Below, one piece after another: positions 1-64,000 of a DNA stretch of 64,000 nucleotides; positions within the stretch are counted from its first letter, which is position 1, and each line of letters starts with the position of its first letter. The notes under the pieces were generated by a model, which saw only the letters and a program-made list of their open reading frames with translations, was not told the origin of the DNA and did no database searches. The position numbers and the translations under genes were made by a program. The DNA lies in sequence record SRR31156797_2598; one strand, 5' to 3'.

Positions 1-649
1 AGAGTTCAGAAAGATGGAAGGTATCACACTTGATCCTGATACAATGACCATGTACCTAGCTATCTCTGAGGTAGCCAGAGGTATGGAGAACAACAAGAAG
101 AACGGTAAATCCACTGATAAATACGATGGCGGCGGATACAACGACATCAAGCTTAATATGAACAGATGCGGTATAGTTTACGGTCTCGATCTTGATGCTA
201 ACTATACAGCACAGAATATGTACTCTGTAGTTAAGGGTAAGCCTGTAACAATAAGCTACGGCGCTTTCAACGACTCCAGAGCTTACGATAAAAACGGTCC
301 TTTCGCTAAGAACAAATGTTCCCTCGAAGGGATATCAAACCCTGACAACGTAACATTTATCCCTGGATACAGCACACTCATCATAGGTGAGGATACAGGT
401 TCAGGACATCAGAACGACTTTATCTGGTCTTACAATGTTAAGTCTAAAAAGCTCACAAGAATCCAGACAACACCTTACGGTTCTGAGACAACATCACCAT
501 ACTTTTACCCTAACGTAAACGGGTGGGCGTATCTTATGTCTGTTATCCAGCACCCTTACGGTGAGTCTGACAAAGACAAAACAACACCTGGATCTGAGGC
601 TACTAAAGGTTACACAGGCTATGTTGGTCCTTTCCCTGCAATGGACTAA
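1..649 (+). CDS. phoX: PhoX-family alkaline phosphatase (DUF839), C-terminal part; 5'-truncated by window edge
   Basis: Frame is open upstream of ATG 14 (EFRK-MEG). PhoX-type motifs MEG..., NPDN..F, IGED, ETTSP, SVIQHP. Confidence 0.8.
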   Translation, partial: EFRKMEGITLDPDTMTMYLAISEVARGMENNKKNGKSTDKYDGGGYNDIKLNMNRCGIVYGLDLDANYTAQNMYSVVKGKPVTISYGAFNDSRAYDKNGPFAKNKCSLEGISNPDNVTFIPGYSTLIIGEDTGSGHQNDFIWSYNVKSKKLTRIQTTPYGSETTSPYFYPNVNGWAYLMSVIQHPYGESDKDKTTPGSEATKGYTGYVGPFPAMD

Positions 650-683
650 TAAGGTTAGTTTAAACTAGGATTAATTACTAAAT

Positions 684-717
684 GCACATGGGGGGTTTTG
701 CCCCTGTGTGCTTTTTT
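684..717 (+). terminator. Intrinsic terminator-like hairpin after phoX
   Basis: GCACATGGGG...CCCCTGTGTGC stem (two G-U pairs) followed by TTTTTT. Confidence 0.6.
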
Positions 718-735
718 AGTTTTAAGTGGTGTAAT

Positions 736-3732
736 ATGAGAAAAATTATTGCTTTGTTTACTTTTGTATTGGCTCTTGTTTCATTTATAGCTGCCGAAGC
801 GGCTGACATAACATCTAAAAATATGGTCAATGAGGTGGCGTATATCCCGCCGCAATGCTACACGGTGACTAAAGGTGAAAAGAAGGGCGAGGTTTATAAC
901 CCCTGTTACAGCTGTCATACATCTCCGGTTAGCCCAAACTACACCGAAGATAGCGACCTACAGCTTGAGTATGCTCTCCCTGAGTATGCTATGAAAAACC
1001 GCTGGAAAAATCTTTTTATAGATAAAACAGAAAGGGTGAATGCCATCTCTGACGAGTCGATCACAGAGTATGTCAGGAAAGGTAATTATACAGATGAAAA
1101 TGGCAGAATTATTATTGCAGATAAATTGAGAAATCTTCCTGGCGATTGGGATTTTGATAAAGACGGAGAGTGGGACGGTTACACGCCGGATTGCTATTTC
1201 AGCTTTGATAGCGAAGGCTTTGACAAAGCTCCTGACGGTTCATACACCGGCTGGCGTTCATTCGCCTATGCTCCTTTCCTCGGCACATTCTGGCCTACAA
1301 ATGGCTCTACAGATGATGTTATCATCAGGCTTGCAGAGCTGTTTAGAAAGGATAAGAACGGTAAGTTCGACATTGAAGTTTATAAGATAAATCTGGCAGT
1401 TGTAGAGGCTCTTATAAAGAGGACAGACGTTGCCATTGATACGGTAGATGAGTGGAAGTATGGAGTCGATCTTGATAAGAACGGCATAATCGGCAAGACT
1501 GATAAGGTGGCTTACGATTGGGCTCCCCTTAAAGGGAGATATATGTATTATGTCGGCACCGCTTACGAAGTTCAGAAGGCTGGCAAGGTTCATGCCTCAG
1601 CCGGGCTCTATCCTGAAGGGACAGAATTTTTGCACTCTGTTAGGTATATAGACTCTGAAAACGGCGATATCGTTCTTGCTCCCCGTATGAAAGAGCTAAG
1701 GTATGCCGTTAAAAAAATATATAAAAATTACGGCAAGCTTGAAGAGATAGCGAACGAAGAGATGAAGGAAACTTACGATTTTCCAGACAGGGTTGGTGAA
1801 TACTACGGCGATGTCGAGCAGGGGATAAGTAACTCACAAGGATGGGCTTATCAGGGATTTATAGAAGATAGTATCGGTGAGCTCAGACCTCAGACATTTG
1901 AAGAAACAGTATTCTGTATGGGGTGCCACACAAACCTCGGAGTTACTACAGACAGCACATTCGCCTTTCCTAGAAAATATAGCGAAGATGCCTACAGGAA
2001 CGGTTGGTACCACTGGACACAGAAAAGTCTGAAAGGAACCCCTGAGCATAAGGTCGAGTATGAGGATGCTGGTGTGCAGTACGAGTATTCGTTATATCTT
2101 ATGTATAATAAGGCGGGTGACGAGTTTAGAGGTAATGAAGAAGTTCTCAAAAAGTTCTTTGATGAGAACGGTAAGATAAAAGAGGATATGCTTACCAAGC
2201 TTCATGACGATGTTACGCTCCTATTGTCTCCTTCTGAAGAGCGGGCTTTAGAGCTTAATAAGGCTTATAAGGTTATAGTCGAAGACCAGAGCTTTGTTTA
2301 CGGGCGTGATGCTAATGTGAAGCCAGTAAAGAATGTCCACGACATTATAAAAGAGGATGAGCTTGAGACAGGGGTTGAGCAGCCGCTTATCAAAGTAAAA
2401 TACAGTGATTCATTTGAACTTGAGAATATGGCTGCGGATATCTCAGCATCAGATAAACTCATATCTGAGGTTCACGGTAAAGGGATGGCTGGTCCTGACG
2501 GTAAGCGTTACGGTGTGGACTGGCAAGGCGTTATAAGCAGAAGCAGGTATGCCACTGGTGATAAAGATATACATTTTACCTTTCCTGAAAGGCTCACGCT
2601 ACCGACAAGATTTCTCGTTGCTAATGGAAAGAATAAAGGGTGCTACTCCTGCCACAGGATGAGTGCTCCTGTTCCATCTGCTAACCCGAGCGTGGATGTT
2701 AAGCTGACACAAACGGTTTCTGATGACACGTTTAAAGAAGATGTAAGCATGAGACCTCTCACAAAAAGTAAAGAACAGGATACCACTGCTGTGTGGAGTC
2801 CTGACGGAGAGAAGATAGCTTTTGCTAGCGACCGTACTGGGAGATATCAGATATGGGTGATGAACGCTGACGGCTCAGGCGAGAGGCAGCTAACCCGGGG
2901 TAAACATATACATGGCTGGCCTATGTGGAGTCCGGATTCTAAGAAGCTTGTTTTTTGGGGACATAACGACAGGAAAACCTCATACATTAAGACGGCTGAC
3001 CTCAGCTCGGGTAGGGTCAGGACACTTCTTAAATCTAAATCGGACATTAATAGACCTGCGTTTAGTCCTGATGGGAAATATATCGCATACAGCGCCGTCA
3101 CAGACAGAAACTGGGATGTTTGGGTTATGACTGCAGACGGTAAAAAGAAGTACAGACTCACAACTGATAAGTCTATGGAGTCTAACCCTATATGGAATTC
3201 TGACGGTTCAGCTCTCGCATATAAAGTCGCATCTGCTGGAGAGTACGGACTGACCATTGAAAGATTTATGACCTTCGAAGAAGGTGTAGATAAGCCGAAG
3301 ATATACGACTGGAACGGTCCGCAGGCTATACAGATGAGCGATTGGAGCAGTAATGACAAGAAGGTCGCCTATACAGCAGAAGTTGTAACAGATGCATCAG
3401 GCAAGGACAGGGTTAGCTACAAGATCATCGTTTCTGACTACACCCTTAAAGATGAAAAAGCTGGAAGCAACCATGTGCTTATCTCAAAGGATTATACTCT
3501 CGGCGACAGAGGGGCACAGTTCTCGCCGGACAGCCAGAAGATTATATTCTGGGCTTGGGATAAAAACTATAGATCTACCATCTGGATAGCAAATGCTGAC
3601 GGGACAGGACTGAAACAGCTTACGAAGAATGGATATGATTCATATCCTATGTGGAGCCCTGACGGTTCTAAGGTTGTTTTTGAGTCAAATAGGGGCGGCG
3701 GTAATAATTTGTGGGTTATGGATATTAATTGA
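736..3732 (+). CDS. Exported c-type heme protein (3 CxxCH) fused to a TolB-like/PD40 beta-propeller
   Basis: Signal peptide from ATG 736 (MRKIIALFTF...AAEA). Motifs CYSCH, CMGCH, CYSCH. Repeated (W/F)SPDG/SPDS propeller blades in the C-terminal third. Confidence 0.75.
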   Translation: MRKIIALFTFVLALVSFIAAEAADITSKNMVNEVAYIPPQCYTVTKGEKKGEVYNPCYSCHTSPVSPNYTEDSDLQLEYALPEYAMKNRWKNLFIDKTERVNAISDESITEYVRKGNYTDENGRIIIADKLRNLPGDWDFDKDGEWDGYTPDCYFSFDSEGFDKAPDGSYTGWRSFAYAPFLGTFWPTNGSTDDVIIRLAELFRKDKNGKFDIEVYKINLAVVEALIKRTDVAIDTVDEWKYGVDLDKNGIIGKTDKVAYDWAPLKGRYMYYVGTAYEVQKAGKVHASAGLYPEGTEFLHSVRYIDSENGDIVLAPRMKELRYAVKKIYKNYGKLEEIANEEMKETYDFPDRVGEYYGDVEQGISNSQGWAYQGFIEDSIGELRPQTFEETVFCMGCHTNLGVTTDSTFAFPRKYSEDAYRNGWYHWTQKSLKGTPEHKVEYEDAGVQYEYSLYLMYNKAGDEFRGNEEVLKKFFDENGKIKEDMLTKLHDDVTLLLSPSEERALELNKAYKVIVEDQSFVYGRDANVKPVKNVHDIIKEDELETGVEQPLIKVKYSDSFELENMAADISASDKLISEVHGKGMAGPDGKRYGVDWQGVISRSRYATGDKDIHFTFPERLTLPTRFLVANGKNKGCYSCHRMSAPVPSANPSVDVKLTQTVSDDTFKEDVSMRPLTKSKEQDTTAVWSPDGEKIAFASDRTGRYQIWVMNADGSGERQLTRGKHIHGWPMWSPDSKKLVFWGHNDRKTSYIKTADLSSGRVRTLLKSKSDINRPAFSPDGKYIAYSAVTDRNWDVWVMTADGKKKYRLTTDKSMESNPIWNSDGSALAYKVASAGEYGLTIERFMTFEEGVDKPKIYDWNGPQAIQMSDWSSNDKKVAYTAEVVTDASGKDRVSYKIIVSDYTLKDEKAGSNHVLISKDYTLGDRGAQFSPDSQKIIFWAWDKNYRSTIWIANADGTGLKQLTKNGYDSYPMWSPDGSKVVFESNRGGGNNLWVMDIN

Positions 3733-3736
3733 CATT

Positions 3737-3767
3737 AAAAAAGCCTCCCGCTTGGGAGGCTTTATTT
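3737..3767. terminator. Bidirectional intrinsic terminator
   Basis: AAAAAAGCCTCCC-GCTT-GGGAGGCTTTATTT between convergent ORFs. Confidence 0.8.
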
Positions 3768-3789
3768 CTAAACTGGTTTAACGCAAAAA

Positions 3790-3894
3790 TTACTTAAGTG
3801 CTTTCTTAAGTTTTTTGATTTTTTTAGTCTGTTTTGCAACTTTTCCTTTTCTTTTCTTCAGTTCTTTTTTTAATGCTTTTGTTGATTTTGCCAT
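3790..3894 (-). CDS. Small Lys-rich basic protein, 34 aa (MAKSTKALKKELKKRKGKVAKQTKKIKKLKKALK)
   Basis: Translated by hand. Perfect AAGGAGG SD 6 nt upstream; terminator directly downstream. Below the ORF-track cutoff. Confidence 0.75.
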   Translation of the reverse strand: MAKSTKALKKELKKRKGKVAKQTKKIKKLKKALK

Positions 3895-4190
3895 GTTTGG
3901 CCTCCTTGTTTTTATTTGGTTTTACATATTTAACCATATGTTTGACATTTTTCAAACATAAATTTCAAATTATTTTATAAAAAGTGTGAATTTTGCTTAA
4001 AAAAAAGCATTAAAATAGGCAAGAAATAAATAAGTATTTTTTTTATGTAATCAGTAAAAAAAATGGATATTATGAAAAATTACTGTTTAAGACGACATTT
4101 TATAGAGCCCCAGCGCCACACAGGGCTCTATATGTTTAAATTGTCAGATGTAGATGAGCTGTAATTAAGTTGTAAGGAGGTGTGGATATT

Positions 4191-4742
4191 CTAGGTTTTG
4201 CTCAGCTTTTCAGAAAATTTCTCATACAAATATCCTAATAAAACCGCAAAGACACCATTTGCTATGAAGAAGTATGTAAGACCCACTATACCGAGCACTC
4301 CGGAACCTGCGAAACCTTTACCCAGCAGAGGTAAAACAACAACACTGTTAAACAGCCACGGCAGCAAAGCGAAGATCGCCCCTTTTCTGATGCCTGGCCC
4401 CGCCAGATATTTCTCAATGACATATACATAGAGTATAGACATCATAAAACCTATGAATGAGTGAAAAAAGATGTAGAAAAGCAGTGTCCCTGGCTGTGGC
4501 AGACCGAGAGATGTCCAGACCCCGCTTAAGCCTAAGTCTGTGAAAGTGCCTCCGAAATGCTTTCTAAGCAGCCCGAAAAGACCGCCAGCACCAGCTTTAA
4601 TCTTGATAACAGGTGCTATTTTCAGCATAAAAGTGTTTACCGCTATTGCAATAACCGCAGCTGAAAACATCGCCTGCAATTTCTTCGAACCTTTAAGTGT
4701 GATTCTGACAGCACGCTCATCGCTCGTTGTAAAAATTTGCAT
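4191..4742 (-). CDS. Integral membrane protein of unknown function (about 4 TM, DUF6789-like)
   Basis: Hydrophobic segments and a LPWLFN..VVLPLLG.G motif. GGAGG SD before ATG 4742. Confidence 0.6.
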   Translation of the reverse strand: MQIFTTSDERAVRITLKGSKKLQAMFSAAVIAIAVNTFMLKIAPVIKIKAGAGGLFGLLRKHFGGTFTDLGLSGVWTSLGLPQPGTLLFYIFFHSFIGFMMSILYVYVIEKYLAGPGIRKGAIFALLPWLFNSVVVLPLLGKGFAGSGVLGIVGLTYFFIANGVFAVLLGYLYEKFSEKLSKT

Positions 4743-4884
4743 GATAAAACCTCCATAAATGTGATGGAACAATAAAATTTATGAAACAGTATTATCATGC
4801 GACCCATTTAGGGGAAAGAAAACAATTGTGAATAAATGTGAGAGAGTAACAACTTACAGTCATTGCGTAAAAGCGTATCCGGAT

Positions 4885-4910
4885 TTGACATTTGTTGACA
4901 TTTGTTTACT
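4885..4910 (+). promoter_or_regulatory. Tandem 10-bp-period direct repeats, candidate OmpR/PhoB-family binding site
   Basis: TTGACA-tttg-TTGACA-tttg-TTTACT upstream of the P460/HK/RR genes. Confidence 0.5.
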
Positions 4911-4956
4911 CCACTATAACAACACAGCCTGAATATTAGTTTATCATTAAATCATT

Positions 4957-4974
4957 AGATGTTGCGCAACATCT
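4957..4974. promoter_or_regulatory. Perfect 18-bp palindrome, candidate operator or 5' hairpin
   Basis: AGATGTTGCGCAACATCT. Confidence 0.45.
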
Positions 4975-5056
4975 GGCAGAAGCACCTGAGCGAGAGACAT
5001 ATGGTTGCCTATGCCGCTATTTGCATAATGAATTATATTTTATTTAGGAGTAGAGA

Positions 5057-5620
5057 ATGAGTAAGAAAACTATATCACGTAAAATCTTATTGACTTTAGG
5101 TTTCCTGTTAGCACTGAGTGTTATTTCGGTCGCTTATGCTGACCATCATACTAAAAAAACTGAAAATAAAATACCGCCCCCTACGGCAAACGGCATCGAG
5201 TTTCCTGTAAACTATCAGGAGTGGGATGTTGTCTCTGTTGTACACCGTGCAGACCACGGAACCATCAGGGTTATTCTCGGTAATCCACAGGCTATACACG
5301 CTATTGAAGAGGGGAAAACAAACCCTTGGCCGGATGGAGTTGTTTTAGGTAAGCTAGTATGGAAGAATAAGAAAGCTGACTATGTAAGCGACGGGACAAT
5401 CCCTGGGGATTTTTATCATGCTGAGTTTATGATAAAAGACGCCAAAAAATATAAAGAGACCGGCGGATGGGGATGGGCTCGCTGGAAAGGTGTTGAGCAG
5501 AAGCCTTTTGGTAAAGATAAGGTGAGTGCTCACGAATCTTGTGTAAGCTGTCACTCTCAGGTTGAAGATAGGGACTGGGCGTTTACAGAACCGGCAATTA
5601 TTCCGAAAAGGATTAAGTAA
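5057..5620 (+). CDS. Cytochrome P460 / c'-beta family periplasmic heme protein
   Basis: Signal peptide; WPDG..LGK, MIKD, TGGWGW motifs; C-terminal CVSCH followed by D.AF. Confidence 0.85.
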   Translation: MSKKTISRKILLTLGFLLALSVISVAYADHHTKKTENKIPPPTANGIEFPVNYQEWDVVSVVHRADHGTIRVILGNPQAIHAIEEGKTNPWPDGVVLGKLVWKNKKADYVSDGTIPGDFYHAEFMIKDAKKYKETGGWGWARWKGVEQKPFGKDKVSAHESCVSCHSQVEDRDWAFTEPAIIPKRIK

Positions 5621-5706
5621 GACTTTGGTGCCGTGTCGGCCTATGATTCCCCTTTGTTGCGTATAGCTAAACAGGTTGGCACGGCTTTCTTAAAGTAAGA
5701 GGCACT

Positions 5707-7245
5707 ATGTATAAACTGAACCATACTGCGGGTTCCGGCATAAAGACTGTAATCTTTTTCTCGGCTCTGGTGCTCTGCATAATCTTATTCCTTGCTGTAC
5801 TCGGTTATAATTATCTGACCTTTCGAAATGTTCTTATGCTTGATGCCGCTGCAAGAAGTGGGCGTATGTCACTTAGAGCACAGTCGCAGAATCTTGAGAG
5901 AAATATTTATAAGCTCGAACATAGGATGATACTTGATGCTGCTTCAAACTGCCCGGAGGCTTTTACTGAGGAAAACCTTGTCGACTATAGCCGGAAATAT
6001 CCAATGATTTCAAATCTTTGTGTGCGTGATGGCGATGAGATATTGTGCAGCAGCAGAGAGATAAATGGCTGGTTTGAAGAGCAGTTAGAAGAGGATGATG
6101 AGCTGGCTAACTTGACTCCGCTGACACTGTATCATTTTGCAGGTTATTTAGAAAAAGATAAGCCCGTTCAGGCAGGTGCTGTTCTTATTCCGAAGAAGAT
6201 TCCTGATAACGACCCGCTTGTCCTTTTGTATACACTTGATCTTGATTATATAAATAATACTCTGATGCCTGCATCCATTGATGCAAAAAATCCTTTTTTG
6301 GCGGGCAGTGAGTTTATACTTAGCGAACCCTTTTCAGAAGAGGATAAGACCGACCGCAACAAGCTGTATATCGAGTACGGTTTTCAGGACATACTACCAT
6401 TCTGGATGGTTAGCTCGTATATAAACGCAACAGATATGCGAAGTCGTGCCAGAATGGAGATTGTCAACTATATGGGGTTTATAGTTTTGCTGGTGCTTCT
6501 GACACTGTCCAGCAGCTATTTTATATGGAAACAGATGTGGCAGGAGCGTGAGTTTTCAAAGGTTAAGTCGCAGATGATGTCACACGTCTCACATGAACTG
6601 AAGACTCCTCTTTCACTCATTCGTATGTACTCTGAGACACTTATGCTTGGGCGGGTGAATGAAGAGAAATCGCTTAATTACTATCAGACAATCTTAAGTG
6701 AGTGTGATCGTCTACACCTTCTCATAAACAATGTTCTGGATATTTCAAGTATCGAAAAAGGTATGAAGGAGTATAATTTTACTAAAGGTGATATTGCCGC
6801 TGTTGTTGGGGATATGGTCTCGTCTTATGAAGCGTATATCAAGGGGCATGGGTTTAGATTTTACGCATATATTAGCGATGATCTGCCTGAGTTTTACTTT
6901 GACAGGCAGGCAGTGAATCAGATAGTCGGTAATCTGTTAGATAATGCTATGAAGTTTAGCCCTGATGAGAAATATATCGATGTAGGGATGGATAGGTATT
7001 CAAACTGGATCAGGCTGACTGTAAAAGATCATGGTATTGGGGTGGAGCCTGAACAGCTTGATACTATTTTTAAACCATATCAAAGATTAAGTGAAAGATA
7101 TAGAGGCTCTGGGCTTGGGCTATCTCTGGTGAAACACAGTGTTGAGGCGCATTCCGGGACAATCTCGGTTTCAAGTAACCCGGGAGAGGGGAGCACCTTT
7201 ACTGTGATCTTACCTATACTTAAAGGGGATGTCGATGTTGTTTAA
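5707..7245 (+). CDS. Membrane sensor histidine kinase
   Basis: Two TM segments, H-box SHELKTPL, N-box NLLDNAMK, DHGIG and GSGLGL. Confidence 0.95.
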   Translation: MYKLNHTAGSGIKTVIFFSALVLCIILFLAVLGYNYLTFRNVLMLDAAARSGRMSLRAQSQNLERNIYKLEHRMILDAASNCPEAFTEENLVDYSRKYPMISNLCVRDGDEILCSSREINGWFEEQLEEDDELANLTPLTLYHFAGYLEKDKPVQAGAVLIPKKIPDNDPLVLLYTLDLDYINNTLMPASIDAKNPFLAGSEFILSEPFSEEDKTDRNKLYIEYGFQDILPFWMVSSYINATDMRSRARMEIVNYMGFIVLLVLLTLSSSYFIWKQMWQEREFSKVKSQMMSHVSHELKTPLSLIRMYSETLMLGRVNEEKSLNYYQTILSECDRLHLLINNVLDISSIEKGMKEYNFTKGDIAAVVGDMVSSYEAYIKGHGFRFYAYISDDLPEFYFDRQAVNQIVGNLLDNAMKFSPDEKYIDVGMDRYSNWIRLTVKDHGIGVEPEQLDTIFKPYQRLSERYRGSGLGLSLVKHSVEAHSGTISVSSNPGEGSTFTVILPILKGDVDVV

Positions 7246-7951
7246 GGGTAAAAAGATTTTGGTGATAGAAGACGATGTGTATATGCGTGCGGGGCTGCGG
7301 GATAATCTAGAGTTTGAAGGCTATAAAGTCTTTGTTACTGACAGTGGTGAGGAGGGGCTAAGGCTTTTCCAGAAACACCAGCCAGATCTGATAATACTCG
7401 ATGTTATGCTGACCGGTATTGATGGTATAGAGGTTTGCAGAAAGCTGAGGGCGGAGAAGAAACATGTGCCTATTATAATGCTTTCTGTCAGGAGCAGTGA
7501 GGTGGATAAGGTTCTGGGGCTTGAGACAGGCGCAGACGACTATATGACAAAGCCTTTTGGGATAAAAGAGTTAGCAGCCAGAATAAAAGTTGTACTAAGG
7601 CGTTTTGAGGCAAAACCTCTGGAAGATTTATATAAACTTGGCGATATCGAAGTTGATATTATGCGTCAGGAAGTCAGAAAGAAGGGGAGGTTGATTGAAT
7701 TCACAGCAAAGGAGTTTGATCTGCTTAAATATTTTCTGGAAAACAACGGGAAACCTCTCTCAAGAGAGCTTTTGCTGGAGCAGGTTTGGGGGCAAAGCGT
7801 GGAAACAACAACCAGAACTGTAGATACGCATGTTTTGAAACTGCGGAAGAAATTAGAAAAATCTCCCGATTCTCCTAAATATCTTGTTACGATATACGGT
7901 GTTGGCTATAAATTTAAATATTACAATTCACCTGCTGAACCGATAGTTTGA
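7229..7951 (+). CDS. OmpR/PhoB-family response regulator (start possibly 7235)
   Basis: Receiver domain (EDD, LDVML, KPF) plus winged helix (RTVDTHV..LR, GVGY). Confidence 0.95.
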   Translation: MSMLFKGKKILVIEDDVYMRAGLRDNLEFEGYKVFVTDSGEEGLRLFQKHQPDLIILDVMLTGIDGIEVCRKLRAEKKHVPIIMLSVRSSEVDKVLGLETGADDYMTKPFGIKELAARIKVVLRRFEAKPLEDLYKLGDIEVDIMRQEVRKKGRLIEFTAKEFDLLKYFLENNGKPLSRELLLEQVWGQSVETTTRTVDTHVLKLRKKLEKSPDSPKYLVTIYGVGYKFKYYNSPAEPIV

Positions 7952-8011
7952 TGCTAAGGTTCACTATAACTGCACTTCATAATTAATAGATAAAATCATA
8001 TATCGCATAAC

Positions 8012-8797
8012 TTAGTTAACCTGCTTGGCTGTAAGGATTTCTGCTGTTTTTTTGAGTTCCGATGAGCCTATCCTGCACTGAGCTCCTATAAAGCTGATAA
8101 GGTCGGATTCTCTCTTGATTTCCTTTATGAAATTCTCCATATGACCATATTTGTGCTGTCCTAATGATTCTGTTTTCCTGTAATCACACTCTATTGCTGT
8201 CAGCATCTCCTGTGTGAGCATATTGTTATATTCTGCTGTGATGGCTGTGAGAAGCGCAGCAGCGAAACCTGTCCGGTCTCTTCCGGCGTTACAGTGGATA
8301 AGTGTTTTCTTATCTGCAGATATGTTTGAGATGATGCTCTTAAGTGAGGTGCAGAAATGCTTACGCATATTGTCGTCTTGCCAGCGTGTCATGATCTCCA
8401 TACTGTCGAGTTTTGATTCGAAAGTCGGCACAAGTCCTACGTTCGCTGTGTGCTTATCATAGTCCCAGCAGTAAAACATTTTATTTACAGCGGGGTCAAA
8501 GTTCATAGAGATGATCTTATCTGGATTGCCCACCTTGTTGCAGTTCCAGCCTGAAAACCAGCCGTTTGAGCGGAAGAATACGCCTTCTCGCATGATATTT
8601 TGGTGATAGCACTGATTTATACTTTTGCCTACATCTCTGAAGTTCTTGTCTTTATATAAGCCCTCCCACCTGACTGCCAGAGTGCATTCTGTGTCTGGGA
8701 TGAAGCTCTTCGACTTGATATATATAGGGTACAGGCTCAATACAGTAAGTAAAACTATGCACACCATAAGTAGTTTGTGAAGTTTCATGATTATCAC
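8012..8797 (-). CDS. Protein-tyrosine-phosphatase-like protein with N-terminal signal/anchor
   Basis: P-loop HCNAGRDRTG (CX5R), NFRDVG motif, hydrophobic N-terminus. Confidence 0.8.
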   Translation of the reverse strand: MIIMKLHKLLMVCIVLLTVLSLYPIYIKSKSFIPDTECTLAVRWEGLYKDKNFRDVGKSINQCYHQNIMREGVFFRSNGWFSGWNCNKVGNPDKIISMNFDPAVNKMFYCWDYDKHTANVGLVPTFESKLDSMEIMTRWQDDNMRKHFCTSLKSIISNISADKKTLIHCNAGRDRTGFAAALLTAITAEYNNMLTQEMLTAIECDYRKTESLGQHKYGHMENFIKEIKRESDLISFIGAQCRIGSSELKKTAEILTAKQVN

Positions 8798-8984
8798 CTT
8801 TAAGCGATCTTATTTAATAAAAGTCAGAAAAACTGCAGATGAAATTAAAATTTTATAAAGTTTTGAATGTTAAACTATTTTTATGCATCCACGCATAGGA
8901 TTTTACAAATAATTATACTTAATATGCACTTAACAAGAACTAATACTGTTAATTTACTGTTTTATCTTATCCGAGAGTGGAAAC

Positions 8985-10322
8985 ATGAAGAAGTTCTTAG
9001 GCTTTTCGCATTATATTAATGTGCTAGTATTTGGTATTATTGCGCTTTTTGGCAGAACATATGAGCATAGCCTCTCCGGTGATAATATCCTTTATGCAGG
9101 AATTTCAAGAAATATACTCACATCTGAAAACCCTCTCATAATGACTTCGGGAGGTGAGGTGTACCTCAATAAGCCACCACTGTTTTTTTGGCTGAATTCT
9201 CTGTTTATATACATTTTCGGAAACAATACATTCGGAGCGAAATTTGTATCAATAATATTTACTATATTACTGCTGATATTAATATTTAAATTAGCATCTG
9301 AAACATTTCAAAGCACCAATATAGGTTACCTTTCGGTACTGTTTTTCCTTGTTAATTATATAGTTTTCAAAAATGCTCAGGCGTGCAGGCTTGAAAGCCT
9401 TGTGACTTTACTGTTGATGTGCGGGCTTGCCACTACCTACTACTATATCAAGACTGAGAAAATGTCATATATGCTTCTGACAGGTTTATCATGTGGTCTT
9501 GTGGTTCTTACTAAGGGACTGATGGGGATAGTATTTTTTTCTATTATTATAGTTGCATTGATAATGTTTTCAAAAGAGCTGCGAAAGCTGAAGCTTTTAA
9601 AAGATATTATTTTAAGTGCATTAGTATGCGTGATAACTTTCGGCTGGTGGTACGCCTACGCATTTGCGAATACTGATCTTTATAACATAATGATTGTTGA
9701 GCAAAGCCTGAAAAGGACAGCTATGGCAACAGGCGGTAAGTTCAAAAGCGAACCGATATACAGCTATCTCCTGCTGCTTGCGAAATACAGCTTTATAATG
9801 ATTCCGTTTTTTATACTAGGTTTCAGGAAGATTTTACAAACTAAACTCAGCCATACCGGCGTTCGGCTTTTTCTTTTCTTTACAGTAGTATACTTCATCA
9901 TGCTTCATTTTGTTTCGACTAAGTATGACAGGTACTTATTCACTATTATGCCTATGCTCGCAATGGCTTCCGGTGTTGGGCTTTCTATGCTGATTAAAAG
10001 AGATATGAAGCCTATTTTTACCGGGCTATATTTATGTTTCGCATTTATGCTCTGCGTCCTCCCTGTAGATACTGGTCAGGAGGGGTACGAAGTCCTTATT
10101 AAATCAAAAGAGGTAGCACGTAAGAACAATCTGAAAATCTGTGTGCAGGATAAATTTAAAGATCATTGGGCTCATCAGGGTGGGCTGGATTTCTACCTTG
10201 ATAAGAGTGACTATGAGGTTGGTATCTGTAGGGAAAACAGCATTAATGTCACAGATAAAAATGCAGATTGCCTTGGTGACACTCTCTACCGGAACAAAAG
10301 GCTTAGAGTGTGTATTAACTGA
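8985..10322 (+). CDS. ArnT/PMT-family (GT-C) membrane glycosyltransferase, copy 1
   Basis: YLNKPPLFFW, LTKG and RY motifs; many TM helices. Confidence 0.85.
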   Translation: MKKFLGFSHYINVLVFGIIALFGRTYEHSLSGDNILYAGISRNILTSENPLIMTSGGEVYLNKPPLFFWLNSLFIYIFGNNTFGAKFVSIIFTILLLILIFKLASETFQSTNIGYLSVLFFLVNYIVFKNAQACRLESLVTLLLMCGLATTYYYIKTEKMSYMLLTGLSCGLVVLTKGLMGIVFFSIIIVALIMFSKELRKLKLLKDIILSALVCVITFGWWYAYAFANTDLYNIMIVEQSLKRTAMATGGKFKSEPIYSYLLLLAKYSFIMIPFFILGFRKILQTKLSHTGVRLFLFFTVVYFIMLHFVSTKYDRYLFTIMPMLAMASGVGLSMLIKRDMKPIFTGLYLCFAFMLCVLPVDTGQEGYEVLIKSKEVARKNNLKICVQDKFKDHWAHQGGLDFYLDKSDYEVGICRENSINVTDKNADCLGDTLYRNKRLRVCIN

Positions 10323-11659
10323 TGAAATTCAATTTTAAATTCAACGATTACGTCAATATTCTGTTTTTCGGTCTTGTCGCTCTTTTCACAAGGATATACG
10401 AGCATAATCTTGCCGGTGATAATATGATATATGCCGGAGCCTCTAAGAATGTTCTCACCTCGGGAAATCCGCTGATAATGTCTATAGGCGGAGATGTTTA
10501 TATGAATAAGCCACCTTTGATGTTCTGGATAAATTCAGTTTTCCTATACGCCTTCGGAACCAATGTTTTTGCAGCTAAATTTGCGTCCATTATGTTTACA
10601 GTTCTGCTGATGCTTCTGATATTCAGGATAACGGTTAAAGCATTCGATGAGATAAACGCAGGCTACCTTGCTGTACTCTTTTTTATTATAAACTATACGG
10701 TGTTTAAAAATTCTCAGGCGTGCAGGCTGGAAAGCCTTCTGACACTGCTTCTGATTATAAGCATTGTAATGGCATTTAGGTATATGCAAACAGGGAAGGC
10801 GGCATACCTTATGGCTGCTGGTTTTGCTTGCGGTCTGATAGTTCTCACAAAAGGGCTTTTAGGTATAGGCTTTTATGTGATTATTTTAGTCTATCTGCTT
10901 ATCTTCCACAGGAGAGCCGGAGCCTGGAAACTGTTGCTGGATACAGGGCTTAGCTTTGCTGTTTTTTTTGTATCCTTTGGATGGTGGTACGCCTACGCTT
11001 TTATAAAAACCGATCTGTATAATGTACTTGTGATCGAGCAGAGCCTTAAAAGAGCATCTGTATCTGGCGGGAAAGACTACAGCCAGTATCCTGTTTATGA
11101 GTATCTCCTGCATCTGGTCAAATATCATTTTTACTTAATCCCGTTCACTGTAATAGGGATCAGGAAGAAGGTATGGAGAATGATTAGGCACGACGGAGTA
11201 AGGCTCTCAATTTTCATTTCAGTCATATATTTTATAGCAATCCACTTTATCGCAACGAAGCCTGAAAGATACCTCTACCCTCTTATGCCTATGCTAAGCA
11301 TTGCTGCCGGAGTTGGGCTTGCCGGCTATGTCAAATTCAGCATGAAGCGAGTAGTCGCTGGTCTGTACCTGTTCTTTTTATGTCTTATGACTATTTACCC
11401 TGCTGAGACTGGTCAGCCCGGATACAATGTTCTTGAGAAAACTAAAGAGATAGCTGACAGGAATGATCTGAAAATCTGCGTCGATAAATCCTTCAGGGAT
11501 AAGTGGGAACATAAGGGCGCACTGGACTTCTATTTTGATAGGTCTGACTTTCAGATAGGTCTTTGCAGTGAAGATAGTGTAAATGTAGTCCGCAGAAACC
11601 ATGATTGCCCTGGGAAAATTCTTTTCCATAATAAAAGGCTGAATGTCTGTATCAACTAG
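10322..11659 (+). CDS. ArnT/PMT-family (GT-C) membrane glycosyltransferase, copy 2
   Basis: YMNKPPLMFW, LTKG and ERY motifs. Same length as and collinear with copy 1; TGATG coupling. Confidence 0.85.
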   Translation: MKFNFKFNDYVNILFFGLVALFTRIYEHNLAGDNMIYAGASKNVLTSGNPLIMSIGGDVYMNKPPLMFWINSVFLYAFGTNVFAAKFASIMFTVLLMLLIFRITVKAFDEINAGYLAVLFFIINYTVFKNSQACRLESLLTLLLIISIVMAFRYMQTGKAAYLMAAGFACGLIVLTKGLLGIGFYVIILVYLLIFHRRAGAWKLLLDTGLSFAVFFVSFGWWYAYAFIKTDLYNVLVIEQSLKRASVSGGKDYSQYPVYEYLLHLVKYHFYLIPFTVIGIRKKVWRMIRHDGVRLSIFISVIYFIAIHFIATKPERYLYPLMPMLSIAAGVGLAGYVKFSMKRVVAGLYLFFLCLMTIYPAETGQPGYNVLEKTKEIADRNDLKICVDKSFRDKWEHKGALDFYFDRSDFQIGLCSEDSVNVVRRNHDCPGKILFHNKRLNVCIN

Positions 11660-11765
11660 TTACCAGAAGGGAATAACGTCAGCGTTCGTTAAGCTAATGC
11701 ATTCGGTAGCAAAAGAGGGCTGGCTGTTTCCACTATAGATAGATAGCTAATAGCCGAAAGGGCTT

Positions 11766-13286
11766 TTACATAAGCCCTAATTTTATCATTTTGTTTCTGA
11801 GTGTGTTCGGATGAAGCCCAAGTATGGTGGCGGCTCCGTTTTTACCGCTTATCCTGCCGTTTGTCTTTTTCAGAATATTTGATATGTGTGATTTGACAAC
11901 CCCGTCGAGAGTTATATCGTCTGATAAGCATATGAACTCTGAATCAGCTCCGGACTGTTGTGTTTCCACAACCTGAATACAGCTGAATTTCAGCTCTTTG
12001 TCGTGGTTTAATATGAGTTCGCGCTCCATAACATTCTGCATCTCTCTTACATTCCCCGGCCAGTCGTAATCGACTAGTTTTTTCATCATGGAGTTACTTA
12101 TCGCAGGTTTGTTCTTTATTCCGAGCTTGGTACACTTCCTCTCAAGTAAATATTCAATGAGGTATGGTATATCCTCTTTTCTCTTTCTGAGTGGTGGTAT
12201 ATCTATTGGGAAGACGGAGAGCCTATACCATAGGTCTTCACGGAAGCTGCCGTCTTTAACCATCTGTTCGAGGTCTCTGTTGGTCGCCGCTATGATTCTA
12301 ACGTTTAGCCTTATCGGAGATTTTCCGCCGAGTCTTTCTATCTCTTTAAACTGTAAAAACCTGAGAAGACGTGCTTGTACTTCCATAGGGAGTTCGCCTA
12401 TTTCATCGAGGAATAGTATCCCTCCGTCAGCACGTTCAAATTTACCTATGTGTCTCGACTGAGCTCCTGTAAAAGCTCCTTTTTCATATCCGAAAAGCTC
12501 ACTGTCTATAAGGTTTTCAGGGATGGAGCCGCAATTCACTTTGACAAAAGGTGCGCTTTTCAGCGGAGAGTTGTTATAGATGTAGCTTGCAATAACTTCC
12601 TTTCCTACACCTGTTTCCCCTGTTATAAGCACTGTGTTATCTAGGTTTACTACCTTATCTGCCTGGGTGAGCACCTTCTTAATGCCTGTTGAACCGGCGA
12701 TATCGGATTCAGCACTTCCTATGATATTTTCAGATAGAGAGAGGTAGTGTCTCTGGATGTTGATGTTCTCTTCTGCAAGTTTATTGTGAGCAAGTGCGTT
12801 GCCCACTGCGAGTATGAAAGCATCCCTCAGTTTGCCTATCATATTGATATGATTCTCAGTGTATCTGTTCTCGCCGTATGCTCTCAAAATTATAAAACCC
12901 GCACTGTCTGTCTTTGATCTGACATTCATGACAATTTCTGATTTGCCGTGTGTGCCTACAAGGTCTAAGAACTCTTTTCCGATTGGAAGGTTAAAAAGAT
13001 CTTCTGCATTATTCAGGATGAAGATGCTGTCAAGGTTCGGAAAAATTTCGGTCAATTTTAATTTATCTGAGAGTTTGACCTGTTTTATGTCTGTGGACTG
13101 CTTGTCTTGTGAGACAACAGCGATCCTGTTTAATGTGTGTTCTTTAAAGTCAAAGATATCGACAAATAATTCATCCAGAGGTATGTGCAGCTTGAGGTAA
13201 TCAAAAGTAGCGTCTATCGCTTCCTGTAGGTTCAAACTGCTGCACAATCTAAGCGTTGCGTTGCTAATAAAATCGTTTATGGGCAT
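11766..13286 (-). CDS. Sigma54-dependent activator, FhlA-like (GAF-AAA+-HTH)
   Basis: GETGVGKE, GAFTGA, FLDEIGE, WPGNVRE and GAATILGLHPNTL. Confidence 0.95.
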   Translation of the reverse strand: MPINDFISNATLRLCSSLNLQEAIDATFDYLKLHIPLDELFVDIFDFKEHTLNRIAVVSQDKQSTDIKQVKLSDKLKLTEIFPNLDSIFILNNAEDLFNLPIGKEFLDLVGTHGKSEIVMNVRSKTDSAGFIILRAYGENRYTENHINMIGKLRDAFILAVGNALAHNKLAEENINIQRHYLSLSENIIGSAESDIAGSTGIKKVLTQADKVVNLDNTVLITGETGVGKEVIASYIYNNSPLKSAPFVKVNCGSIPENLIDSELFGYEKGAFTGAQSRHIGKFERADGGILFLDEIGELPMEVQARLLRFLQFKEIERLGGKSPIRLNVRIIAATNRDLEQMVKDGSFREDLWYRLSVFPIDIPPLRKRKEDIPYLIEYLLERKCTKLGIKNKPAISNSMMKKLVDYDWPGNVREMQNVMERELILNHDKELKFSCIQVVETQQSGADSEFICLSDDITLDGVVKSHISNILKKTNGRISGKNGAATILGLHPNTLRNKMIKLGLM

Positions 13287-13303
13287 ATGACACCAATTCT
13301 AAA

Positions 13304-13368
13304 ACCATATTTGGTAAATAAAAAAAAATTACCATATTTGATAAATAATATTCACCACATTTGAGTAA
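13304..13368. promoter_or_regulatory. Three repeated upstream activator (enhancer) boxes
   Basis: ACCATATTTGGTAAATA (13304), ACCATATTTGATAAATA (13331), ACCACATTTGAGTAA (13354), between the activator gene and a sigma54 promoter. Confidence 0.6.
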
Positions 13369-13417
13369 TTTGCAAGTCAAGATTTTTAAATAGTTGATGA
13401 ATAAGGATAATGGTTAT

Positions 13418-13433
13418 TGGTACGAAGATTGCT
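13418..13433 (+). promoter_or_regulatory. Sigma54 -24/-12 promoter of the porin-cytochrome operon
   Basis: TGGTAC-GAAGA-TTGCT with exact GG-N10-GC spacing. Confidence 0.8.
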
Positions 13434-13556
13434 TAATTATGTGGATAATATGAATAAGGGAGCCTGTGCGCACAGGTTCAAGAAGTGATCTGCAATAAAT
13501 ATGGAGGTGGAAATTAGTTTCTCAGATCATTTTATTTACCTTTTTAAGGAGTGAAT

Positions 13557-14765
13557 ATGAGAAAGAAGGGTTCAGCATTATTGCTGATGTTTATTTTGTC
13601 GACAATAATATTTTTCTCTCAACAAGCCCACTCTGCTGACCTTAGTGGTCGATTTAGTTCAGTTGTAAAATACTATGACAACTATTTCGATTACGATAAA
13701 TCTATGCCTGTTTATCTTTACGGTATGCTCAATGTGAAAGAGATTACCGATGAGGGACTGGTATTTAAGGTTTATGGCCGCTTGGCTGACGATATCAAAG
13801 ACGAACAAAATAAGCACAGCGAGATCTACTACGCCTATTTTGAGCAGAAAGACATCTTTGATAAATTCGATGTTATTTTCGGTCGTCAGTACACATTCAC
13901 ATCAGCAGGTAATGCTCTTGTGGACGGTTTACAAATTAAGTTTAAACCTATGGAACAGCTTAATTTTAAACTTTTTGGCGGTGGTGATGCTAAGTTGGAC
14001 GAAGAGTATGATAGTGATGATAATGTTGTAGGGATTGAAACTTACGGCAGTATCTCAGGTTTCTCGTACAGCCTTGGTTACATGAGGAAGTATGACGAAA
14101 AAGCTATGACGAAGGAACTTTCCGGTCTGGAACTCGATTACAACCACAAAGATCTTATAAGAGTGTACACCGATCTTCAGTACAATATGCTGAATGAGAA
14201 TTTTGCATATGCGCTGACAGGTGCGGCTTTTTATCAGGAGAAGTGGGATGTAACTCTCGAGTATCTTTATTCCATGCCTGTATTCGAATCAACTTCCATT
14301 TACTCAGTTTTTGCGGTTGACGAATACAGAGAGATTTATTCCAGGCTCAGGTATAAGATCCTCAAAGGATTGAGTTCATATATCTCTTATACCAGAGAAA
14401 TATATGAGGAATATGATGATGCCGATGTTTACGAGTTCGGTATCAGTAAAACCAGAACCAACAGATTTCAGGGGTATGTTTCTGCTGTCGTTAGAAAAGA
14501 TGATGCAGAAGGGGATACTAAAGGTTTAAAAACCTACGCATCTTACTTTTTTCATCGTTATGCAGTTCTTGGCGGAGGCATAAATTATGATGTACTTGAA
14601 AAGAGTACAGACGATTCAGATGATACTACATATCGAAGGTATTTCGTTGATGTTACATCGTATTTAACAAAAAAACTTAGCTTGGAAGCGAAGTTTGAGA
14701 CAGTGAATAGTGATCTTTACGATACCTATTACACCACCTCTCTTCGTGCAAGCTTGTCATTCTAG
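13557..14765 (+). CDS. Outer-membrane beta-barrel porin of a porin-cytochrome conduit
   Basis: Signal peptide, Tyr-rich alternating beta pattern, C-terminal Phe (LRASLSF). Precedes multiheme genes. AAGGAG SD before ATG 13557. Confidence 0.75.
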   Translation: MRKKGSALLLMFILSTIIFFSQQAHSADLSGRFSSVVKYYDNYFDYDKSMPVYLYGMLNVKEITDEGLVFKVYGRLADDIKDEQNKHSEIYYAYFEQKDIFDKFDVIFGRQYTFTSAGNALVDGLQIKFKPMEQLNFKLFGGGDAKLDEEYDSDDNVVGIETYGSISGFSYSLGYMRKYDEKAMTKELSGLELDYNHKDLIRVYTDLQYNMLNENFAYALTGAAFYQEKWDVTLEYLYSMPVFESTSIYSVFAVDEYREIYSRLRYKILKGLSSYISYTREIYEEYDDADVYEFGISKTRTNRFQGYVSAVVRKDDAEGDTKGLKTYASYFFHRYAVLGGGINYDVLEKSTDDSDDTTYRRYFVDVTSYLTKKLSLEAKFETVNSDLYDTYYTTSLRASLSF

Positions 14766-14774
14766 GGGGATAGT

Positions 14775-15611
14775 ATGAAAAAGATATTACTATTCGTAAC
14801 AATCCTGGTCATGGCGGTTTTCTCAGTGGTTTATGCTGAGAACACTGTAAAATTTGACCACGAAGCACATCAGGAAATACTCGACGGCGAATCTTGTCAG
14901 ACCTGTCACCTGGACGGGGCTAAAGATATAGTCCCTAAGAAAGAGACATGTATGGAATGCCACGAAGAGCCATTTGTAGACGGTGTGGAGTTTGGTGACA
15001 CTATAACCCACAGAGATTCAAACTATGTTCTCGAACATAAGAACTTTGTAGGAATAGATAAATACGATTGCGCAAGCTGTCATGAGCAAGCATCCTGTGT
15101 AGACTGCCACATAGGCGGGATACCAGAGGAGATGGGTGGTTCAGTTAGTAAAGAGGTCAGGATGCATATGTCTGACTTTATAGTAGGGCACCCGCTCATG
15201 GCGAAAAAAGATCCTCAGTCGTGTATGAACTGTCACGAGAAGAAATACTGCTCAGATTGTCATACACAGTTTACTGATAGTCAGCTTGCCGGTGAATCTC
15301 ACAGGAAGAGCTGGAGCAATCTGCTCACAAGTCCAACGGGAATACAGCACGATACATTTAGCGAGTTCAGTTGTCAGACGTGCCACGTCGACAGTGTCCT
15401 CCCCGCACATGAATGGTCTAACAACCATGCGAGGGATGCGCGGAAAAATCTTGCTAGTTGTCAGACGTGTCACTCAACAGGGGATACGTGTATGAAGTGT
15501 CACAGTGCCGTAAACGGACTGAGAGTGAATCCTCACCCGAGTAACTGGGGTGATATCAAAGACAAATTACGTGATGCCAGCGATGGCAGGACGTGTCGAA
15601 AATGCCATTAA
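14775..15611 (+). CDS. Periplasmic decaheme cytochrome c
   Basis: Signal peptide and 10 CxxCH motifs counted. Confidence 0.92.
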   Translation: MKKILLFVTILVMAVFSVVYAENTVKFDHEAHQEILDGESCQTCHLDGAKDIVPKKETCMECHEEPFVDGVEFGDTITHRDSNYVLEHKNFVGIDKYDCASCHEQASCVDCHIGGIPEEMGGSVSKEVRMHMSDFIVGHPLMAKKDPQSCMNCHEKKYCSDCHTQFTDSQLAGESHRKSWSNLLTSPTGIQHDTFSEFSCQTCHVDSVLPAHEWSNNHARDARKNLASCQTCHSTGDTCMKCHSAVNGLRVNPHPSNWGDIKDKLRDASDGRTCRKCH

Positions 15612-15625
15612 TTCAGGAGGCTACT

Positions 15626-18145
15626 ATGTGGCGTTCATTTATTTTAGGAATATTAATTATAACATTTAGCATAATACTTGCTGGATGCGGCGGAGGCGGA
15701 GGTTCCGGAGGCGACAGCACCGGAACAGCAACTTCTCTGACTGATGCAGCAGCAAGAATAGGTATGGACAACTGTATTAGTTGTCACGTTGGCGGAACAG
15801 CTGACGGTAGTTTAAAGTTTACAGAAGCTTATCAGAAGTGGCTTGTAGGCCCTCACGGTAACTTCCAGTATAAAATTGCAGCGGCTGACGGAGATGCGAC
15901 AGAGATCGCAGACGGATATGCAGCAACATCTCACGGAGAAGACAGACTGTACTTTACATATAACCACTTCTCAGACTGGCACTATAATGATAACAACAAC
16001 GTAGCTTTTGCTAAATTTGTTGGGTATCCTGTGCTCGCTGATATAGATGATGAGTGTAAGGTCTGTCACGGTCCTTCATCCTTAGACAACAGCGCTATTT
16101 CATCCCTTCCGGTAGTAGGTGCAATTACATCAGTTATCGCTCAAGCCAGCAGGGGTATAGTTCCTGACTGGAACAACGAGCTGACTGGTGCGGCAAACAA
16201 TATCTCTGTAGATTGGGATGTTGCTAATCAGAAAGCGAGAGCAGTTATCGGTTGTGAGTCTTGTCACGGTGGCGGAAGTATGCACCAGATAGACCCTAAT
16301 CTGCTTCCAAGCTTTACGCCAGATGCAGAGACATGCGGGACATGCCATAACTCTGGTCACGCAGGAAGTATCCTATCAGACTATCAGGCTTCTCCTCACG
16401 CTGTAAGTCTTTCTGGCAACACACACATTACTGCGGATGATGATGGAAAGATCAGCAACGCAAGATGTGCTAAGTGTCACACAGACGAAGGCGCAAGAGA
16501 ATATGTTGACTATGATTCTGAAACCTATTCAGGACTTAAAACAACATTTGAGAACTTTGACAAGATGGCATACGCAGACGTTTCAGACGTTTCATGCCGA
16601 ACATGTCACGATGCACATAACCCGCATGAGTACCTCGAGCCTGCAACAGTCACTGCTGGAGCTATAACAAAATCAGCGCAGTACAACACTTGTACAAACT
16701 GCCACCAGCACTCTGACTCAGCAGGAACAGATATAGTTGAGCCTTATCACCATCCGGTAACAACAGACCACGCATCTGCTAACCAGCATGGAGCATGGAA
16801 TGAAGTTATCATAGATACTCACTTTGATAAGATAACTAAAACGACTGCTGAGACTATTCAGGGTTATGTTATAGATATGGATGCTGAAGACGCATGCTCA
16901 TCTTGCCACAACCCACACACTTCAGATAATACTATCAATGAGCAGTGGGCGGAATCAGGGCACGGCGGTAAGATTAAAACTGTAAAAGACGATGCTTATA
17001 CAGCTGACAACGCAGTGGACTTACCTGATGTTGACGTAACTGAGACTACTGCTGCAGCTTGGGCACACTACGATTTTAAAGATGCAAGTACACAAGCTTG
17101 CCAGAGATGTCACACTTCAAGTGGCTTCTCTAATTTCGCAACAGACCCAGAGAACTACGATGCTACAACTAACTCTTTCGCTGCAACTGGCGACCAGAGA
17201 GAGATGCTTTACTGCTGGGGTTGTCACTCTGATAACGAAGGTACACTCAGAGATCCTGGTAATGCTGATGCAAGCCTCGTAGACCTCTATGATGCAACTG
17301 CTGCCGGCGATTCAGCTCGTCCACTTCAGCAGGTTGTTAACAGCAGAATCGAAGCTGTTGGCGATCTTGGCAATTCTAATACTTGTGTTCCATGCCACAG
17401 TGGACGCTTCACTGTTCCAGCTATGGTTGAAACTGCATACACAGACGACAGCAGTCTCGACGGTAATAGCGGAGGCTCAGGTACACACTACAAAGACACA
17501 GCAGGTACTATCTACAGATTCGCTGCTTATGAAATGCCAGGGCTTGACTATGAGAACAAGTCATACTTTAAGCACGACAAGATCGGTACAGCTGATGCTG
17601 ACGGCAACGAGCTTTACGAAGGTGTTGGAACAGCAGGTCCGTGTGCAACATGCCACATGACCGGCGATGGCGGACACGAATTTGAAGTTGCTGATTCTTC
17701 AACTGGTACAGGTGTCCCTGCTACGTGTAACGTAGAGTCATGCCACGGTGGACACACAATTCTCACTTCTGAAATTCTCGAGGAAGAGAAAACAGGATTT
17801 GAAGAAGCTGTCACTGCTATGAAGTTTTTCATAGAAAACAACTATGCAAGTGTGACAATCGCACTTTTAGAGAGCTATCCTTATGCGAGTTACACCGGAA
17901 ATACATATACAACAGATTTCGGTGCTAACGATCAGAATGCGTACGGAGCGGTTTATAACTATGTATACATCGCACATGAAGGTGGAGCTTTCGCACACAA
18001 CAGATTTTACGCTAAGCGTGTAATCTTTGATGCGATTGACCTCATGGATAATGGTACGCTTGACGGAACAATCAATCTTACCGGCTATGCAGATGCTTTT
18101 GCATGGTATGGTGGAGATGATGTTACTGCGGTAGCAAGACCGTAG
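15626..18145 (+). CDS. Outer-membrane lipoprotein multiheme cytochrome c (12 CxxCH plus one CX4CH), OmcB/OmcC-like
   Basis: AGGAGG SD before ATG 15626; lipobox LAGC. C-terminal GAFAHN..YAKR.IFD.ID..DNG.LD resembles the Geobacter OmcB family as recalled. Confidence 0.88.
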   Translation: MWRSFILGILIITFSIILAGCGGGGGSGGDSTGTATSLTDAAARIGMDNCISCHVGGTADGSLKFTEAYQKWLVGPHGNFQYKIAAADGDATEIADGYAATSHGEDRLYFTYNHFSDWHYNDNNNVAFAKFVGYPVLADIDDECKVCHGPSSLDNSAISSLPVVGAITSVIAQASRGIVPDWNNELTGAANNISVDWDVANQKARAVIGCESCHGGGSMHQIDPNLLPSFTPDAETCGTCHNSGHAGSILSDYQASPHAVSLSGNTHITADDDGKISNARCAKCHTDEGAREYVDYDSETYSGLKTTFENFDKMAYADVSDVSCRTCHDAHNPHEYLEPATVTAGAITKSAQYNTCTNCHQHSDSAGTDIVEPYHHPVTTDHASANQHGAWNEVIIDTHFDKITKTTAETIQGYVIDMDAEDACSSCHNPHTSDNTINEQWAESGHGGKIKTVKDDAYTADNAVDLPDVDVTETTAAAWAHYDFKDASTQACQRCHTSSGFSNFATDPENYDATTNSFAATGDQREMLYCWGCHSDNEGTLRDPGNADASLVDLYDATAAGDSARPLQQVVNSRIEAVGDLGNSNTCVPCHSGRFTVPAMVETAYTDDSSLDGNSGGSGTHYKDTAGTIYRFAAYEMPGLDYENKSYFKHDKIGTADADGNELYEGVGTAGPCATCHMTGDGGHEFEVADSSTGTGVPATCNVESCHGGHTILTSEILEEEKTGFEEAVTAMKFFIENNYASVTIALLESYPYASYTGNTYTTDFGANDQNAYGAVYNYVYIAHEGGAFAHNRFYAKRVIFDAIDLMDNGTLDGTINLTGYADAFAWYGGDDVTAVARP

Positions 18146-18165
18146 ATTAATTTATCCTATATTTA

Positions 18166-18200
18166 AGGGGCAGGGGGGAAACTCTTTGCCCCTATTATTT
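18166..18200 (+). terminator. Terminator-like hairpin after the multiheme lipoprotein
   Basis: AGGGGCAGGGG-GGAAA-CTCTTTGCCCCT followed by ATTATTT. Confidence 0.6.
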
Positions 18201-18245
18201 ATTTAACTGATTGTATTGAATCAATTTATTATGTGGAGATTAGTA

Positions 18246-18725
18246 ATGAGTGATTTGGAATGGTGTGATGATATTCTGAGTAGGAGCAGTGGTAATACTG
18301 TTGAGTTGAGCTGCTTTATGTCTGAGAGGGACGGAGAACCGGTTTTATGTTTTAGTGCGATCAATATATCTTATCTGCTTTACTGGATTTTTAATGGAGT
18401 TGAGAAAATATCAATCAATTCAGGTAGATGCAGTAAGTGCCCTCTGCAGTGCGGTAGAGAAGAGCTAACCCGTAGGCTATATCTTTTGCATAAGTTCTGT
18501 TTGAAAGCTGAGATATGCTTTTTACCTGCAAAATATGGTTCCGACTGGATTGAAGTTAAAGTGGAAAACAGAAGGAAAGCGCCTTTCAGATCAAAATCTT
18601 TATCAAAACAAGCAAGGTATATGTACAGCGAAATGCTGGACGATTATAATGATAGAAGTAGATTTAGAGTTTCTGGAGATAGGCTGAATAGCAAAATTAA
18701 ATCTATGCTGCAAGCTATAACCTGA
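18246..18725 (+). CDS. Cys-containing protein, paralog of the central domain of the polyferredoxin at 26708-27727
   Basis: WC..ILS...C...C...I..YLLYWI..GV..IS..S.RC..C pattern shared with 26708-27727. GGAGA SD before ATG 18246. Confidence 0.65.
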   Translation: MSDLEWCDDILSRSSGNTVELSCFMSERDGEPVLCFSAINISYLLYWIFNGVEKISINSGRCSKCPLQCGREELTRRLYLLHKFCLKAEICFLPAKYGSDWIEVKVENRRKAPFRSKSLSKQARYMYSEMLDDYNDRSRFRVSGDRLNSKIKSMLQAIT

Positions 18726-18921
18726 AAATAGAGGTAGCTAGAAGCATCCCGTTATAAATGTGGGTGAAAATATTAATTTTAAGCTATGAAGCTATATACG
18801 ATACTTACACAGCCTCAGAAGAAATCAATTAGGCTTACATGCTAAGGAGAAGATTGAGTATTAGTTTGAGACTAAATAAAATACCAACATACAAATCAAT
18901 ATCAATCGCCAAGTAAGTATT

Positions 18922-19617
18922 CTATTTATCTGCAATAAACATATACCCTTCTCCCCACACAGTTTTGATATATTTTGGTGATTTTGGGTCATCATTAAGT
19001 TTAGTTCTTAATCTGCTTACAGAAATGTCCACCGTTCTGTTGTATGCATTACTGTCGAACCCTGTAAGTTCATTATGGATTCTGTCTCTGGTCAGGAGAA
19101 TATAAGGGTTACGTACCATTAATGATAATATTATAAATTCTGTATTTGTCAGCTCAAGGCAATAGTTATTTAGAGTCACCTTAAGCTTATCTGTATCAAC
19201 AAAAAGGTCTCCATACTGGTGAACAGGAAAATCCTCTATAAGCCTTTCTGAGGACTCAAAGCGTTTAATCACAGCATAAATTCTGGCAATAAGCTCTCTA
19301 GGCTCAAAAGGCTTGGCGAGATAATCATCGGCACCTGCTTCCAAGCCTGCAATTCTGTCTTCGACTCCACCTCTTGCTGAAAGCATTATAATCGGGATAT
19401 CAGATTCCTTTCTAACCTTTTTGCAAATATCAAAGCCGTTTATATGAGGCATCATAATATCAAGTATGATTACTGACGGTTTAGATGACTTAAGATATTT
19501 TTCTAGCATCAGTGGGTTGTTTATTACATCTACTGAGTACGAATAGTCACGTAAATACCTACTGAGCATTTGGCACATCTTGAGATCGTCATCAACAATC
19601 AAAATATTTCGAGGCAT
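18922..19617 (-). CDS. OmpR-family response regulator
   Basis: DDD, LDIMMP, AKPF, RTVDISVSRLR and WGEGY motifs. Confidence 0.95.
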   Translation of the reverse strand: MPRNILIVDDDLKMCQMLSRYLRDYSYSVDVINNPLMLEKYLKSSKPSVIILDIMMPHINGFDICKKVRKESDIPIIMLSARGGVEDRIAGLEAGADDYLAKPFEPRELIARIYAVIKRFESSERLIEDFPVHQYGDLFVDTDKLKVTLNNYCLELTNTEFIILSLMVRNPYILLTRDRIHNELTGFDSNAYNRTVDISVSRLRTKLNDDPKSPKYIKTVWGEGYMFIADK

Positions 19618-19624
19618 TCGTCAC

Positions 19625-19714
19625 CTATTTTGGCATGAGAAATAATGATGCTATAACTGCAACAATAAATATAAATGCCATTAAGAAAAATGCAATGTTG
19701 TTTAGCTTTTTCAT
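19625..19714 (-). CDS. 29-aa single-TM small membrane protein (MKKLNNIAFFLMAFIFIVAVIASLFLMPK)
   Basis: Translated by hand. Fills the gap exactly: starts 4 nt after the upstream stop, and its TAG overlaps the AGGTGA SD of the regulator. Confidence 0.6.
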   Translation of the reverse strand: MKKLNNIAFFLMAFIFIVAVIASLFLMPK

Positions 19715-19718
19715 ATTG

Positions 19719-20081
19719 TTACCCGTGAGCTTTTACTTTTTCTATATCTGCATATAGAGTAATGTCATTGCCGAAATGGACAAGGTATTCTCCTTCAACT
19801 GGTATCCAGTATCCATCATAGACCACACTGTTTTCAGCCTGAGCTACACATCTTACAGGTTCACCTGTCTTCTTTGCTTCTCCTGCTCTGCAGCCTGTAT
19901 GGTTGCCTGGGAGAGAGGAACATTTCTGTCCTGTTGATATACCATACTGTTTATATATCTCGTTAACTGCGATAATATCATGCTTGTATGTAATAAGCAT
20001 GACTGGAGCAGGGTAGTTACCCCACATTAAATTAAATGCTTCAATGACTTCTTCTTTTGACTTTTTGTTTAAAACGCTCAT
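19719..20081 (-). CDS. Small hypothetical protein (PAS-like pattern, Cys/His residues)
   Basis: AGGAG SD; W...PAPVMLI...H.IIAVN and C...H.GC motifs. Confidence 0.65.
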   Translation of the reverse strand: MSVLNKKSKEEVIEAFNLMWGNYPAPVMLITYKHDIIAVNEIYKQYGISTGQKCSSLPGNHTGCRAGEAKKTGEPVRCVAQAENSVVYDGYWIPVEGEYLVHFGNDITLYADIEKVKAHG

Positions 20082-20098
20082 TTGATGATCTCCTTTTG

Positions 20099-21391
20099 TT
20101 AATTGAGTTTGAAATTTATCTTTATCTCAGTTCCAGTGGCATCTGTGCTGGACACTGATATTTCACCATCATGTATATCTACGATTTTTCTACAGATACT
20201 TAAGCCTAACCCAAAGCCTGTGTTTCTTGTTCTTGCCGAGTCAGATCTGTAAAATGGTTCAAATATATACGGCATATCTTTGGCAGGGATTCCTAAACCA
20301 TGATTTCTAATGGTTATATTTAAATGATTATTCTCAGTTGTTACTATCACTAGAACTGGCTTTTTAGATTCATGTGAATATTTTACGGCATTGCTCAATA
20401 GGTTGTTAATCAGGCTTTTAATTAAAAGGCTGTTGCCATGAAAGTTAATACTATCATCTATTTTCAGTTCAATTGACGCTCCGGCTCTATTGAAAGCTGA
20501 TACGCATTTCTTAGTGACTTTAGTAAAATCAAACTGACTCTTTTCTATTGTTAAATTTGAGAAGCCGACATTCGCATACTCAAGAACGATATGTATTAGC
20601 TTATCCATGTGAGAGATATCGTCGACTAAAGAATCTTTCAGTTCTTTATCATCCACCATATCTGCTGCGATTCTCATACTTGTGAGTGGTGTTCTTAATT
20701 CATGGCTGATATCTGCTATTAAATGTTCTCGTGAGTGTATAGCCTGCTCTATGGTTTCTGATAATTCGTTGAAAGTTGTACATAGTTGTCCTAATTCGTC
20801 TTTGCCTTTATGGTTGATCCTGTGATTGAAATCACCTGATCTGACTATTTCCATAGCAGAGTGCATCTTTTTTATTGGGGAAAGTAGTTTTCTTATAATT
20901 AAGAAAGCTGAAAATAAAATAATCACAACAAAAGCCAGCAATAGCAGAAGGAGAAATCTTAGCTGCTTCAGGTCACTGGTATTTGGCAGTATCCGAACTG
21001 TCAGGACACCGTCTGCCTCTGTATAAGTAAAACGAATATAGCCGTGAGAGGAGGCAACCTTAAGGTTTTTACTCTCAATTAACGGATAAAGACTATCATC
21101 AGGGAAATATCCTGTATCTTGTCCGATTATCCAACTTTCTTTGCCGGAATGGTAAGACACAGAAGCATTTAATTTTTGAGATAGTTCGGTTGCTTTGATT
21201 TTGTCAGGAGGTAAGCCGAGATCATCTTTGATATAGGTTGCATACGCCTCGAGATTTGTCCGAGAGCTTGAATCAAGTTTCAGAGAGTAATAGTGGAATA
21301 TGCTGAAAACTGAAATATTAATCAGAAAAGCCAGGCATATAATAAGAACTAACATTTTAGTGAAAATTGAGCTGTAGTACATTTTAGACAT
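20099..21391 (-). CDS. HAMP-containing sensor histidine kinase
   Basis: Two TM segments, HAMP (DELGQL), SHELRTPL, NLLSNAVKY and GFGLGL. Confidence 0.95.
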   Translation of the reverse strand: MSKMYYSSIFTKMLVLIICLAFLINISVFSIFHYYSLKLDSSSRTNLEAYATYIKDDLGLPPDKIKATELSQKLNASVSYHSGKESWIIGQDTGYFPDDSLYPLIESKNLKVASSHGYIRFTYTEADGVLTVRILPNTSDLKQLRFLLLLLLAFVVIILFSAFLIIRKLLSPIKKMHSAMEIVRSGDFNHRINHKGKDELGQLCTTFNELSETIEQAIHSREHLIADISHELRTPLTSMRIAADMVDDKELKDSLVDDISHMDKLIHIVLEYANVGFSNLTIEKSQFDFTKVTKKCVSAFNRAGASIELKIDDSINFHGNSLLIKSLINNLLSNAVKYSHESKKPVLVIVTTENNHLNITIRNHGLGIPAKDMPYIFEPFYRSDSARTRNTGFGLGLSICRKIVDIHDGEISVSSTDATGTEIKINFKLN

Positions 21392-21450
21392 AAATACTCC
21401 TCTGTTTAGTTAAATATACTCTTAAACAGGCGTAAGAGTGTTTAGAGTTG

Positions 21451-21477
21451 TTGAAGAATTGTAACGAGATGTAACAA
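21451..21477 (-). promoter_or_regulatory. Tandem GTTAC(A) direct repeats, candidate OmpR-type autoregulatory site
   Basis: On + strand GTAAC-gagat-GTAAC at 21461 and 21471 (10-bp period), upstream of the kinase gene. Confidence 0.45.
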
Positions 21478-21781
21478 CAGGCTTATGAGATTATCAAATA
21501 TGATAGAAGCCCCTGGTTTTGAGTTAAGTTTATCGGTTTGTGCTGGTATCGTTGCTCAAGGTATAGTAAGAGTTTCAATGATACTGCCTTGCGTGATATT
21601 CAGGAGTTGGAGTCAGTGGTGTATTTGCCAAAATCACGGCGGCGGTCTCAGTAGTAGTCATCGACTGGTAGGCGAATTATAGTTTGTTGCAGTTTACTCG
21701 AACTACACAGTGATTAATGTAAAGCACGTGTGTACTTTAAGGTCCATGGGATTCACAGACCTTAAGGTGGTTACTTGGTGA

Positions 21782-22120
21782 CTATTGAGTCAGCCCTATT
21801 TTGCCTTTCAGCCATGTACATAGGGCGCAGGTTCCATTTTTAAAATCTCTTATGAATCTTACTAGAATGCCAATACCTACGATACCAATAATAAGCAGGG
21901 GCATAGTAAAAACTGACACACCAACACCGAAAATGATACTGAGAAACCCTTTTACTCCAATTGATGTAATGCCTATTTCCGGCAAATACTTCATGAAAAA
22001 TATGATAGTATAAAAAGTAACTATCAGCGGCAGGCAAATTTTACAGCTTAGTATAAAATCATACGCCGCCTTGAGACTTAAGTGTTCAAGATAATTGCTC
22101 CATAATTCCTTACATTTCAT
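21782..22120 (-). CDS. Small membrane protein of unknown function
   Basis: AAGGAGG SD, two hydrophobic segments, C-terminal CALC. Confidence 0.65.
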   Translation of the reverse strand: MKCKELWSNYLEHLSLKAAYDFILSCKICLPLIVTFYTIIFFMKYLPEIGITSIGVKGFLSIIFGVGVSVFTMPLLIIGIVGIGILVRFIRDFKNGTCALCTWLKGKIGLTQ

Positions 22121-22164
22121 CTTCTTCCTCCTTATGTTTATATTTCATTTCTCTACTTGTGTTT

Positions 22165-23988
22165 TTACCTGAACTCACTTTTAATTTTTTTATCTATCTC
22201 CTTCTTAAAGTTAACTGCTGCTTTGCGTTTCTTTTTAGTGATAGCATCAGCATCAGCCTGAGTGCGTACTATGTGTGTGCTGATAAATATCATCAGGTTC
22301 GTTTTCTCATGAGCTGTACCCTTGGTCTTAAAGAGCCATCCTATTACAGGGATTTTCGATAATCCGGGGATACCGCTCATATTGCGATCTGAATCATCTT
22401 TTAAAAGCCCTGAGATCACCATCATTGAACCATCTTTAAGTTTTACCTGTGTCGTTGTAGACCTTGTCAATGTTATCGGTGCTGTGACGGTTGCTGAGCC
22501 TGTAACTTTTTTGACTTCTTGTTCTATGGTAAGAGTGATTGTGTCGTTAGATGAAATTCTCGGCTGAACTTTTAGCCTTACTCCGACATCTCTGTAGTCG
22601 TATGACTGAACTGGGTTATTATTTGAGTCGTACTTAGTGCTTGTGAGGAAAGGTCTGTTCTCACCGACAAATACCTCTGCCTCTCCGTTATCAAGTGTTA
22701 GAATCTGCGGATTAGATAAAAGCTCTATCTCGCTGGCACTTTTTGAGAAGTTTACAAATGAGCTTATAGAGGGGAATGATACTCCGTTGTAGCTGATCAT
22801 ATTCCCTAAGATTCCTAAACTGAATCCTCCGGGTAGTGCGCTGTATGTACCACTAGTACCGACAGATTGTAGTGAACTTAGATTACCTGAGTTAAGATAG
22901 CCCACCGTTCCCATAGTTGAACCGGCTTCAGCAACTCCTTGCCACTCAACACCGACCTGCTTCCCACTGTCTAAACTTGTCTCCATAATAAGAGCTTCCA
23001 CATAAACCTGCTTTCTCTCTATATCGAGTTTTTCTATGAGGTGCTCTATCTTGGCGTAAAACTCGCTGTCGCCGAATGCTATAATAGAGTTAGTCGCTTT
23101 CTCATATGAGATAACTGGTTTGCCTGAAGACGAACTCTTTTTAGGTTTAGCTTGAGAGCTTGTCATCTTTTCAAGGACTTTACCCACGTCTTCAGCATTT
23201 GCATTGTTCAGGTAATACACCTTTGGCATTTTAAACGTAGATAATCTGTTTGAATCGAGCTGGTTTACCAAAGACTTCAATCGCTTATATTCAGCTTCAT
23301 CTGTCACAACCATAAGGATATTTGAAATCTCATCTGCAACCATAATTGGAGTATTACCCACCAGCATCTTTCGATCCATCTCTCCATACAGCTTTATAAG
23401 GTTCTTGCTTATATCAATGGCAGAAGTGTTATTGATCTCTATGATCCTTATAGTTTGTCCTTCTGCACGCATCTCAAGCTTTGTCATGAGCTTTTTGATC
23501 ATGGTTATACGTCCTATACTGTCACGCACGACAATAGTGTTAAGACCTTTCATTACCTCAACATATCCAGCTTTTGACTTAAGCTTGGTTAATGTAGCAC
23601 TTAGAATCTTAGTATTGAAGTTTCTGGCGTTTAGGATAGTTGTAATACGTGCATTTTCATTTCCGTTGCCGTATGAATCCTCCATACTTGCAATCTCTTG
23701 CTGGCGGACGATTTCAGAGTATGTGCCTCTGTCTACTATCTCAAGTCCGTTTGCCCGTAGAGTTGACTCAAATATCTCCATTATGTCTTCACTGTTCATC
23801 TCAGATGATGATTCGATACTCACCTGACCTTTCATGTCCTTCTTGTCGTATACGAAGTTTTTTCCTGTAAACTCAGAGACGAAGCTAACAAATTCATTAA
23901 GCTCCATGTCTCTGAAGTTCACATTAATTTCAGCTAAGGCTGTCACTGAAAAAAATAAAATTAAAAATATGAGTTTGAGGGTTTGCAT
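22165..23988 (-). CDS. gspD: Type II secretion secretin GspD
   Basis: INVNFRDMEL.EFV (N0 domain), VYYLNNANAEDV (N3), QVYVEALIME, SGIPGLSKIP..GWLF and KTNLMIFI. Confidence 0.9.
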   Translation of the reverse strand: MQTLKLIFLILFFSVTALAEINVNFRDMELNEFVSFVSEFTGKNFVYDKKDMKGQVSIESSSEMNSEDIMEIFESTLRANGLEIVDRGTYSEIVRQQEIASMEDSYGNGNENARITTILNARNFNTKILSATLTKLKSKAGYVEVMKGLNTIVVRDSIGRITMIKKLMTKLEMRAEGQTIRIIEINNTSAIDISKNLIKLYGEMDRKMLVGNTPIMVADEISNILMVVTDEAEYKRLKSLVNQLDSNRLSTFKMPKVYYLNNANAEDVGKVLEKMTSSQAKPKKSSSSGKPVISYEKATNSIIAFGDSEFYAKIEHLIEKLDIERKQVYVEALIMETSLDSGKQVGVEWQGVAEAGSTMGTVGYLNSGNLSSLQSVGTSGTYSALPGGFSLGILGNMISYNGVSFPSISSFVNFSKSASEIELLSNPQILTLDNGEAEVFVGENRPFLTSTKYDSNNNPVQSYDYRDVGVRLKVQPRISSNDTITLTIEQEVKKVTGSATVTAPITLTRSTTTQVKLKDGSMMVISGLLKDDSDRNMSGIPGLSKIPVIGWLFKTKGTAHEKTNLMIFISTHIVRTQADADAITKKKRKAAVNFKKEIDKKIKSEFR

Positions 23989-24021
23989 ATACTCTACTCC
24001 TGTTGGTTAAACTTGCTTTGT

Positions 24022-25623
24022 CTATAGTTTATATTTGTCAAAAATCCCTGCTAAGACTGATGACATGTTGTTTAATTTTTCATAGGTGCTACTTAGCTGA
24101 TTCGCTGATTGAATTCTGTTATTTGAAAATTCTTCAATTTTTCCTATCTCAACTGATATTTGCTCCGAAACTAAAGTCTGCTGCTCTGTTGCAACTGCAA
24201 TCTCTTCAATCATTGCTCTGTTCTCCGAGGAAGAATTCTCTATCTCACTTAGCTTCTGTGCGACTTCTGACATGACAGAAATGGTTGCTTCAATTTCATT
24301 TAGTGCAGTTTTCATAGTGGATTCAGTAGTTTTAGAATCCTGTTGAATTTTAGTGATTTTTTCCGTGACTTCTTTAGTCGCATCTGCCGTTTTCTCTGCA
24401 AGCTTACGAACCTCGTCAGCAACTACTGCAAATCCTCTTCCGTGCTCCCCAGCCCTTGCTGCTTCTATAGCGGCATTCAGTGCTAGCAGGTTTGTATTAT
24501 CTGCAATTTCATCAATGACATGTACAATGTCACCAATACTTACAACCTCTCTATTAAGTTCAAATACTTTATCTGCAAGATCAGTTGCTGATTTACCTGC
24601 AGAGCTTATACGTTTAACGGCATCATCAACTATCTTGTTGCCTGCGACTGATTCTTCGGCTGACTTATTACTGATGCTGATGGTTGTATCAACTATTTCT
24701 GAAATACTTGTAGCTGAATGCGCCATTTCGGCTGCACCTGCTGCTATCTCTCTGGATTTGTCCTGCTGGATATCTGCTTCCCGAATTGATTCATTGAGGG
24801 ACATTCCTAAAAGCTCTGACTCTGTGGATACTCCGTCAGCAATATCTTTGATTTGCCTGAATGAATCACCGAGATCCTTGAGCATCTTCTGAAGTGAAAA
24901 GATTAAGCAACCTATCTCATCTTCACACTTAGCTGTAATCTCTACGGAAAAATCCTTGTCTGATACTTTTTTGAAAGCATTATTAATATTGGAAAATGGA
25001 TTATAGAAGACTTTATTAAATATAAATATCAAGGTAAGAAGAATTAAAGCGAAACTAACAAAGGCTATGGTCATAGACTTTAACTCTGCTTCAGATATTG
25101 CATTGTCTATTTCACTCATGCTAAGACTTATGCTGACAGCACCGAGAACGTCGTTCTCCTGAATATTTGTATTATGGCAGTCAAAGCAATTAACTCCCAT
25201 GTATTCTCTAAGTGCTAAAAATGGAAAGAGCCCTTGCATGTAGTGTTCTCCATCAATATAGACTTCTTTAAATACAGGTTTACTGCCGCTGAAAACACTA
25301 TGTTCAAATTCATCCTGTGGGTAAGCATCCTCTGGTGCCTTGTCGTATTCAGCATCAAGTACGCGGTTTCTGAGCATACGGACTTTGAACATCTTATTCA
25401 TATGTTCCAGAAGCGATTCCTGTGATTCCATTGAGTCATTAAGCATGTAGTTGGTAGAGACCCCAAACATTGTTTCTGACATCTTCTTCATCTCGCTTTT
25501 AAGCTGAACTGTAGATAACTCCTCAATAGAGCTGTCAAAGAGAGTGAAATTTCCTAAGCTGGAGATCCCTAAAAGTAAAAGCATAGGGAGAATAATTTTC
25601 CATTTAATTGATAATCTATTCAT
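24022..25623 (-). CDS. Methyl-accepting chemotaxis protein with periplasmic heme-c sensor domain
   Basis: TM, periplasmic domain with CFDCH, TM, HAMP, then [34 protein letters not shown]. Confidence 0.93.
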
Positions 25624-26269
25624 ATGAAATCCTTTTTTGTTGGGAATCTAGTAGAATGCTTATGTAATAAAGATCAGCACCTATGATGAGTTCGGGCAGA
25701 AGAGCAAGCTTATTATAGACGCTGCTGTCATCGCTGTGCCTGAAAACAAACTCTCCAAATAGCTCTGCCCATGGGTGAAAATACTGTTCGATATAGTCTT
25801 TTTGTTTAATGAGAGAATATTCCTGATCTGTTGAATGTATCAGAGAGTTCATGATGGAGCAGTGGAGGTAAAAGCACTTCCCAAGAGACCCAAAGCTCAA
25901 ATTAGTATCAATATTTATCATCTCTAAAATATCTATCGGTAAATCTTTAGAACTGGCGAGAATAAGGAAATGATCAAGTAGTTTTGCGAGACCTTCTACC
26001 GACTCTTTGTTCTCGTATGCTTTAAGAGCACTGCTGAACTTTATTGTTTTATTGGCAGAATCTGAGGTTTCGAAAAGAAGTTTTGTTGAGCTCATTATCA
26101 TTTCAATGATATTCTTTTCATCATTTGTAAATATAAGTTTTTTTATAAAGTCTTCAATTTCCTGAATGTACCTATGCTCACCAGAATCACTAAAAAGATT
26201 TCCCATTACTGAATACATTTCAGATCGTTCTGCTGCTATTTCGTCTTTTGTTTCAATTGCTGTGGACAT
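25616..26269 (-). CDS. Divergent TorD/DmsD-like chaperone (second copy)
   Basis: R..MY..L N-terminus and [10 protein letters not shown]...F C-terminal helix parallel the protein at 27724-28401. Confidence 0.55.
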
Positions 26270-26297
26270 GTCTTTTTCCTTGTCAGTTTATTAAGTA

Positions 26298-26327
26298 GGT
26301 TTAGGGTGTAGCAGTACACCCTAAACC
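26298..26327. other. Perfect 13-bp-stem hairpin in the intergenic region
   Basis: GGTTTAGGGTGTA-GCAG-TACACCCTAAACC. Confidence 0.6.
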
Positions 26328-26405
26328 GTTTAGGGAGCAGGATCTTGAACTTCAGCTAAGGCCCCTATATGAAAAAAGCTAAAGGTCAAAAACCACGTAT
26401 ATGCC

Positions 26406-26437
26406 AAATTTAAAAGAGGGGATGTGCGCGTCCCCTC
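26406..26437 (-). terminator. Terminator-like hairpin downstream of tatA
   Basis: Minus strand reads GAGGGGAC-GCGCAC-ATCCCCTC followed by TTTTAAATTT. Confidence 0.55.
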
Positions 26438-26529
26438 CAAAACGAAGGTTAAAGTGTATCAGTCGGGTTCGTAACTATCTAACACTTAAACCTTTAGGGT
26501 TGTTCCTATCTGTTTATCAAGTAAAGGAA

Positions 26530-26697
26530 TTAGGGTGTAGTTTCCGTCGTATCCTCTTCTGCCTCTTTGACACTTTTTTTAAAGTTATTTAAGCCCCTCC
26601 CCATACTTTCACCAAGCTGAGGCAGCTTGCCTGCACCAAAGATGACTACAGCAATAACGAGAATTATAATTATTTCAGTACTTCCTAAACCAAACAT
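26530..26697 (-). CDS. tatA: Twin-arginine translocase subunit TatA, 55 aa (missing from ORF track)
   Basis: MFGLGSTEIIIILVIAVVIFGAGKLPQLGESMGRGLNNFKKSVKE: canonical TM, FG hinge and amphipathic helix. GAGG SD. Confidence 0.92.
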   Translation of the reverse strand: MFGLGSTEIIIILVIAVVIFGAGKLPQLGESMGRGLNNFKKSVKEAEEDTTETTP

Positions 26698-26707
26698 TTT
26701 AATTACC

Positions 26708-27727
26708 TCACTTATTGGATATTTTTTTCAGGTTAATAATTTCACTAAAAGAGATGTTGCCACCCATACAGGCTTTGGCACATACGCCGCAGCCTGTACA
26801 AGTTGAGGTTATATGTTCTATAAAACCTTCAGGAGTTTTAGTGATAGAGCCTGTGGGGCATAGCTTTGCGCATAAGCCACAGCTCATACATTTTTCATTA
26901 ATTTCTACACTGGCAATTGGTATGTCAGGTATATATTTCAATTTACTATTAAGTTGCGATTTAAGTTTCTTCAGAAGGCTGTCTGATAAAGTTTTTCTCT
27001 GAGAAATTCTACTATTAACATCAAATTTTATGCTGCTTGCAGACTCGTTACTTACAACATCCAATGTGTTTGCTATTCCTGCTGCCCAATCTCTGCCGAA
27101 GGATTTAAAAAAGTCTCTTCGTGTAAGTTGTTTTTCAGCAGTCTGCTTCTTTATCAATCCGAATTTCTTAACTTTTATAGTTATGTTGTTAGCTTCCGAC
27201 TCAGCTATTATGTTGCATTGTCTGATATTTTTAGAAAAGTCTATTAAGGTCTCTATCTGCTTTAAAAGGTAGCTCTTCCCATCGCCGATTGCGCAGGTCT
27301 TGCATCTTTCAGAGTAAGCTGAGATCTCCTTTACTCCGCCAGTTATCCAGTAGAGGAGGTATAGAGCATGTATACTGCCTAAACAGGTTACGTTGCCGAT
27401 CTTCTTCATACTATTATTAGAGCAAACTAAACTGAGCTTTCCTTCTGATTGCTTAGAAAGTATGGACTCACACCAGTTTATTTCATTAACACCTGTCCTG
27501 TTAAATACTCCATTATTACAGGCAGAAACACACTGCTCACAAGAAGTACACCTGTCTGGATTAATGGCTACACCTGTTCCGGGTCTGCCTATATTTATTG
27601 CATCAAAAGAACAAACATCCTTGCAGTCTGTGCAGTCTGCTTTTTTGTGATACATGTTTATGCAGTGGCTAGCATTAGGCATTACCGTTGAGCAACCGGG
27701 TGCTATTTTTAGTAAATTTTTTATCAT
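26708..27727 (-). CDS. Polyferredoxin-type 4Fe-4S protein
   Basis: Four CxxCxxxC / CxxCxxCxxxC clusters at the N- and C-termini, a Cys-containing central domain, and an internal TRRDFFK. Confidence 0.85.
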   Translation of the reverse strand: MIKNLLKIAPGCSTVMPNASHCINMYHKKADCTDCKDVCSFDAINIGRPGTGVAINPDRCTSCEQCVSACNNGVFNRTGVNEINWCESILSKQSEGKLSLVCSNNSMKKIGNVTCLGSIHALYLLYWITGGVKEISAYSERCKTCAIGDGKSYLLKQIETLIDFSKNIRQCNIIAESEANNITIKVKKFGLIKKQTAEKQLTRRDFFKSFGRDWAAGIANTLDVVSNESASSIKFDVNSRISQRKTLSDSLLKKLKSQLNSKLKYIPDIPIASVEINEKCMSCGLCAKLCPTGSITKTPEGFIEHITSTCTGCGVCAKACMGGNISFSEIINLKKISNK

Positions 27728-28401
27728 AACAATTTAGTTATATTTTCCCTGTCGATACGTGTTAAGACAGAGGGGATACCTGCTAAAGCCTTGTAAATGC
27801 TGCCTTCTTTAGCTTTAGCGTGGAGGCTTTCTGAAAAAGAATCTAGCCAATTCAATATATGATTATCAAGAAATTCGACCTGCAGCTTAAGTAGCTCGTC
27901 AATCTCAATGTTATTTTCAGTATTTAAGGTTTTATCAATTAGATTCTCCATAAACAGAAATTGAACTTCTAGAGAATCTTCGAGTTTATGAGCAGTAGCT
28001 TTAAGCTTAAATCCGCATTTAGTATAAAACTTCTTACATGCTTCCCATTGAACTCGCTTGATAAGCTTTGTTTTCGACAAAGCAGCAGATGCGTTATCTT
28101 CCACTCTGTCATCTCCAAATCTAAAATGATAAGTGAACTCTTGAGCACATGCGTTGATGAAATCCTTGTTTTCTGCCTTTTCTTTATTAGATGTTAACCA
28201 TTCTCTCATCGCTAACATAGAATCTTTCAGTGCCTGCCTGTCAGTTTTATCCTCAGTAATCTCAAGAAAATCTTTTGTAATATGTTCAAAGAAATCAACC
28301 CTGTCGTATTGAACAGGATTGCCTACAAGAAACGAAAGTTCTTTATACATACGTGCTCTTCCAAGCATATATTCTTCAAATGTTATTTTAATCATGCTCA
28401 T
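27724..28401 (-). CDS. TorD/DmsD-family molybdoenzyme chaperone
   Basis: RARMY..L, FY..CGF, EDSLEVQFLFM (variant of the DH..EL.F motif) and Q..FLDNHILNW...F. Confidence 0.8.
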   Translation of the reverse strand: MSMIKITFEEYMLGRARMYKELSFLVGNPVQYDRVDFFEHITKDFLEITEDKTDRQALKDSMLAMREWLTSNKEKAENKDFINACAQEFTYHFRFGDDRVEDNASAALSKTKLIKRVQWEACKKFYTKCGFKLKATAHKLEDSLEVQFLFMENLIDKTLNTENNIEIDELLKLQVEFLDNHILNWLDSFSESLHAKAKEGSIYKALAGIPSVLTRIDRENITKLL

Positions 28402-29677
28402 AGAAAACCTCTTGAATATTTATTAACTCAAAATGAATCTCACGGAGGAATTTAGCTAAACCGTTATTCTCAGTTACCAAGTAAGAGATCCCGACCTCTT
28501 CGACAGAAGAATTTTGCAACAAAGGCAAGTCTTTAATCCTGAATTCAATACTTTCTGACGATGTATCATATGTGTAATAACAACTGTTGTTTTCATCTAG
28601 AATATTGCGTATTTTTAAGGCATCTGCGCCGAAGGTCTTAGCTGTTTTAATAAAGAAATCTTTTTCATCAAATACTTCCAAAGCAGATTTTTTTGTAAGG
28701 AAATTTTGTTGAAAAATCTGAGAAGTGAGTTTATTTTCCAGTGAACAGTAGTGAACGCCTATCTTAAAGTCGTTATCAGCGGCATAGCTCATAAGCTCTA
28801 ATGCTGTTTCTTCGCTACCATTTACCGGAAGACCACCCGCATAATTGTACTTATATAAAACCTTATAAGGTCTATTTTTAATTTTGTACCCTTTCTCAAC
28901 ATATTCCTGCGCATTCTGCCAAGGAAAGAGAAACTCAAGAAGGTTTACACTAAAAATTTCGGCATCTTCTAGCATATCCAATAATTTTTTCATCTCTGAA
29001 AAGCTGTCGGGCATCACAGGTAATTCTACTGTGACTTCATTAATATATTTTTTACAAAGCTCTAGCTTAGCCCTTAGCTCTACAAGGTCATAACTGCCAT
29101 TATCTTCTTTTGATGATATACGTATTTCATTAAGGTATTTGGAAAGCTCTATAAGACTCTCTTCTGTGAGTAAATCCCCGTTGGTGTACAGGCGTGTATG
29201 TGTCTTTTTATTTGTACGTTTCACTTTTTTATAAAATTCAATACACTTGTTAGTATGAAGAAGTGGTTCCCCGCCAGTTACAGCAACAGACGTCAGCTTC
29301 ATCCCACTATCCACATAAGCCTCATACTCTTTGCTTATATCAAAGACCTTGCCTAATGATTCCTCATAATTTTGCTGATTTCTGTTAGAGCAAAAATAGC
29401 AATTTCTATTACAGTCTAGAGTCAAGATAAACGTGGCAGAGGAGTAACCTTCTCTACAATCTTCACAAGCTTTCGAAAGCCTGTTTAAGCAGAGACTTTT
29501 ACTGTTGTTGCGAAACTCAATATCTTTTCTCTCAATTTTAGTTAGAATAGCTTGTCTCTCGGCAAGATTGTCTTCTGCAAACTCCATTCCTTCTCTTATT
29601 AAGGCTTGCCTAAAGTGCTCATATATATCAATGTATCTCTTGGCATATTTTGCTAGTTCGTTATTATTACTCATCAT
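28388..29677 (-). CDS. Radical SAM protein of unknown function (COG2108-like); start may be 29674-29719
   Basis: CNRNCYFC (CX3CX2C), TGGEP, LYTNG, upstream S.AC..C..G and C-terminal HYCS. Confidence 0.88.
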   Translation of the reverse strand: MMSNNNELAKYAKRYIDIYEHFRQALIREGMEFAEDNLAERQAILTKIERKDIEFRNNSKSLCLNRLSKACEDCREGYSSATFILTLDCNRNCYFCSNRNQQNYEESLGKVFDISKEYEAYVDSGMKLTSVAVTGGEPLLHTNKCIEFYKKVKRTNKKTHTRLYTNGDLLTEESLIELSKYLNEIRISSKEDNGSYDLVELRAKLELCKKYINEVTVELPVMPDSFSEMKKLLDMLEDAEIFSVNLLEFLFPWQNAQEYVEKGYKIKNRPYKVLYKYNYAGGLPVNGSEETALELMSYAADNDFKIGVHYCSLENKLTSQIFQQNFLTKKSALEVFDEKDFFIKTAKTFGADALKIRNILDENNSCYYTYDTSSESIEFRIKDLPLLQNSSVEEVGISYLVTENNGLAKFLREIHFELINIQEVFYEHD

Positions 29678-29733
29678 CAATACATCCGGTTTTATAAATT
29701 GGGGCAGACAGCTGCCCACCCCAATAAGCTATA

Positions 29734-30342
29734 TTATTTATTCTTAAAAATTATCGAAGGTTTTACCTCTTCTGGAAGGATGTTCCCTGCAGCACCGTAT
29801 GAAGGATCAGGAAACCCTAAAACAGAGTCTGTAGATGCTGGATATTTCTTTTTGAGCTCAGCCAGATCACCAAACTCAATCGCCCTTTGAGGACATGAAC
29901 CGACACAAGAAGGAGCAAGCCCATCAGCTGTTCTGTCCCAGCATGCAGTACATTTCTGCATAGGATGATCTACCTTCCATGATGAAAGTGCATCAGGTTC
30001 CTGATTATCATCAGCAAACTGAGGAGCGTTGAAAGGGCACGACGCAAGACATTGCTTACAAGCTATACATGCATCACGATTAACAATAACAACACCATCT
30101 GTTTCTCTTTTATATATCGCCCCCATAGGGCACACAGCTACACAAGCAGGTGCTTCACAATGGTTGCAGCTCATAGTAAGTTGGTAAATTGACAAGTTAG
30201 GATATCCGCCAACTTCATTTTCTGTTCTCCTGCGCCAGAAAGCAGGTCCAGCATTAACGCTGTTCCAGTCTTTACAAGCAACAATACATGTGTCACAAGC
30301 AACACATCTTGTCTGATCAAAGTAAAATCCTTTTTGTGACAT
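29734..30342 (-). CDS. dmsB: DmsB-like four-cluster Fe-S subunit
   Basis: GFYFDQTRCVACDTCIVACKDWN, SCNHCEAPACVAVCP, CIACKQCLASCP, KCTAC and CVGSCP. Confidence 0.92.
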   Translation of the reverse strand: MSQKGFYFDQTRCVACDTCIVACKDWNSVNAGPAFWRRRTENEVGGYPNLSIYQLTMSCNHCEAPACVAVCPMGAIYKRETDGVVIVNRDACIACKQCLASCPFNAPQFADDNQEPDALSSWKVDHPMQKCTACWDRTADGLAPSCVGSCPQRAIEFGDLAELKKKYPASTDSVLGFPDPSYGAAGNILPEEVKPSIIFKNK

Positions 30343-30352
30343 CTTATCCTCC

Positions 30353-33300
30353 CTATGCCTTCACGATTTTCAAACGGGTATCACTACTCATTGTCATTCC
30401 AAAACAAATTCTTGAAGGTCTACCTGAAACTAGTCCGTTTGCAGCACCACCTAGGTCTGTTCCGCTAGTCTCTCTGGAGAACCAAGCACCATCACCAATT
30501 TGTGCACTGTACGGAGCAATTCTGTTTGTGTATGTCACATAAGCGTATGTATCACCGTAGGTACTGGAAACTGAGACTCTGTCACCTTCCTGAGCTCCAA
30601 TCTCGCCCATGTGCTGAGGGTTAACGTAAACTGGTTCGTATACGCCTTTATCCCAAACACCATCACGCATGTTCCTATCGCCAGACATGTATGCTCTATT
30701 ACCATTACCGTCTTGCTTGTAAAGCTCGTTTAAGCGAGCAACATTTCCAAGAGTAGAGTGTGCACGGTAATTATAGTGTCCGACTTGTTTTACAAACTTA
30801 AAACCGGAACTTTCTAATCCAAGTAAATCCGGATGTGAGCCGTCAGCATGCTTACCTTCAACAGCAGGTATATATACTGGGATAGGGTATGCATATCTCC
30901 TTGCAGTTGAGTTTGCCATTGTGCCTGCAGTTAGAATTACACCGCCGTTACGTAGAACTGCTGTTCCATCGTCGTCAGTTGTTACAGAATCAATATTAGG
31001 CTGTCCACCTGCCTCATAGTCCTCGATCATGGCCTGATGATAAGCCTCAATCTTGCCTGAAAGTGTATTCAAAGGGTTTGATGTAGGATCATTTCTGAAT
31101 TTCTGCTTAGGGAAATATTTTATCTTTTCTGGGCGCTGAGTAACCATGGAAACACCACCAAGCTCTTGGATTTCATCCCATGTCTGGTCGATCTCTCCTG
31201 CAGCTTGCCCTTTGTTCCAGTTATATTCAGACCACTCATAGTCGGTCTCTACCTTTGTACCTGTTCCGTCTGCCATTGTTTTGAATTCATCTTCTACACC
31301 AAGCTTAGCCGCTAAGCGTCTTGCAATCTCGAATTCATTTAGAGCTTCACCTGGCGGATTAGATACTTTAGGCATAACGAGTGCCTCTGCTGTGAGCCAA
31401 CCGCATGTTTCACCCCATTTTTCACCAGGTCCAGCACATGGCAGCACATAGTCAGACAGTACGCTACTCGCTGTAAAAAATAGATCGCCGGTGAGAATTG
31501 TATCAATGTTATAATTGCCGCTGGAGTCTTTAGCTTTACAAAGGTCTGCTATCTCTCTTGAGCTACCATGCTGACCACCAAAATTTCCACCAAAATTAAA
31601 GAGCATTTTTATAGGTGTCTGAGCGTTATTAGATCTCTGATAATTCCATTTTGAAGTTTTGGCTGTACCTGCACAACGAACATAGTCAGCCCATACCTGG
31701 AGTGAAATACCATTCATTGTAGCGGCATTTGGCATTGGACCTGATCTTGCAGTATTGCCTACAAAAGGTCCTAGCTCGCCACCCATAAGTGTCAATTTAG
31801 TAAAGTCATAGGTTTCTGCGGAGATATCAGATGATCCCATGTTATCCCCACCAGTCTTAACTTTGTCCAGCATAGTTCCAGGATATTTTGTTTCAACTTC
31901 ATGTGAGAAACCGTAGCTTCTTCCTTCTTCACCAAAATTTTTAGTAATAGCTGCAAGAATCGGACCTAAATTTACAGGTTGTTCGCCCTCTGAATGTCTC
32001 TGCAATCCACCAGAGACCCATGTTGTCACCTTTGTTGTAGCGTACATCTCTGCAAGCTCACGTATTTTAGCCGCCGGGACTCCTGTAATATTTTCTGCCC
32101 ATTCTGGAGTTTTTGGTGTCTGCCCATAAAGGGGTGCGGTTTTGCCATATAAACCGTCGGTTAAAGGGACGTCATATCCTATGGTTTCTGGATATACTGA
32201 GATCCCCTGATTGATTGTGGTACCTGATGCCATCCCTGTGTGTGCCTCTGCATCACCTGACATGGTCGCTAGAGTAAGCCTGTTGTCTGTTCCCATAACA
32301 TAGGCAGAAAGCGATGAACCAGCAGGAACCTGATATCCTGTAGGAGTTGCGTTAATGTCTGCGTAGTAATGATTAGGTATTGTGTCATCAAAGAAGCCAT
32401 GGACATATTTTCTGATGAATTCTTCGTCAAGCCATGGGCTGGCTTTCATCGTTCCATCACTATTCCATGTTTGAACTACCATCTCATGTATCATTGCAAG
32501 CATTAGTGCAGAGTCTGTTGTTCCAGTAATTCCAATGTAATCATCTGCCATGCCTTCAGCGGTTCTAGTATACCTAGGGTCGATGACAGTTACCTTGACA
32601 CCTGATTCTCTTGCCTTAGTTACATAGTAAGCAGTTGAGGGACCCACTCTTGCTTCTGCTGGGTTAAATGCCCAAAGGACAAGGTTGTCAGCATTTTTAA
32701 CATCACCTCGCCAGTTAGCCGTCCTAAGGGCAGCTGCTGTGCCTGTTTCTTTTATCAGTCCTTCATGGTCTATGAAGAAGAATGAATATGTGTGTTGAGG
32801 GTAGCTTAGATCAAGAACCCATATTACTGGTCCTGAATCAGCTCCAAAAAGTTTTGTCAAATTCGCAATAGTATTTGACTGCTCAGACCTATCAGATGGA
32901 GCAAGGCAATTAAAAAAAGCATTACCGCCATACGTGTCATAAACATTCTGCATTCTTTCAGCAATTTCATCTATTGCCTGATCCCACTCTATCTCAACGA
33001 AGCCAGTGATATCTCCACGCTCCTTCGTTTGCTTAAGAGGCTTAGTTAATCTGTCATTCCTATACCACCAGTCAATCTTAGCTCTACACTTAAGACAGGA
33101 ACGTATCTGAGCTTTACCTTCGAAAACGTCGCCATCTTCAGTATTTTCGTCTGTAGTAATTCTCTTAACAACGCCATCTTCAACATAGTATTTGCTAATA
33201 CAGCCACCACCACAGTTGTGTGGGGTAGACCCTAAGATTGTTTTACCTTCGATACTGTCAGGTTGAAGATCAGGCGTAACCTCTTCAAAGTATGTCTTCT

Positions 33301-33415
33301 CTCCGCTGCCGCCTCCGCCGCAGCCTGCAAGAGTCGCTGTGGCAGCAGTAGCACTCATAGCTTTCAAGACACTACGCCTTGAAACTTTACTATTCAATTT
33401 ATCTTTAATATTCAT
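30353..33415 (-). CDS. dmsA: DMSO-reductase-family molybdopterin oxidoreductase catalytic subunit; Tat-dependent lipoprotein
   Basis: SRRSVLK twin-Arg plus LAGC lipobox; HNCGGGC...CLKC; RL.KPL, IDPRYT, TDSAL..AM, KTPEWA..ITG, PL.T.SGKIE, HY..RAHST. Putative Ser Mo-ligand in DLSYPQ. Confidence 0.88.
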   Translation of the reverse strand: MNIKDKLNSKVSRRSVLKAMSATAATATLAGCGGGGSGEKTYFEEVTPDLQPDSIEGKTILGSTPHNCGGGCISKYYVEDGVVKRITTDENTEDGDVFEGKAQIRSCLKCRAKIDWWYRNDRLTKPLKQTKERGDITGFVEIEWDQAIDEIAERMQNVYDTYGGNAFFNCLAPSDRSEQSNTIANLTKLFGADSGPVIWVLDLSYPQHTYSFFFIDHEGLIKETGTAAALRTANWRGDVKNADNLVLWAFNPAEARVGPSTAYYVTKARESGVKVTVIDPRYTRTAEGMADDYIGITGTTDSALMLAMIHEMVVQTWNSDGTMKASPWLDEEFIRKYVHGFFDDTIPNHYYADINATPTGYQVPAGSSLSAYVMGTDNRLTLATMSGDAEAHTGMASGTTINQGISVYPETIGYDVPLTDGLYGKTAPLYGQTPKTPEWAENITGVPAAKIRELAEMYATTKVTTWVSGGLQRHSEGEQPVNLGPILAAITKNFGEEGRSYGFSHEVETKYPGTMLDKVKTGGDNMGSSDISAETYDFTKLTLMGGELGPFVGNTARSGPMPNAATMNGISLQVWADYVRCAGTAKTSKWNYQRSNNAQTPIKMLFNFGGNFGGQHGSSREIADLCKAKDSSGNYNIDTILTGDLFFTASSVLSDYVLPCAGPGEKWGETCGWLTAEALVMPKVSNPPGEALNEFEIARRLAAKLGVEDEFKTMADGTGTKVETDYEWSEYNWNKGQAAGEIDQTWDEIQELGGVSMVTQRPEKIKYFPKQKFRNDPTSNPLNTLSGKIEAYHQAMIEDYEAGGQPNIDSVTTDDDGTAVLRNGGVILTAGTMANSTARRYAYPIPVYIPAVEGKHADGSHPDLLGLESSGFKFVKQVGHYNYRAHSTLGNVARLNELYKQDGNGNRAYMSGDRNMRDGVWDKGVYEPVYVNPQHMGEIGAQEGDRVSVSSTYGDTYAYVTYTNRIAPYSAQIGDGAWFSRETSGTDLGGAANGLVSGRPSRICFGMTMSSDTRLKIVKA

Positions 33416-33432
33416 TATAATTATTCCTCCAT

Positions 33433-33933
33433 TTACTTCGTGTAAGTTTGTGGACTATGGCTGGTTTCATGACAGGTGTAGCAGGTTGTCTCCTGAACTG
33501 GGAAGTGGCAGCTTCCGCAATGTCTGTTCTGTGTGTCACCTGCTCCGCCCCAGCCTGGGCGATGTGTAATAGGTGGTGTCGACTTATGACACTCCACACA
33601 TGTATCCTCTGTATGACAGGTTCTGCATGTTTCTCTGTCCCATCTAGCCTTATAAGCGTGAAGCTTGCGTTTCCATGAGCTGTTATGGCTTCTAGGCTTT
33701 ATTTCTTGGTGACAGGTAATGCACTCCACTCTGTCAGTATGGCATTCATAACATTCTGCTGAATTTGCATTCGCTGCCTTACCGTGGAGCTCTGTCCAGT
33801 TCCTGTCATGAGTTTCAGGCTTTTCCGACTCATACGCAAAAGCACTGTAAAAACTAACTACGACTAACAGAAGCACCATAGCCGTAAATGAAGTGATCGT
33901 GCATATCAGTGAAAATTCTTTTTTATTCATCAT
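33433..33933 (-). CDS. Periplasmic hexaheme cytochrome c
   Basis: Signal peptide; CYECH, CITCH, CRTCH, CVECH, CGSCH, CYTCH; H...W...H repeat units like the decaheme at 14775. Confidence 0.9.
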   Translation of the reverse strand: MMNKKEFSLICTITSFTAMVLLLVVVSFYSAFAYESEKPETHDRNWTELHGKAANANSAECYECHTDRVECITCHQEIKPRSHNSSWKRKLHAYKARWDRETCRTCHTEDTCVECHKSTPPITHRPGWGGAGDTQNRHCGSCHFPVQETTCYTCHETSHSPQTYTK

Positions 33934-33945
33934 TTCTAATTCTCC

Positions 33946-35382
33946 TTAGATAGCGATGTTGAGCCAAAGCTCGGCCACATAATTCTTCTCAAAGTTAGAA
34001 GCATCACTACCTAGCATCTCGCTCTCTTCGAGACCACCATCAGCTGTCACACTGAATTTCTCTGCAAAGGTATATTGACCACCTATATAGTAATATCTGA
34101 TCCAGTCCTGCATCTCATCATCCTCAGAGTCGTACTCGAACCTCTCAAAGGTTGTTCCGAACCATATGTCTGCATTATCATTAATTACTTGCGTTACCTG
34201 ACCGCCGAAAGTAACTGACCTGTCACTTTCACCGTAATCAGTGGAATCAACATCCCACAGGTCTGCATTGATAGAGATATAGGTGTTTTCAGTTGGGAAT
34301 CTGACTAGATCGAGAAAAGCTGAATATCTCTTATAGTCTCTGTTATCGAGTTCGTAACCATCAGCATTTTTAAACTGACCGCTTACTCCTACGACGAGAT
34401 TAGAGGTTATCCCCTGAGATAGCTTTACTTTAACTTTGTTGTATTTACCGTATGGAAAGAGTGTGTAAGTTATAGGGTTAGTTACATAACTACCTTCGTT
34501 ATTAGCAATTTCATCGAGCAACTCCTCATAGTCCACTGCTACTGTTGTCTTAGTTTCCGGTATTCTGTAGATACCACCTAGCTTATAATATGCATCTGAG
34601 TCCACGGATGCATACTCGCCATAAGCAGAACCTTTACCTAAGCTAAGATCAGCTCTTACCTTATAGAGGTCGTTCTTCTGGTCAGAGACATCTATATCTG
34701 TATATATAGCTCTGACTTTTAACATCTCGAAAGGCACAACCTCTATACCACCACCATAAAGCATGTCATCTTCAGTGTCGTAATAGAAAGATACTGGTTT
34801 ACCACTGTAAACAAAGATCTTAAATTTATCATCAAGGAGAGCTACTTGTGCGTCTGCTCCATCTAAATGATAAGTATCAATCCTGTCTATATAGACACGC
34901 CCTAATGTTACTTCTGTGTTTTTGATTACATCTGAGAATTTCAGATATGCATGATACAGCCTAGGCGAGCCATTCTGCTCTGCCTCTTCTACATCAAGAG
35001 AATCGTCATAGAAGTAATATCTGTTCTTACCCCAATCGTCACCGCTACGACCGTTAAGGTCTTTCGCTGCACGTAAAAAGAGTGCCCCAGAGACAGTTCC
35101 ACCATTTTTCAGCTCACCATCGGCATAACGAACACGTAGATACTGGTAAATATCCATATCTGATGCGTAGTCGTTATCAAATTGTCTGAATTTGGTAGTA
35201 AGGCTCAGGTTTGCAGACCCGCCAAAAATGTCATGGTTTATCCCTTGGAACTTGAAACCATTGCTGGTTATATGCTGCGACCATGAATCAGGCGTTGTGT
35301 AGTCTGCATCTTCCAATCCGTCAGCAACAGCAAATGATGAAATCATAAAAGCCGACAGAATGAAAATACAAAGTCTTCCCAT
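33946..35382 (-). CDS. Outer-membrane beta-barrel porin (conduit type)
   Basis: Signal peptide, aromatic alternating beta-strands, RLYHAYL...TLGR..D...LDGA pattern. Directly upstream of a multiheme gene. Confidence 0.72.
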   Translation of the reverse strand: MGRLCIFILSAFMISSFAVADGLEDADYTTPDSWSQHITSNGFKFQGINHDIFGGSANLSLTTKFRQFDNDYASDMDIYQYLRVRYADGELKNGGTVSGALFLRAAKDLNGRSGDDWGKNRYYFYDDSLDVEEAEQNGSPRLYHAYLKFSDVIKNTEVTLGRVYIDRIDTYHLDGADAQVALLDDKFKIFVYSGKPVSFYYDTEDDMLYGGGIEVVPFEMLKVRAIYTDIDVSDQKNDLYKVRADLSLGKGSAYGEYASVDSDAYYKLGGIYRIPETKTTVAVDYEELLDEIANNEGSYVTNPITYTLFPYGKYNKVKVKLSQGITSNLVVGVSGQFKNADGYELDNRDYKRYSAFLDLVRFPTENTYISINADLWDVDSTDYGESDRSVTFGGQVTQVINDNADIWFGTTFERFEYDSEDDEMQDWIRYYYIGGQYTFAEKFSVTADGGLEESEMLGSDASNFEKNYVAELWLNIAI

Positions 35383-35445
35383 AGTTACTCTCCTTTGTTC
35401 CTTTTCTAAACAGAATTAGAACTTTCTATCGCCATCGGAACTTAA

Positions 35446-35519
35446 TCCAACGAACGTTTGAGACATATTAAAACTCTGCCGGTTGCCCTTGTCAAGAAAA
35501 AAATCAAACGAACGTTGGA
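35446..35519 (-). promoter_or_regulatory. Sigma70 promoter of the reductase cluster flanked by two palindromic operators
   Basis: Minus-strand TTGACA (35490-35495), 17 bp, TTTAAT (35467-35472). Boxes TCCAACGAACGTTTGA (35446-35461) and TCAAACGAACGTTGGA (35504-35519). Confidence 0.75.
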
Positions 35520-35611
35520 TGAGCCACTTAAAGTGTTCTTGAATTTAGAAATAACAGTAAACGATAATTTTTTTTATCGACATTATTTGTTACCTGTGCT
35601 AATAGTTAAAT

Positions 35612-36208
35612 ATGAAAGAAAAAAACGTAAACTATATACAAACAAAAACGAATATAATTGAAAAGACGGTAGACTTAGCAGCACTATCTGGGCTTACATC
35701 TGTAAGTATGAGAGCAATTGCTAAAAATGCATGCCTAGACACATCTACCCTGTATTATTATTTCAAGAATAAAGAAGAGCTTCTTTATGAATCTGTTGTA
35801 TATATTAATAACTGTATAGAAAAGGAAGTAATGAAAATTAACCTTGATGACCTGTCTACTAATGAAGAAAAGTTTAAAACAATGGTACGGTTCATGTACT
35901 CTTATCTCATACAAAAACCTAACCATGCGAGTGTGATACGTCAGGCTTCCATTATGAGCCATATCTTCTTTAGCATCGAAAAGAGAAATGAACTTTTTGT
36001 CCAAACTACTAAGAACTTTAGATTTTGCAGATTTATTGAATCATTGAAGGATGATTCTAGTATTATTGCTGAATTCGGTAGTATGGTAACTTTCTTTTGT
36101 TATATGCCTATTTATGATCTTGCTATGAATACATATAGTCCTACTTCTGCTAATGATAAACAGCTTGAAATGTATATAGATTCACTTTGGAAATCGATAC
36201 AAAACTGA
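35612..36208 (+). CDS. TetR/AcrR-family transcriptional regulator
   Basis: SMRAIAK.A.....TLYYYFKNKEEL helix-turn-helix. Confidence 0.93.
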   Translation: MKEKNVNYIQTKTNIIEKTVDLAALSGLTSVSMRAIAKNACLDTSTLYYYFKNKEELLYESVVYINNCIEKEVMKINLDDLSTNEEKFKTMVRFMYSYLIQKPNHASVIRQASIMSHIFFSIEKRNELFVQTTKNFRFCRFIESLKDDSSIIAEFGSMVTFFCYMPIYDLAMNTYSPTSANDKQLEMYIDSLWKSIQN

Positions 36209-36319
36209 TTGTCATAGCTTTACTGTTCCCATAACTTTTCAAAAAGAAATATCTAATCAGCAACTTGCCTTTTTTAGACGTGTCTGGATAGCTTTGATTG
36301 TAATATAAAGTGATAAGTA

Positions 36320-36500
36320 GTGAAGAAGTGGTTCTTTACTCTGTTTGTCTCGTCGTTATTTATAACAGCGCTGCAGTTCATTTCTGAGCCTGTAGCGACC
36401 ATCGTAGGGATAGTTATTATCGGAAGAGCCTTTTCAGGCATAACAACATTTTCCTGACCATGAAAGATCATGTTCCATGGATTGCCATCATAAGTAATAA
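36320..36500 (-). pseudogene. Remnant of an iron-containing alcohol dehydrogenase (YqhD/Bdh-like)
   Basis: Only an internal fragment remains: YDGNPWNMIFHGQE...ALPIITIPTMVATGSEMN. No N- or C-terminal domains. Boundaries approximate. Confidence 0.7.
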
Positions 36501-36538
36501 GCCGCCGCCGGTCACTATAAGAGCTTTTTCATCGTAAC

Positions 36539-36576
36539 GGCATACTTGACTGACAGAATTATTGCCTGATCCTACA
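36539..36576 (-). promoter_or_regulatory. Candidate AraC box, copy upstream of the ADH remnant
   Basis: TGTAGGATCAGGCAATAA..., 17/18 identical to the first half of the boxes at 37568 and 51035. Confidence 0.6.
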
Positions 36577-36582
36577 TAAGTA

Positions 36583-37488
36583 TCATGCGGATACCTGGTC
36601 ACTGAGCAGTTTTATGTCACGCAGAGGGGGATTGCCGAAAAGGCGCTTATACTCTCTGCTGAAGTGCGAAGGGCTTTCGTATCCCACCTCAAAAGCGGCA
36701 TTTGCGGCGTCCATGCTTTCGATGAGCATTAATCTTCTCGCCTCATGCAGCCGAAGCCATTTCTGATACTGTAACGGACTCATAGATGTAAGGGAACGGA
36801 AATGCTGATGCAGACTAGATGTGCTCATGCTTGAGTGTGTGGCAAGTTTTTCAACTTTTAAAGGCTCTTTGAAATTCTCTTTCAGCCATTTCACCGCTTT
36901 TGTGATCTGATAATTGTATGTTGAACCTGTGGCTATCTGGCGGAGTCTTGTCCCCTGTTCGCTCTGGAGCAGCCTGAACAGTATCTCCCTGTGTATAAGA
37001 GGGGCAATGGCAGGGACATTCTCCGGTTCGTCCAAAAGGTCCAGCATTCTGCTGAATGCATCCAGAATGGGAGCGGAAACTCTGCTGACTCCCATCCCTC
37101 TTTCAGCCTGCTTCATATCAGGGCCAGGGACATCGCTGTCAGCCAAAAGCTGAGACACAATATTCATATCCAGCTTATATATTATCGCCAGATAGGGTTC
37201 TTCCTTGGTAGCTTCTATGATATTTGCCACTACAGGTACATCTATGGACGTTATAAGATAGTTATCTGCGTTATAAACATAAATCTCCTCACCCATAAGA
37301 ACACGCTTTGCACCCTGAACACTAAGGCATACGCTGGGTTCATTAATGTAGCTTGCCGGAGGCGCAAGCTCTGAAAGCCGCACAAGCTTCAATCCTTTAA
37401 TATCTGTCTCCAGCCTTTCCAGGTTTTCGGTCAATCTGGTAATTTTTTTGATGACTTCTTTTCTGACCTTGTCAATTTTTTGTTCCAT
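36583..37488 (-). CDS. AraC-family regulator (YqhC-like)
   Basis: P.VC...QG.K N-terminal domain; SPLQYQK..RL..AR and VGYESPSHFSREYKR.FG. Confidence 0.95.
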   Translation of the reverse strand: MEQKIDKVRKEVIKKITRLTENLERLETDIKGLKLVRLSELAPPASYINEPSVCLSVQGAKRVLMGEEIYVYNADNYLITSIDVPVVANIIEATKEEPYLAIIYKLDMNIVSQLLADSDVPGPDMKQAERGMGVSRVSAPILDAFSRMLDLLDEPENVPAIAPLIHREILFRLLQSEQGTRLRQIATGSTYNYQITKAVKWLKENFKEPLKVEKLATHSSMSTSSLHQHFRSLTSMSPLQYQKWLRLHEARRLMLIESMDAANAAFEVGYESPSHFSREYKRLFGNPPLRDIKLLSDQVSA

Positions 37489-37567
37489 AAAACCGCCTCT
37501 CAGGAATGTTTCGTAAATATAATATCTGATAAAAAATTATTTTATGCAATACCTCGCCTATACGGTT

Positions 37568-37605
37568 TGTAGAATCAGGCAATAACCTTGGAGTATCAGT
37601 ATACC
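37568..37605 (+). promoter_or_regulatory. Candidate AraC box upstream of the cupin-AKR operon
   Basis: TGTAGAATCAGGCAATAACCTTGGAGTATCAGTATACC, 33/38 identical to the minus-strand copy at 51035-51072. Confidence 0.7.
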
Positions 37606-37662
37606 AGTTAAACAATGGATCGGCATATATTAGCCTAAAGTAAATCAATTCAGGAGATAAGT

Positions 37663-38136
37663 ATGAATTTAAGTAAGAAATTAATTTTAGCGGTTATGCT
37701 GCTGACATGCCTGACAGCCTTTGCATACGCAGAAGAAATTCAGGTGACAAAAAACGGGACAAAAGATTCTATAAAGGCAACACAGGAACATTTCACAGGT
37801 GATGTCCGTGTTGACATGCTCTACAGGAACACAGGCGATTTTAGGTCATATGCAGGAACCGTGACTTTCGAACCGGGAGCAAGAACTGACTGGCACTCAC
37901 ACACAGTAGGACAGGTTCTGATTGTATTATCAGGCAAGGGATACGTTCAGAAATACGGTTCCCCTGCACAGGAGATAATGTCCGGAGACGTGGTGTGGAT
38001 CCCTGCCGGAATAAAGCACTGGCACGGTGCTGCTGACAATGTCTCCATGGCGCACATAGCCATCGTAGAGAGCAAAGACGGAGTTTCCACCAACTGGCAT
38101 GAAAAAGTTACAGACACCCAGTACAAAACAAAATAG
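37663..38136 (+). CDS. Cupin-domain protein with signal peptide
   Basis: VTFEPGART.WH.H..GQ.L and G.KHWHGA motifs. Confidence 0.9.
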   Translation: MNLSKKLILAVMLLTCLTAFAYAEEIQVTKNGTKDSIKATQEHFTGDVRVDMLYRNTGDFRSYAGTVTFEPGARTDWHSHTVGQVLIVLSGKGYVQKYGSPAQEIMSGDVVWIPAGIKHWHGAADNVSMAHIAIVESKDGVSTNWHEKVTDTQYKTK

Positions 38137-38145
38137 GAGAATAGA

Positions 38146-38859
38146 GTGAAAAAATTATCATTAATTCTTGCTGTTATCATGATAGCAGGCATCACAGCAC
38201 TTCCGGCTTTTGCCGCAGAAAAGCTGAGTAAAAAACAGAAGAGCATCGTTCTTATTTCTACATTCACCGCTGCAGGCAAAATCGCAGATGTGAGAAGAGC
38301 TACTGTGGACGGTCTTGGAGCAGGACTCACAGTGAATGAAATCAAAGAGATATTTATCCATATTTATGCCTACACAGGCTTTCCAAAAAGCCTTAACGGG
38401 CTTATAGCCTTTATGAATGTAATGGAAGAGAGAGAGAAGCAGGGGATAAAAGACGAGATAGGTCGTGAGGCTTCACCCATTCCTGCTGATCTGGACAGGG
38501 ACGCATACGGCGCAAGGGTCAGAGCAGACCTTATTGGGAGCAAAGACATCCCCCCTCCATCTGCGTATCAGAGATTTGCTCCAACTATAAATAAGTTTCT
38601 GAAAGAACACCTTTTCGCAGATATATTCGCAAGGGATATTTTTGACTTTCAGACCAGAGAGCTGATCACCATATCCGCTCTCGCCGGTATGGAAGGTACA
38701 GAGCCGCAGCTTAAAGGACATCTGGGGATAGCCATGCGGATGGGGCTCACTGAACCACAGCTTCAGGAGTTCGTTACACTAATAAGAGCAAACTTAGGCG
38801 GAGCAAGGGGAGGCACCGTAGCAAGTGTTCTGCGCAACGCTCTTGCTGCTAATAAATAA
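38146..38859 (+). CDS. Carboxymuconolactone decarboxylase/AhpD-family protein with signal peptide
   Basis: EIKE...H.YAY.GFP.SLN, HLFADIF.R and RELITISAL motifs. Confidence 0.88.
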   Translation: MKKLSLILAVIMIAGITALPAFAAEKLSKKQKSIVLISTFTAAGKIADVRRATVDGLGAGLTVNEIKEIFIHIYAYTGFPKSLNGLIAFMNVMEEREKQGIKDEIGREASPIPADLDRDAYGARVRADLIGSKDIPPPSAYQRFAPTINKFLKEHLFADIFARDIFDFQTRELITISALAGMEGTEPQLKGHLGIAMRMGLTEPQLQEFVTLIRANLGGARGGTVASVLRNALAANK

Positions 38860-38869
38860 GAGAGATAAA

Positions 38870-40318
38870 TTGTTTAAGTCAAAAGAGACTAACTCAAAAA
38901 AAGCAGTTCTGCTGATCTCAATGGTCAGCTATCTGATCATCGTACTTGATATATCGATAGTCATCACAGGACTGCCGGAGATAAAAGAGACACTAGGTTT
39001 CACACCTGTGGAGCTTTCGTGGGTGCAGAATGCATACCTGCTCTGCTTTGGAGGGTTTCTCCTGTTAGGTGCTCGTATGGGAGATATTTTAGGCAGAAAG
39101 CTGATGTTGATATGCGGACTTGCAGTTTTCACTGTGGCATCTCTGATAATAGCATCAGCAGACACACCTTTTATGCTGATAAGCGCCAGAGCCATTCAGG
39201 GGATAGGTGCTGCCGTGCTCGCCCCCACAGTCCTTTCCCTCATTTCGACCAACTTCTCGGAAGGGGTTGAGCGCAATAAAGCTTTTGCCCGCTATTCTAT
39301 GGTTGCCGGAGTCGGAGCCAGTCTGGGGCTTGTTCTCGGAGGTATACTGGCAGACAGAATATCATGGCGGGTAGGATTTTATATAAACGTTCCGATAGGT
39401 ATCGGGCTTATAACCGCCGCATGTATACAGCTAAAAGAATCTGAGCCCGTCAGAGGATCATTGGACATTGTCGGAGCTTTCACGTCAACGCTCGGTATGG
39501 GCGCACTTGTGTACAGCATAGTGCGCTCTGCTGAAACAGGATGGGGAGACTGGATTACACAGTCTATACTGGAGAGCAGTCTGCTGCTGCTTATCTTTTT
39601 TGTTATATACGAATCAAAGGTGAGTAACCCAATTATGCCTCTGCGGCTTTTTTCAAGCCGTATACGTGCTGGCGCATATATAGCCAGAATGCTTTTTCTC
39701 GGTGCTATGGTGAGCTTTTTCTTCTTTACCACACAGTTCTTGCAGGACGTGATGGGATTTTCGCCGATGGAAGCGGGGATAGGGTTTCTGCCGATGACAA
39801 TCCCCACACTTCTGGCAGCCATGTCTGTTTCTGCTGTTACAAAATATATAGGCAATGGCTTGATTATTACATTCGCTTTTATATTGATGGCTTCTGGCAT
39901 GGTCTGGCTTAGTTTCGCAGGCGTTAATGCTGACTATTTTACTGACCTTGCACTGCCTATGTTTCTGATAGGTTTAGGGAACGGAGCTGTCCTCGGACCT
40001 CTGACGGCCGCCGGAGTTTCTGGCGTGGAGGTGAAAGATCAGGGAGCGGCGTCAGGTCTTGTAAATGCTGCCCACCAGATCGGCGGAACACTAGGACTTG
40101 GCATCCTTGTTACGGTCTTTGCCGCTGCATATGATCCCCTCCTTACTGGAGAAGCCCTTCTCAGCCATCGTATTTCTAGTGCTATAGCAGGTGGGGCGGT
40201 AATGCTCTGTCTTGGGCTTATAGCAACTCTGTTTACGATAGTACCAGCCGAGAGAACAATAGTGATAAAATTAAACAAAGAACTCTGCCCTGTTCCGGCA
40301 GAGGACAGACGAATATAG
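38870..40318 (+). CDS. MFS transporter, DHA2 (14-TM) family
   Basis: LDISIV...LP, GARMGDILGRK and WR..F.IN.PIG motifs. Probable TTG start at 38870. Confidence 0.9.
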   Translation: MFKSKETNSKKAVLLISMVSYLIIVLDISIVITGLPEIKETLGFTPVELSWVQNAYLLCFGGFLLLGARMGDILGRKLMLICGLAVFTVASLIIASADTPFMLISARAIQGIGAAVLAPTVLSLISTNFSEGVERNKAFARYSMVAGVGASLGLVLGGILADRISWRVGFYINVPIGIGLITAACIQLKESEPVRGSLDIVGAFTSTLGMGALVYSIVRSAETGWGDWITQSILESSLLLLIFFVIYESKVSNPIMPLRLFSSRIRAGAYIARMLFLGAMVSFFFFTTQFLQDVMGFSPMEAGIGFLPMTIPTLLAAMSVSAVTKYIGNGLIITFAFILMASGMVWLSFAGVNADYFTDLALPMFLIGLGNGAVLGPLTAAGVSGVEVKDQGAASGLVNAAHQIGGTLGLGILVTVFAAAYDPLLTGEALLSHRISSAIAGGAVMLCLGLIATLFTIVPAERTIVIKLNKELCPVPAEDRRI

Positions 40319-40335
40319 TTTTTAAGGAGGACTTT

Positions 40336-41379
40336 ATGTCTAAAATATTGAAAGGAATCTTATCGTGGGCTCTGGCTCTGTGTCTGACAGTGGTTTTTAC
40401 AGCATCTGATGCTAAAGCAGAGCCTATGATGATTGCTGATCAGGGGAGCTTTTCCGCCGGAGGAACAGTCATAACAACGCCGGAGGGGAATACTCTCCAC
40501 GGAGATCATTTATATACCTTTTATCAGGTTCCGGTAAATGCCCGTAAACTGCCACTTATATTCTGGCACGGATACGGTCAGTTCTCCAAAACATGGGAAA
40601 CAACACCGGACGGCAGAGAAGGCTTTCAGAATATCTTCTTAAGGAAAGGCTTTACAACTTATCTGATAGACCAGCCGAGAAGGGGCAATGCCGGAAAAGC
40701 CACTGTAGACCACACCATAAAAGCGACACCAGACGAACAGAGATGGTTCAACATCTTCCGTGTGGGTGTATGGCCGAATTATTTTCAGGGTGTCTCTTTC
40801 CCAAAAGATAAAGAATCTTTAAATCAGTATTTCCGTCAGATAACTCCGGACACAGCTCCTATCAATTACGACATTAATACAGACGCAGTCGAGGCTCTAT
40901 TTGAAAAGACCGGAGACGGTATACTTGTAACCCACTCACACAGCGGCGGCATGGGTTGGCTCACAGTGCTTAAAAGTTCAAAGATCAAGGCTGTAGTATC
41001 TTATGAACCTGGCAGTGGTTTTGTTTTCCCTGAAGGGGAGGTTCCGGCAGAAATGCATAGCTCCGGCGGCTCGCTGAAAGGTGTGGCCGTAGCTATGGAC
41101 GAGTTCAAAAAGCTCACAAAGATTCCAATCATCATCTACTACGGAGATTTTATCCCCGCCAAACCGAGTGAAAGCTTTGGTCAGGATCAGTGGCGGATCA
41201 GGCTTGATATGGCAAAGCTTTTCAGAGATGCGGTTAACAAATACGGCGGAGATGTAACGCTTGTTCATCTGCCGGAGATAGGAATTAAAGGAAACACTCA
41301 CTTTCCGTTTTCTGACCTGAATAACATGGAGATAGCAGAACTTATGTACAAATTTCTCGAAGAGAAAAAACTTAATTGA
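40336..41379 (+). CDS. Exported alpha/beta-fold hydrolase
   Basis: Signal peptide; WETTPDGREG, DQPRRG, HSHSG nucleophile elbow and GNTHF. Confidence 0.85.
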   Translation: MSKILKGILSWALALCLTVVFTASDAKAEPMMIADQGSFSAGGTVITTPEGNTLHGDHLYTFYQVPVNARKLPLIFWHGYGQFSKTWETTPDGREGFQNIFLRKGFTTYLIDQPRRGNAGKATVDHTIKATPDEQRWFNIFRVGVWPNYFQGVSFPKDKESLNQYFRQITPDTAPINYDINTDAVEALFEKTGDGILVTHSHSGGMGWLTVLKSSKIKAVVSYEPGSGFVFPEGEVPAEMHSSGGSLKGVAVAMDEFKKLTKIPIIIYYGDFIPAKPSESFGQDQWRIRLDMAKLFRDAVNKYGGDVTLVHLPEIGIKGNTHFPFSDLNNMEIAELMYKFLEEKKLN

Positions 41380-41393
41380 AAGAGTAAAACAGA

Positions 41394-42245
41394 ATGAAAG
41401 AAGTAACACTGAACAATGGATTGAAGATGCCAATACTCGGATACGGGGTATTTCAGATAGCAGACAATAAAGAGTGCGAAAGATGTGTAGCTGACGCACT
41501 TGAAACAGGCTACAGGCTTATAGATACCGCCGCTTCTTACATGAACGAAGAGGCGGTGGGTAATGCGCTTTCATCCAGCGGTATAACAAGGGAACAACTG
41601 TTTATTACCACAAAGCTCTGGATACAGGATGCCGGATATGAAAAGACAAAAATAGCTTTCGAAAAATCACTGAAAAAGCTTAAGCTTGATTACCTAGACC
41701 TGTATCTCATCCATCAGCCTTATAGTGACGTTCACGGCGCATGGCGGGCTATGGAGGAGCTGTATAAAGAGGGTAGGGTCAGAGCTGTAGGTGTAAGTAA
41801 TTTTCAGCCTGACCGTGTGGTGGATATTATCATTCACAATGAAGTTGTCCCTGCTGTAAACCAGATAGAGACACATCCGTTCCATCAGCAGACAGAGACT
41901 CAGCAATTTCTGAAAGAGAATAATGTTCAAATAGAATCATGGGGCCCTTTTGCCGAAGGGAAAGACGGGATATTTGATAATGAGCTTTTGAAACAGATTG
42001 CAGGTAAGCATGAGAAATCTGTGGCTCAGATAATACTCCGCTGGCTGATACAGAGAAATGTTGTAGTAATTCCTAAAACCGTTAGCAAAACACGTATGGC
42101 AGAGAATATCGAAGTGTTCGGCTTTGAGCTGCCTGATAAAGATATGGCAGAAATAACAAAGCTGGACAAAGGAATCAGCAGCTTCTTTGATCATCGTGAC
42201 CCTGAAATGGTTAAGTGGCTTGGTAACAGAAAACTTGGGCTTTAA
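41394..42245 (+). CDS. Aldo/keto reductase (2,5-DKG reductase-like)
   Basis: [25 protein letters not shown] and IPK motifs. Confidence 0.95.
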
Positions 42246-42248
42246 TAG

Positions 42249-43253
<1,005 letters not shown>

Positions 43254-43326
43254 AAACTGGAACTCTAAAGAGACATTAAGCAAATAGAACAATAGCTGAT
43301 TGAATACGTAAACATAAGGAATAGTA

Positions 43327-44550
<1,224 letters not shown>

Positions 44551-44655
44551 TAAGCACCAGAAAGTTAAAAGAGGCTCTGCCTCTCTAAAACAAGTAAAAG
44601 GATTATAAAATAAATAGTGCCCAAAGCGGTGACTAAAACCTCCTAGGAAACAATA

Positions 44656-45624
44656 ATGAAAGAAAATGACCAAAAAGCTCTGGAAACAGCTACAAAACCA
44701 ATGACAAGAAGATCATTTCTGAAAAAAGGAACCGCTTTGGGTGTGTCCTCTATAATGGCTGGTTCTGCCTTTGTACTGGCAGAGAAATGCGCATATGCCG
44801 CAGAGGGGATTCCGGATATTGTCGCTGTTAAAGGTGCTAATTATTTCAATAACACTGTAAGAGCTTTAGAAATGCTTGGCGGTATGAAAAAATATGTACC
44901 GAAAGGCGCAAAAGTTGCCATACTTGCGAACTCGCCATGGAAGCATCCCGGTAGCTACACATCCCCGGATGTAACTGCTGCTGTTGTGGACATGTGCTTC
45001 AAAGCTGGCGCCGGAGAGGTGGTCATGCTTAAAGACGAATCAAACTCATATTGGCGCAGAAGCAAAAATTATAAGAACTTTCCAGGCACAATAAACAGAG
45101 TCAGAGGAGCCAGAGGCGGATCAAAAAATGTATCAATTCCTGATGGTGTTTCTCTTAAAAGCACAAGGGTTGAAAGTGAAGTCCTTACTTGCGACGTTTT
45201 TATAAACGTGCCTATAGCCAAGGTACACACTGGGGTCAGATTCACCTGCAGTATGAAAAATATGATGGGACTGTCCTCTTACAGTTCCAACAGGTTTTTT
45301 CATCACGGCTCAGGAGCTTCCGGTTCATATGACGATGTGGATTTTCTCTCTCAATGCATAGCTGATCTGAATCTTGTGAGGAAGCCTGACCTGTGCGTTG
45401 TGGACGCCACAGAAGTTCTCATCACAAACGGCCCAAGCGGCCCGGGGCAGCTCGCAAAACACCAGATAGTTTTCGCAGGCACGGATAACGTAGCTGTGGA
45501 TTCATACGGAGCTACCCTTCTCGGATTAAAATATGATGAGATGCCCACAGTCCAGAAAGCATTTGCGCACGGCATGGGGCAATATGATCTTTCCAAACTG
45601 AACGTAAGAGAGGTCAAGATATGA
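44656..45624 (+). CDS. DUF362-family protein, Tat-exported
   Basis: TRRSFLK; INVPIAKVH, MKNMMG, GPSG and D.VA.D motifs. Confidence 0.85.
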   Translation: MKENDQKALETATKPMTRRSFLKKGTALGVSSIMAGSAFVLAEKCAYAAEGIPDIVAVKGANYFNNTVRALEMLGGMKKYVPKGAKVAILANSPWKHPGSYTSPDVTAAVVDMCFKAGAGEVVMLKDESNSYWRRSKNYKNFPGTINRVRGARGGSKNVSIPDGVSLKSTRVESEVLTCDVFINVPIAKVHTGVRFTCSMKNMMGLSSYSSNRFFHHGSGASGSYDDVDFLSQCIADLNLVRKPDLCVVDATEVLITNGPSGPGQLAKHQIVFAGTDNVAVDSYGATLLGLKYDEMPTVQKAFAHGMGQYDLSKLNVREVKI

Positions 45625-46478
45625 TCAGATATATTTTACTCGTAATGCTTGCGTTCAGCGCAAACGCCATTGCCGCTGATCTGAACAGCTTACTCCCTGA
45701 GAATCCGGCTGAGAGTAAATCATATGAAGGCGAAAACCTCTATATGATGATAGATGGCGGTGCGGATATATTCTTTGAATACGGGTTTATAAAAGCAATA
45801 CAAGCCTCCTATTACGATGACGAAGGGAGAGCCATTATGCTGGAATTATACGAGATGGAAGAGCCTTCAGCCGCATTCGGCATATATACCTCTAAAACCG
45901 GAAACGGCAAAAAAATAAAGCTTGGGGATGGAGGTCTGCTTGAAGACTATTACCTCAGCTTTTGGAAAGGAATTTACTTTGTAACCGTCATAGGATCAGG
46001 CGAAGATGAAAAGAGCCAGAAAGATATGATGTCTCTTGCTGAAGCGGTTGAAAATCATATGAGTGCTTCTGCTGGTCTTCCTGAGCTTGCTGAGAAAACC
46101 GGAAGGAAACTTTTTGGGGATAAAAAGATCAAATACGTCAAAGGCCCGCTGGGAGTTATGAATGAGTATGTTTTCTCCACAGAAGATATCTTTAAAGTGC
46201 AGGAAGGTCTTGTCGGAAAGATAGACGGAGTGAACACATTCCTTTTCAAATATCAGACAGCAGAAAACCGGGCAGATGTTCTGAAAGATGCTATAGTTAA
46301 ATTTAAATCAAATAAAAAGTATTCTGATTTCGAAAATCAGAAAGACGTATATATTATGAAAGACAGAGATGGAAACAACATAGCCATGACAGATGCAGGA
46401 AAATGTATAATTGTATGTGTCGGCACTGATAAAGATACGGTCATAAGCTCTTTGATAAAGAAGAAAACTTTGCTTTAG
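45621..46478 (+). CDS. Exported hypothetical protein (DUF6599-like)
   Basis: Signal peptide; LY..IDGGA..F..YGF and Y.M.....AFGIY motifs. Confidence 0.7.
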   Translation: MIRYILLVMLAFSANAIAADLNSLLPENPAESKSYEGENLYMMIDGGADIFFEYGFIKAIQASYYDDEGRAIMLELYEMEEPSAAFGIYTSKTGNGKKIKLGDGGLLEDYYLSFWKGIYFVTVIGSGEDEKSQKDMMSLAEAVENHMSASAGLPELAEKTGRKLFGDKKIKYVKGPLGVMNEYVFSTEDIFKVQEGLVGKIDGVNTFLFKYQTAENRADVLKDAIVKFKSNKKYSDFENQKDVYIMKDRDGNNIAMTDAGKCIIVCVGTDKDTVISSLIKKKTLL

Positions 46479-46487
46479 GAGGATCAG

Positions 46488-47390
46488 ATGGACAGACGGG
46501 ACTTTCTTAAGAAAACTGTTGCCGCAGGTGCAGCTGTAACGCTTGGTCAGTATAGCAAAATTATTGAGGCCTCACCGTTGGTTCCTTATGATCTAGTAGC
46601 TGTGAAAGGCGGTGAGCCTGATGTGATGTTCGACAGAGCCATGCAGTCACTCGGAGGCCTAAGTAATTTTGTCCCGAAAGGTGCGAGAGTGCTTGTTAAG
46701 CCTAATATCGGCTGGGACGTAGCACCTGAAAGAGCCGGAAACACCAACCCTCTGCTTGTGGGGCATATAGTGAAAAAAGCTCTTGAAGCTGGAGCAAAGG
46801 AAGTCACTGTTTTCGATCACTCCTGCGATCACTGGGTGCGGTGCTATAAAAACAGCGGAATTGAAAAAGCTGTGAAAGACGCAGGCGGCAAAGTAGTCTC
46901 CGGCGACAGCAGCAGCTATTACCGTAATGTTTCCATACCTCAAGGTGTTCGCCTGAAGGAAGCGGAAGTACATGAGCGTTATCTAGACAGCGATGTAGTG
47001 ATAAATGTCCCTGTTCTGAAGCATCACAGTTCGTCAATGGTAACCATAGGTATGAAAAACCTGATGGGCGTTGTATGGGATAGGTTCCATTGGCACAGAA
47101 ACGACCTCCATCAGTGCATAGCTGATTTTGCCACCTTTCGCAAGCCGGAACTGACCGTTGTGGATGCATTTAATGTCATGATGAGAAACGGTCCGAGAGG
47201 CGTTTCTGTGAACGATGTCAGCCAGATGAAATCCATGATAGTCTCAAAGGACCCTGTGGCTGCGGATGCTGCTGCTGCGATGCTTTTCGGAGCTGCCCCG
47301 GCGGATGTACGCCATATACAGCTTGCTCACGATATGAAGATTGGCTCTATGAATCTGAAATCTCTTAAAATTGACAGGGTAATAATATAA
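46488..47390 (+). CDS. DUF362-family protein, Tat-exported
   Basis: DRRDFLK; VKPNIGW, TNP, INVPVLKHH, MKNLMG and DPVAAD motifs. Confidence 0.9.
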   Translation: MDRRDFLKKTVAAGAAVTLGQYSKIIEASPLVPYDLVAVKGGEPDVMFDRAMQSLGGLSNFVPKGARVLVKPNIGWDVAPERAGNTNPLLVGHIVKKALEAGAKEVTVFDHSCDHWVRCYKNSGIEKAVKDAGGKVVSGDSSSYYRNVSIPQGVRLKEAEVHERYLDSDVVINVPVLKHHSSSMVTIGMKNLMGVVWDRFHWHRNDLHQCIADFATFRKPELTVVDAFNVMMRNGPRGVSVNDVSQMKSMIVSKDPVAADAAAAMLFGAAPADVRHIQLAHDMKIGSMNLKSLKIDRVII

Positions 47391-47393
47391 CAT

Positions 47394-48209
47394 ATGAAGT
47401 ATCTGAAACCAGCAAGGGTAATAGTCTCTTTAACATTTCTGATGCTTATCGCTGCGTCATTTCTCGATTTTCGTAATTTTGTTCCGGTTGAGATTACAGA
47501 CAGCGTGACATTCCTTCAGTTCGTACCATCTATGCTGAAACTGTCAGCAGGATTTTTGATAGTGCTGGCGGTCACTCTGTTATTCGGACGTATATACTGC
47601 TCGTCAGTATGTCCATTAGGTACATTACAGGACGTGTTATCTCACAAGAAAAAGCCAGAATACAAACTTTCTAAACCACATAACAAACTGCGATTCAGCA
47701 TGCTTGCGGTAAGTGTATTTACCTTCATAGCAGGTAGCTCTCTGATATTAAATCTGCTCGACCCGTTCAGCAGTTTCGGACGCATCTTTTCAAATCTTTT
47801 TCGCCCGCTTGTAATAATGCTTAATAATCTGACCGCACCGCTACTGGAGTCGAAAGGGATACTGTTTTTATACAGAGTTCAGCGGGGAGAGCCTATTGTC
47901 TTTTCGATAGTTTTCGCATCAGCTGTACTTGGTCTCATAGTCTGGCTCTCTCTGAGGCACGGCAGGCTCTACTGCAATAGCCTCTGCCCCGTGGGGACAC
48001 TGCTTGGTCTGGTCTCGAAGGTATCAGTTTTCAAGATTGCATTTGCAGATCACACATGCACAAATTGCGGCAAATGTGCAAAAGCGTGCAAAAGCCAGTG
48101 TATTGACATACAAGGCAAAGATGTTGATATGTCCAGATGTGTGAGCTGTTTTAACTGTTTTTCAGTATGTAATGACAATGCACTGCATTATAAAAGGGCT
48201 GCAAAATAA
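47394..48209 (+). CDS. NapH/MauN-like membrane 4Fe-4S protein
   Basis: TM helices, two GR.YC...CP.G motifs and two C-terminal CxxCxxCxxxC. Confidence 0.88.
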   Translation: MKYLKPARVIVSLTFLMLIAASFLDFRNFVPVEITDSVTFLQFVPSMLKLSAGFLIVLAVTLLFGRIYCSSVCPLGTLQDVLSHKKKPEYKLSKPHNKLRFSMLAVSVFTFIAGSSLILNLLDPFSSFGRIFSNLFRPLVIMLNNLTAPLLESKGILFLYRVQRGEPIVFSIVFASAVLGLIVWLSLRHGRLYCNSLCPVGTLLGLVSKVSVFKIAFADHTCTNCGKCAKACKSQCIDIQGKDVDMSRCVSCFNCFSVCNDNALHYKRAAK

Positions 48210-48907
48210 TGAAAACATCAAGAAGAAAATTTATGATAGACAGCTCAGCTTTCTTTGTCGCTGTTGTTCTGCCGGGGGCGGAAATTTCGCTTAAAGAGAT
48301 AAAACTCGGCAAGCCTACAACTGTTCCGGTTGTGATGACATCCCAAATATCGCCGCCTGGTTCGAAGAGTATCAGCAGCTTCACATCCAAATGCACAGCG
48401 TGCCACTTGTGCGTAAGCGCATGTCCTACCAGAGTACTCATCCCTTCGATAACAGAGTTCGGTCTGCACGGTCTGCTTCAGCCTCATATGGGTTTCGAAA
48501 GAGGGCACTGCAACTATGAATGCACAGTCTGCATAGATATCTGCCCCACAGGAGCTATTCAGCCTATAGATGTGGAAGAGAAAAAGCTCACACAGGTCGG
48601 AATAGCAAAATTCATTAAAGATAATTGTGTTGTTCATACAGATAAACTCGCCTGTGGAGCATGCTCCGAGCACTGTCCCACAAAAGCTGTTAAAATGATA
48701 CCTTACAAAAATGACGTGAATGATAATCTCACCATACCGGAGATGCACGAAAAAATCTGTGTAGGTTGCGGAGGCTGTGAATACGCCTGCCCTACCAAGC
48801 CTTTTAAAGCTATATATGTGGATGGTAATCCTGTGCATAAAAAGGCGGAGAAACCAAAGATTGAAAAGCTGAAACCTGTGAATCTTGAAGAGGACTTCCC
48901 TTTTTAA
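48209..48907 (+). CDS. NapG/MauM-like 4Fe-4S polyferredoxin
   Basis: SRRKF N-terminus, PPG motif and four Cys clusters. Confidence 0.88.
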   Translation: MKTSRRKFMIDSSAFFVAVVLPGAEISLKEIKLGKPTTVPVVMTSQISPPGSKSISSFTSKCTACHLCVSACPTRVLIPSITEFGLHGLLQPHMGFERGHCNYECTVCIDICPTGAIQPIDVEEKKLTQVGIAKFIKDNCVVHTDKLACGACSEHCPTKAVKMIPYKNDVNDNLTIPEMHEKICVGCGGCEYACPTKPFKAIYVDGNPVHKKAEKPKIEKLKPVNLEEDFPF

Positions 48908-48911
48908 ATGG

Positions 48912-49895
48912 TCAGTCTATGTTATTTAAATGTTTTTCCCAAAACTTAACAGCCTGATCAAGCCAGCCTTCGGCATCTGTCCCCGTACCCAGCCCGAATC
49001 CATGCCCTGCAGTTTTATATCTGTGGTATTCCACATCCACTCCGACCTTGCGCAGATTCTTAACCCGTATGTCTACTGAAGACACATTCACAATTCTGTC
49101 ATCTTCGCTCACTGATATGAATGATGGCGGGAAATCTTCCGAAAAGCTAGATTGCCCGGTATAGGCGATAACTGCCATTGACGGTTTAGGCAGGTTTGCA
49201 CCTCCGTACACCTCGACACCGCTGACAGAAATATTTCCGACCATTCTGGCACCTGCCGAGCCGCCCCAAAGAGAGTAGCCTTTTGTGCCTACGCCTAGAA
49301 TTTCTGCGTTTTCGAATATAAATGTCACTGCCGCAGCCAGATCCTCGGTCGCTTTCTGCTGAGAGCCTATCCGGTATCTTATGACAAATGCATTATACCC
49401 ATTCTTACTTATTTCTGATGCGAGTGGAAATCCTTCATGGAGTGAACCTACATAGGAAAAACCGCCACCAGGTGAAACAACGGCAAAGGGCGCACTTTTT
49501 TCACCACGAAAAAAGAAAAGACCGGTGTTCTCTTTTTCAGGGTCTTCCTGTTTCTGTTCTTCGCTGTAGTAATTGTAAAAGATGGTTTTACCACTGTTTG
49601 CTTCATTAATCATATGATTAAGACCACTCAAAACATCATCCGGTTTAATATGACTGTGGTAAGGCATGAGAGGTCTGAAGTTGCTTAACTGCAAGTTGAG
49701 ATAATAGATATCATCCTCTCTGGGGAATATAAGTCTGGCGAAACCTTTAAATGCGGGATGTTCCACCATGTCACGCACTGAATTTTCTGTTGTTAAAAGA
49801 GTATCACCTGGCATATCTCTCTTTTCTGCATAAAGGCTCACGCTGACAAGTGTCAGCATGAGCATAATTAATAACTTTATAAGTTTCGTTTTCAC
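48912..49895 (-). CDS. Exported alpha/beta hydrolase (esterase-like)
   Basis: PGGGF, WGGSAG and HGFGLG motifs. Probable GTG start at 49895 gives a signal peptide. Confidence 0.85.
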   Translation of the reverse strand: MKTKLIKLLIMLMLTLVSVSLYAEKRDMPGDTLLTTENSVRDMVEHPAFKGFARLIFPREDDIYYLNLQLSNFRPLMPYHSHIKPDDVLSGLNHMINEANSGKTIFYNYYSEEQKQEDPEKENTGLFFFRGEKSAPFAVVSPGGGFSYVGSLHEGFPLASEISKNGYNAFVIRYRIGSQQKATEDLAAAVTFIFENAEILGVGTKGYSLWGGSAGARMVGNISVSGVEVYGGANLPKPSMAVIAYTGQSSFSEDFPPSFISVSEDDRIVNVSSVDIRVKNLRKVGVDVEYHRYKTAGHGFGLGTGTDAEGWLDQAVKFWEKHLNNID

Positions 49896-49905
49896 ATTAT
49901 TTAGT

Positions 49906-50964
49906 TTATTTAAGTGTTTTACCATAAAACTGAATCAGTTTTGCCACTGCCTGATTCACGTATTCAGGTTTCCAATATGTCTGGATGTGTGTTGCGCCTT
50001 TGATCATAAACAGCTCTTTGTCGTTTGTTCCGTGGGCTTTTTCAAAAGCGTCCAGTGTCATATAAAGAGAATCTGCTATGTTTCCAGCTATCATCAGCAG
50101 AGGCTGATTAATCAGCTCCATATTAGTAGCCGCATCGAAATTCATAAGATCAAGCAGGCTACTCATAGTATACCTGAAAGTCGAGTTAGGGTGTGCGTGG
50201 GTTTTGTAATAATAGACATACCCTTCACGGTAAAGGTCGTAAGGGAGCTTCTCTATTTGCTCATCAGTAGGCATCCATGTGGCGGCGTAGATAATTTCAC
50301 CACCCGCTGCTTCCTGTGCCCTTGCATCTGATGCCTGCTTTAAACGTTTCTGTATAGTGTCCACCTGAGAACTCATATATCCGTTACGCCTTACAAGACC
50401 AGAGTTGAACATGCTTAAAGTGGCGACAGATTTAAACCTTTTGTCTGTCTGAGCGGCTTTAAGAGAATAACCGCCACCGCCGCATATGCCGAGAAGTCCC
50501 AGATTATTAACATCTACTCCGGCATACTGGGTTATGAAATCAGCCATACCTCGTATGTCTTCGATACGGTTTGCCGGTTTGTCCACATTGCGGGGCATAC
50601 CGCCGCTTGCTCCCTGATATGAGGCATCCGCTGCTATAGTGATGTATCCTGCCTCTGCCAAACGCTGAGCATAAAGTCCTGCGACCTGCTCTTTGATACC
50701 GCCGTTAGGGTGCGCCACCACTACAGCCGGATACTTTTCAGCCGGATTATAGTTTGCGGGGGTGTAGACGTTTGCGGCAATATCTAAGCCGTTCAGCTTG
50801 TAAGTGACAGGATGAATGTTTACTTTGCCTTTTACATTTTCTGTGATTGCGCCTGCATAGGTCAGGGTGAAAGGATTTTTGTTGTAGTCAGCCGCTACCG
50901 CTGTTCCTGATACAATGCAGATAACCGCCGCCAACATCATAGAACTGACAATTTTTAATTTCAT
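49906..50964 (-). CDS. Exported alpha/beta hydrolase (YcjY-like)
   Basis: Signal peptide; HPNGGIKEQ..G.YA..LA, GICGGGGY and GATH motifs. Confidence 0.88.
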   Translation of the reverse strand: MKLKIVSSMMLAAVICIVSGTAVAADYNKNPFTLTYAGAITENVKGKVNIHPVTYKLNGLDIAANVYTPANYNPAEKYPAVVVAHPNGGIKEQVAGLYAQRLAEAGYITIAADASYQGASGGMPRNVDKPANRIEDIRGMADFITQYAGVDVNNLGLLGICGGGGYSLKAAQTDKRFKSVATLSMFNSGLVRRNGYMSSQVDTIQKRLKQASDARAQEAAGGEIIYAATWMPTDEQIEKLPYDLYREGYVYYYKTHAHPNSTFRYTMSSLLDLMNFDAATNMELINQPLLMIAGNIADSLYMTLDAFEKAHGTNDKELFMIKGATHIQTYWKPEYVNQAVAKLIQFYGKTLK

Positions 50965-51034
50965 TCTGAAATCTCCTGTTTTGAAAATTTAATTTGATCC
51001 TTGAAATTAAAATATCACCTGACGTCAGAAAACA

Positions 51035-51072
51035 GGTAGACTGATACTCTGTGATTATTGCCTGATTCTACA
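51035..51072 (-). promoter_or_regulatory. Candidate AraC box upstream of the hydrolase pair
   Basis: Minus strand TGTAGAATCAGGCAATAATCACAGAGTATCAGTCTACC. Confidence 0.7.
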
Positions 51073-51126
51073 AAGAACACCAAAAGCCTACAGTTGCATT
51101 TTATCTGTAGGCGTGGGGATGGCATT

Positions 51127-51158
51127 AAGAAAAGCTCAGATTAAAGCTGGGCTTTTTT
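51127..51158. terminator. Intrinsic terminator, likely bidirectional
   Basis: AAAAGCTCAG-ATTAAAG-CTGGGCTTTTTT. Confidence 0.6.
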
Positions 51159-51252
51159 CGTTTAAACTAAAGGCACTATTTTTCATCTGCTAAAAAAATG
51201 TCTGATATATAGAATTTTGTATACTGATTCTGCAGGAATACATTAATTAAAA

Positions 51253-52227
51253 TTATAGGAATTCATTTTCCAGCATAGAAAACTGTTTTTCAAATGGGGA
51301 ATAAAGATTTACCTGAATAAGTATTTCTTTCAGTATATCTATATTAGCTAACATATCTCTGAAGAAGATCATTTCTGATAGCCTTATAAATGCTTCTAAA
51401 CAATTGTTCTTAATATCTGGAACCATGGTTTCCAACACAGGTAAAAGATTATCTGAGTACATTTTTTTACCGATTCTTATCATCCTATCTATTGCTTTAG
51501 AGATGTAGAATTGTGCCCATGCCTTGTAATCTTTGATGATTGCCCTATGCCCAGGAAGAAAAAAAGTATCATTTAATTTAGATAGGTTTATAAGAGTATT
51601 GCAAAAGTAAGTATAATTTGAAAATCTTTTGTTTGTATTTTCAATATCTGCTTCCATAAGGGCTGTTGTAAATACTCCATTGATCATGATGTCGCCAGAA
51701 AACAGGAAATTACCATAAGAGTATATAATGTCACTTTGAGAGTGCCATCTGGAGTATTGGTATGATAAGCCTACGTACTCTAGAATATGGCTGGATTGCT
51801 CAAGAATTTCAAATTCCTCAGTAAAAATGACTTCTGGCGAATGCAAGGCAGCCATTTGTTTTGCTAAGTCTTTAGGGATACCATAATCCATACATATTTT
51901 TGTAATTCCCTTGTGCCTTTCTTCCGATCTATTAATAATATTTGCATCAGTTTGTGAGATGAAGACTTTTGCATTCGATTTGGACAATAAATGCTTAAGT
52001 GCTCCTGTATGGTCCATGTGGGTATGTGTCAAAAAGATCATTTCAAGTTTTGATAAGTCAAAGTGGCTATCAATATAGTCTTTCGTGTTCTGTGTTGGTG
52101 ATCCGCAGTCTATGAGACAAAATCCTTTTGGTGTATCAATAGAGTAAAAATGTACTTTCCCAACATTATAAGGAGTTGTGACAGTATGCTGCTTGATTTT
52201 TTTCGGTAATATTATGTTGTTATCCAT
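51253..52227 (-). CDS. MBL-fold metallo-hydrolase
   Basis: LIDCG, THTHMDHTG, FSGD and PGH motifs. Confidence 0.88.
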   Translation of the reverse strand: MDNNIILPKKIKQHTVTTPYNVGKVHFYSIDTPKGFCLIDCGSPTQNTKDYIDSHFDLSKLEMIFLTHTHMDHTGALKHLLSKSNAKVFISQTDANIINRSEERHKGITKICMDYGIPKDLAKQMAALHSPEVIFTEEFEILEQSSHILEYVGLSYQYSRWHSQSDIIYSYGNFLFSGDIMINGVFTTALMEADIENTNKRFSNYTYFCNTLINLSKLNDTFFLPGHRAIIKDYKAWAQFYISKAIDRMIRIGKKMYSDNLLPVLETMVPDIKNNCLEAFIRLSEMIFFRDMLANIDILKEILIQVNLYSPFEKQFSMLENEFL

Positions 52228-52237
52228 TTTTATATGC

Positions 52238-54199
52238 CTAGTGTAAACCTAATTTTTCTAATTTTTGATATAGTGTTTTTCTAGAAATACCCATTTCTTT
52301 AGCAACCATAGATTTATTTCCCTTGTATTGTATAAGGAGTCTTTTTATTTGTTCTTGTTCGTATTGGGAGTAGCTGATGAAGTCGTTAGTATTATTAATT
52401 ATCGTCTGCTGTTCATGCTTAATAGAATGAGAATGGTAGAGCTCGTTAGGCAGATCGTGTGCGGTTATTGTCTTTGATTCAACGATATTAACACATCTCT
52501 CTATTACATTTCTCATTTCTCTCAGGTTTCCAGGCCAGCTATAATTAGTAAAAGTATCCATGACTTCTTTGTCTATATCGATAACCTCTTTCTGGAAGTT
52601 ATTTGAAAATTGTTTTAAGAAATGTTTAACCAGTAACGGTATATCTTCTCTTCTGTTTCTTAAAGGAGGAAGCTCTATTTTTAAAACATTCAATCTGTAG
52701 TAGAGGTCACGCCTGAAAGTACCTGCTTCGATACATTCAAGTAAGTTTTTGTTTGTTGCAGCAATTATTTTGACATCCAGAGCTATTTGGACAGACCCGC
52801 CTATCCTTGTAACCATATGGTCTTCTAAAACTCTGAGTAAAACAGATTGCATATCAAGCGGCATTTCAGAAATTTCATCAAGGAAGAAAGTACCTCCCTC
52901 TGCAAGCTCGAATTTACCTGGAGCTCCATTTTTCCTGGCACCTGTGAATGCTCCTTCTGTATATCCAAAAAGCTCACTTCCGATAAGCTCTTTCGGTATT
53001 GCTGCACAATTCAAAGGGATGAATGGTTTCTTACTTCTGTCGCTGGCATTATGAATGGATTGAGCGAAGAGTTCTTTTCCTGTTCCGCTTTCTCCGGTGA
53101 TCAAGACAGTGCTCTGACTTTTGGCTGCAGCAATTGCAAATTTCTTAGCAGTATTAAAGGCATTTGATTCGCCTATGAGAATATCAAAAGAGTAATAAGC
53201 CTTTGAATTAGTAATAGTTTGGAATTTTTTTCTAACTTTTTCATAGCTATGCATAGTGATTACCATGCCGTATAGTTTTTTGTTTTTCTTTTTTATTGAT
53301 ACACAGTTGACTAGATACTCCCTTTCATGCTCAGGAAGATGTTCAAATACTATTCTTGTATTTTCTTTACTAGCTCCTGATTCTAGATATTGTTCTGCAA
53401 AAGCTAACTCAGGAAATTCTTGCGATAGCTTTTTGCCAGACACTTCGGCAAGGCTTTTATTAAAAATGTCATATAATCTACCATTCGCTTCAATTATGTA
53501 TCCTTCTATATTTATAATTATATAAATACCGCCGGCTTCTTTTGTTATTTCATTTAGGTAGCTATTTTTTATAAAAACATCAGGCAAATGCCTATAACAT
53601 GATATGAATAGAAATTGGTTAAGAGCATATTTGAATAATGTTTCAACATATTCGCTATACAAAGCCATAGGAGCAATTATTACTATTGGAGTTGTGCTGT
53701 AGAATGAGTTATCAATGGGAGGTACAGCCATTGTTATATAATCTGTCAGACATTCGCTGTAGTGTTCCTCTCCTTTTACTATTTCCAAATCACCTTTTTC
53801 TATCGCTAATGATATTGCAGTTGTTCCAAGAGATTTTTCAGAGAATAGTGTACCAAATCGGATGTTTTTTGCTTTAAGTTCGGCGAGAAGTTGTTTGTCA
53901 CCACCTTTGTTGAAAAGTTCTAAATCATTGTTTAGATAGAGTATTGCCGCCCCTGTTTTTTCAAGCAGTTCATGTGTGTTGGAATAGAGAGTTTCCATAT
54001 GTTTGAATCGATAGACTATTGCAGAGTTAATTTTATCTATAACGGTTTGCTTTTCAGATACATAAGGTGATTCTGCTGGGTTTACACCTGAGTATTTTGA
54101 TCTTCTCCATGATTCAACTATTTCTTTCCTTATATAGCTCCCTGGCTCTTGCCCATCATAGATGAATGATAAGCGGTACTCCTTTAATGTTTTGCTCAT
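52238..54199 (-). CDS. Sigma54-dependent activator, AcoR-like (GAF-PAS-AAA+-HTH)
   Basis: SWRRS, GTTAI, GESGTGKE, GAFTGA, WPGN.RE and GISRKTLY. Confidence 0.95.
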   Translation of the reverse strand: MSKTLKEYRLSFIYDGQEPGSYIRKEIVESWRRSKYSGVNPAESPYVSEKQTVIDKINSAIVYRFKHMETLYSNTHELLEKTGAAILYLNNDLELFNKGGDKQLLAELKAKNIRFGTLFSEKSLGTTAISLAIEKGDLEIVKGEEHYSECLTDYITMAVPPIDNSFYSTTPIVIIAPMALYSEYVETLFKYALNQFLFISCYRHLPDVFIKNSYLNEITKEAGGIYIIINIEGYIIEANGRLYDIFNKSLAEVSGKKLSQEFPELAFAEQYLESGASKENTRIVFEHLPEHEREYLVNCVSIKKKNKKLYGMVITMHSYEKVRKKFQTITNSKAYYSFDILIGESNAFNTAKKFAIAAAKSQSTVLITGESGTGKELFAQSIHNASDRSKKPFIPLNCAAIPKELIGSELFGYTEGAFTGARKNGAPGKFELAEGGTFFLDEISEMPLDMQSVLLRVLEDHMVTRIGGSVQIALDVKIIAATNKNLLECIEAGTFRRDLYYRLNVLKIELPPLRNRREDIPLLVKHFLKQFSNNFQKEVIDIDKEVMDTFTNYSWPGNLREMRNVIERCVNIVESKTITAHDLPNELYHSHSIKHEQQTIINNTNDFISYSQYEQEQIKRLLIQYKGNKSMVAKEMGISRKTLYQKLEKLGLH

Positions 54200-54351
54200 G
54201 TTCCCTACCTCTTACATAAAGATACGCATGTTTCTTTTTGTTTCCAGATGATACCACTACTGCACAAAAGGTAACACAATTGTTTCTGGGACAGAATCAA
54301 TTGATTGTAAACTCTTTTTGATATCAGTGCTTTGACTGATTAATACTATAA

Positions 54352-54367
54352 TGGCATCACTGTTGCA
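54352..54367 (+). promoter_or_regulatory. Sigma54 promoter of the cai/fix-like operon
   Basis: TGGCAT-CACTG-TTGCA with GG-N10-GC spacing. Confidence 0.85.
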
Positions 54368-54389
54368 ATATATCCTACAGGAGGACAAT

Positions 54390-55637
54390 ATGAGTAATAA
54401 TCAAGATTCTGGTATTCATTATGGTCTTATGGTTGTTGCAGCATGCTGTGCAGTTTGCGGTGCACCTGTTGCTATGACATTTAGTTGTGCAGGTATCTTC
54501 TATTCTCCTGTATCAACTGCTCTGGGTGTGGGGCGTGGTACATTTGGATTGTATATGACAATTTTATGTCTTGCAATGACTTTTACACTGCCGATCGCAG
54601 GTAAGATCTTTGCCGAAAGAAGTGTTAAGGTGGTTACTACAACATGCGTAGCTCTTATTGCACTGTCATTCTTGGGTATGTCGAGAGCAACGTCAGTTTA
54701 TCATTTCTATATAGCTGGAGGCTTTTTAGGTATTGCCAACGCTTTCCTGCTTTATCTTATGACACCAATACTTATCAATGCATGGTTTAAAGCTCGTAAA
54801 GGTTTTTTTATAGGTTTATGCATGTCATTTACTGGTGTCGGAGGGATAATTTTTAACCCTATCGGCGGATATTTGATTCAAAACTATAGCTGGAGAACCG
54901 GGTATTTTGCATTTTGTATTTTAAGCATTGTTATCGCATTACCCTTTACTCTCTTTATTGTGAAAAGGTCACCTGCAGAAAAAGGGCTCAGGCCTTATGG
55001 TGATGACGGAAGCAGTGCAGGTGTGGCTGCAAGTGAAGATACTAAAGGTCTTACTGCTAAAGAAGCTCTTGGGACAGTAACATTTTATATCGTACTATTG
55101 TTTGCAGGTCTTCTTGGAATCGTATCATGTGTAAATTTCTACCTTCCTTCATATGCAAATTCACTTGGTATGGCAACAACTATTGGTGCCGCAGTGGCTT
55201 CAGCAAGTATGTTTGGAAATATCATAGGCAAAATTGTTCTCGGATATATTAATGATAAAACCATTAGTGGATCAATTATCTTTAGCGCATCTTGCGGTAT
55301 TGTAGGTCTGCTTGTCCTTCTTACTCTCAAAGGAGGAGGAGTTTTTGTCTTCATGCTTGGCGGCTTCCTTTACGGTGTGTTCTATGCTGCCACAGTGACT
55401 ATCCCTCCAATGCTTACAAGAGAAACATTCGGATCTAAACAATATGGTCAAATATATTCAAATATTATGATGGTTTCAGCACTTTCGTCAGCTGCTGGTG
55501 CATCACTTTGGGGCTTTATTTCTGATGCGTCAGGTGGCTCATTTGTGGTCAGTTTTACAGTTGCAATATGTATGTGTATCGGCGTGATAATAATTGGCAT
55601 TACAGCATTAATGACTGGAAAGAAATTAGTGAAGTAA
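54390..55637 (+). CDS. MFS transporter (12 TM, monocarboxylate/OFA-like)
   Basis: AGGAGG SD before ATG 54390; WF...KG...G, SWR..Y and FG...YG.I motifs. Confidence 0.88.
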   Translation: MSNNQDSGIHYGLMVVAACCAVCGAPVAMTFSCAGIFYSPVSTALGVGRGTFGLYMTILCLAMTFTLPIAGKIFAERSVKVVTTTCVALIALSFLGMSRATSVYHFYIAGGFLGIANAFLLYLMTPILINAWFKARKGFFIGLCMSFTGVGGIIFNPIGGYLIQNYSWRTGYFAFCILSIVIALPFTLFIVKRSPAEKGLRPYGDDGSSAGVAASEDTKGLTAKEALGTVTFYIVLLFAGLLGIVSCVNFYLPSYANSLGMATTIGAAVASASMFGNIIGKIVLGYINDKTISGSIIFSASCGIVGLLVLLTLKGGGVFVFMLGGFLYGVFYAATVTIPPMLTRETFGSKQYGQIYSNIMMVSALSSAAGASLWGFISDASGGSFVVSFTVAICMCIGVIIIGITALMTGKKLVK

Positions 55638-55692
55638 GGGGGGGGGAGTCCCCCACTTACTTAAATCAAAATAAAGTAGTTCAGGAGGAAAA

Positions 55693-56844
55693 ATGGATTT
55701 TAAATTAACAGAAGAGCAGGAACTTCTTATCGAAAGCCTTGATGAGTTTATTACAAGAGAGGTTACCGAAGAAGATGTTAAGTCTTGGTATAAGAATCCC
55801 AAGAGTGCATGTGAATTCAATAAAGCTTATGTTGAATCAGGATTCGGAATGATCGGTATCCCTGAGGAATATGGTGGTACTCCTGCAGATATGACTACAA
55901 GAATACTTGTAGCCTATAATCTTATCAAAAAAACAGGTGCTTTTATTCCATTTACATCAGGCGTACTCACTCTTTTTGATATGTTTGAGTTTGGAACAAA
56001 AGAGCAGATTGATCTTGCTCTGAAGATATATCAGGAACAAGGTGTCAGCCCATTTGCTCTTGCTATTTCTGAGCCTGTTGCTGGTTCAGACAACAGCTCT
56101 ATGGTTACAGTAGCCAAAACTGTTGGAGATAAAGTAGTTATCAATGGAACAAAGACATTTGTTTCAGGTGCACTTGAGTATCCTTACGTACTTGTAGTTG
56201 CTAAAGACGAAGTATCAGACAGAGAAAACAAAAATATGTCAATGTGGCTGCTACCAGCTGATACACCAGGTATTAAATTTAACTCGTTCCATAAAGTTGG
56301 TCAGCATTGCCATAGTTTCTGTGAGATATATCTTGAAGATGTGACTGTTGATATGAGCCATCTTGTTGGTATCAGGGGTAAAGGTTTCCTTCAGCTTATG
56401 GAAAACTTCGAAGTTGAAAGGCTTGTTGTTGCGGCACAGTCTGTCGGACTTGCTGAGGCTGCCCTTGTAGATGCTGCAAAATATGCTGAGCAGCGAGTTC
56501 AGTTTGGTCAGCCTCTGTACAAATTTCAACTTATAGCAGAGCACCTTACTGATATGGAAATAAAAGTTAGGAATATGATTAATTATCTGTTCTATTGTGC
56601 CTGGAAAGTAGATAGTGGCCTTCCTTTGAGGTTAGATTCTGCTACTCTTAAAAGGTATACTTCAAAGACAGCATTCGAAGTTGCAGATTCAGCAATGCAG
56701 GTGATGGGTGCAATTGGTTACACTGACGACTGTAGAATTTCAAGAATTTGGCAAGATTTAAGAGGTCAAAGATTTGCAGGCGGAACAGATGAGATTATGG
56801 TTCACATTTCTGGACGAGAAATAATTAAAAAATACTCTAAATAG
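55693..56844 (+). CDS. caiA: Acyl-CoA dehydrogenase/reductase, CaiA/YdiO-like
   Basis: MDFKLTEEQEL, ISEP.AGSD, NFEVERL, RVQFG and GGTDEIM motifs. Confidence 0.8.
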   Translation: MDFKLTEEQELLIESLDEFITREVTEEDVKSWYKNPKSACEFNKAYVESGFGMIGIPEEYGGTPADMTTRILVAYNLIKKTGAFIPFTSGVLTLFDMFEFGTKEQIDLALKIYQEQGVSPFALAISEPVAGSDNSSMVTVAKTVGDKVVINGTKTFVSGALEYPYVLVVAKDEVSDRENKNMSMWLLPADTPGIKFNSFHKVGQHCHSFCEIYLEDVTVDMSHLVGIRGKGFLQLMENFEVERLVVAAQSVGLAEAALVDAAKYAEQRVQFGQPLYKFQLIAEHLTDMEIKVRNMINYLFYCAWKVDSGLPLRLDSATLKRYTSKTAFEVADSAMQVMGAIGYTDDCRISRIWQDLRGQRFAGGTDEIMVHISGREIIKKYSK

Positions 56845-56856
56845 AGGAGGATCCTC

Positions 56857-58089
56857 ATGTTAGAAAACAAAAATATGCCTAAATTCGGGCCACTACAAGG
56901 TGTTAAGGTTCTTCATGCTTCAGCTTCACTTGCAGGGCCTTATGCTGCTCAGCTGATGGCTGATTTCGGTGCTGATGTTACATGGATTGAGAATACAGAT
57001 ATCCCTGATATTTCAAGATACGGAACAGCTCTTGTTGTTTCTCATGAGAGAAGAAACCAGAGAAACATTTCTATAAACCTTGCTAAAGGAGAAGGTAAAG
57101 ATGTGTTTCTTGAAATGCTCAAAGATGTGGATATATTTATAGAGACATCTAAGGCTGGGCAATATACAAAATGGGGCCTCACTGATGAAGTGATGTGGGG
57201 AGTGAACCCTAAGCTAGTCATTCTCCACATTTCTGGTTTCGGACAGGACGGTCTGCCTGAATATACCAACCGTCCATCTTTCGACCCTATTGCTCAGGCT
57301 TTTAGCGGTTTCATGAACGTAAATGGTTTCGAAGATCGTCCACCGGTAACAGTAGTACCGTTTATAGCTGACTGTATGACAGGTCTTTATGGTGTATTCT
57401 CTATACTCGCAGCCCTGCACAGGGCAAAAAACACAGGCGAGGGAGAGAGTATCGACCTTGCTCAATATGAAATAATGGTTAGATCTCAGGTGTATATGGC
57501 AGACTACAGAACAAATGGTATTACATATAAAAGAGAAGGAAGTAAATCTGCTGCTTATGCCGGCTGGGGAACATATGAGTGTAAAGACGGTAATAATGTT
57601 TTTGCTGTTATCATTGGCGGAGGTGTAATTAAACGCGCTGCTGAGTTCTTCGGATTTGAATACGGAACAGAGATTATTCCTAAAGGTTGCAGTATCACTA
57701 TTGCAGGAACTCCGGCAGGTATTCTTCTTGAAGAAAAACTTGCAGCATATTTTTCAAGCAGGACAGCATTTGAAGCAGAAGCGGAGTGTGTCGCACAAGG
57801 TCTGCCAGTTTCCAAAATAAATACCTACGAAGATATTGTAAACAATCCTCATGTTAAGGCTCGTGGTATTTTTGCTGATTGGGAAGATTTTAAAGGCAAA
57901 ACTATCAAAGGTGTAGGAGCTGTGCCAAAAATGAAAAATAATCCCGGCCGTGTATGGAGACCGGCTCCAGAGCAGGGGATGGATAATGAAGAAATTCTGG
58001 CAGAAATTGGCTTAACTGAAGAGCAGATAAGTGAACTTTATGAGAAAGGTATTATTAAAAAGAGCGAACTTGATCTAAATAGACAGTAA
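56857..58089 (+). CDS. caiB: Class III CoA-transferase, CaiB-like
   Basis: MPKFGPL.G..V, AGP, WIE, RRN, ISGFGQ and GESID.A.YE motifs. Confidence 0.85.
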   Translation: MLENKNMPKFGPLQGVKVLHASASLAGPYAAQLMADFGADVTWIENTDIPDISRYGTALVVSHERRNQRNISINLAKGEGKDVFLEMLKDVDIFIETSKAGQYTKWGLTDEVMWGVNPKLVILHISGFGQDGLPEYTNRPSFDPIAQAFSGFMNVNGFEDRPPVTVVPFIADCMTGLYGVFSILAALHRAKNTGEGESIDLAQYEIMVRSQVYMADYRTNGITYKREGSKSAAYAGWGTYECKDGNNVFAVIIGGGVIKRAAEFFGFEYGTEIIPKGCSITIAGTPAGILLEEKLAAYFSSRTAFEAEAECVAQGLPVSKINTYEDIVNNPHVKARGIFADWEDFKGKTIKGVGAVPKMKNNPGRVWRPAPEQGMDNEEILAEIGLTEEQISELYEKGIIKKSELDLNRQ

Positions 58090-58104
58090 GAGGTATGTGC
58101 TACT

Positions 58105-59640
58105 ATGTTTGCTGAAGGATATTTACAAAATATTTTGGATTTTTGGGCAAAAAATAAGCCTGATGGGATAGCTTGTATAGATGAATCCGGTCAGCATACT
58201 TACTCAGAGGTAGCGAATGCATCTAATGCAATCGCTACCTCGATACTGGAAAGTGGAGTAGGTAAAGGAGGCAAAGTTGTCGTATTGATCCAAAATAATT
58301 GGATAAACATTTCCATATTTTTTGCACTTTTAAAAATTGGAGCTGTTTATACTCCTTGCAATAGCAAACTCAGCCAAAGTGAAATAGTTGATCGGGCTAA
58401 TTTGATTGAGCCTGATTTGGTTATTACAGATAATCAGGAATCAATAGATTATATCCGTGACCATTATGACACTGAGATTATAACCCACAAGTTTTCTTGC
58501 TCAGGTTACCGGAGCATTGAAGAAATTATTAATAGATCAAAGGTAGCTTCTGTTGAAATGGCTGATATCGATTTTTACGAAGATATGTCTGCTCTGTTTT
58601 TTTCTTCCGGCTCAACTTCTGTAGGTAGAGGAGTGATGCTCACATACTATTGTATTGCTAAAGCTGCGTTATCCTTAGGGCAGAAGTTGAATATGAATGA
58701 ACAGGATAGGATATTTGTTCCTCTTCCTGTAGCACACTTATTCAACCTTGTGCCAGGTGTAATTATGCCTGTTTTATATGGTGCTACATCGGTGCTTATA
58801 GAGCGTTTTTGTGCTTCGGATGCACTTAACTTTATAGAAAAAAGTGAGGCTACAGGAATACTCGGTGTGCCTACAATGTATGTAAGACTGATTAATGAGC
58901 AGCAAGAAAATCCAAGAGATATTTCAAAGTTATCAAAAGGTCTTATTGCTGGTGCTGCCTGTTTTGAATCACTCATAAGGCAAATAGAAGACATTTTCGA
59001 TTGTAAAATTAATGCTGCGTACGGTTCAACAGAAACAATAAATGTCTCGTCTGTTTGTATGGATGATCAGAGCAATAAAAGATATTCAACCGTTGGTAAG
59101 ATCAATGACTACTTGGATCTGAAGCTAATCTATGAAGATGGAACAGAGGCAGAATGTTTAGACATAGGAGAAATATTGTGTCGTGGCTGTATCATGAAAG
59201 GCTATTACAAGATGTCGGATGAGACTAATAAAGCTATTGATGATGATGGCTGGTTTCACACAGGAGACCTAGGGATGATCGACAGTGATGGGTATCTCAA
59301 AATAGTGGGTCGTAAATCAAATCTAATCATTAGAGGCGGCTATAACATAATGCCGGCGGAACTCGAAAAAGAATTTCTGGAACACCCATCAGTTCGGGAA
59401 GTTTGTGTTTTTGGCCAATCTCATGAAGAGCTTGGTGAAGAGATATTTGTGATCATAGCTCTCATATATCAAGGAACAGAATCAGAAGAATCATTAAAGA
59501 GTTATATTAGCGATAAAGTTGCAAAATATAAAAGACCAGATCGCATTATTCTTCTTAATGATCTACCTAAGCTAGAGAACGGCAAGTTCGACTTATGTAA
59601 TATGAGAGAATTAATTAGAAAAAACAGTAAGGAGAAATGA
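58105..59640 (+). CDS. AMP-dependent acyl-CoA ligase (CaiC position)
   Basis: SSGSTS..RG, YGSTE, WFHTGDLG, GRK...IIRGGYN and GK motifs. Confidence 0.88.
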   Translation: MFAEGYLQNILDFWAKNKPDGIACIDESGQHTYSEVANASNAIATSILESGVGKGGKVVVLIQNNWINISIFFALLKIGAVYTPCNSKLSQSEIVDRANLIEPDLVITDNQESIDYIRDHYDTEIITHKFSCSGYRSIEEIINRSKVASVEMADIDFYEDMSALFFSSGSTSVGRGVMLTYYCIAKAALSLGQKLNMNEQDRIFVPLPVAHLFNLVPGVIMPVLYGATSVLIERFCASDALNFIEKSEATGILGVPTMYVRLINEQQENPRDISKLSKGLIAGAACFESLIRQIEDIFDCKINAAYGSTETINVSSVCMDDQSNKRYSTVGKINDYLDLKLIYEDGTEAECLDIGEILCRGCIMKGYYKMSDETNKAIDDDGWFHTGDLGMIDSDGYLKIVGRKSNLIIRGGYNIMPAELEKEFLEHPSVREVCVFGQSHEELGEEIFVIIALIYQGTESEESLKSYISDKVAKYKRPDRIILLNDLPKLENGKFDLCNMRELIRKNSKEK

Positions 59641-60401
59641 TGAATACAATCGTTTGTTATAAAGTAGTTTATGAAGAGCAGGATATTGTTGTCAACGATG
59701 ACTCAAGCCTCTCTTTTGATAGAGCTGAGCTTAAACTCAGTCTTTACGATTTAAATGCCGTTGAAGCAGCAGTATGCCTTTCTGAGGAAACAGATGGAAA
59801 GACTGTTGCCATGACTATTGGTGATAGCAAGGTAGATAATAGTAAAATGAAAAAAGCTATCCTTTCCAGAGGTCCTCAGGAACTTTGCATAGTACCTGAG
59901 GAAACGTTTGGAACAGCTGATACAAGCCAGACAGCAAAGGTTCTTGCCGCTTCTGTCGCAAAGTTAGAATACGATGTGATTTTCTGTGGGGAAGGCTCTG
60001 CTGATAATTATGCACAGCAAACAGGGATTCAGCTTGGTGAACTGCTTGGTCTCCCTGTTGTTAACAGTGTCAGCAAAGTTACAGTTGATGGAGATAAGCT
60101 CATTGTTGAAAGAACTCTTGAATCTTCCGTAGAAGTTATTGAAGTCCCTACTCCAGCTGTGATTTGCGTTACCAGTGATATTAATAAGACTCGTTTGCCA
60201 AATATGAAGGACATTCTGGCCGCAGGTAAAAAGCCTGTGACAACCCTGTCTGTTGCTGATCTTGGAATCGATATGCCAGAGAAAACTCTAGATATCATAA
60301 GCGTTGTTGCTCCTACTCAGAAAGAGCGCAAGTGTCAGATCTTCGAAGGTGAAGATAAAGTCACAGAATTCTACGATTCAATCAGCAAAGAGATTAAATA
60401 G
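59637..60401 (+). CDS. fixA: Electron transfer flavoprotein beta subunit, FixA
   Basis: CYK.V, YDLNAVEAA, GEGSAD.YAQQ and R.P.MK.ILAAGKKP motifs. Confidence 0.9.
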   Translation: MMNTIVCYKVVYEEQDIVVNDDSSLSFDRAELKLSLYDLNAVEAAVCLSEETDGKTVAMTIGDSKVDNSKMKKAILSRGPQELCIVPEETFGTADTSQTAKVLAASVAKLEYDVIFCGEGSADNYAQQTGIQLGELLGLPVVNSVSKVTVDGDKLIVERTLESSVEVIEVPTPAVICVTSDINKTRLPNMKDILAAGKKPVTTLSVADLGIDMPEKTLDIISVVAPTQKERKCQIFEGEDKVTEFYDSISKEIK

Positions 60402-60410
60402 GAGAGAAAT

Positions 60411-61325
60411 ATGAAAACACTTATTTTCAGTAATAATATAAATCAGTACGCAGAACTTAGTGCCGGAGCGAAATCTCTCGATTCTGAAGTGATTGCATAT
60501 GTTGTCGGTTCTGTAGAACTGGCAGATCAAATAGCCTCATTTACAGACAAAGTTTTTTTTACTCCTTCAGAGGATAGAATGGTAGAGGAGTTTACTAACA
60601 CTCTGAAGAGTGTAGTAGAAAGTGAAAACCCTGAGCTTATCCTTATGAGTCCTGATAAGTCATCTAAGTTTATGGCTGCAAGCCTCGCGGCAAAGCTGGG
60701 TACATCAGTTATTACAGATGCTATGTCTATCGAGACGGACGGCAGCGCTGTCAAATGTCAGCAGCTTTACTACGGCGGTACAGCGGTTAAAACTGTGAAA
60801 AGTCTCAGCCAGGCGATAGTTATTGTGGGAGCAGGAACATATGATCCTGTTCAGGCCGGAGCAAAAGGCTCTGTTGAAAGTGTTGATATGGTTGAGTCTG
60901 GTTTTAAAATCGTAAGAAGAGAGATTCGCAAAAAGGAGGGTGAAATAGTCAATCTTGCGGCTGCTAAAAAGGTCGTTGGTGTTGGACGTGGTTTTGCATC
61001 AAAAGATGACATCGGCATGGCTGAAACTCTTGCTAAGGCAATTGGAGCTGAAGTCGGCTGTACAAGACCTATTGCAGAAGGCGAAGGCTGGATGGCAACT
61101 GCCAGATACATCGGTGTCTCAGGTGTAGTTCTTAAACCTGATGTTTATATTGCTGTTGGTCTTTCCGGACAGATCCAACACACTATTGGTGTTAGCTCAG
61201 CGAAGACTATTGTTGCTATCAACAAAGATAAAAACGCCCCAATTTTTAAAAATTGTGACTATGGCATTGTCGGCGATCTTTATAAGGTTTTGCCTGCAAT
61301 CATAGATATGGTTAAGGCGGGTTAG
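60411..61325 (+). CDS. fixB: Electron transfer flavoprotein alpha subunit, FixB
   Basis: VGRG, GCTRP, YIGVSG, GLSGQIQH and AINKD..APIF motifs. Confidence 0.9.
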   Translation: MKTLIFSNNINQYAELSAGAKSLDSEVIAYVVGSVELADQIASFTDKVFFTPSEDRMVEEFTNTLKSVVESENPELILMSPDKSSKFMAASLAAKLGTSVITDAMSIETDGSAVKCQQLYYGGTAVKTVKSLSQAIVIVGAGTYDPVQAGAKGSVESVDMVESGFKIVRREIRKKEGEIVNLAAAKKVVGVGRGFASKDDIGMAETLAKAIGAEVGCTRPIAEGEGWMATARYIGVSGVVLKPDVYIAVGLSGQIQHTIGVSSAKTIVAINKDKNAPIFKNCDYGIVGDLYKVLPAIIDMVKAG

Positions 61326-61362
61326 TCCTGCTGCGTTTTAAATTTATAGGTGGGATTTTATC

Positions 61363-62655
61363 ATGGAAGAGGCACAGTTTGATGTAATAATTGTAGGCGG
61401 AGGTATAGCAGGTGCTACTGCTGCATTGAAGCTTGCAAGAGAAGGGCTTGAGGTTGTTGTTGTTGAGAGAGGCAACTTCTCAGGAGCTAAAAATATGACA
61501 GGAGGCAGGCTCTATAGTCATAGTTTGAAAGGACTTATCCCAGATTTTGAAGATATAGCACCTGTCGAGAGAAAAGTTACTCAGGAAAGGGTCAGCATGA
61601 TGACTGAGACGGGAATGACTACAGTTGGTTTTATGAGTGAAAACCTTGCGGTTGAGTCTAAAGATTCATATATCGTTTTACGTAGTGTTTTTGATAGATG
61701 GCTTATGGAAATGGCCGAAGAAGCAGGAGCTATGCCTGTTCCTAGTATCTGTGTTGATGACCTTGTATATAGAGACGGAAAAGTTGTTGGTATTAAAGCT
61801 GGCGACGAAGATATGTTTGCAGATGTCGTGATACTGGCAGATGGAGCAAACTCTCTCTTAGTGGAAAAGTGTGGACTGCGTAAGAAAAGGATAACTTCTC
61901 ATGAAATTGCAGTTGGTGCTAAAGAAGTTATTCAGCTTGGAGAGAAGACAATTGAGGACAGGTTTAACCTTATTGAAAATGAAGGTCTGTCGTGGCTTTT
62001 TGCTGGTTATCCTTCAGCAGGAAGCATAGGGGGGGGATTACTATACACTAATAGAGATAGCATATCTTTAGGTGTTGTAGTGACTTTGGAAGAGTTTAAA
62101 AAGCAGAAAAAATCTTTGCATGAGATGCTTGAAGATTTTAAGCAGCATCCCGCAGTTAAACCTCTGATAAAAGATGGGAAACTTGTCGAATATTCTGGTC
62201 ATATGGTTCCTGAAGGAGGATATAATATGATCTCTGATCTATATTCTGACGGTATTATGGTTATAGGCGATGCAGCAGGACTTGTGATTAACGCAGGTTA
62301 TACAGTAAGGGGTATGGACTTGGCTGTGGGCTCAGCTATCGCAGCAGCAGATGCTGTTATAGAAGCCAAAGCAAAGAATGACTTTTCTGCTGCCTCATTA
62401 TCTAAATATAAAAAACTATTGGATAGTAGTTTCGTCATGAGAGATATGAAAAATGTTAAGAATTTCCCTGCTTTCATGGAAAATCATAGAATTTTCAATG
62501 ATTATCCGGCAATGGCAGAGAAGATGATGTCTAATTTGTTTGTTGTCGATGGAGAACTACCAAAAAGTATGTTCAGCAAGATGGTTGACCCTGTGAAAGA
62601 AGTCGGAATTATGAATCTGTTGAAAGACGGAATCAAAGGAGTACGAGCACTATGA
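61363..62655 (+). CDS. fixC: ETF:quinone oxidoreductase FixC
   Basis: GGGIAG, ERG...GAKN.TGGRLY, EYS.H.VPEGG and GDAAG motifs. Confidence 0.92.
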   Translation: MEEAQFDVIIVGGGIAGATAALKLAREGLEVVVVERGNFSGAKNMTGGRLYSHSLKGLIPDFEDIAPVERKVTQERVSMMTETGMTTVGFMSENLAVESKDSYIVLRSVFDRWLMEMAEEAGAMPVPSICVDDLVYRDGKVVGIKAGDEDMFADVVILADGANSLLVEKCGLRKKRITSHEIAVGAKEVIQLGEKTIEDRFNLIENEGLSWLFAGYPSAGSIGGGLLYTNRDSISLGVVVTLEEFKKQKKSLHEMLEDFKQHPAVKPLIKDGKLVEYSGHMVPEGGYNMISDLYSDGIMVIGDAAGLVINAGYTVRGMDLAVGSAIAAADAVIEAKAKNDFSAASLSKYKKLLDSSFVMRDMKNVKNFPAFMENHRIFNDYPAMAEKMMSNLFVVDGELPKSMFSKMVDPVKEVGIMNLLKDGIKGVRAL

Positions 62656-62936
62656 GTAACCGTATAACTGTTGAAGAGAAGCTTGCTGTAGACAAGTTCT
62701 ATGTAGATGAGGAATATCCGCATATTGAGGTAGATAAAGCCGCGTCGGTAGAGGATATTATGGTTCTCGTGAGAGCTTGTCCTGCGGGGCTTTACAAATA
62801 TGACGATGGTGTTTTAAAGTTTGATTATGCCGGGTGCTTTGAGTGCGGCACATGTCGGATACTAGGCACTGGGAATGTCGTCACAAAATGGACATTTCCG
62901 AAAGGCTCCATGGGTATAGAATACAGGTTTGGTTAA
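62652..62936 (+). CDS. fixX: Ferredoxin-like FixX
   Basis: ACPAGLY, GCFECGTCR and W..P.G..G..YRFG motifs. Confidence 0.92.
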   Translation: MSNRITVEEKLAVDKFYVDEEYPHIEVDKAASVEDIMVLVRACPAGLYKYDDGVLKFDYAGCFECGTCRILGTGNVVTKWTFPKGSMGIEYRFG

Positions 62937-62940
62937 TTAG

Positions 62941-62968
62941 AAGCCCCTTTTTAAGGGGCTTTTTTTTT
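62941..62968 (+). terminator. Intrinsic terminator after fixX
   Basis: AAGCCCCTT-TTT-AAGGGGCTT followed by a T run. Confidence 0.9.
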
Positions 62969-63176
62969 CGTAATATTTCATCTCAGAATAATCAAATCTA
63001 GACTTATGCGGGCAGGTTTCAAAATTATTTTGTTTCTGCTTGCTTTGAAAGTGTTACCTTTTGGAACTCATATGAAACAATCTTTTACAAAAGTAAACAG
63101 TTGTTGTCTTCAATTAAATCTCAAATCAATTATAAATATCATATGTATAAGCTTTTTATCTTTGTACAGGGAAGCA

Positions 63177-63192
63177 TGGCACTGTGTTTGCA
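63177..63192 (+). promoter_or_regulatory. Sigma54 promoter
   Basis: TGGCAC-TGTGT-TTGCA, a perfect consensus match. Confidence 0.9.
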
Positions 63193-63233
63193 ATAGAAAT
63201 AAATGATCGCTTGTAACAAATTTGGAGGTACAT

Positions 63234-64000
63234 ATGATTTACAAACATCACGATTCTGTTGCTAAGAACACAGACAACTTAACACAGAAATGGTTCGGCT
63301 TTTTTCTTGCAGTATTGATAGGTGGATTGTTTTTAATTGCTAATCCTGTAGAGACTTTTGCTGCAACAAATCTTAAAGAAATGTTTAAAGAAGGAACATT
63401 GTCTGGAGAGATCAGGTACAGGAACTTTACTAGAAACTATGACGAATCGTCAAGAGACAGGAACGACAATGCTCTTGGTACTTTATTTAAATATACTTCT
63501 GGTGAGCTTTACGGAGTCAGCCTAGGGATAAGTTATCTGAGTACATCAGATATCAACAGTAACGATGATAAAAACGTTTATGGTCTTGTGAAAAATGATA
63601 ACGGAGATCACGAAAGTTATACTAAACTGGGTGAATATTATGTGAAAGGTTCATGGTTTAACACCGATATTATTGCAGGTTCACATGAAATATTTACTCC
63701 GTTCCTTAACAAATGGGATTTTCGTATGCACCCGAAACTTTATAAAGGCGTGTCTGTTATCAACAAAAGTATAAATGGTCTTGAAGTTCAAGGTCACTAT
63801 ATTTCTCAGATACTTCAATATAATAACGACGAGTATCAGAGCATTTCAAGTGGGTACAGTGCGTCTATTGATGAAAAAAAACCACTCGCAATTCTTGGCG
63901 CTAAATACACTCTGCCAGAAAGTATTGTAAATAAAGTTACTCTTCAGGGGTGGACATATAGGATGCCTGATGTCTACAGTTTTAACTATCTAACTGCTAG
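63234..64000 (+). CDS. OprD-family-like outer-membrane porin, 3'-truncated by window edge (missing from ORF track)
   Basis: GGAGG SD; frame open to the window end; signal peptide followed by LKEMFKEG..SGEIR...F, LGE.Y and TPFL...D.RM.P. Confidence 0.75.
   Translation, partial: MIYKHHDSVAKNTDNLTQKWFGFFLAVLIGGLFLIANPVETFAATNLKEMFKEGTLSGEIRYRNFTRNYDESSRDRNDNALGTLFKYTSGELYGVSLGISYLSTSDINSNDDKNVYGLVKNDNGDHESYTKLGEYYVKGSWFNTDIIAGSHEIFTPFLNKWDFRMHPKLYKGVSVINKSINGLEVQGHYISQILQYNNDEYQSISSGYSASIDEKKPLAILGAKYTLPESIVNKVTLQGWTYRMPDVYSFNYLTA

Follow-up and report, generated by a model that had tools for sequence, protein, structure and literature searches.

The gene cluster described here occupies positions 22165-36208 of a 64,000-nt stretch of DNA (hereafter, the window) from a bacterium of the phylum Deferribacterota. 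Its conserved core consists of genes for an outer-membrane β-barrel protein (porin), a six-heme cytochrome, a DmsA-like molybdoenzyme that is a Tat-exported lipoprotein, a DmsB-like subunit, a radical SAM protein, a TorD-like chaperone, a polyferredoxin and TatA. All of the genes named in a preliminary description were found, with the cluster on the minus strand and the gene boundaries unchanged, and its gene calls were right. From the barrel gene to tatA, the genes overlap or are separated by gaps of at most 17 nt, those flanking the cytochrome gene being 12 and 17 nt. A gene for a TetR-family regulator (35612-36208, plus strand; TetR_N, E 7.9e-11) is transcribed divergently, and the 229-nt intergenic region beside it contains AACGTTCGTT in two copies. 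The clustering is judged to be far above chance, given that many genomes share this gene order.

The barrel protein and the six-heme cytochrome

The barrel protein (33946-35382, minus strand; 478 aa) carries a Sec signal peptide and has a Y-x-TPDSW motif conserved in its N-terminal part. Its sole family match was a weak one to Porin_4 (E 1.6e-4), with no match to the MtrB/PioB families and no Porin_O_P-type match. The AlphaFold2 model bears out the earlier description of this gene product as a β-barrel, in that it contains 22 long strands (pLDDT 75.6, pTM 0.69) and no plug domain, essentially all of the approximately 458 mature residues being placed in the barrel. The top structural matches were the 22-strand barrels of TonB-dependent transporters (FyuA, Z 17.8; BtuB, Z 17.4), a class of barrel that needs a plug domain; MtrB (6r2q_B) was matched at Z 15.6, and 18-strand Occ-type substrate porins were also among the Foldseek matches. 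The lumen could be constricted by an N-terminal segment of 40 residues and by two long loops that are modelled with low confidence.

The cytochrome gene (33433-33933, minus strand) encodes a small periplasmic c-type protein of 166 aa with six CXXCH motifs and a mature length of approximately 133 aa; its relatives carry ordinary cleavable signal peptides. Among 21 sequences, all 12 heme cysteines and 13 histidines (six within the motifs and seven outside them) are invariant, and an eighth non-motif histidine is nearly so. The protein had no match to the DmsE/MtrA families, and the best matches of its profile to solved structures, NapB dihemes, were not significant (E 0.29 and 0.58). Its structure model was poor (pLDDT 64, pTM 0.40).

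When loci were fetched with the barrel, the cytochrome gene directly followed the barrel gene in 31 of 33, the sequence ending inside the barrel gene in the remaining two; when they were fetched with the cytochrome profile, a barrel match lay directly upstream in 54 of 58. Judged from these gene neighborhoods, the barrel and the small cytochrome form an obligate pair that is almost never separated. Prediction of their complex gave a weak pass, with a score of 0.49 (runs 0.49, 0.47 and 0.54) against 0.00 for the best control. Of 78 solved complexes, 51 reach the mark, as do 2 of 108 mismatched pairs, and scores of 0.60 or less include only five of the 78 solved complexes and all four passing mismatches (of 180). 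Contacts agreed between runs to at least 55%, the pLDDT of the partner was 51-54, and the prediction yielded no interface.

The molybdoenzyme, its maturation genes and the neighboring accessory genes

The catalytic bis-MGD subunit (30353-33415, minus strand; 1020 aa) matched PF00384 and PF01568 above their cut-offs. Its N-terminal region contains SRRSVLK followed by LAGC-GGGGSGE, that is, a Tat signal and a lipobox, and further on lie a four-Cys FS0 motif and a serine (Ser204) at the Mo-ligand position, which aligned with the DYS motif of TorA (7l5i). In an alignment of 22 sequences, the RR pair, C68, C72, C107, C110 and S204 are invariant, and the lipobox cysteine, C32, is conserved in at least 90%. 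Its designation as DmsA-like holds at the level of the DmsA superclade, but the enzyme is not DmsA proper: it scored 326 bits against TIGR02166, whose cut-off is 778, and it falls in a clade sister to DmsA/YnfE. By profile, it matched DmsA/YnfE (E 4.8e-97), the BisC family (E 2.4e-53) and TorA (E 2e-40). The LAGC-GGGG tether recurs elsewhere in the window, on a 12-heme lipoprotein cytochrome (15593-18145).

The adjoining gene (29734-30342, minus strand) encodes a four-cluster, DmsB-like ferredoxin subunit that matched Fer4_11 and, at 167.8 bits with a cut-off of 214.1, TIGR02951; its N-terminus, MSQKGFYFDQTRC, lacks a signal peptide of its own. No NrfD/DmsC family member was found among the 54 ORFs of the window, in agreement with the earlier view that the cluster has no such membrane anchor, and no obvious anchor gene appeared at the mapped module loci in a Pfam run on a sample of their unlabelled ORFs. 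Such a gene may lie elsewhere in the genome.

The radical SAM protein (28388-29719, minus strand; PF04055 and Fer4_12) belongs to an uncharacterized family with no relatives in the PDB at E 0.01; its 1397 homologs are named only “radical SAM protein” or “PFL-activating-enzyme-like,” and its gene is syntenic in nine loci (L001, L002, L119, L131, L132, L142, L144, L147 and L151). We propose that it is a maturation factor. The next gene encodes a TorD/NarJ-type redox enzyme maturation chaperone (27724-28401, minus strand; PF02613, E 5.3e-13); a chaperone gene accompanies the module in either gene order. The cytoplasmic polyferredoxin (26708-27727, minus strand) matched several Fer4 families and, in part, the napF and rnfB models, has no visible signal peptide, and is proposed to serve the radical SAM protein as a maturation or electron-donor factor. 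The core operon ends with the gene for a TatA/E translocase subunit (26530-26697, minus strand; TIGR01411, 68.3 bits, cut-off 53.9), and a TatA gene occupies the equivalent position in locus L147.

In the 260-nt gap after tatA lies a terminator-like hairpin (26415-26438, minus strand) with five G-C pairs out of eight and a T-rich tail behind it; the region has no more sites of this kind than shuffled sequences do (8 versus 8.9 ± 3.2). Three accessory genes lie beyond it on the minus strand, encoding a 217-aa protein (25616-26269), a methyl-accepting chemotaxis protein (24022-25623; MCPsignal, E 2.8e-43) whose periplasmic domain contains, as read in the translation, a single CXXCH motif (CFDCH), and the type II secretion secretin GspD (22165-23988; TIGR02517, 415.6 bits, cut-off 351.35). 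None of the three is present at the syntenic loci L001 and L002; they probably constitute a separate transcription unit, and on comparative grounds, contrary to the earlier description, they are not counted as members of the conserved module. The 217-aa protein, which is not conserved in relatives, had been labeled a second chaperone, a name with weak support: it had no Pfam or NCBIfam match even at E 0.1 and no usable match in a protein atlas, and hhalign aligned it with a profile of the cluster chaperones (85.9% probability, E 5.2e-6) over the last 59 columns only. It is possibly a divergent TorD-like chaperone. Besides GspD, neither T2SSE nor any other gsp family was matched among the 54 ORFs of the window. 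The counterpart of GspD in genome G001 (54% identical) lies between genes for a PDZ-containing protein and the T2SSE ATPase; secretins of the GspD family are nearly universal in the phylum, being found in 53 of the 68 genomes, both with and without the module, and their linkage to the module was seen in this window only.

Distribution of the module and its third partner

The cluster had been taken to be independently assembled and self-contained; it is instead one representative of a widespread module that occurs in multiple copies. Genes of the barrel family are present in 37 of 68 Deferribacterota genomes, a single genome may hold up to about seven full copies, and the module also occurs in Nitrospirota and in one Geopsychrobacteraceae MAG. 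Both gene orders of the module place the enzyme beside the barrel-cytochrome pair, and genome G025 carries a block duplication of the four-gene unit with a spacing of approximately 5.8 kb.

Among the 58 cytochrome matches, a molybdoenzyme lies downstream in 16 and upstream in 13, and a c-type cytochrome with at least two CXXCH motifs is next in 14, 11 of which carry a lipobox-like motif. The enzymes behind the pair come from three distinct clades of the DmsA superclade. Planctomycetota and other phyla show the classical porin-cytochrome arrangement, with multiheme lipoprotein cytochromes encoded after the pair (lipoproteins with eight to ten hemes at the Planctomycetota/Brocadiia loci L188, L192, L198, L201 and L208), and pairs also stand alone or with cytochromes only (e.g., L123, L133, L153 and L158). 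The third partner is interchangeable, and it is nearly always a lipoprotein redox protein. Thirty-two of 53 distinct enzymes of the family combine the RR motif and a lipobox with a barrel and a cytochrome gene no more than 3.5 kb away. In a single case (L005), the enzyme has neither barrel nor cytochrome nearby and also lacks the lipobox cysteine, and a Planctomycetota enzyme behind the pair (L194) has no lipobox. In relatives from Mucispirillum, tracts of G8-G10 lie in the enzyme genes just after the lipobox, and of 12 distinct genes of this kind four are in frame and eight are out of frame; such a contingency-locus pattern is typical for surface-exposed molecules.

Proposed electron route to the enzyme and comparison with known systems

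The best reading of the cluster, which we hold with moderate confidence, is a surface-exposed reductase fed via a minimal heme wire across the outer membrane. In the cytoplasm, folding and cofactor insertion of the molybdoenzyme and its Fe-S partner would be aided by the TorD-like chaperone and probably also by the radical SAM protein and the polyferredoxin; enzyme and partner would then leave together via the Tat pathway on the twin-arginine signal of the enzyme. Lipidated at Cys32, the enzyme would be displayed at the cell surface on its flexible Gly-rich tether. The six-heme cytochrome would fill the lumen of the plugless 22-strand barrel to form a short heme wire, by which electrons from periplasmic or inner-membrane donors would reach first the Fe-S subunit and then the Mo center, where some S-oxide, N-oxide or oxyanion may be reduced by oxygen-atom transfer. 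Such a system would quite probably be a functional counterpart of Shewanella DmsEFAB, built with a porin and a cytochrome that lack homology to those of Shewanella. The comparative evidence supports the earlier proposal, in which an anchorless DmsAB-like enzyme is coupled to a porin and a small cytochrome, the location of the enzyme being what we infer. The joint travel of a barrel, a tiny cytochrome and a lipid-anchored molybdoenzyme suggests a compact, previously undescribed form of cell-surface respiration.

By default, lipoproteins face inward, the substrates known for DmsA-type enzymes are small and soluble, and we know of no lipoprotein sorting rule for Deferribacterota. The lipoproteins may face the periplasm instead, and substrates of this type could enter via the porin. 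It is accordingly plausible, if rather unlikely, that the enzyme is periplasmic, held at the inner leaflet of the outer membrane or at the inner membrane and served by the cytochrome as a soluble, NapB/NrfB-like donor; with the same limited likelihood, the barrel would be a substrate-specific import pore duplicated with each enzyme paralog. A barrel of its own for each paralogous module would suit substrate specificity, the Occ-type porins among the structural matches are consistent with import, and NapB dihemes are nearest to the cytochrome profile, albeit without significance. However, in the 14 of 58 cases in which cytochromes follow the pair and no enzyme is present there would be nothing to import, and a plugless 22-strand barrel is far larger than a small-molecule pore requires. 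Nor does a periplasmic location explain why barrel and cytochrome stay together while the third gene changes, or why the pairless family member L005 also lacks the lipobox.

Sequence does not fix the direction of electron flow. The DMSO reductase superfamily includes oxidizing members and the porin-cytochrome conduits MtoAB and PioAB run inward, so that a surface or periplasmic molybdoenzyme could instead oxidize a reduced substrate and send its electrons inward along the heme wire; we consider this improbable, because the nearest characterized families by profile (DmsA/YnfE, BisC and TorA) are reductases and the characterized Ser-ligated clades are mostly reductases of S-/N-oxides or oxyanions. 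Both conduits are named in PMC9732548, and the anaerobic respiration for which the host phylum is known, as described in PMC6896113, also argues against inward flow. Pairs that stand alone or with cytochromes only would fit a metal-reducing conduit that merely shares an operon with the enzyme, but the short gaps around the cytochrome gene, the block duplication in G025, the position of the enzyme beside the pair in both gene orders and the tracking of lipobox presence with pair presence make this highly improbable.

The surface reductase favored here shares its plan with DmsEFAB of Shewanella oneidensis, an extracellular DMSO/iodate reductase, as described in PMC9048795 and PMC9732548: a periplasmic multiheme carrier, an outer-membrane barrel and a Tat-dependent, DmsAB-type reductase without DmsC. 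GspD, implicated for the Shewanella system, is adjacent to the cluster here. By contrast, the cytochrome has six hemes in 166 aa rather than ten hemes, the barrel has 22 predicted strands and lies outside the MtrB/PioB families, and the enzyme is of a sister clade of DmsA and itself a lipoprotein. The Fe-S subunit lacks the Tat signal reported for Shewanella DmsB homologs (PMC9732548), the radical SAM protein and the polyferredoxin are additional, and the family is multi-copy and found in other phyla. With E. coli DmsABC/YnfEFGH, the cluster shares a bis-MGD enzyme with the FS0 motif and Ser at the Mo-ligand position, a four-cluster DmsB-like partner, a TorD-family chaperone and Tat export. 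Its enzyme is, however, only approximately 26% identical to the DmsA/YnfE-family proteins, approximately 200 residues longer, below the TIGR02166 cut-off and equipped with a lipobox, and it is coupled to an outer-membrane barrel and a cytochrome in place of a DmsC anchor.

Geobacter ExtHIJKL, which is linked to the reduction of oxyanions (selenite and tellurite) in the account given in PMC5877670, likewise combines a porin-like protein, a small five-heme cytochrome and an enzyme-like partner that is not a cytochrome. That partner is rhodanese-like and unrelated to the molybdoenzyme, and ExtI, with approximately 12 predicted strands, resembles phosphate-selective porins, whereas the cluster barrel has no Porin_O_P-type match. 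Geobacter-type Pcc systems, as described in PMC4245776, have the same order of barrel, periplasmic multiheme cytochrome and lipoprotein redox protein, and the lipoprotein cytochromes with eight to ten hemes in the Planctomycetota/Brocadiia relatives occupy the third position as in Pcc; in the cluster, the third component is a molybdoenzyme with an Fe-S subunit and the periplasmic cytochrome is smaller. The pcc survey gives Denitrovibrio acetiphilus only one pcc cluster per genome (PMC4245776), whereas this species has at least two paralogs of the enzyme family of the module; thus, the survey evidently did not count this family.

The molybdoenzyme gene cluster and its limits

The cluster comprises 13 ORFs, 12 of them on the minus strand within 22165-35382 and one, a TetR gene, divergent at 35612-36208. 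Family scans mostly bore out the labels assigned in the preliminary description, namely GspD, MCP, TatA, polyferredoxin, TorD/NarJ-type chaperone, radical SAM protein and DmsB-like ferredoxin. The “second chaperone” label, for a protein of 217 aa, is weakly supported: its C-terminal 59 columns, and these only, match a profile of the cluster chaperones (85.9%, E 5.2e-6), but it has no match in the family scans and no usable match in the protein atlas. The described absence of a membrane anchor agrees with the scan of all 54 ORFs of the window, among which no DmsC or NrfD Pfam family was detected; similarly, no obvious NrfD/DmsC anchor was found in the mapped module loci, for which a sample of the unlabeled ORFs was scanned with Pfam.

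From the barrel gene through tatA, the genes are spaced by 17 nt or less or overlap, and a 260-nt gap follows tatA. This gap contains a terminator-like hairpin (26438-26415), although shuffled sequences yield at least as many hairpins of this kind as the region does. TatA also occurs at the equivalent place in L147, a locus from a relative. The cluster had been presented as self-contained and independently assembled; however, the order of the module recurs, and two loci from related MAGs share the barrel, the cytochrome, the enzyme, the Fe-S subunit, the radical SAM protein, the chaperone and the polyferredoxin. In both, the next gene encodes a response regulator and not MCP or GspD. MCP, GspD and the 217-aa protein do not follow the module in these two loci (L001 and L002), and their genes are best regarded as a neighboring unit with a possible tie to the reductase. 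The response regulator encoded in the window is only 29% identical to that following the L001 module, which gives no evidence of orthology.

The GspD protein (22165-23988) scores 415.6 bits against a TIGR02517 cut-off of 351.35, and no other gsp gene is present in the window. Its counterpart in one genome of the phylum (G001), 54% identical, has a PDZ protein on one side and a T2SSE ATPase on the other. GspD-family secretins above the cut-off occur in 53 of 68 Deferribacterota genomes, and therefore the family does not track the module. The gene is flanked on one side by the MCP gene and on the other by genes for a 112-aa membrane protein, a histidine kinase and a response regulator, in this order. 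Between the TetR and barrel genes (35383-35611), two copies of AACGTTCGTT lie approximately 55 nt apart, each within an imperfect palindrome, and are candidate operator sites.

The barrel, the hexaheme cytochrome and their partners

The 478-aa product of 33946-35382 (minus strand), described as a porin, is indeed predicted as a beta-barrel: its AlphaFold2 model has 22 long strands (pLDDT 75.6, pTM 0.69), with low confidence in the N-terminal 40 residues and two loops. The family scan gave just one weak porin match, and the protein could not be placed in the MtrB/PioB family by sequence (no MtrB_PioB Pfam match and no NCBIfam match at E 0.01). Among representative structures, the barrels of TonB-dependent transporters rank first (FyuA, Z 17.8 with 387 residues aligned; BtuB, Z 17.4), ahead of MtrB (6r2q_B; Z 15.6, 354 residues aligned, rmsd 4.4). 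In TonB-dependent transporters, a plug domain of approximately 150 residues closes barrels this large; the barrel protein of the window has no plug domain. A Foldseek search with the model returned generic barrels only (TM 0.3-0.5), and the protein atlas returned only unnamed clusters and the protein's own cluster, automatically named “alginate export domain-containing.” One further protein, P0165 (1123 aa), matches the barrel profile over its last 400 residues behind a long, membrane-protein-like N-terminal part, which may reflect either a true fusion or an error of gene calling.

The hexaheme label of the cytochrome (33433-33933, minus strand) is confirmed by the six CXXCH motifs counted in its 166 aa, a number and size that, together with the absence of any NCBIfam match at E 0.01 and with Pfam cytochrome matches that are all sub-threshold, place it outside the decaheme MtrA/DmsE family. 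A search of PDB sequences with its profile found no cytochrome better than E 0.29, that is, no solved cytochrome related by sequence. The alignment shows no variation at the 12 heme cysteines or at seven histidines outside the motifs, and almost none at an eighth, a pattern that fits bis-His hemes. In other clades of the cytochrome, C-x3-C plus a Q, Y or V stands at the fifth motif, and the Planctomycetota/Brocadiia proteins are longer, with approximately 13 CXXCH motifs. The AlphaFold2 model of the cytochrome is poor (pLDDT 64, pTM 0.40). Prediction of the barrel and the cytochrome as a complex scored 0.49 (0.49, 0.47 and 0.54 in separate runs; best control 0.00), to be read against a calibration in which 51 of 78 solved complexes and 2 of 108 mismatched pairs reached the mark and in which scores of 0.60 or below held only 5 of the 78 solved complexes and all four passing mismatches (of 180). 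The runs share at least 55% of their contacts, with a partner pLDDT of 51-54, and these predictions lend weak support to a complex.

The barrel family is present in 37 of the 68 Deferribacterota genomes, several of which contain five to seven full-length copies; in G025, four copies spaced approximately 5.8 kb apart form tandem four-gene modules. Of 33 loci retrieved by means of the barrel, 31 have the cytochrome gene directly behind the barrel gene, and the other two stop inside the barrel gene. A scan with the cytochrome profile extends the distribution to Nitrospirota, a Geopsychrobacteraceae MAG, Planctomycetota, Hydrogenedentota, Omnitrophota and Brocadiia, and a barrel match lies directly upstream in 54 of the 58 cytochrome matches with upstream room. 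The neighbors of these 58 matches vary: 16 precede a molybdenum enzyme and 13 come after one, 14 adjoin a c-type cytochrome that has two or more CXXCH motifs (and in 11 of these a lipobox-like motif), 11 have no neighbor or reach the locus end, and four have something else. In the Planctomycetota/Brocadiia loci, the gene after the cytochrome encodes an 8- to 10-heme lipoprotein, which is the classical porin-cytochrome layout. The order in Mucispirillum is enzyme, Fe-S subunit, chaperone, barrel and cytochrome, and some Mucispirillum pairs are instead followed by diheme lipoproteins. All three enzyme clades of the phylogenetic tree described below are found behind the pair, which thus behaves as a fixed unit whose lipoprotein partner can be exchanged. 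The window itself has the Pcc layout, in which a barrel, a periplasmic multiheme cytochrome and a lipoprotein redox partner share one operon; the likeness to the Geobacter Pcc clusters is one of gene layout.

Two further arrangements were observed around the pair. At L123:6741-9617 and in L167, L169, L173, L175, L180 and L183, the pair precedes one or two diheme lipoproteins instead of a molybdenum enzyme, and one of these diheme proteins matches an MtrC/MtrF domain weakly (E 9e-4, below the cut-off). A TorA-like enzyme of approximately 790-818 aa with a plain Tat signal, accompanied by a 170-aa monoheme protein, is encoded directly upstream of several barrel-cytochrome modules (L001:653-3639, L117:3871-6843, L131:10910-13946; also L145, L148 and L184).

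The molybdoenzyme and its lipoprotein signal

The 1020-aa enzyme (30353-33415, minus strand) belongs to the bis-MGD superfamily (PF00384, 80.9 bits; PF01568, 32.6 bits; both above the cut-offs), and falls outside the DmsA/YnfE model TIGR02166 (325.9 bits vs. a cut-off of 777.7). The four FS0 cysteines (C68, C72, C107 and C110), S204 and the twin arginines are invariant in all 22 aligned family sequences. Ser204 aligns with the DYS motif of TorA, the serine of which is the molybdenum ligand; judged by the Ser ligand and the closest profiles, the presumed substrates are S-oxides, N-oxides or oxyanions. The closest relatives are from Deferribacterota (“Deferribacteres bacterium DY0037,” 85% identity; Geovibrio sp., 72%; Seleniivibrio sp., 71%), and identity to E. 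coli DmsA/YnfE-family proteins is only approximately 26%. Two metagenome scans for the closest relatives found nothing, and an alignment-based locus scan with the enzyme family seized on generic DmsA motifs, returning 79 loci that are mostly ordinary DmsA loci; those of Deferribacterota or Mucispirillum by title are L003, L004, L005, L024 and L066, the last of which was left out.

In a FastTree phylogeny (64 rows), which is a quick tree with some long branches and is to be trusted for the coarse picture only, the enzyme of the window belongs to one of three neighboring clades: its own comprises 28 rows (support 97), a DmsA/YnfE-like one has 14 (support 99) and the third has 10 (support 100). 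These three clades are contained in one group of 52 rows (support 97), and Tor-like enzymes lie outside it. Third-clade clusters (L118:11840-14182 and L120:13821-16142, with L118:14160-15923 and L120:10943-12703) encode enzymes of 979-985 aa, 24-26% identical, behind the same barrel-cytochrome pair, and continue with B12-binding radical SAM proteins of 773-780 aa and another protein with a B12 domain. Two distinct clades of the enzyme thus have radical SAM genes alongside them. We know of no radical SAM modification in the DMSO reductase enzyme superfamily.

The reported combination of twin-arginine signal and lipobox was recovered by direct reading of the translation, in which the RR motif is followed by the lipobox cysteine (SRRSVLK...LAGC-GGGGSGE); the TAT_signal match (E 0.0033) is below its cut-off. 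The lipobox residue Cys32 is at least 90% conserved among the 22 aligned members. The same tether, LAGC-GGGGGSGG, is borne by the 12-heme cytochrome encoded at 15593-18145. The loci retrieved contain 53 distinct enzymes of the family that are 850 aa or longer, of which 32 have the RR motif, the lipobox and both the barrel and the cytochrome within 3.5 kb. Seven have the RR motif and lipobox and lack one or both neighbors within this distance, several of them (e.g., L002, L120 and L147) at a locus or contig edge. Two lie near the pair without a lipobox by the search pattern, one of which reads VVGCE and was missed by the pattern, whereas the other (L194) is truly without one. The N-terminus is split off from the remainder of the gene in 11. 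The last, in L005, has neither the barrel and cytochrome nor the lipobox cysteine. In this locus (L005:8884-15375), an enzyme with a plain Tat signal is followed by an Fe-S subunit, a radical SAM protein, a chaperone and a secreted protein of 265 aa that matches no family, and the neighborhood contains no membrane-anchor candidate; its enzyme is probably a periplasmic variant.

In the enzyme genes of Mucispirillum and relatives, a G8-G10 homopolymer lies right behind the Tat signal and lipobox (..YGCSKD..IIY-GGG..). The 12 distinct cases are L124, L125, L126, L127 and L129 (genomes G055 and G063) and L156, L164, L166, L168, L171, L172 and L177 (Mucispirillum MAG records). Four of the 12 are in frame, and in the other eight the signal peptide and the mature enzyme are in different frames. 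To judge from the sequences, this arrangement looks like slipped-strand phase variation, homopolymer sequencing error being an alternative.

A predicted surface-exposed reductase, and other clusters of the window

The barrel and the cytochrome stay paired while their lipoprotein redox partner changes, the barrel is large and plugless, a quinol-oxidizing subunit is absent and the Tat-lipoprotein signal is conserved. These observations are best explained jointly if the enzyme is a surface-exposed terminal reductase fed via a heme wire housed in the barrel, a reading that we consider reasonably likely. The heme wire inside the barrel would carry electrons to the reductase on the surface. The lipobox, the orphan GspD gene next to the core and the G-tracts of relatives are indirect hints that the reductase may be exposed there and may depend on type II secretion. 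The main rival, in which the enzyme is periplasmic and tethered to the outer membrane, the barrel is a substrate pore and the cytochrome is a soluble donor, is possible; however, it leaves unexplained why the same pair serves cytochrome-only clusters and why the barrel is so large. A role of the cytochrome as an inner-membrane-anchored quinol dehydrogenase of the CymA/NapC type was rejected in view of the short, cleavable AxA signal peptides of its relatives, according to which the protein should be soluble in the periplasm and not membrane-anchored.

The functional equivalence to Shewanella DmsEFAB proposed in the preliminary description would hold for a surface-exposed enzyme; by the sequence tests, the parts in the window lie outside the DmsEFAB family (compared with the system as presented in the available parts of PMC9048795 and PMC9732548). 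It is also tempting to speculate, more tentatively, that the window holds one copy of an unrecognized, widespread class of minimal conduit, in which a plugless 22-strand barrel threaded by a 5-/6-heme cytochrome of approximately 130 residues would form a universal socket for swappable surface lipoprotein oxidoreductases (three DmsA-like clades, diheme proteins and large multiheme cytochromes). This class would be duplicated up to approximately seven times per genome and phase-switched by poly-G in the gut bacterium Mucispirillum, and its molybdoenzymes would need dedicated radical SAM maturation (B12-radical SAM in one clade).

To our knowledge, extracellular respiration by a non-cytochrome enzyme has so far been documented essentially for Shewanella DmsEFAB. 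If the surface-exposed reading is correct, the same solution would have arisen from unrelated parts and would be common throughout the phylum, with Denitrovibrio, Geovibrio, Seleniivibrio and Mucispirillum of the gut among its bearers and a reach extending to Nitrospirota and Thermodesulfobacteriota. A six-heme wire would rank among the smallest trans-outer-membrane conduits, which would appeal to structural work and electron-conduit engineering. The many paralogs would imply a repertoire of substrates reduced at the surface (for example, iodate, selenate, sulfoxides or N-oxides), which could bear on element cycling and on survival in the inflamed gut.

No description of the module was found in open-access full texts and preprints, and supplementary tables might list its genes uncommented. 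In their accessible parts, a survey of pcc clusters reports one cluster per genome for Denitrovibrio acetiphilus (PMC4245776), and Deferribacter genome papers treat only Psr-type enzymes and the classical pcc cluster (PMC6896113, PMC13186404). The word Deferribacter is absent, by term search, from the accessible text of a survey of DmsEFAB homologs (PMC9732548). An uncharacterized DMSO-reductase-like system of M. schaedleri is upregulated in inflammation according to the available part of PMC5285517.

Three other clusters were observed on the plus strand of the window. A second cytochrome cluster of porin-cytochrome style (13551-18145) encodes two proteins with CXXCH motifs, one of 278 aa with 10 and the other a lipoprotein (LAGC-GGGGGSGG) of 850 aa with 12, along with a 404-aa secreted protein that matches no family, and a sigma-54 activator gene (11766-13286) lies on the opposite strand. 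This cluster was rejected as a paralog of the barrel family, since the 404-aa protein has no barrel-profile match and was not found in five related genomes. The region 44656-48907 encodes two DUF362 proteins, a DUF6599 protein, a Fer4_5 (NapH-like) membrane protein and a polyferredoxin, with three aldo-keto reductase genes upstream. At 5057-7951, a gene of the cytochrome P460 family is followed by genes for a histidine kinase and an OmpR-type response regulator.
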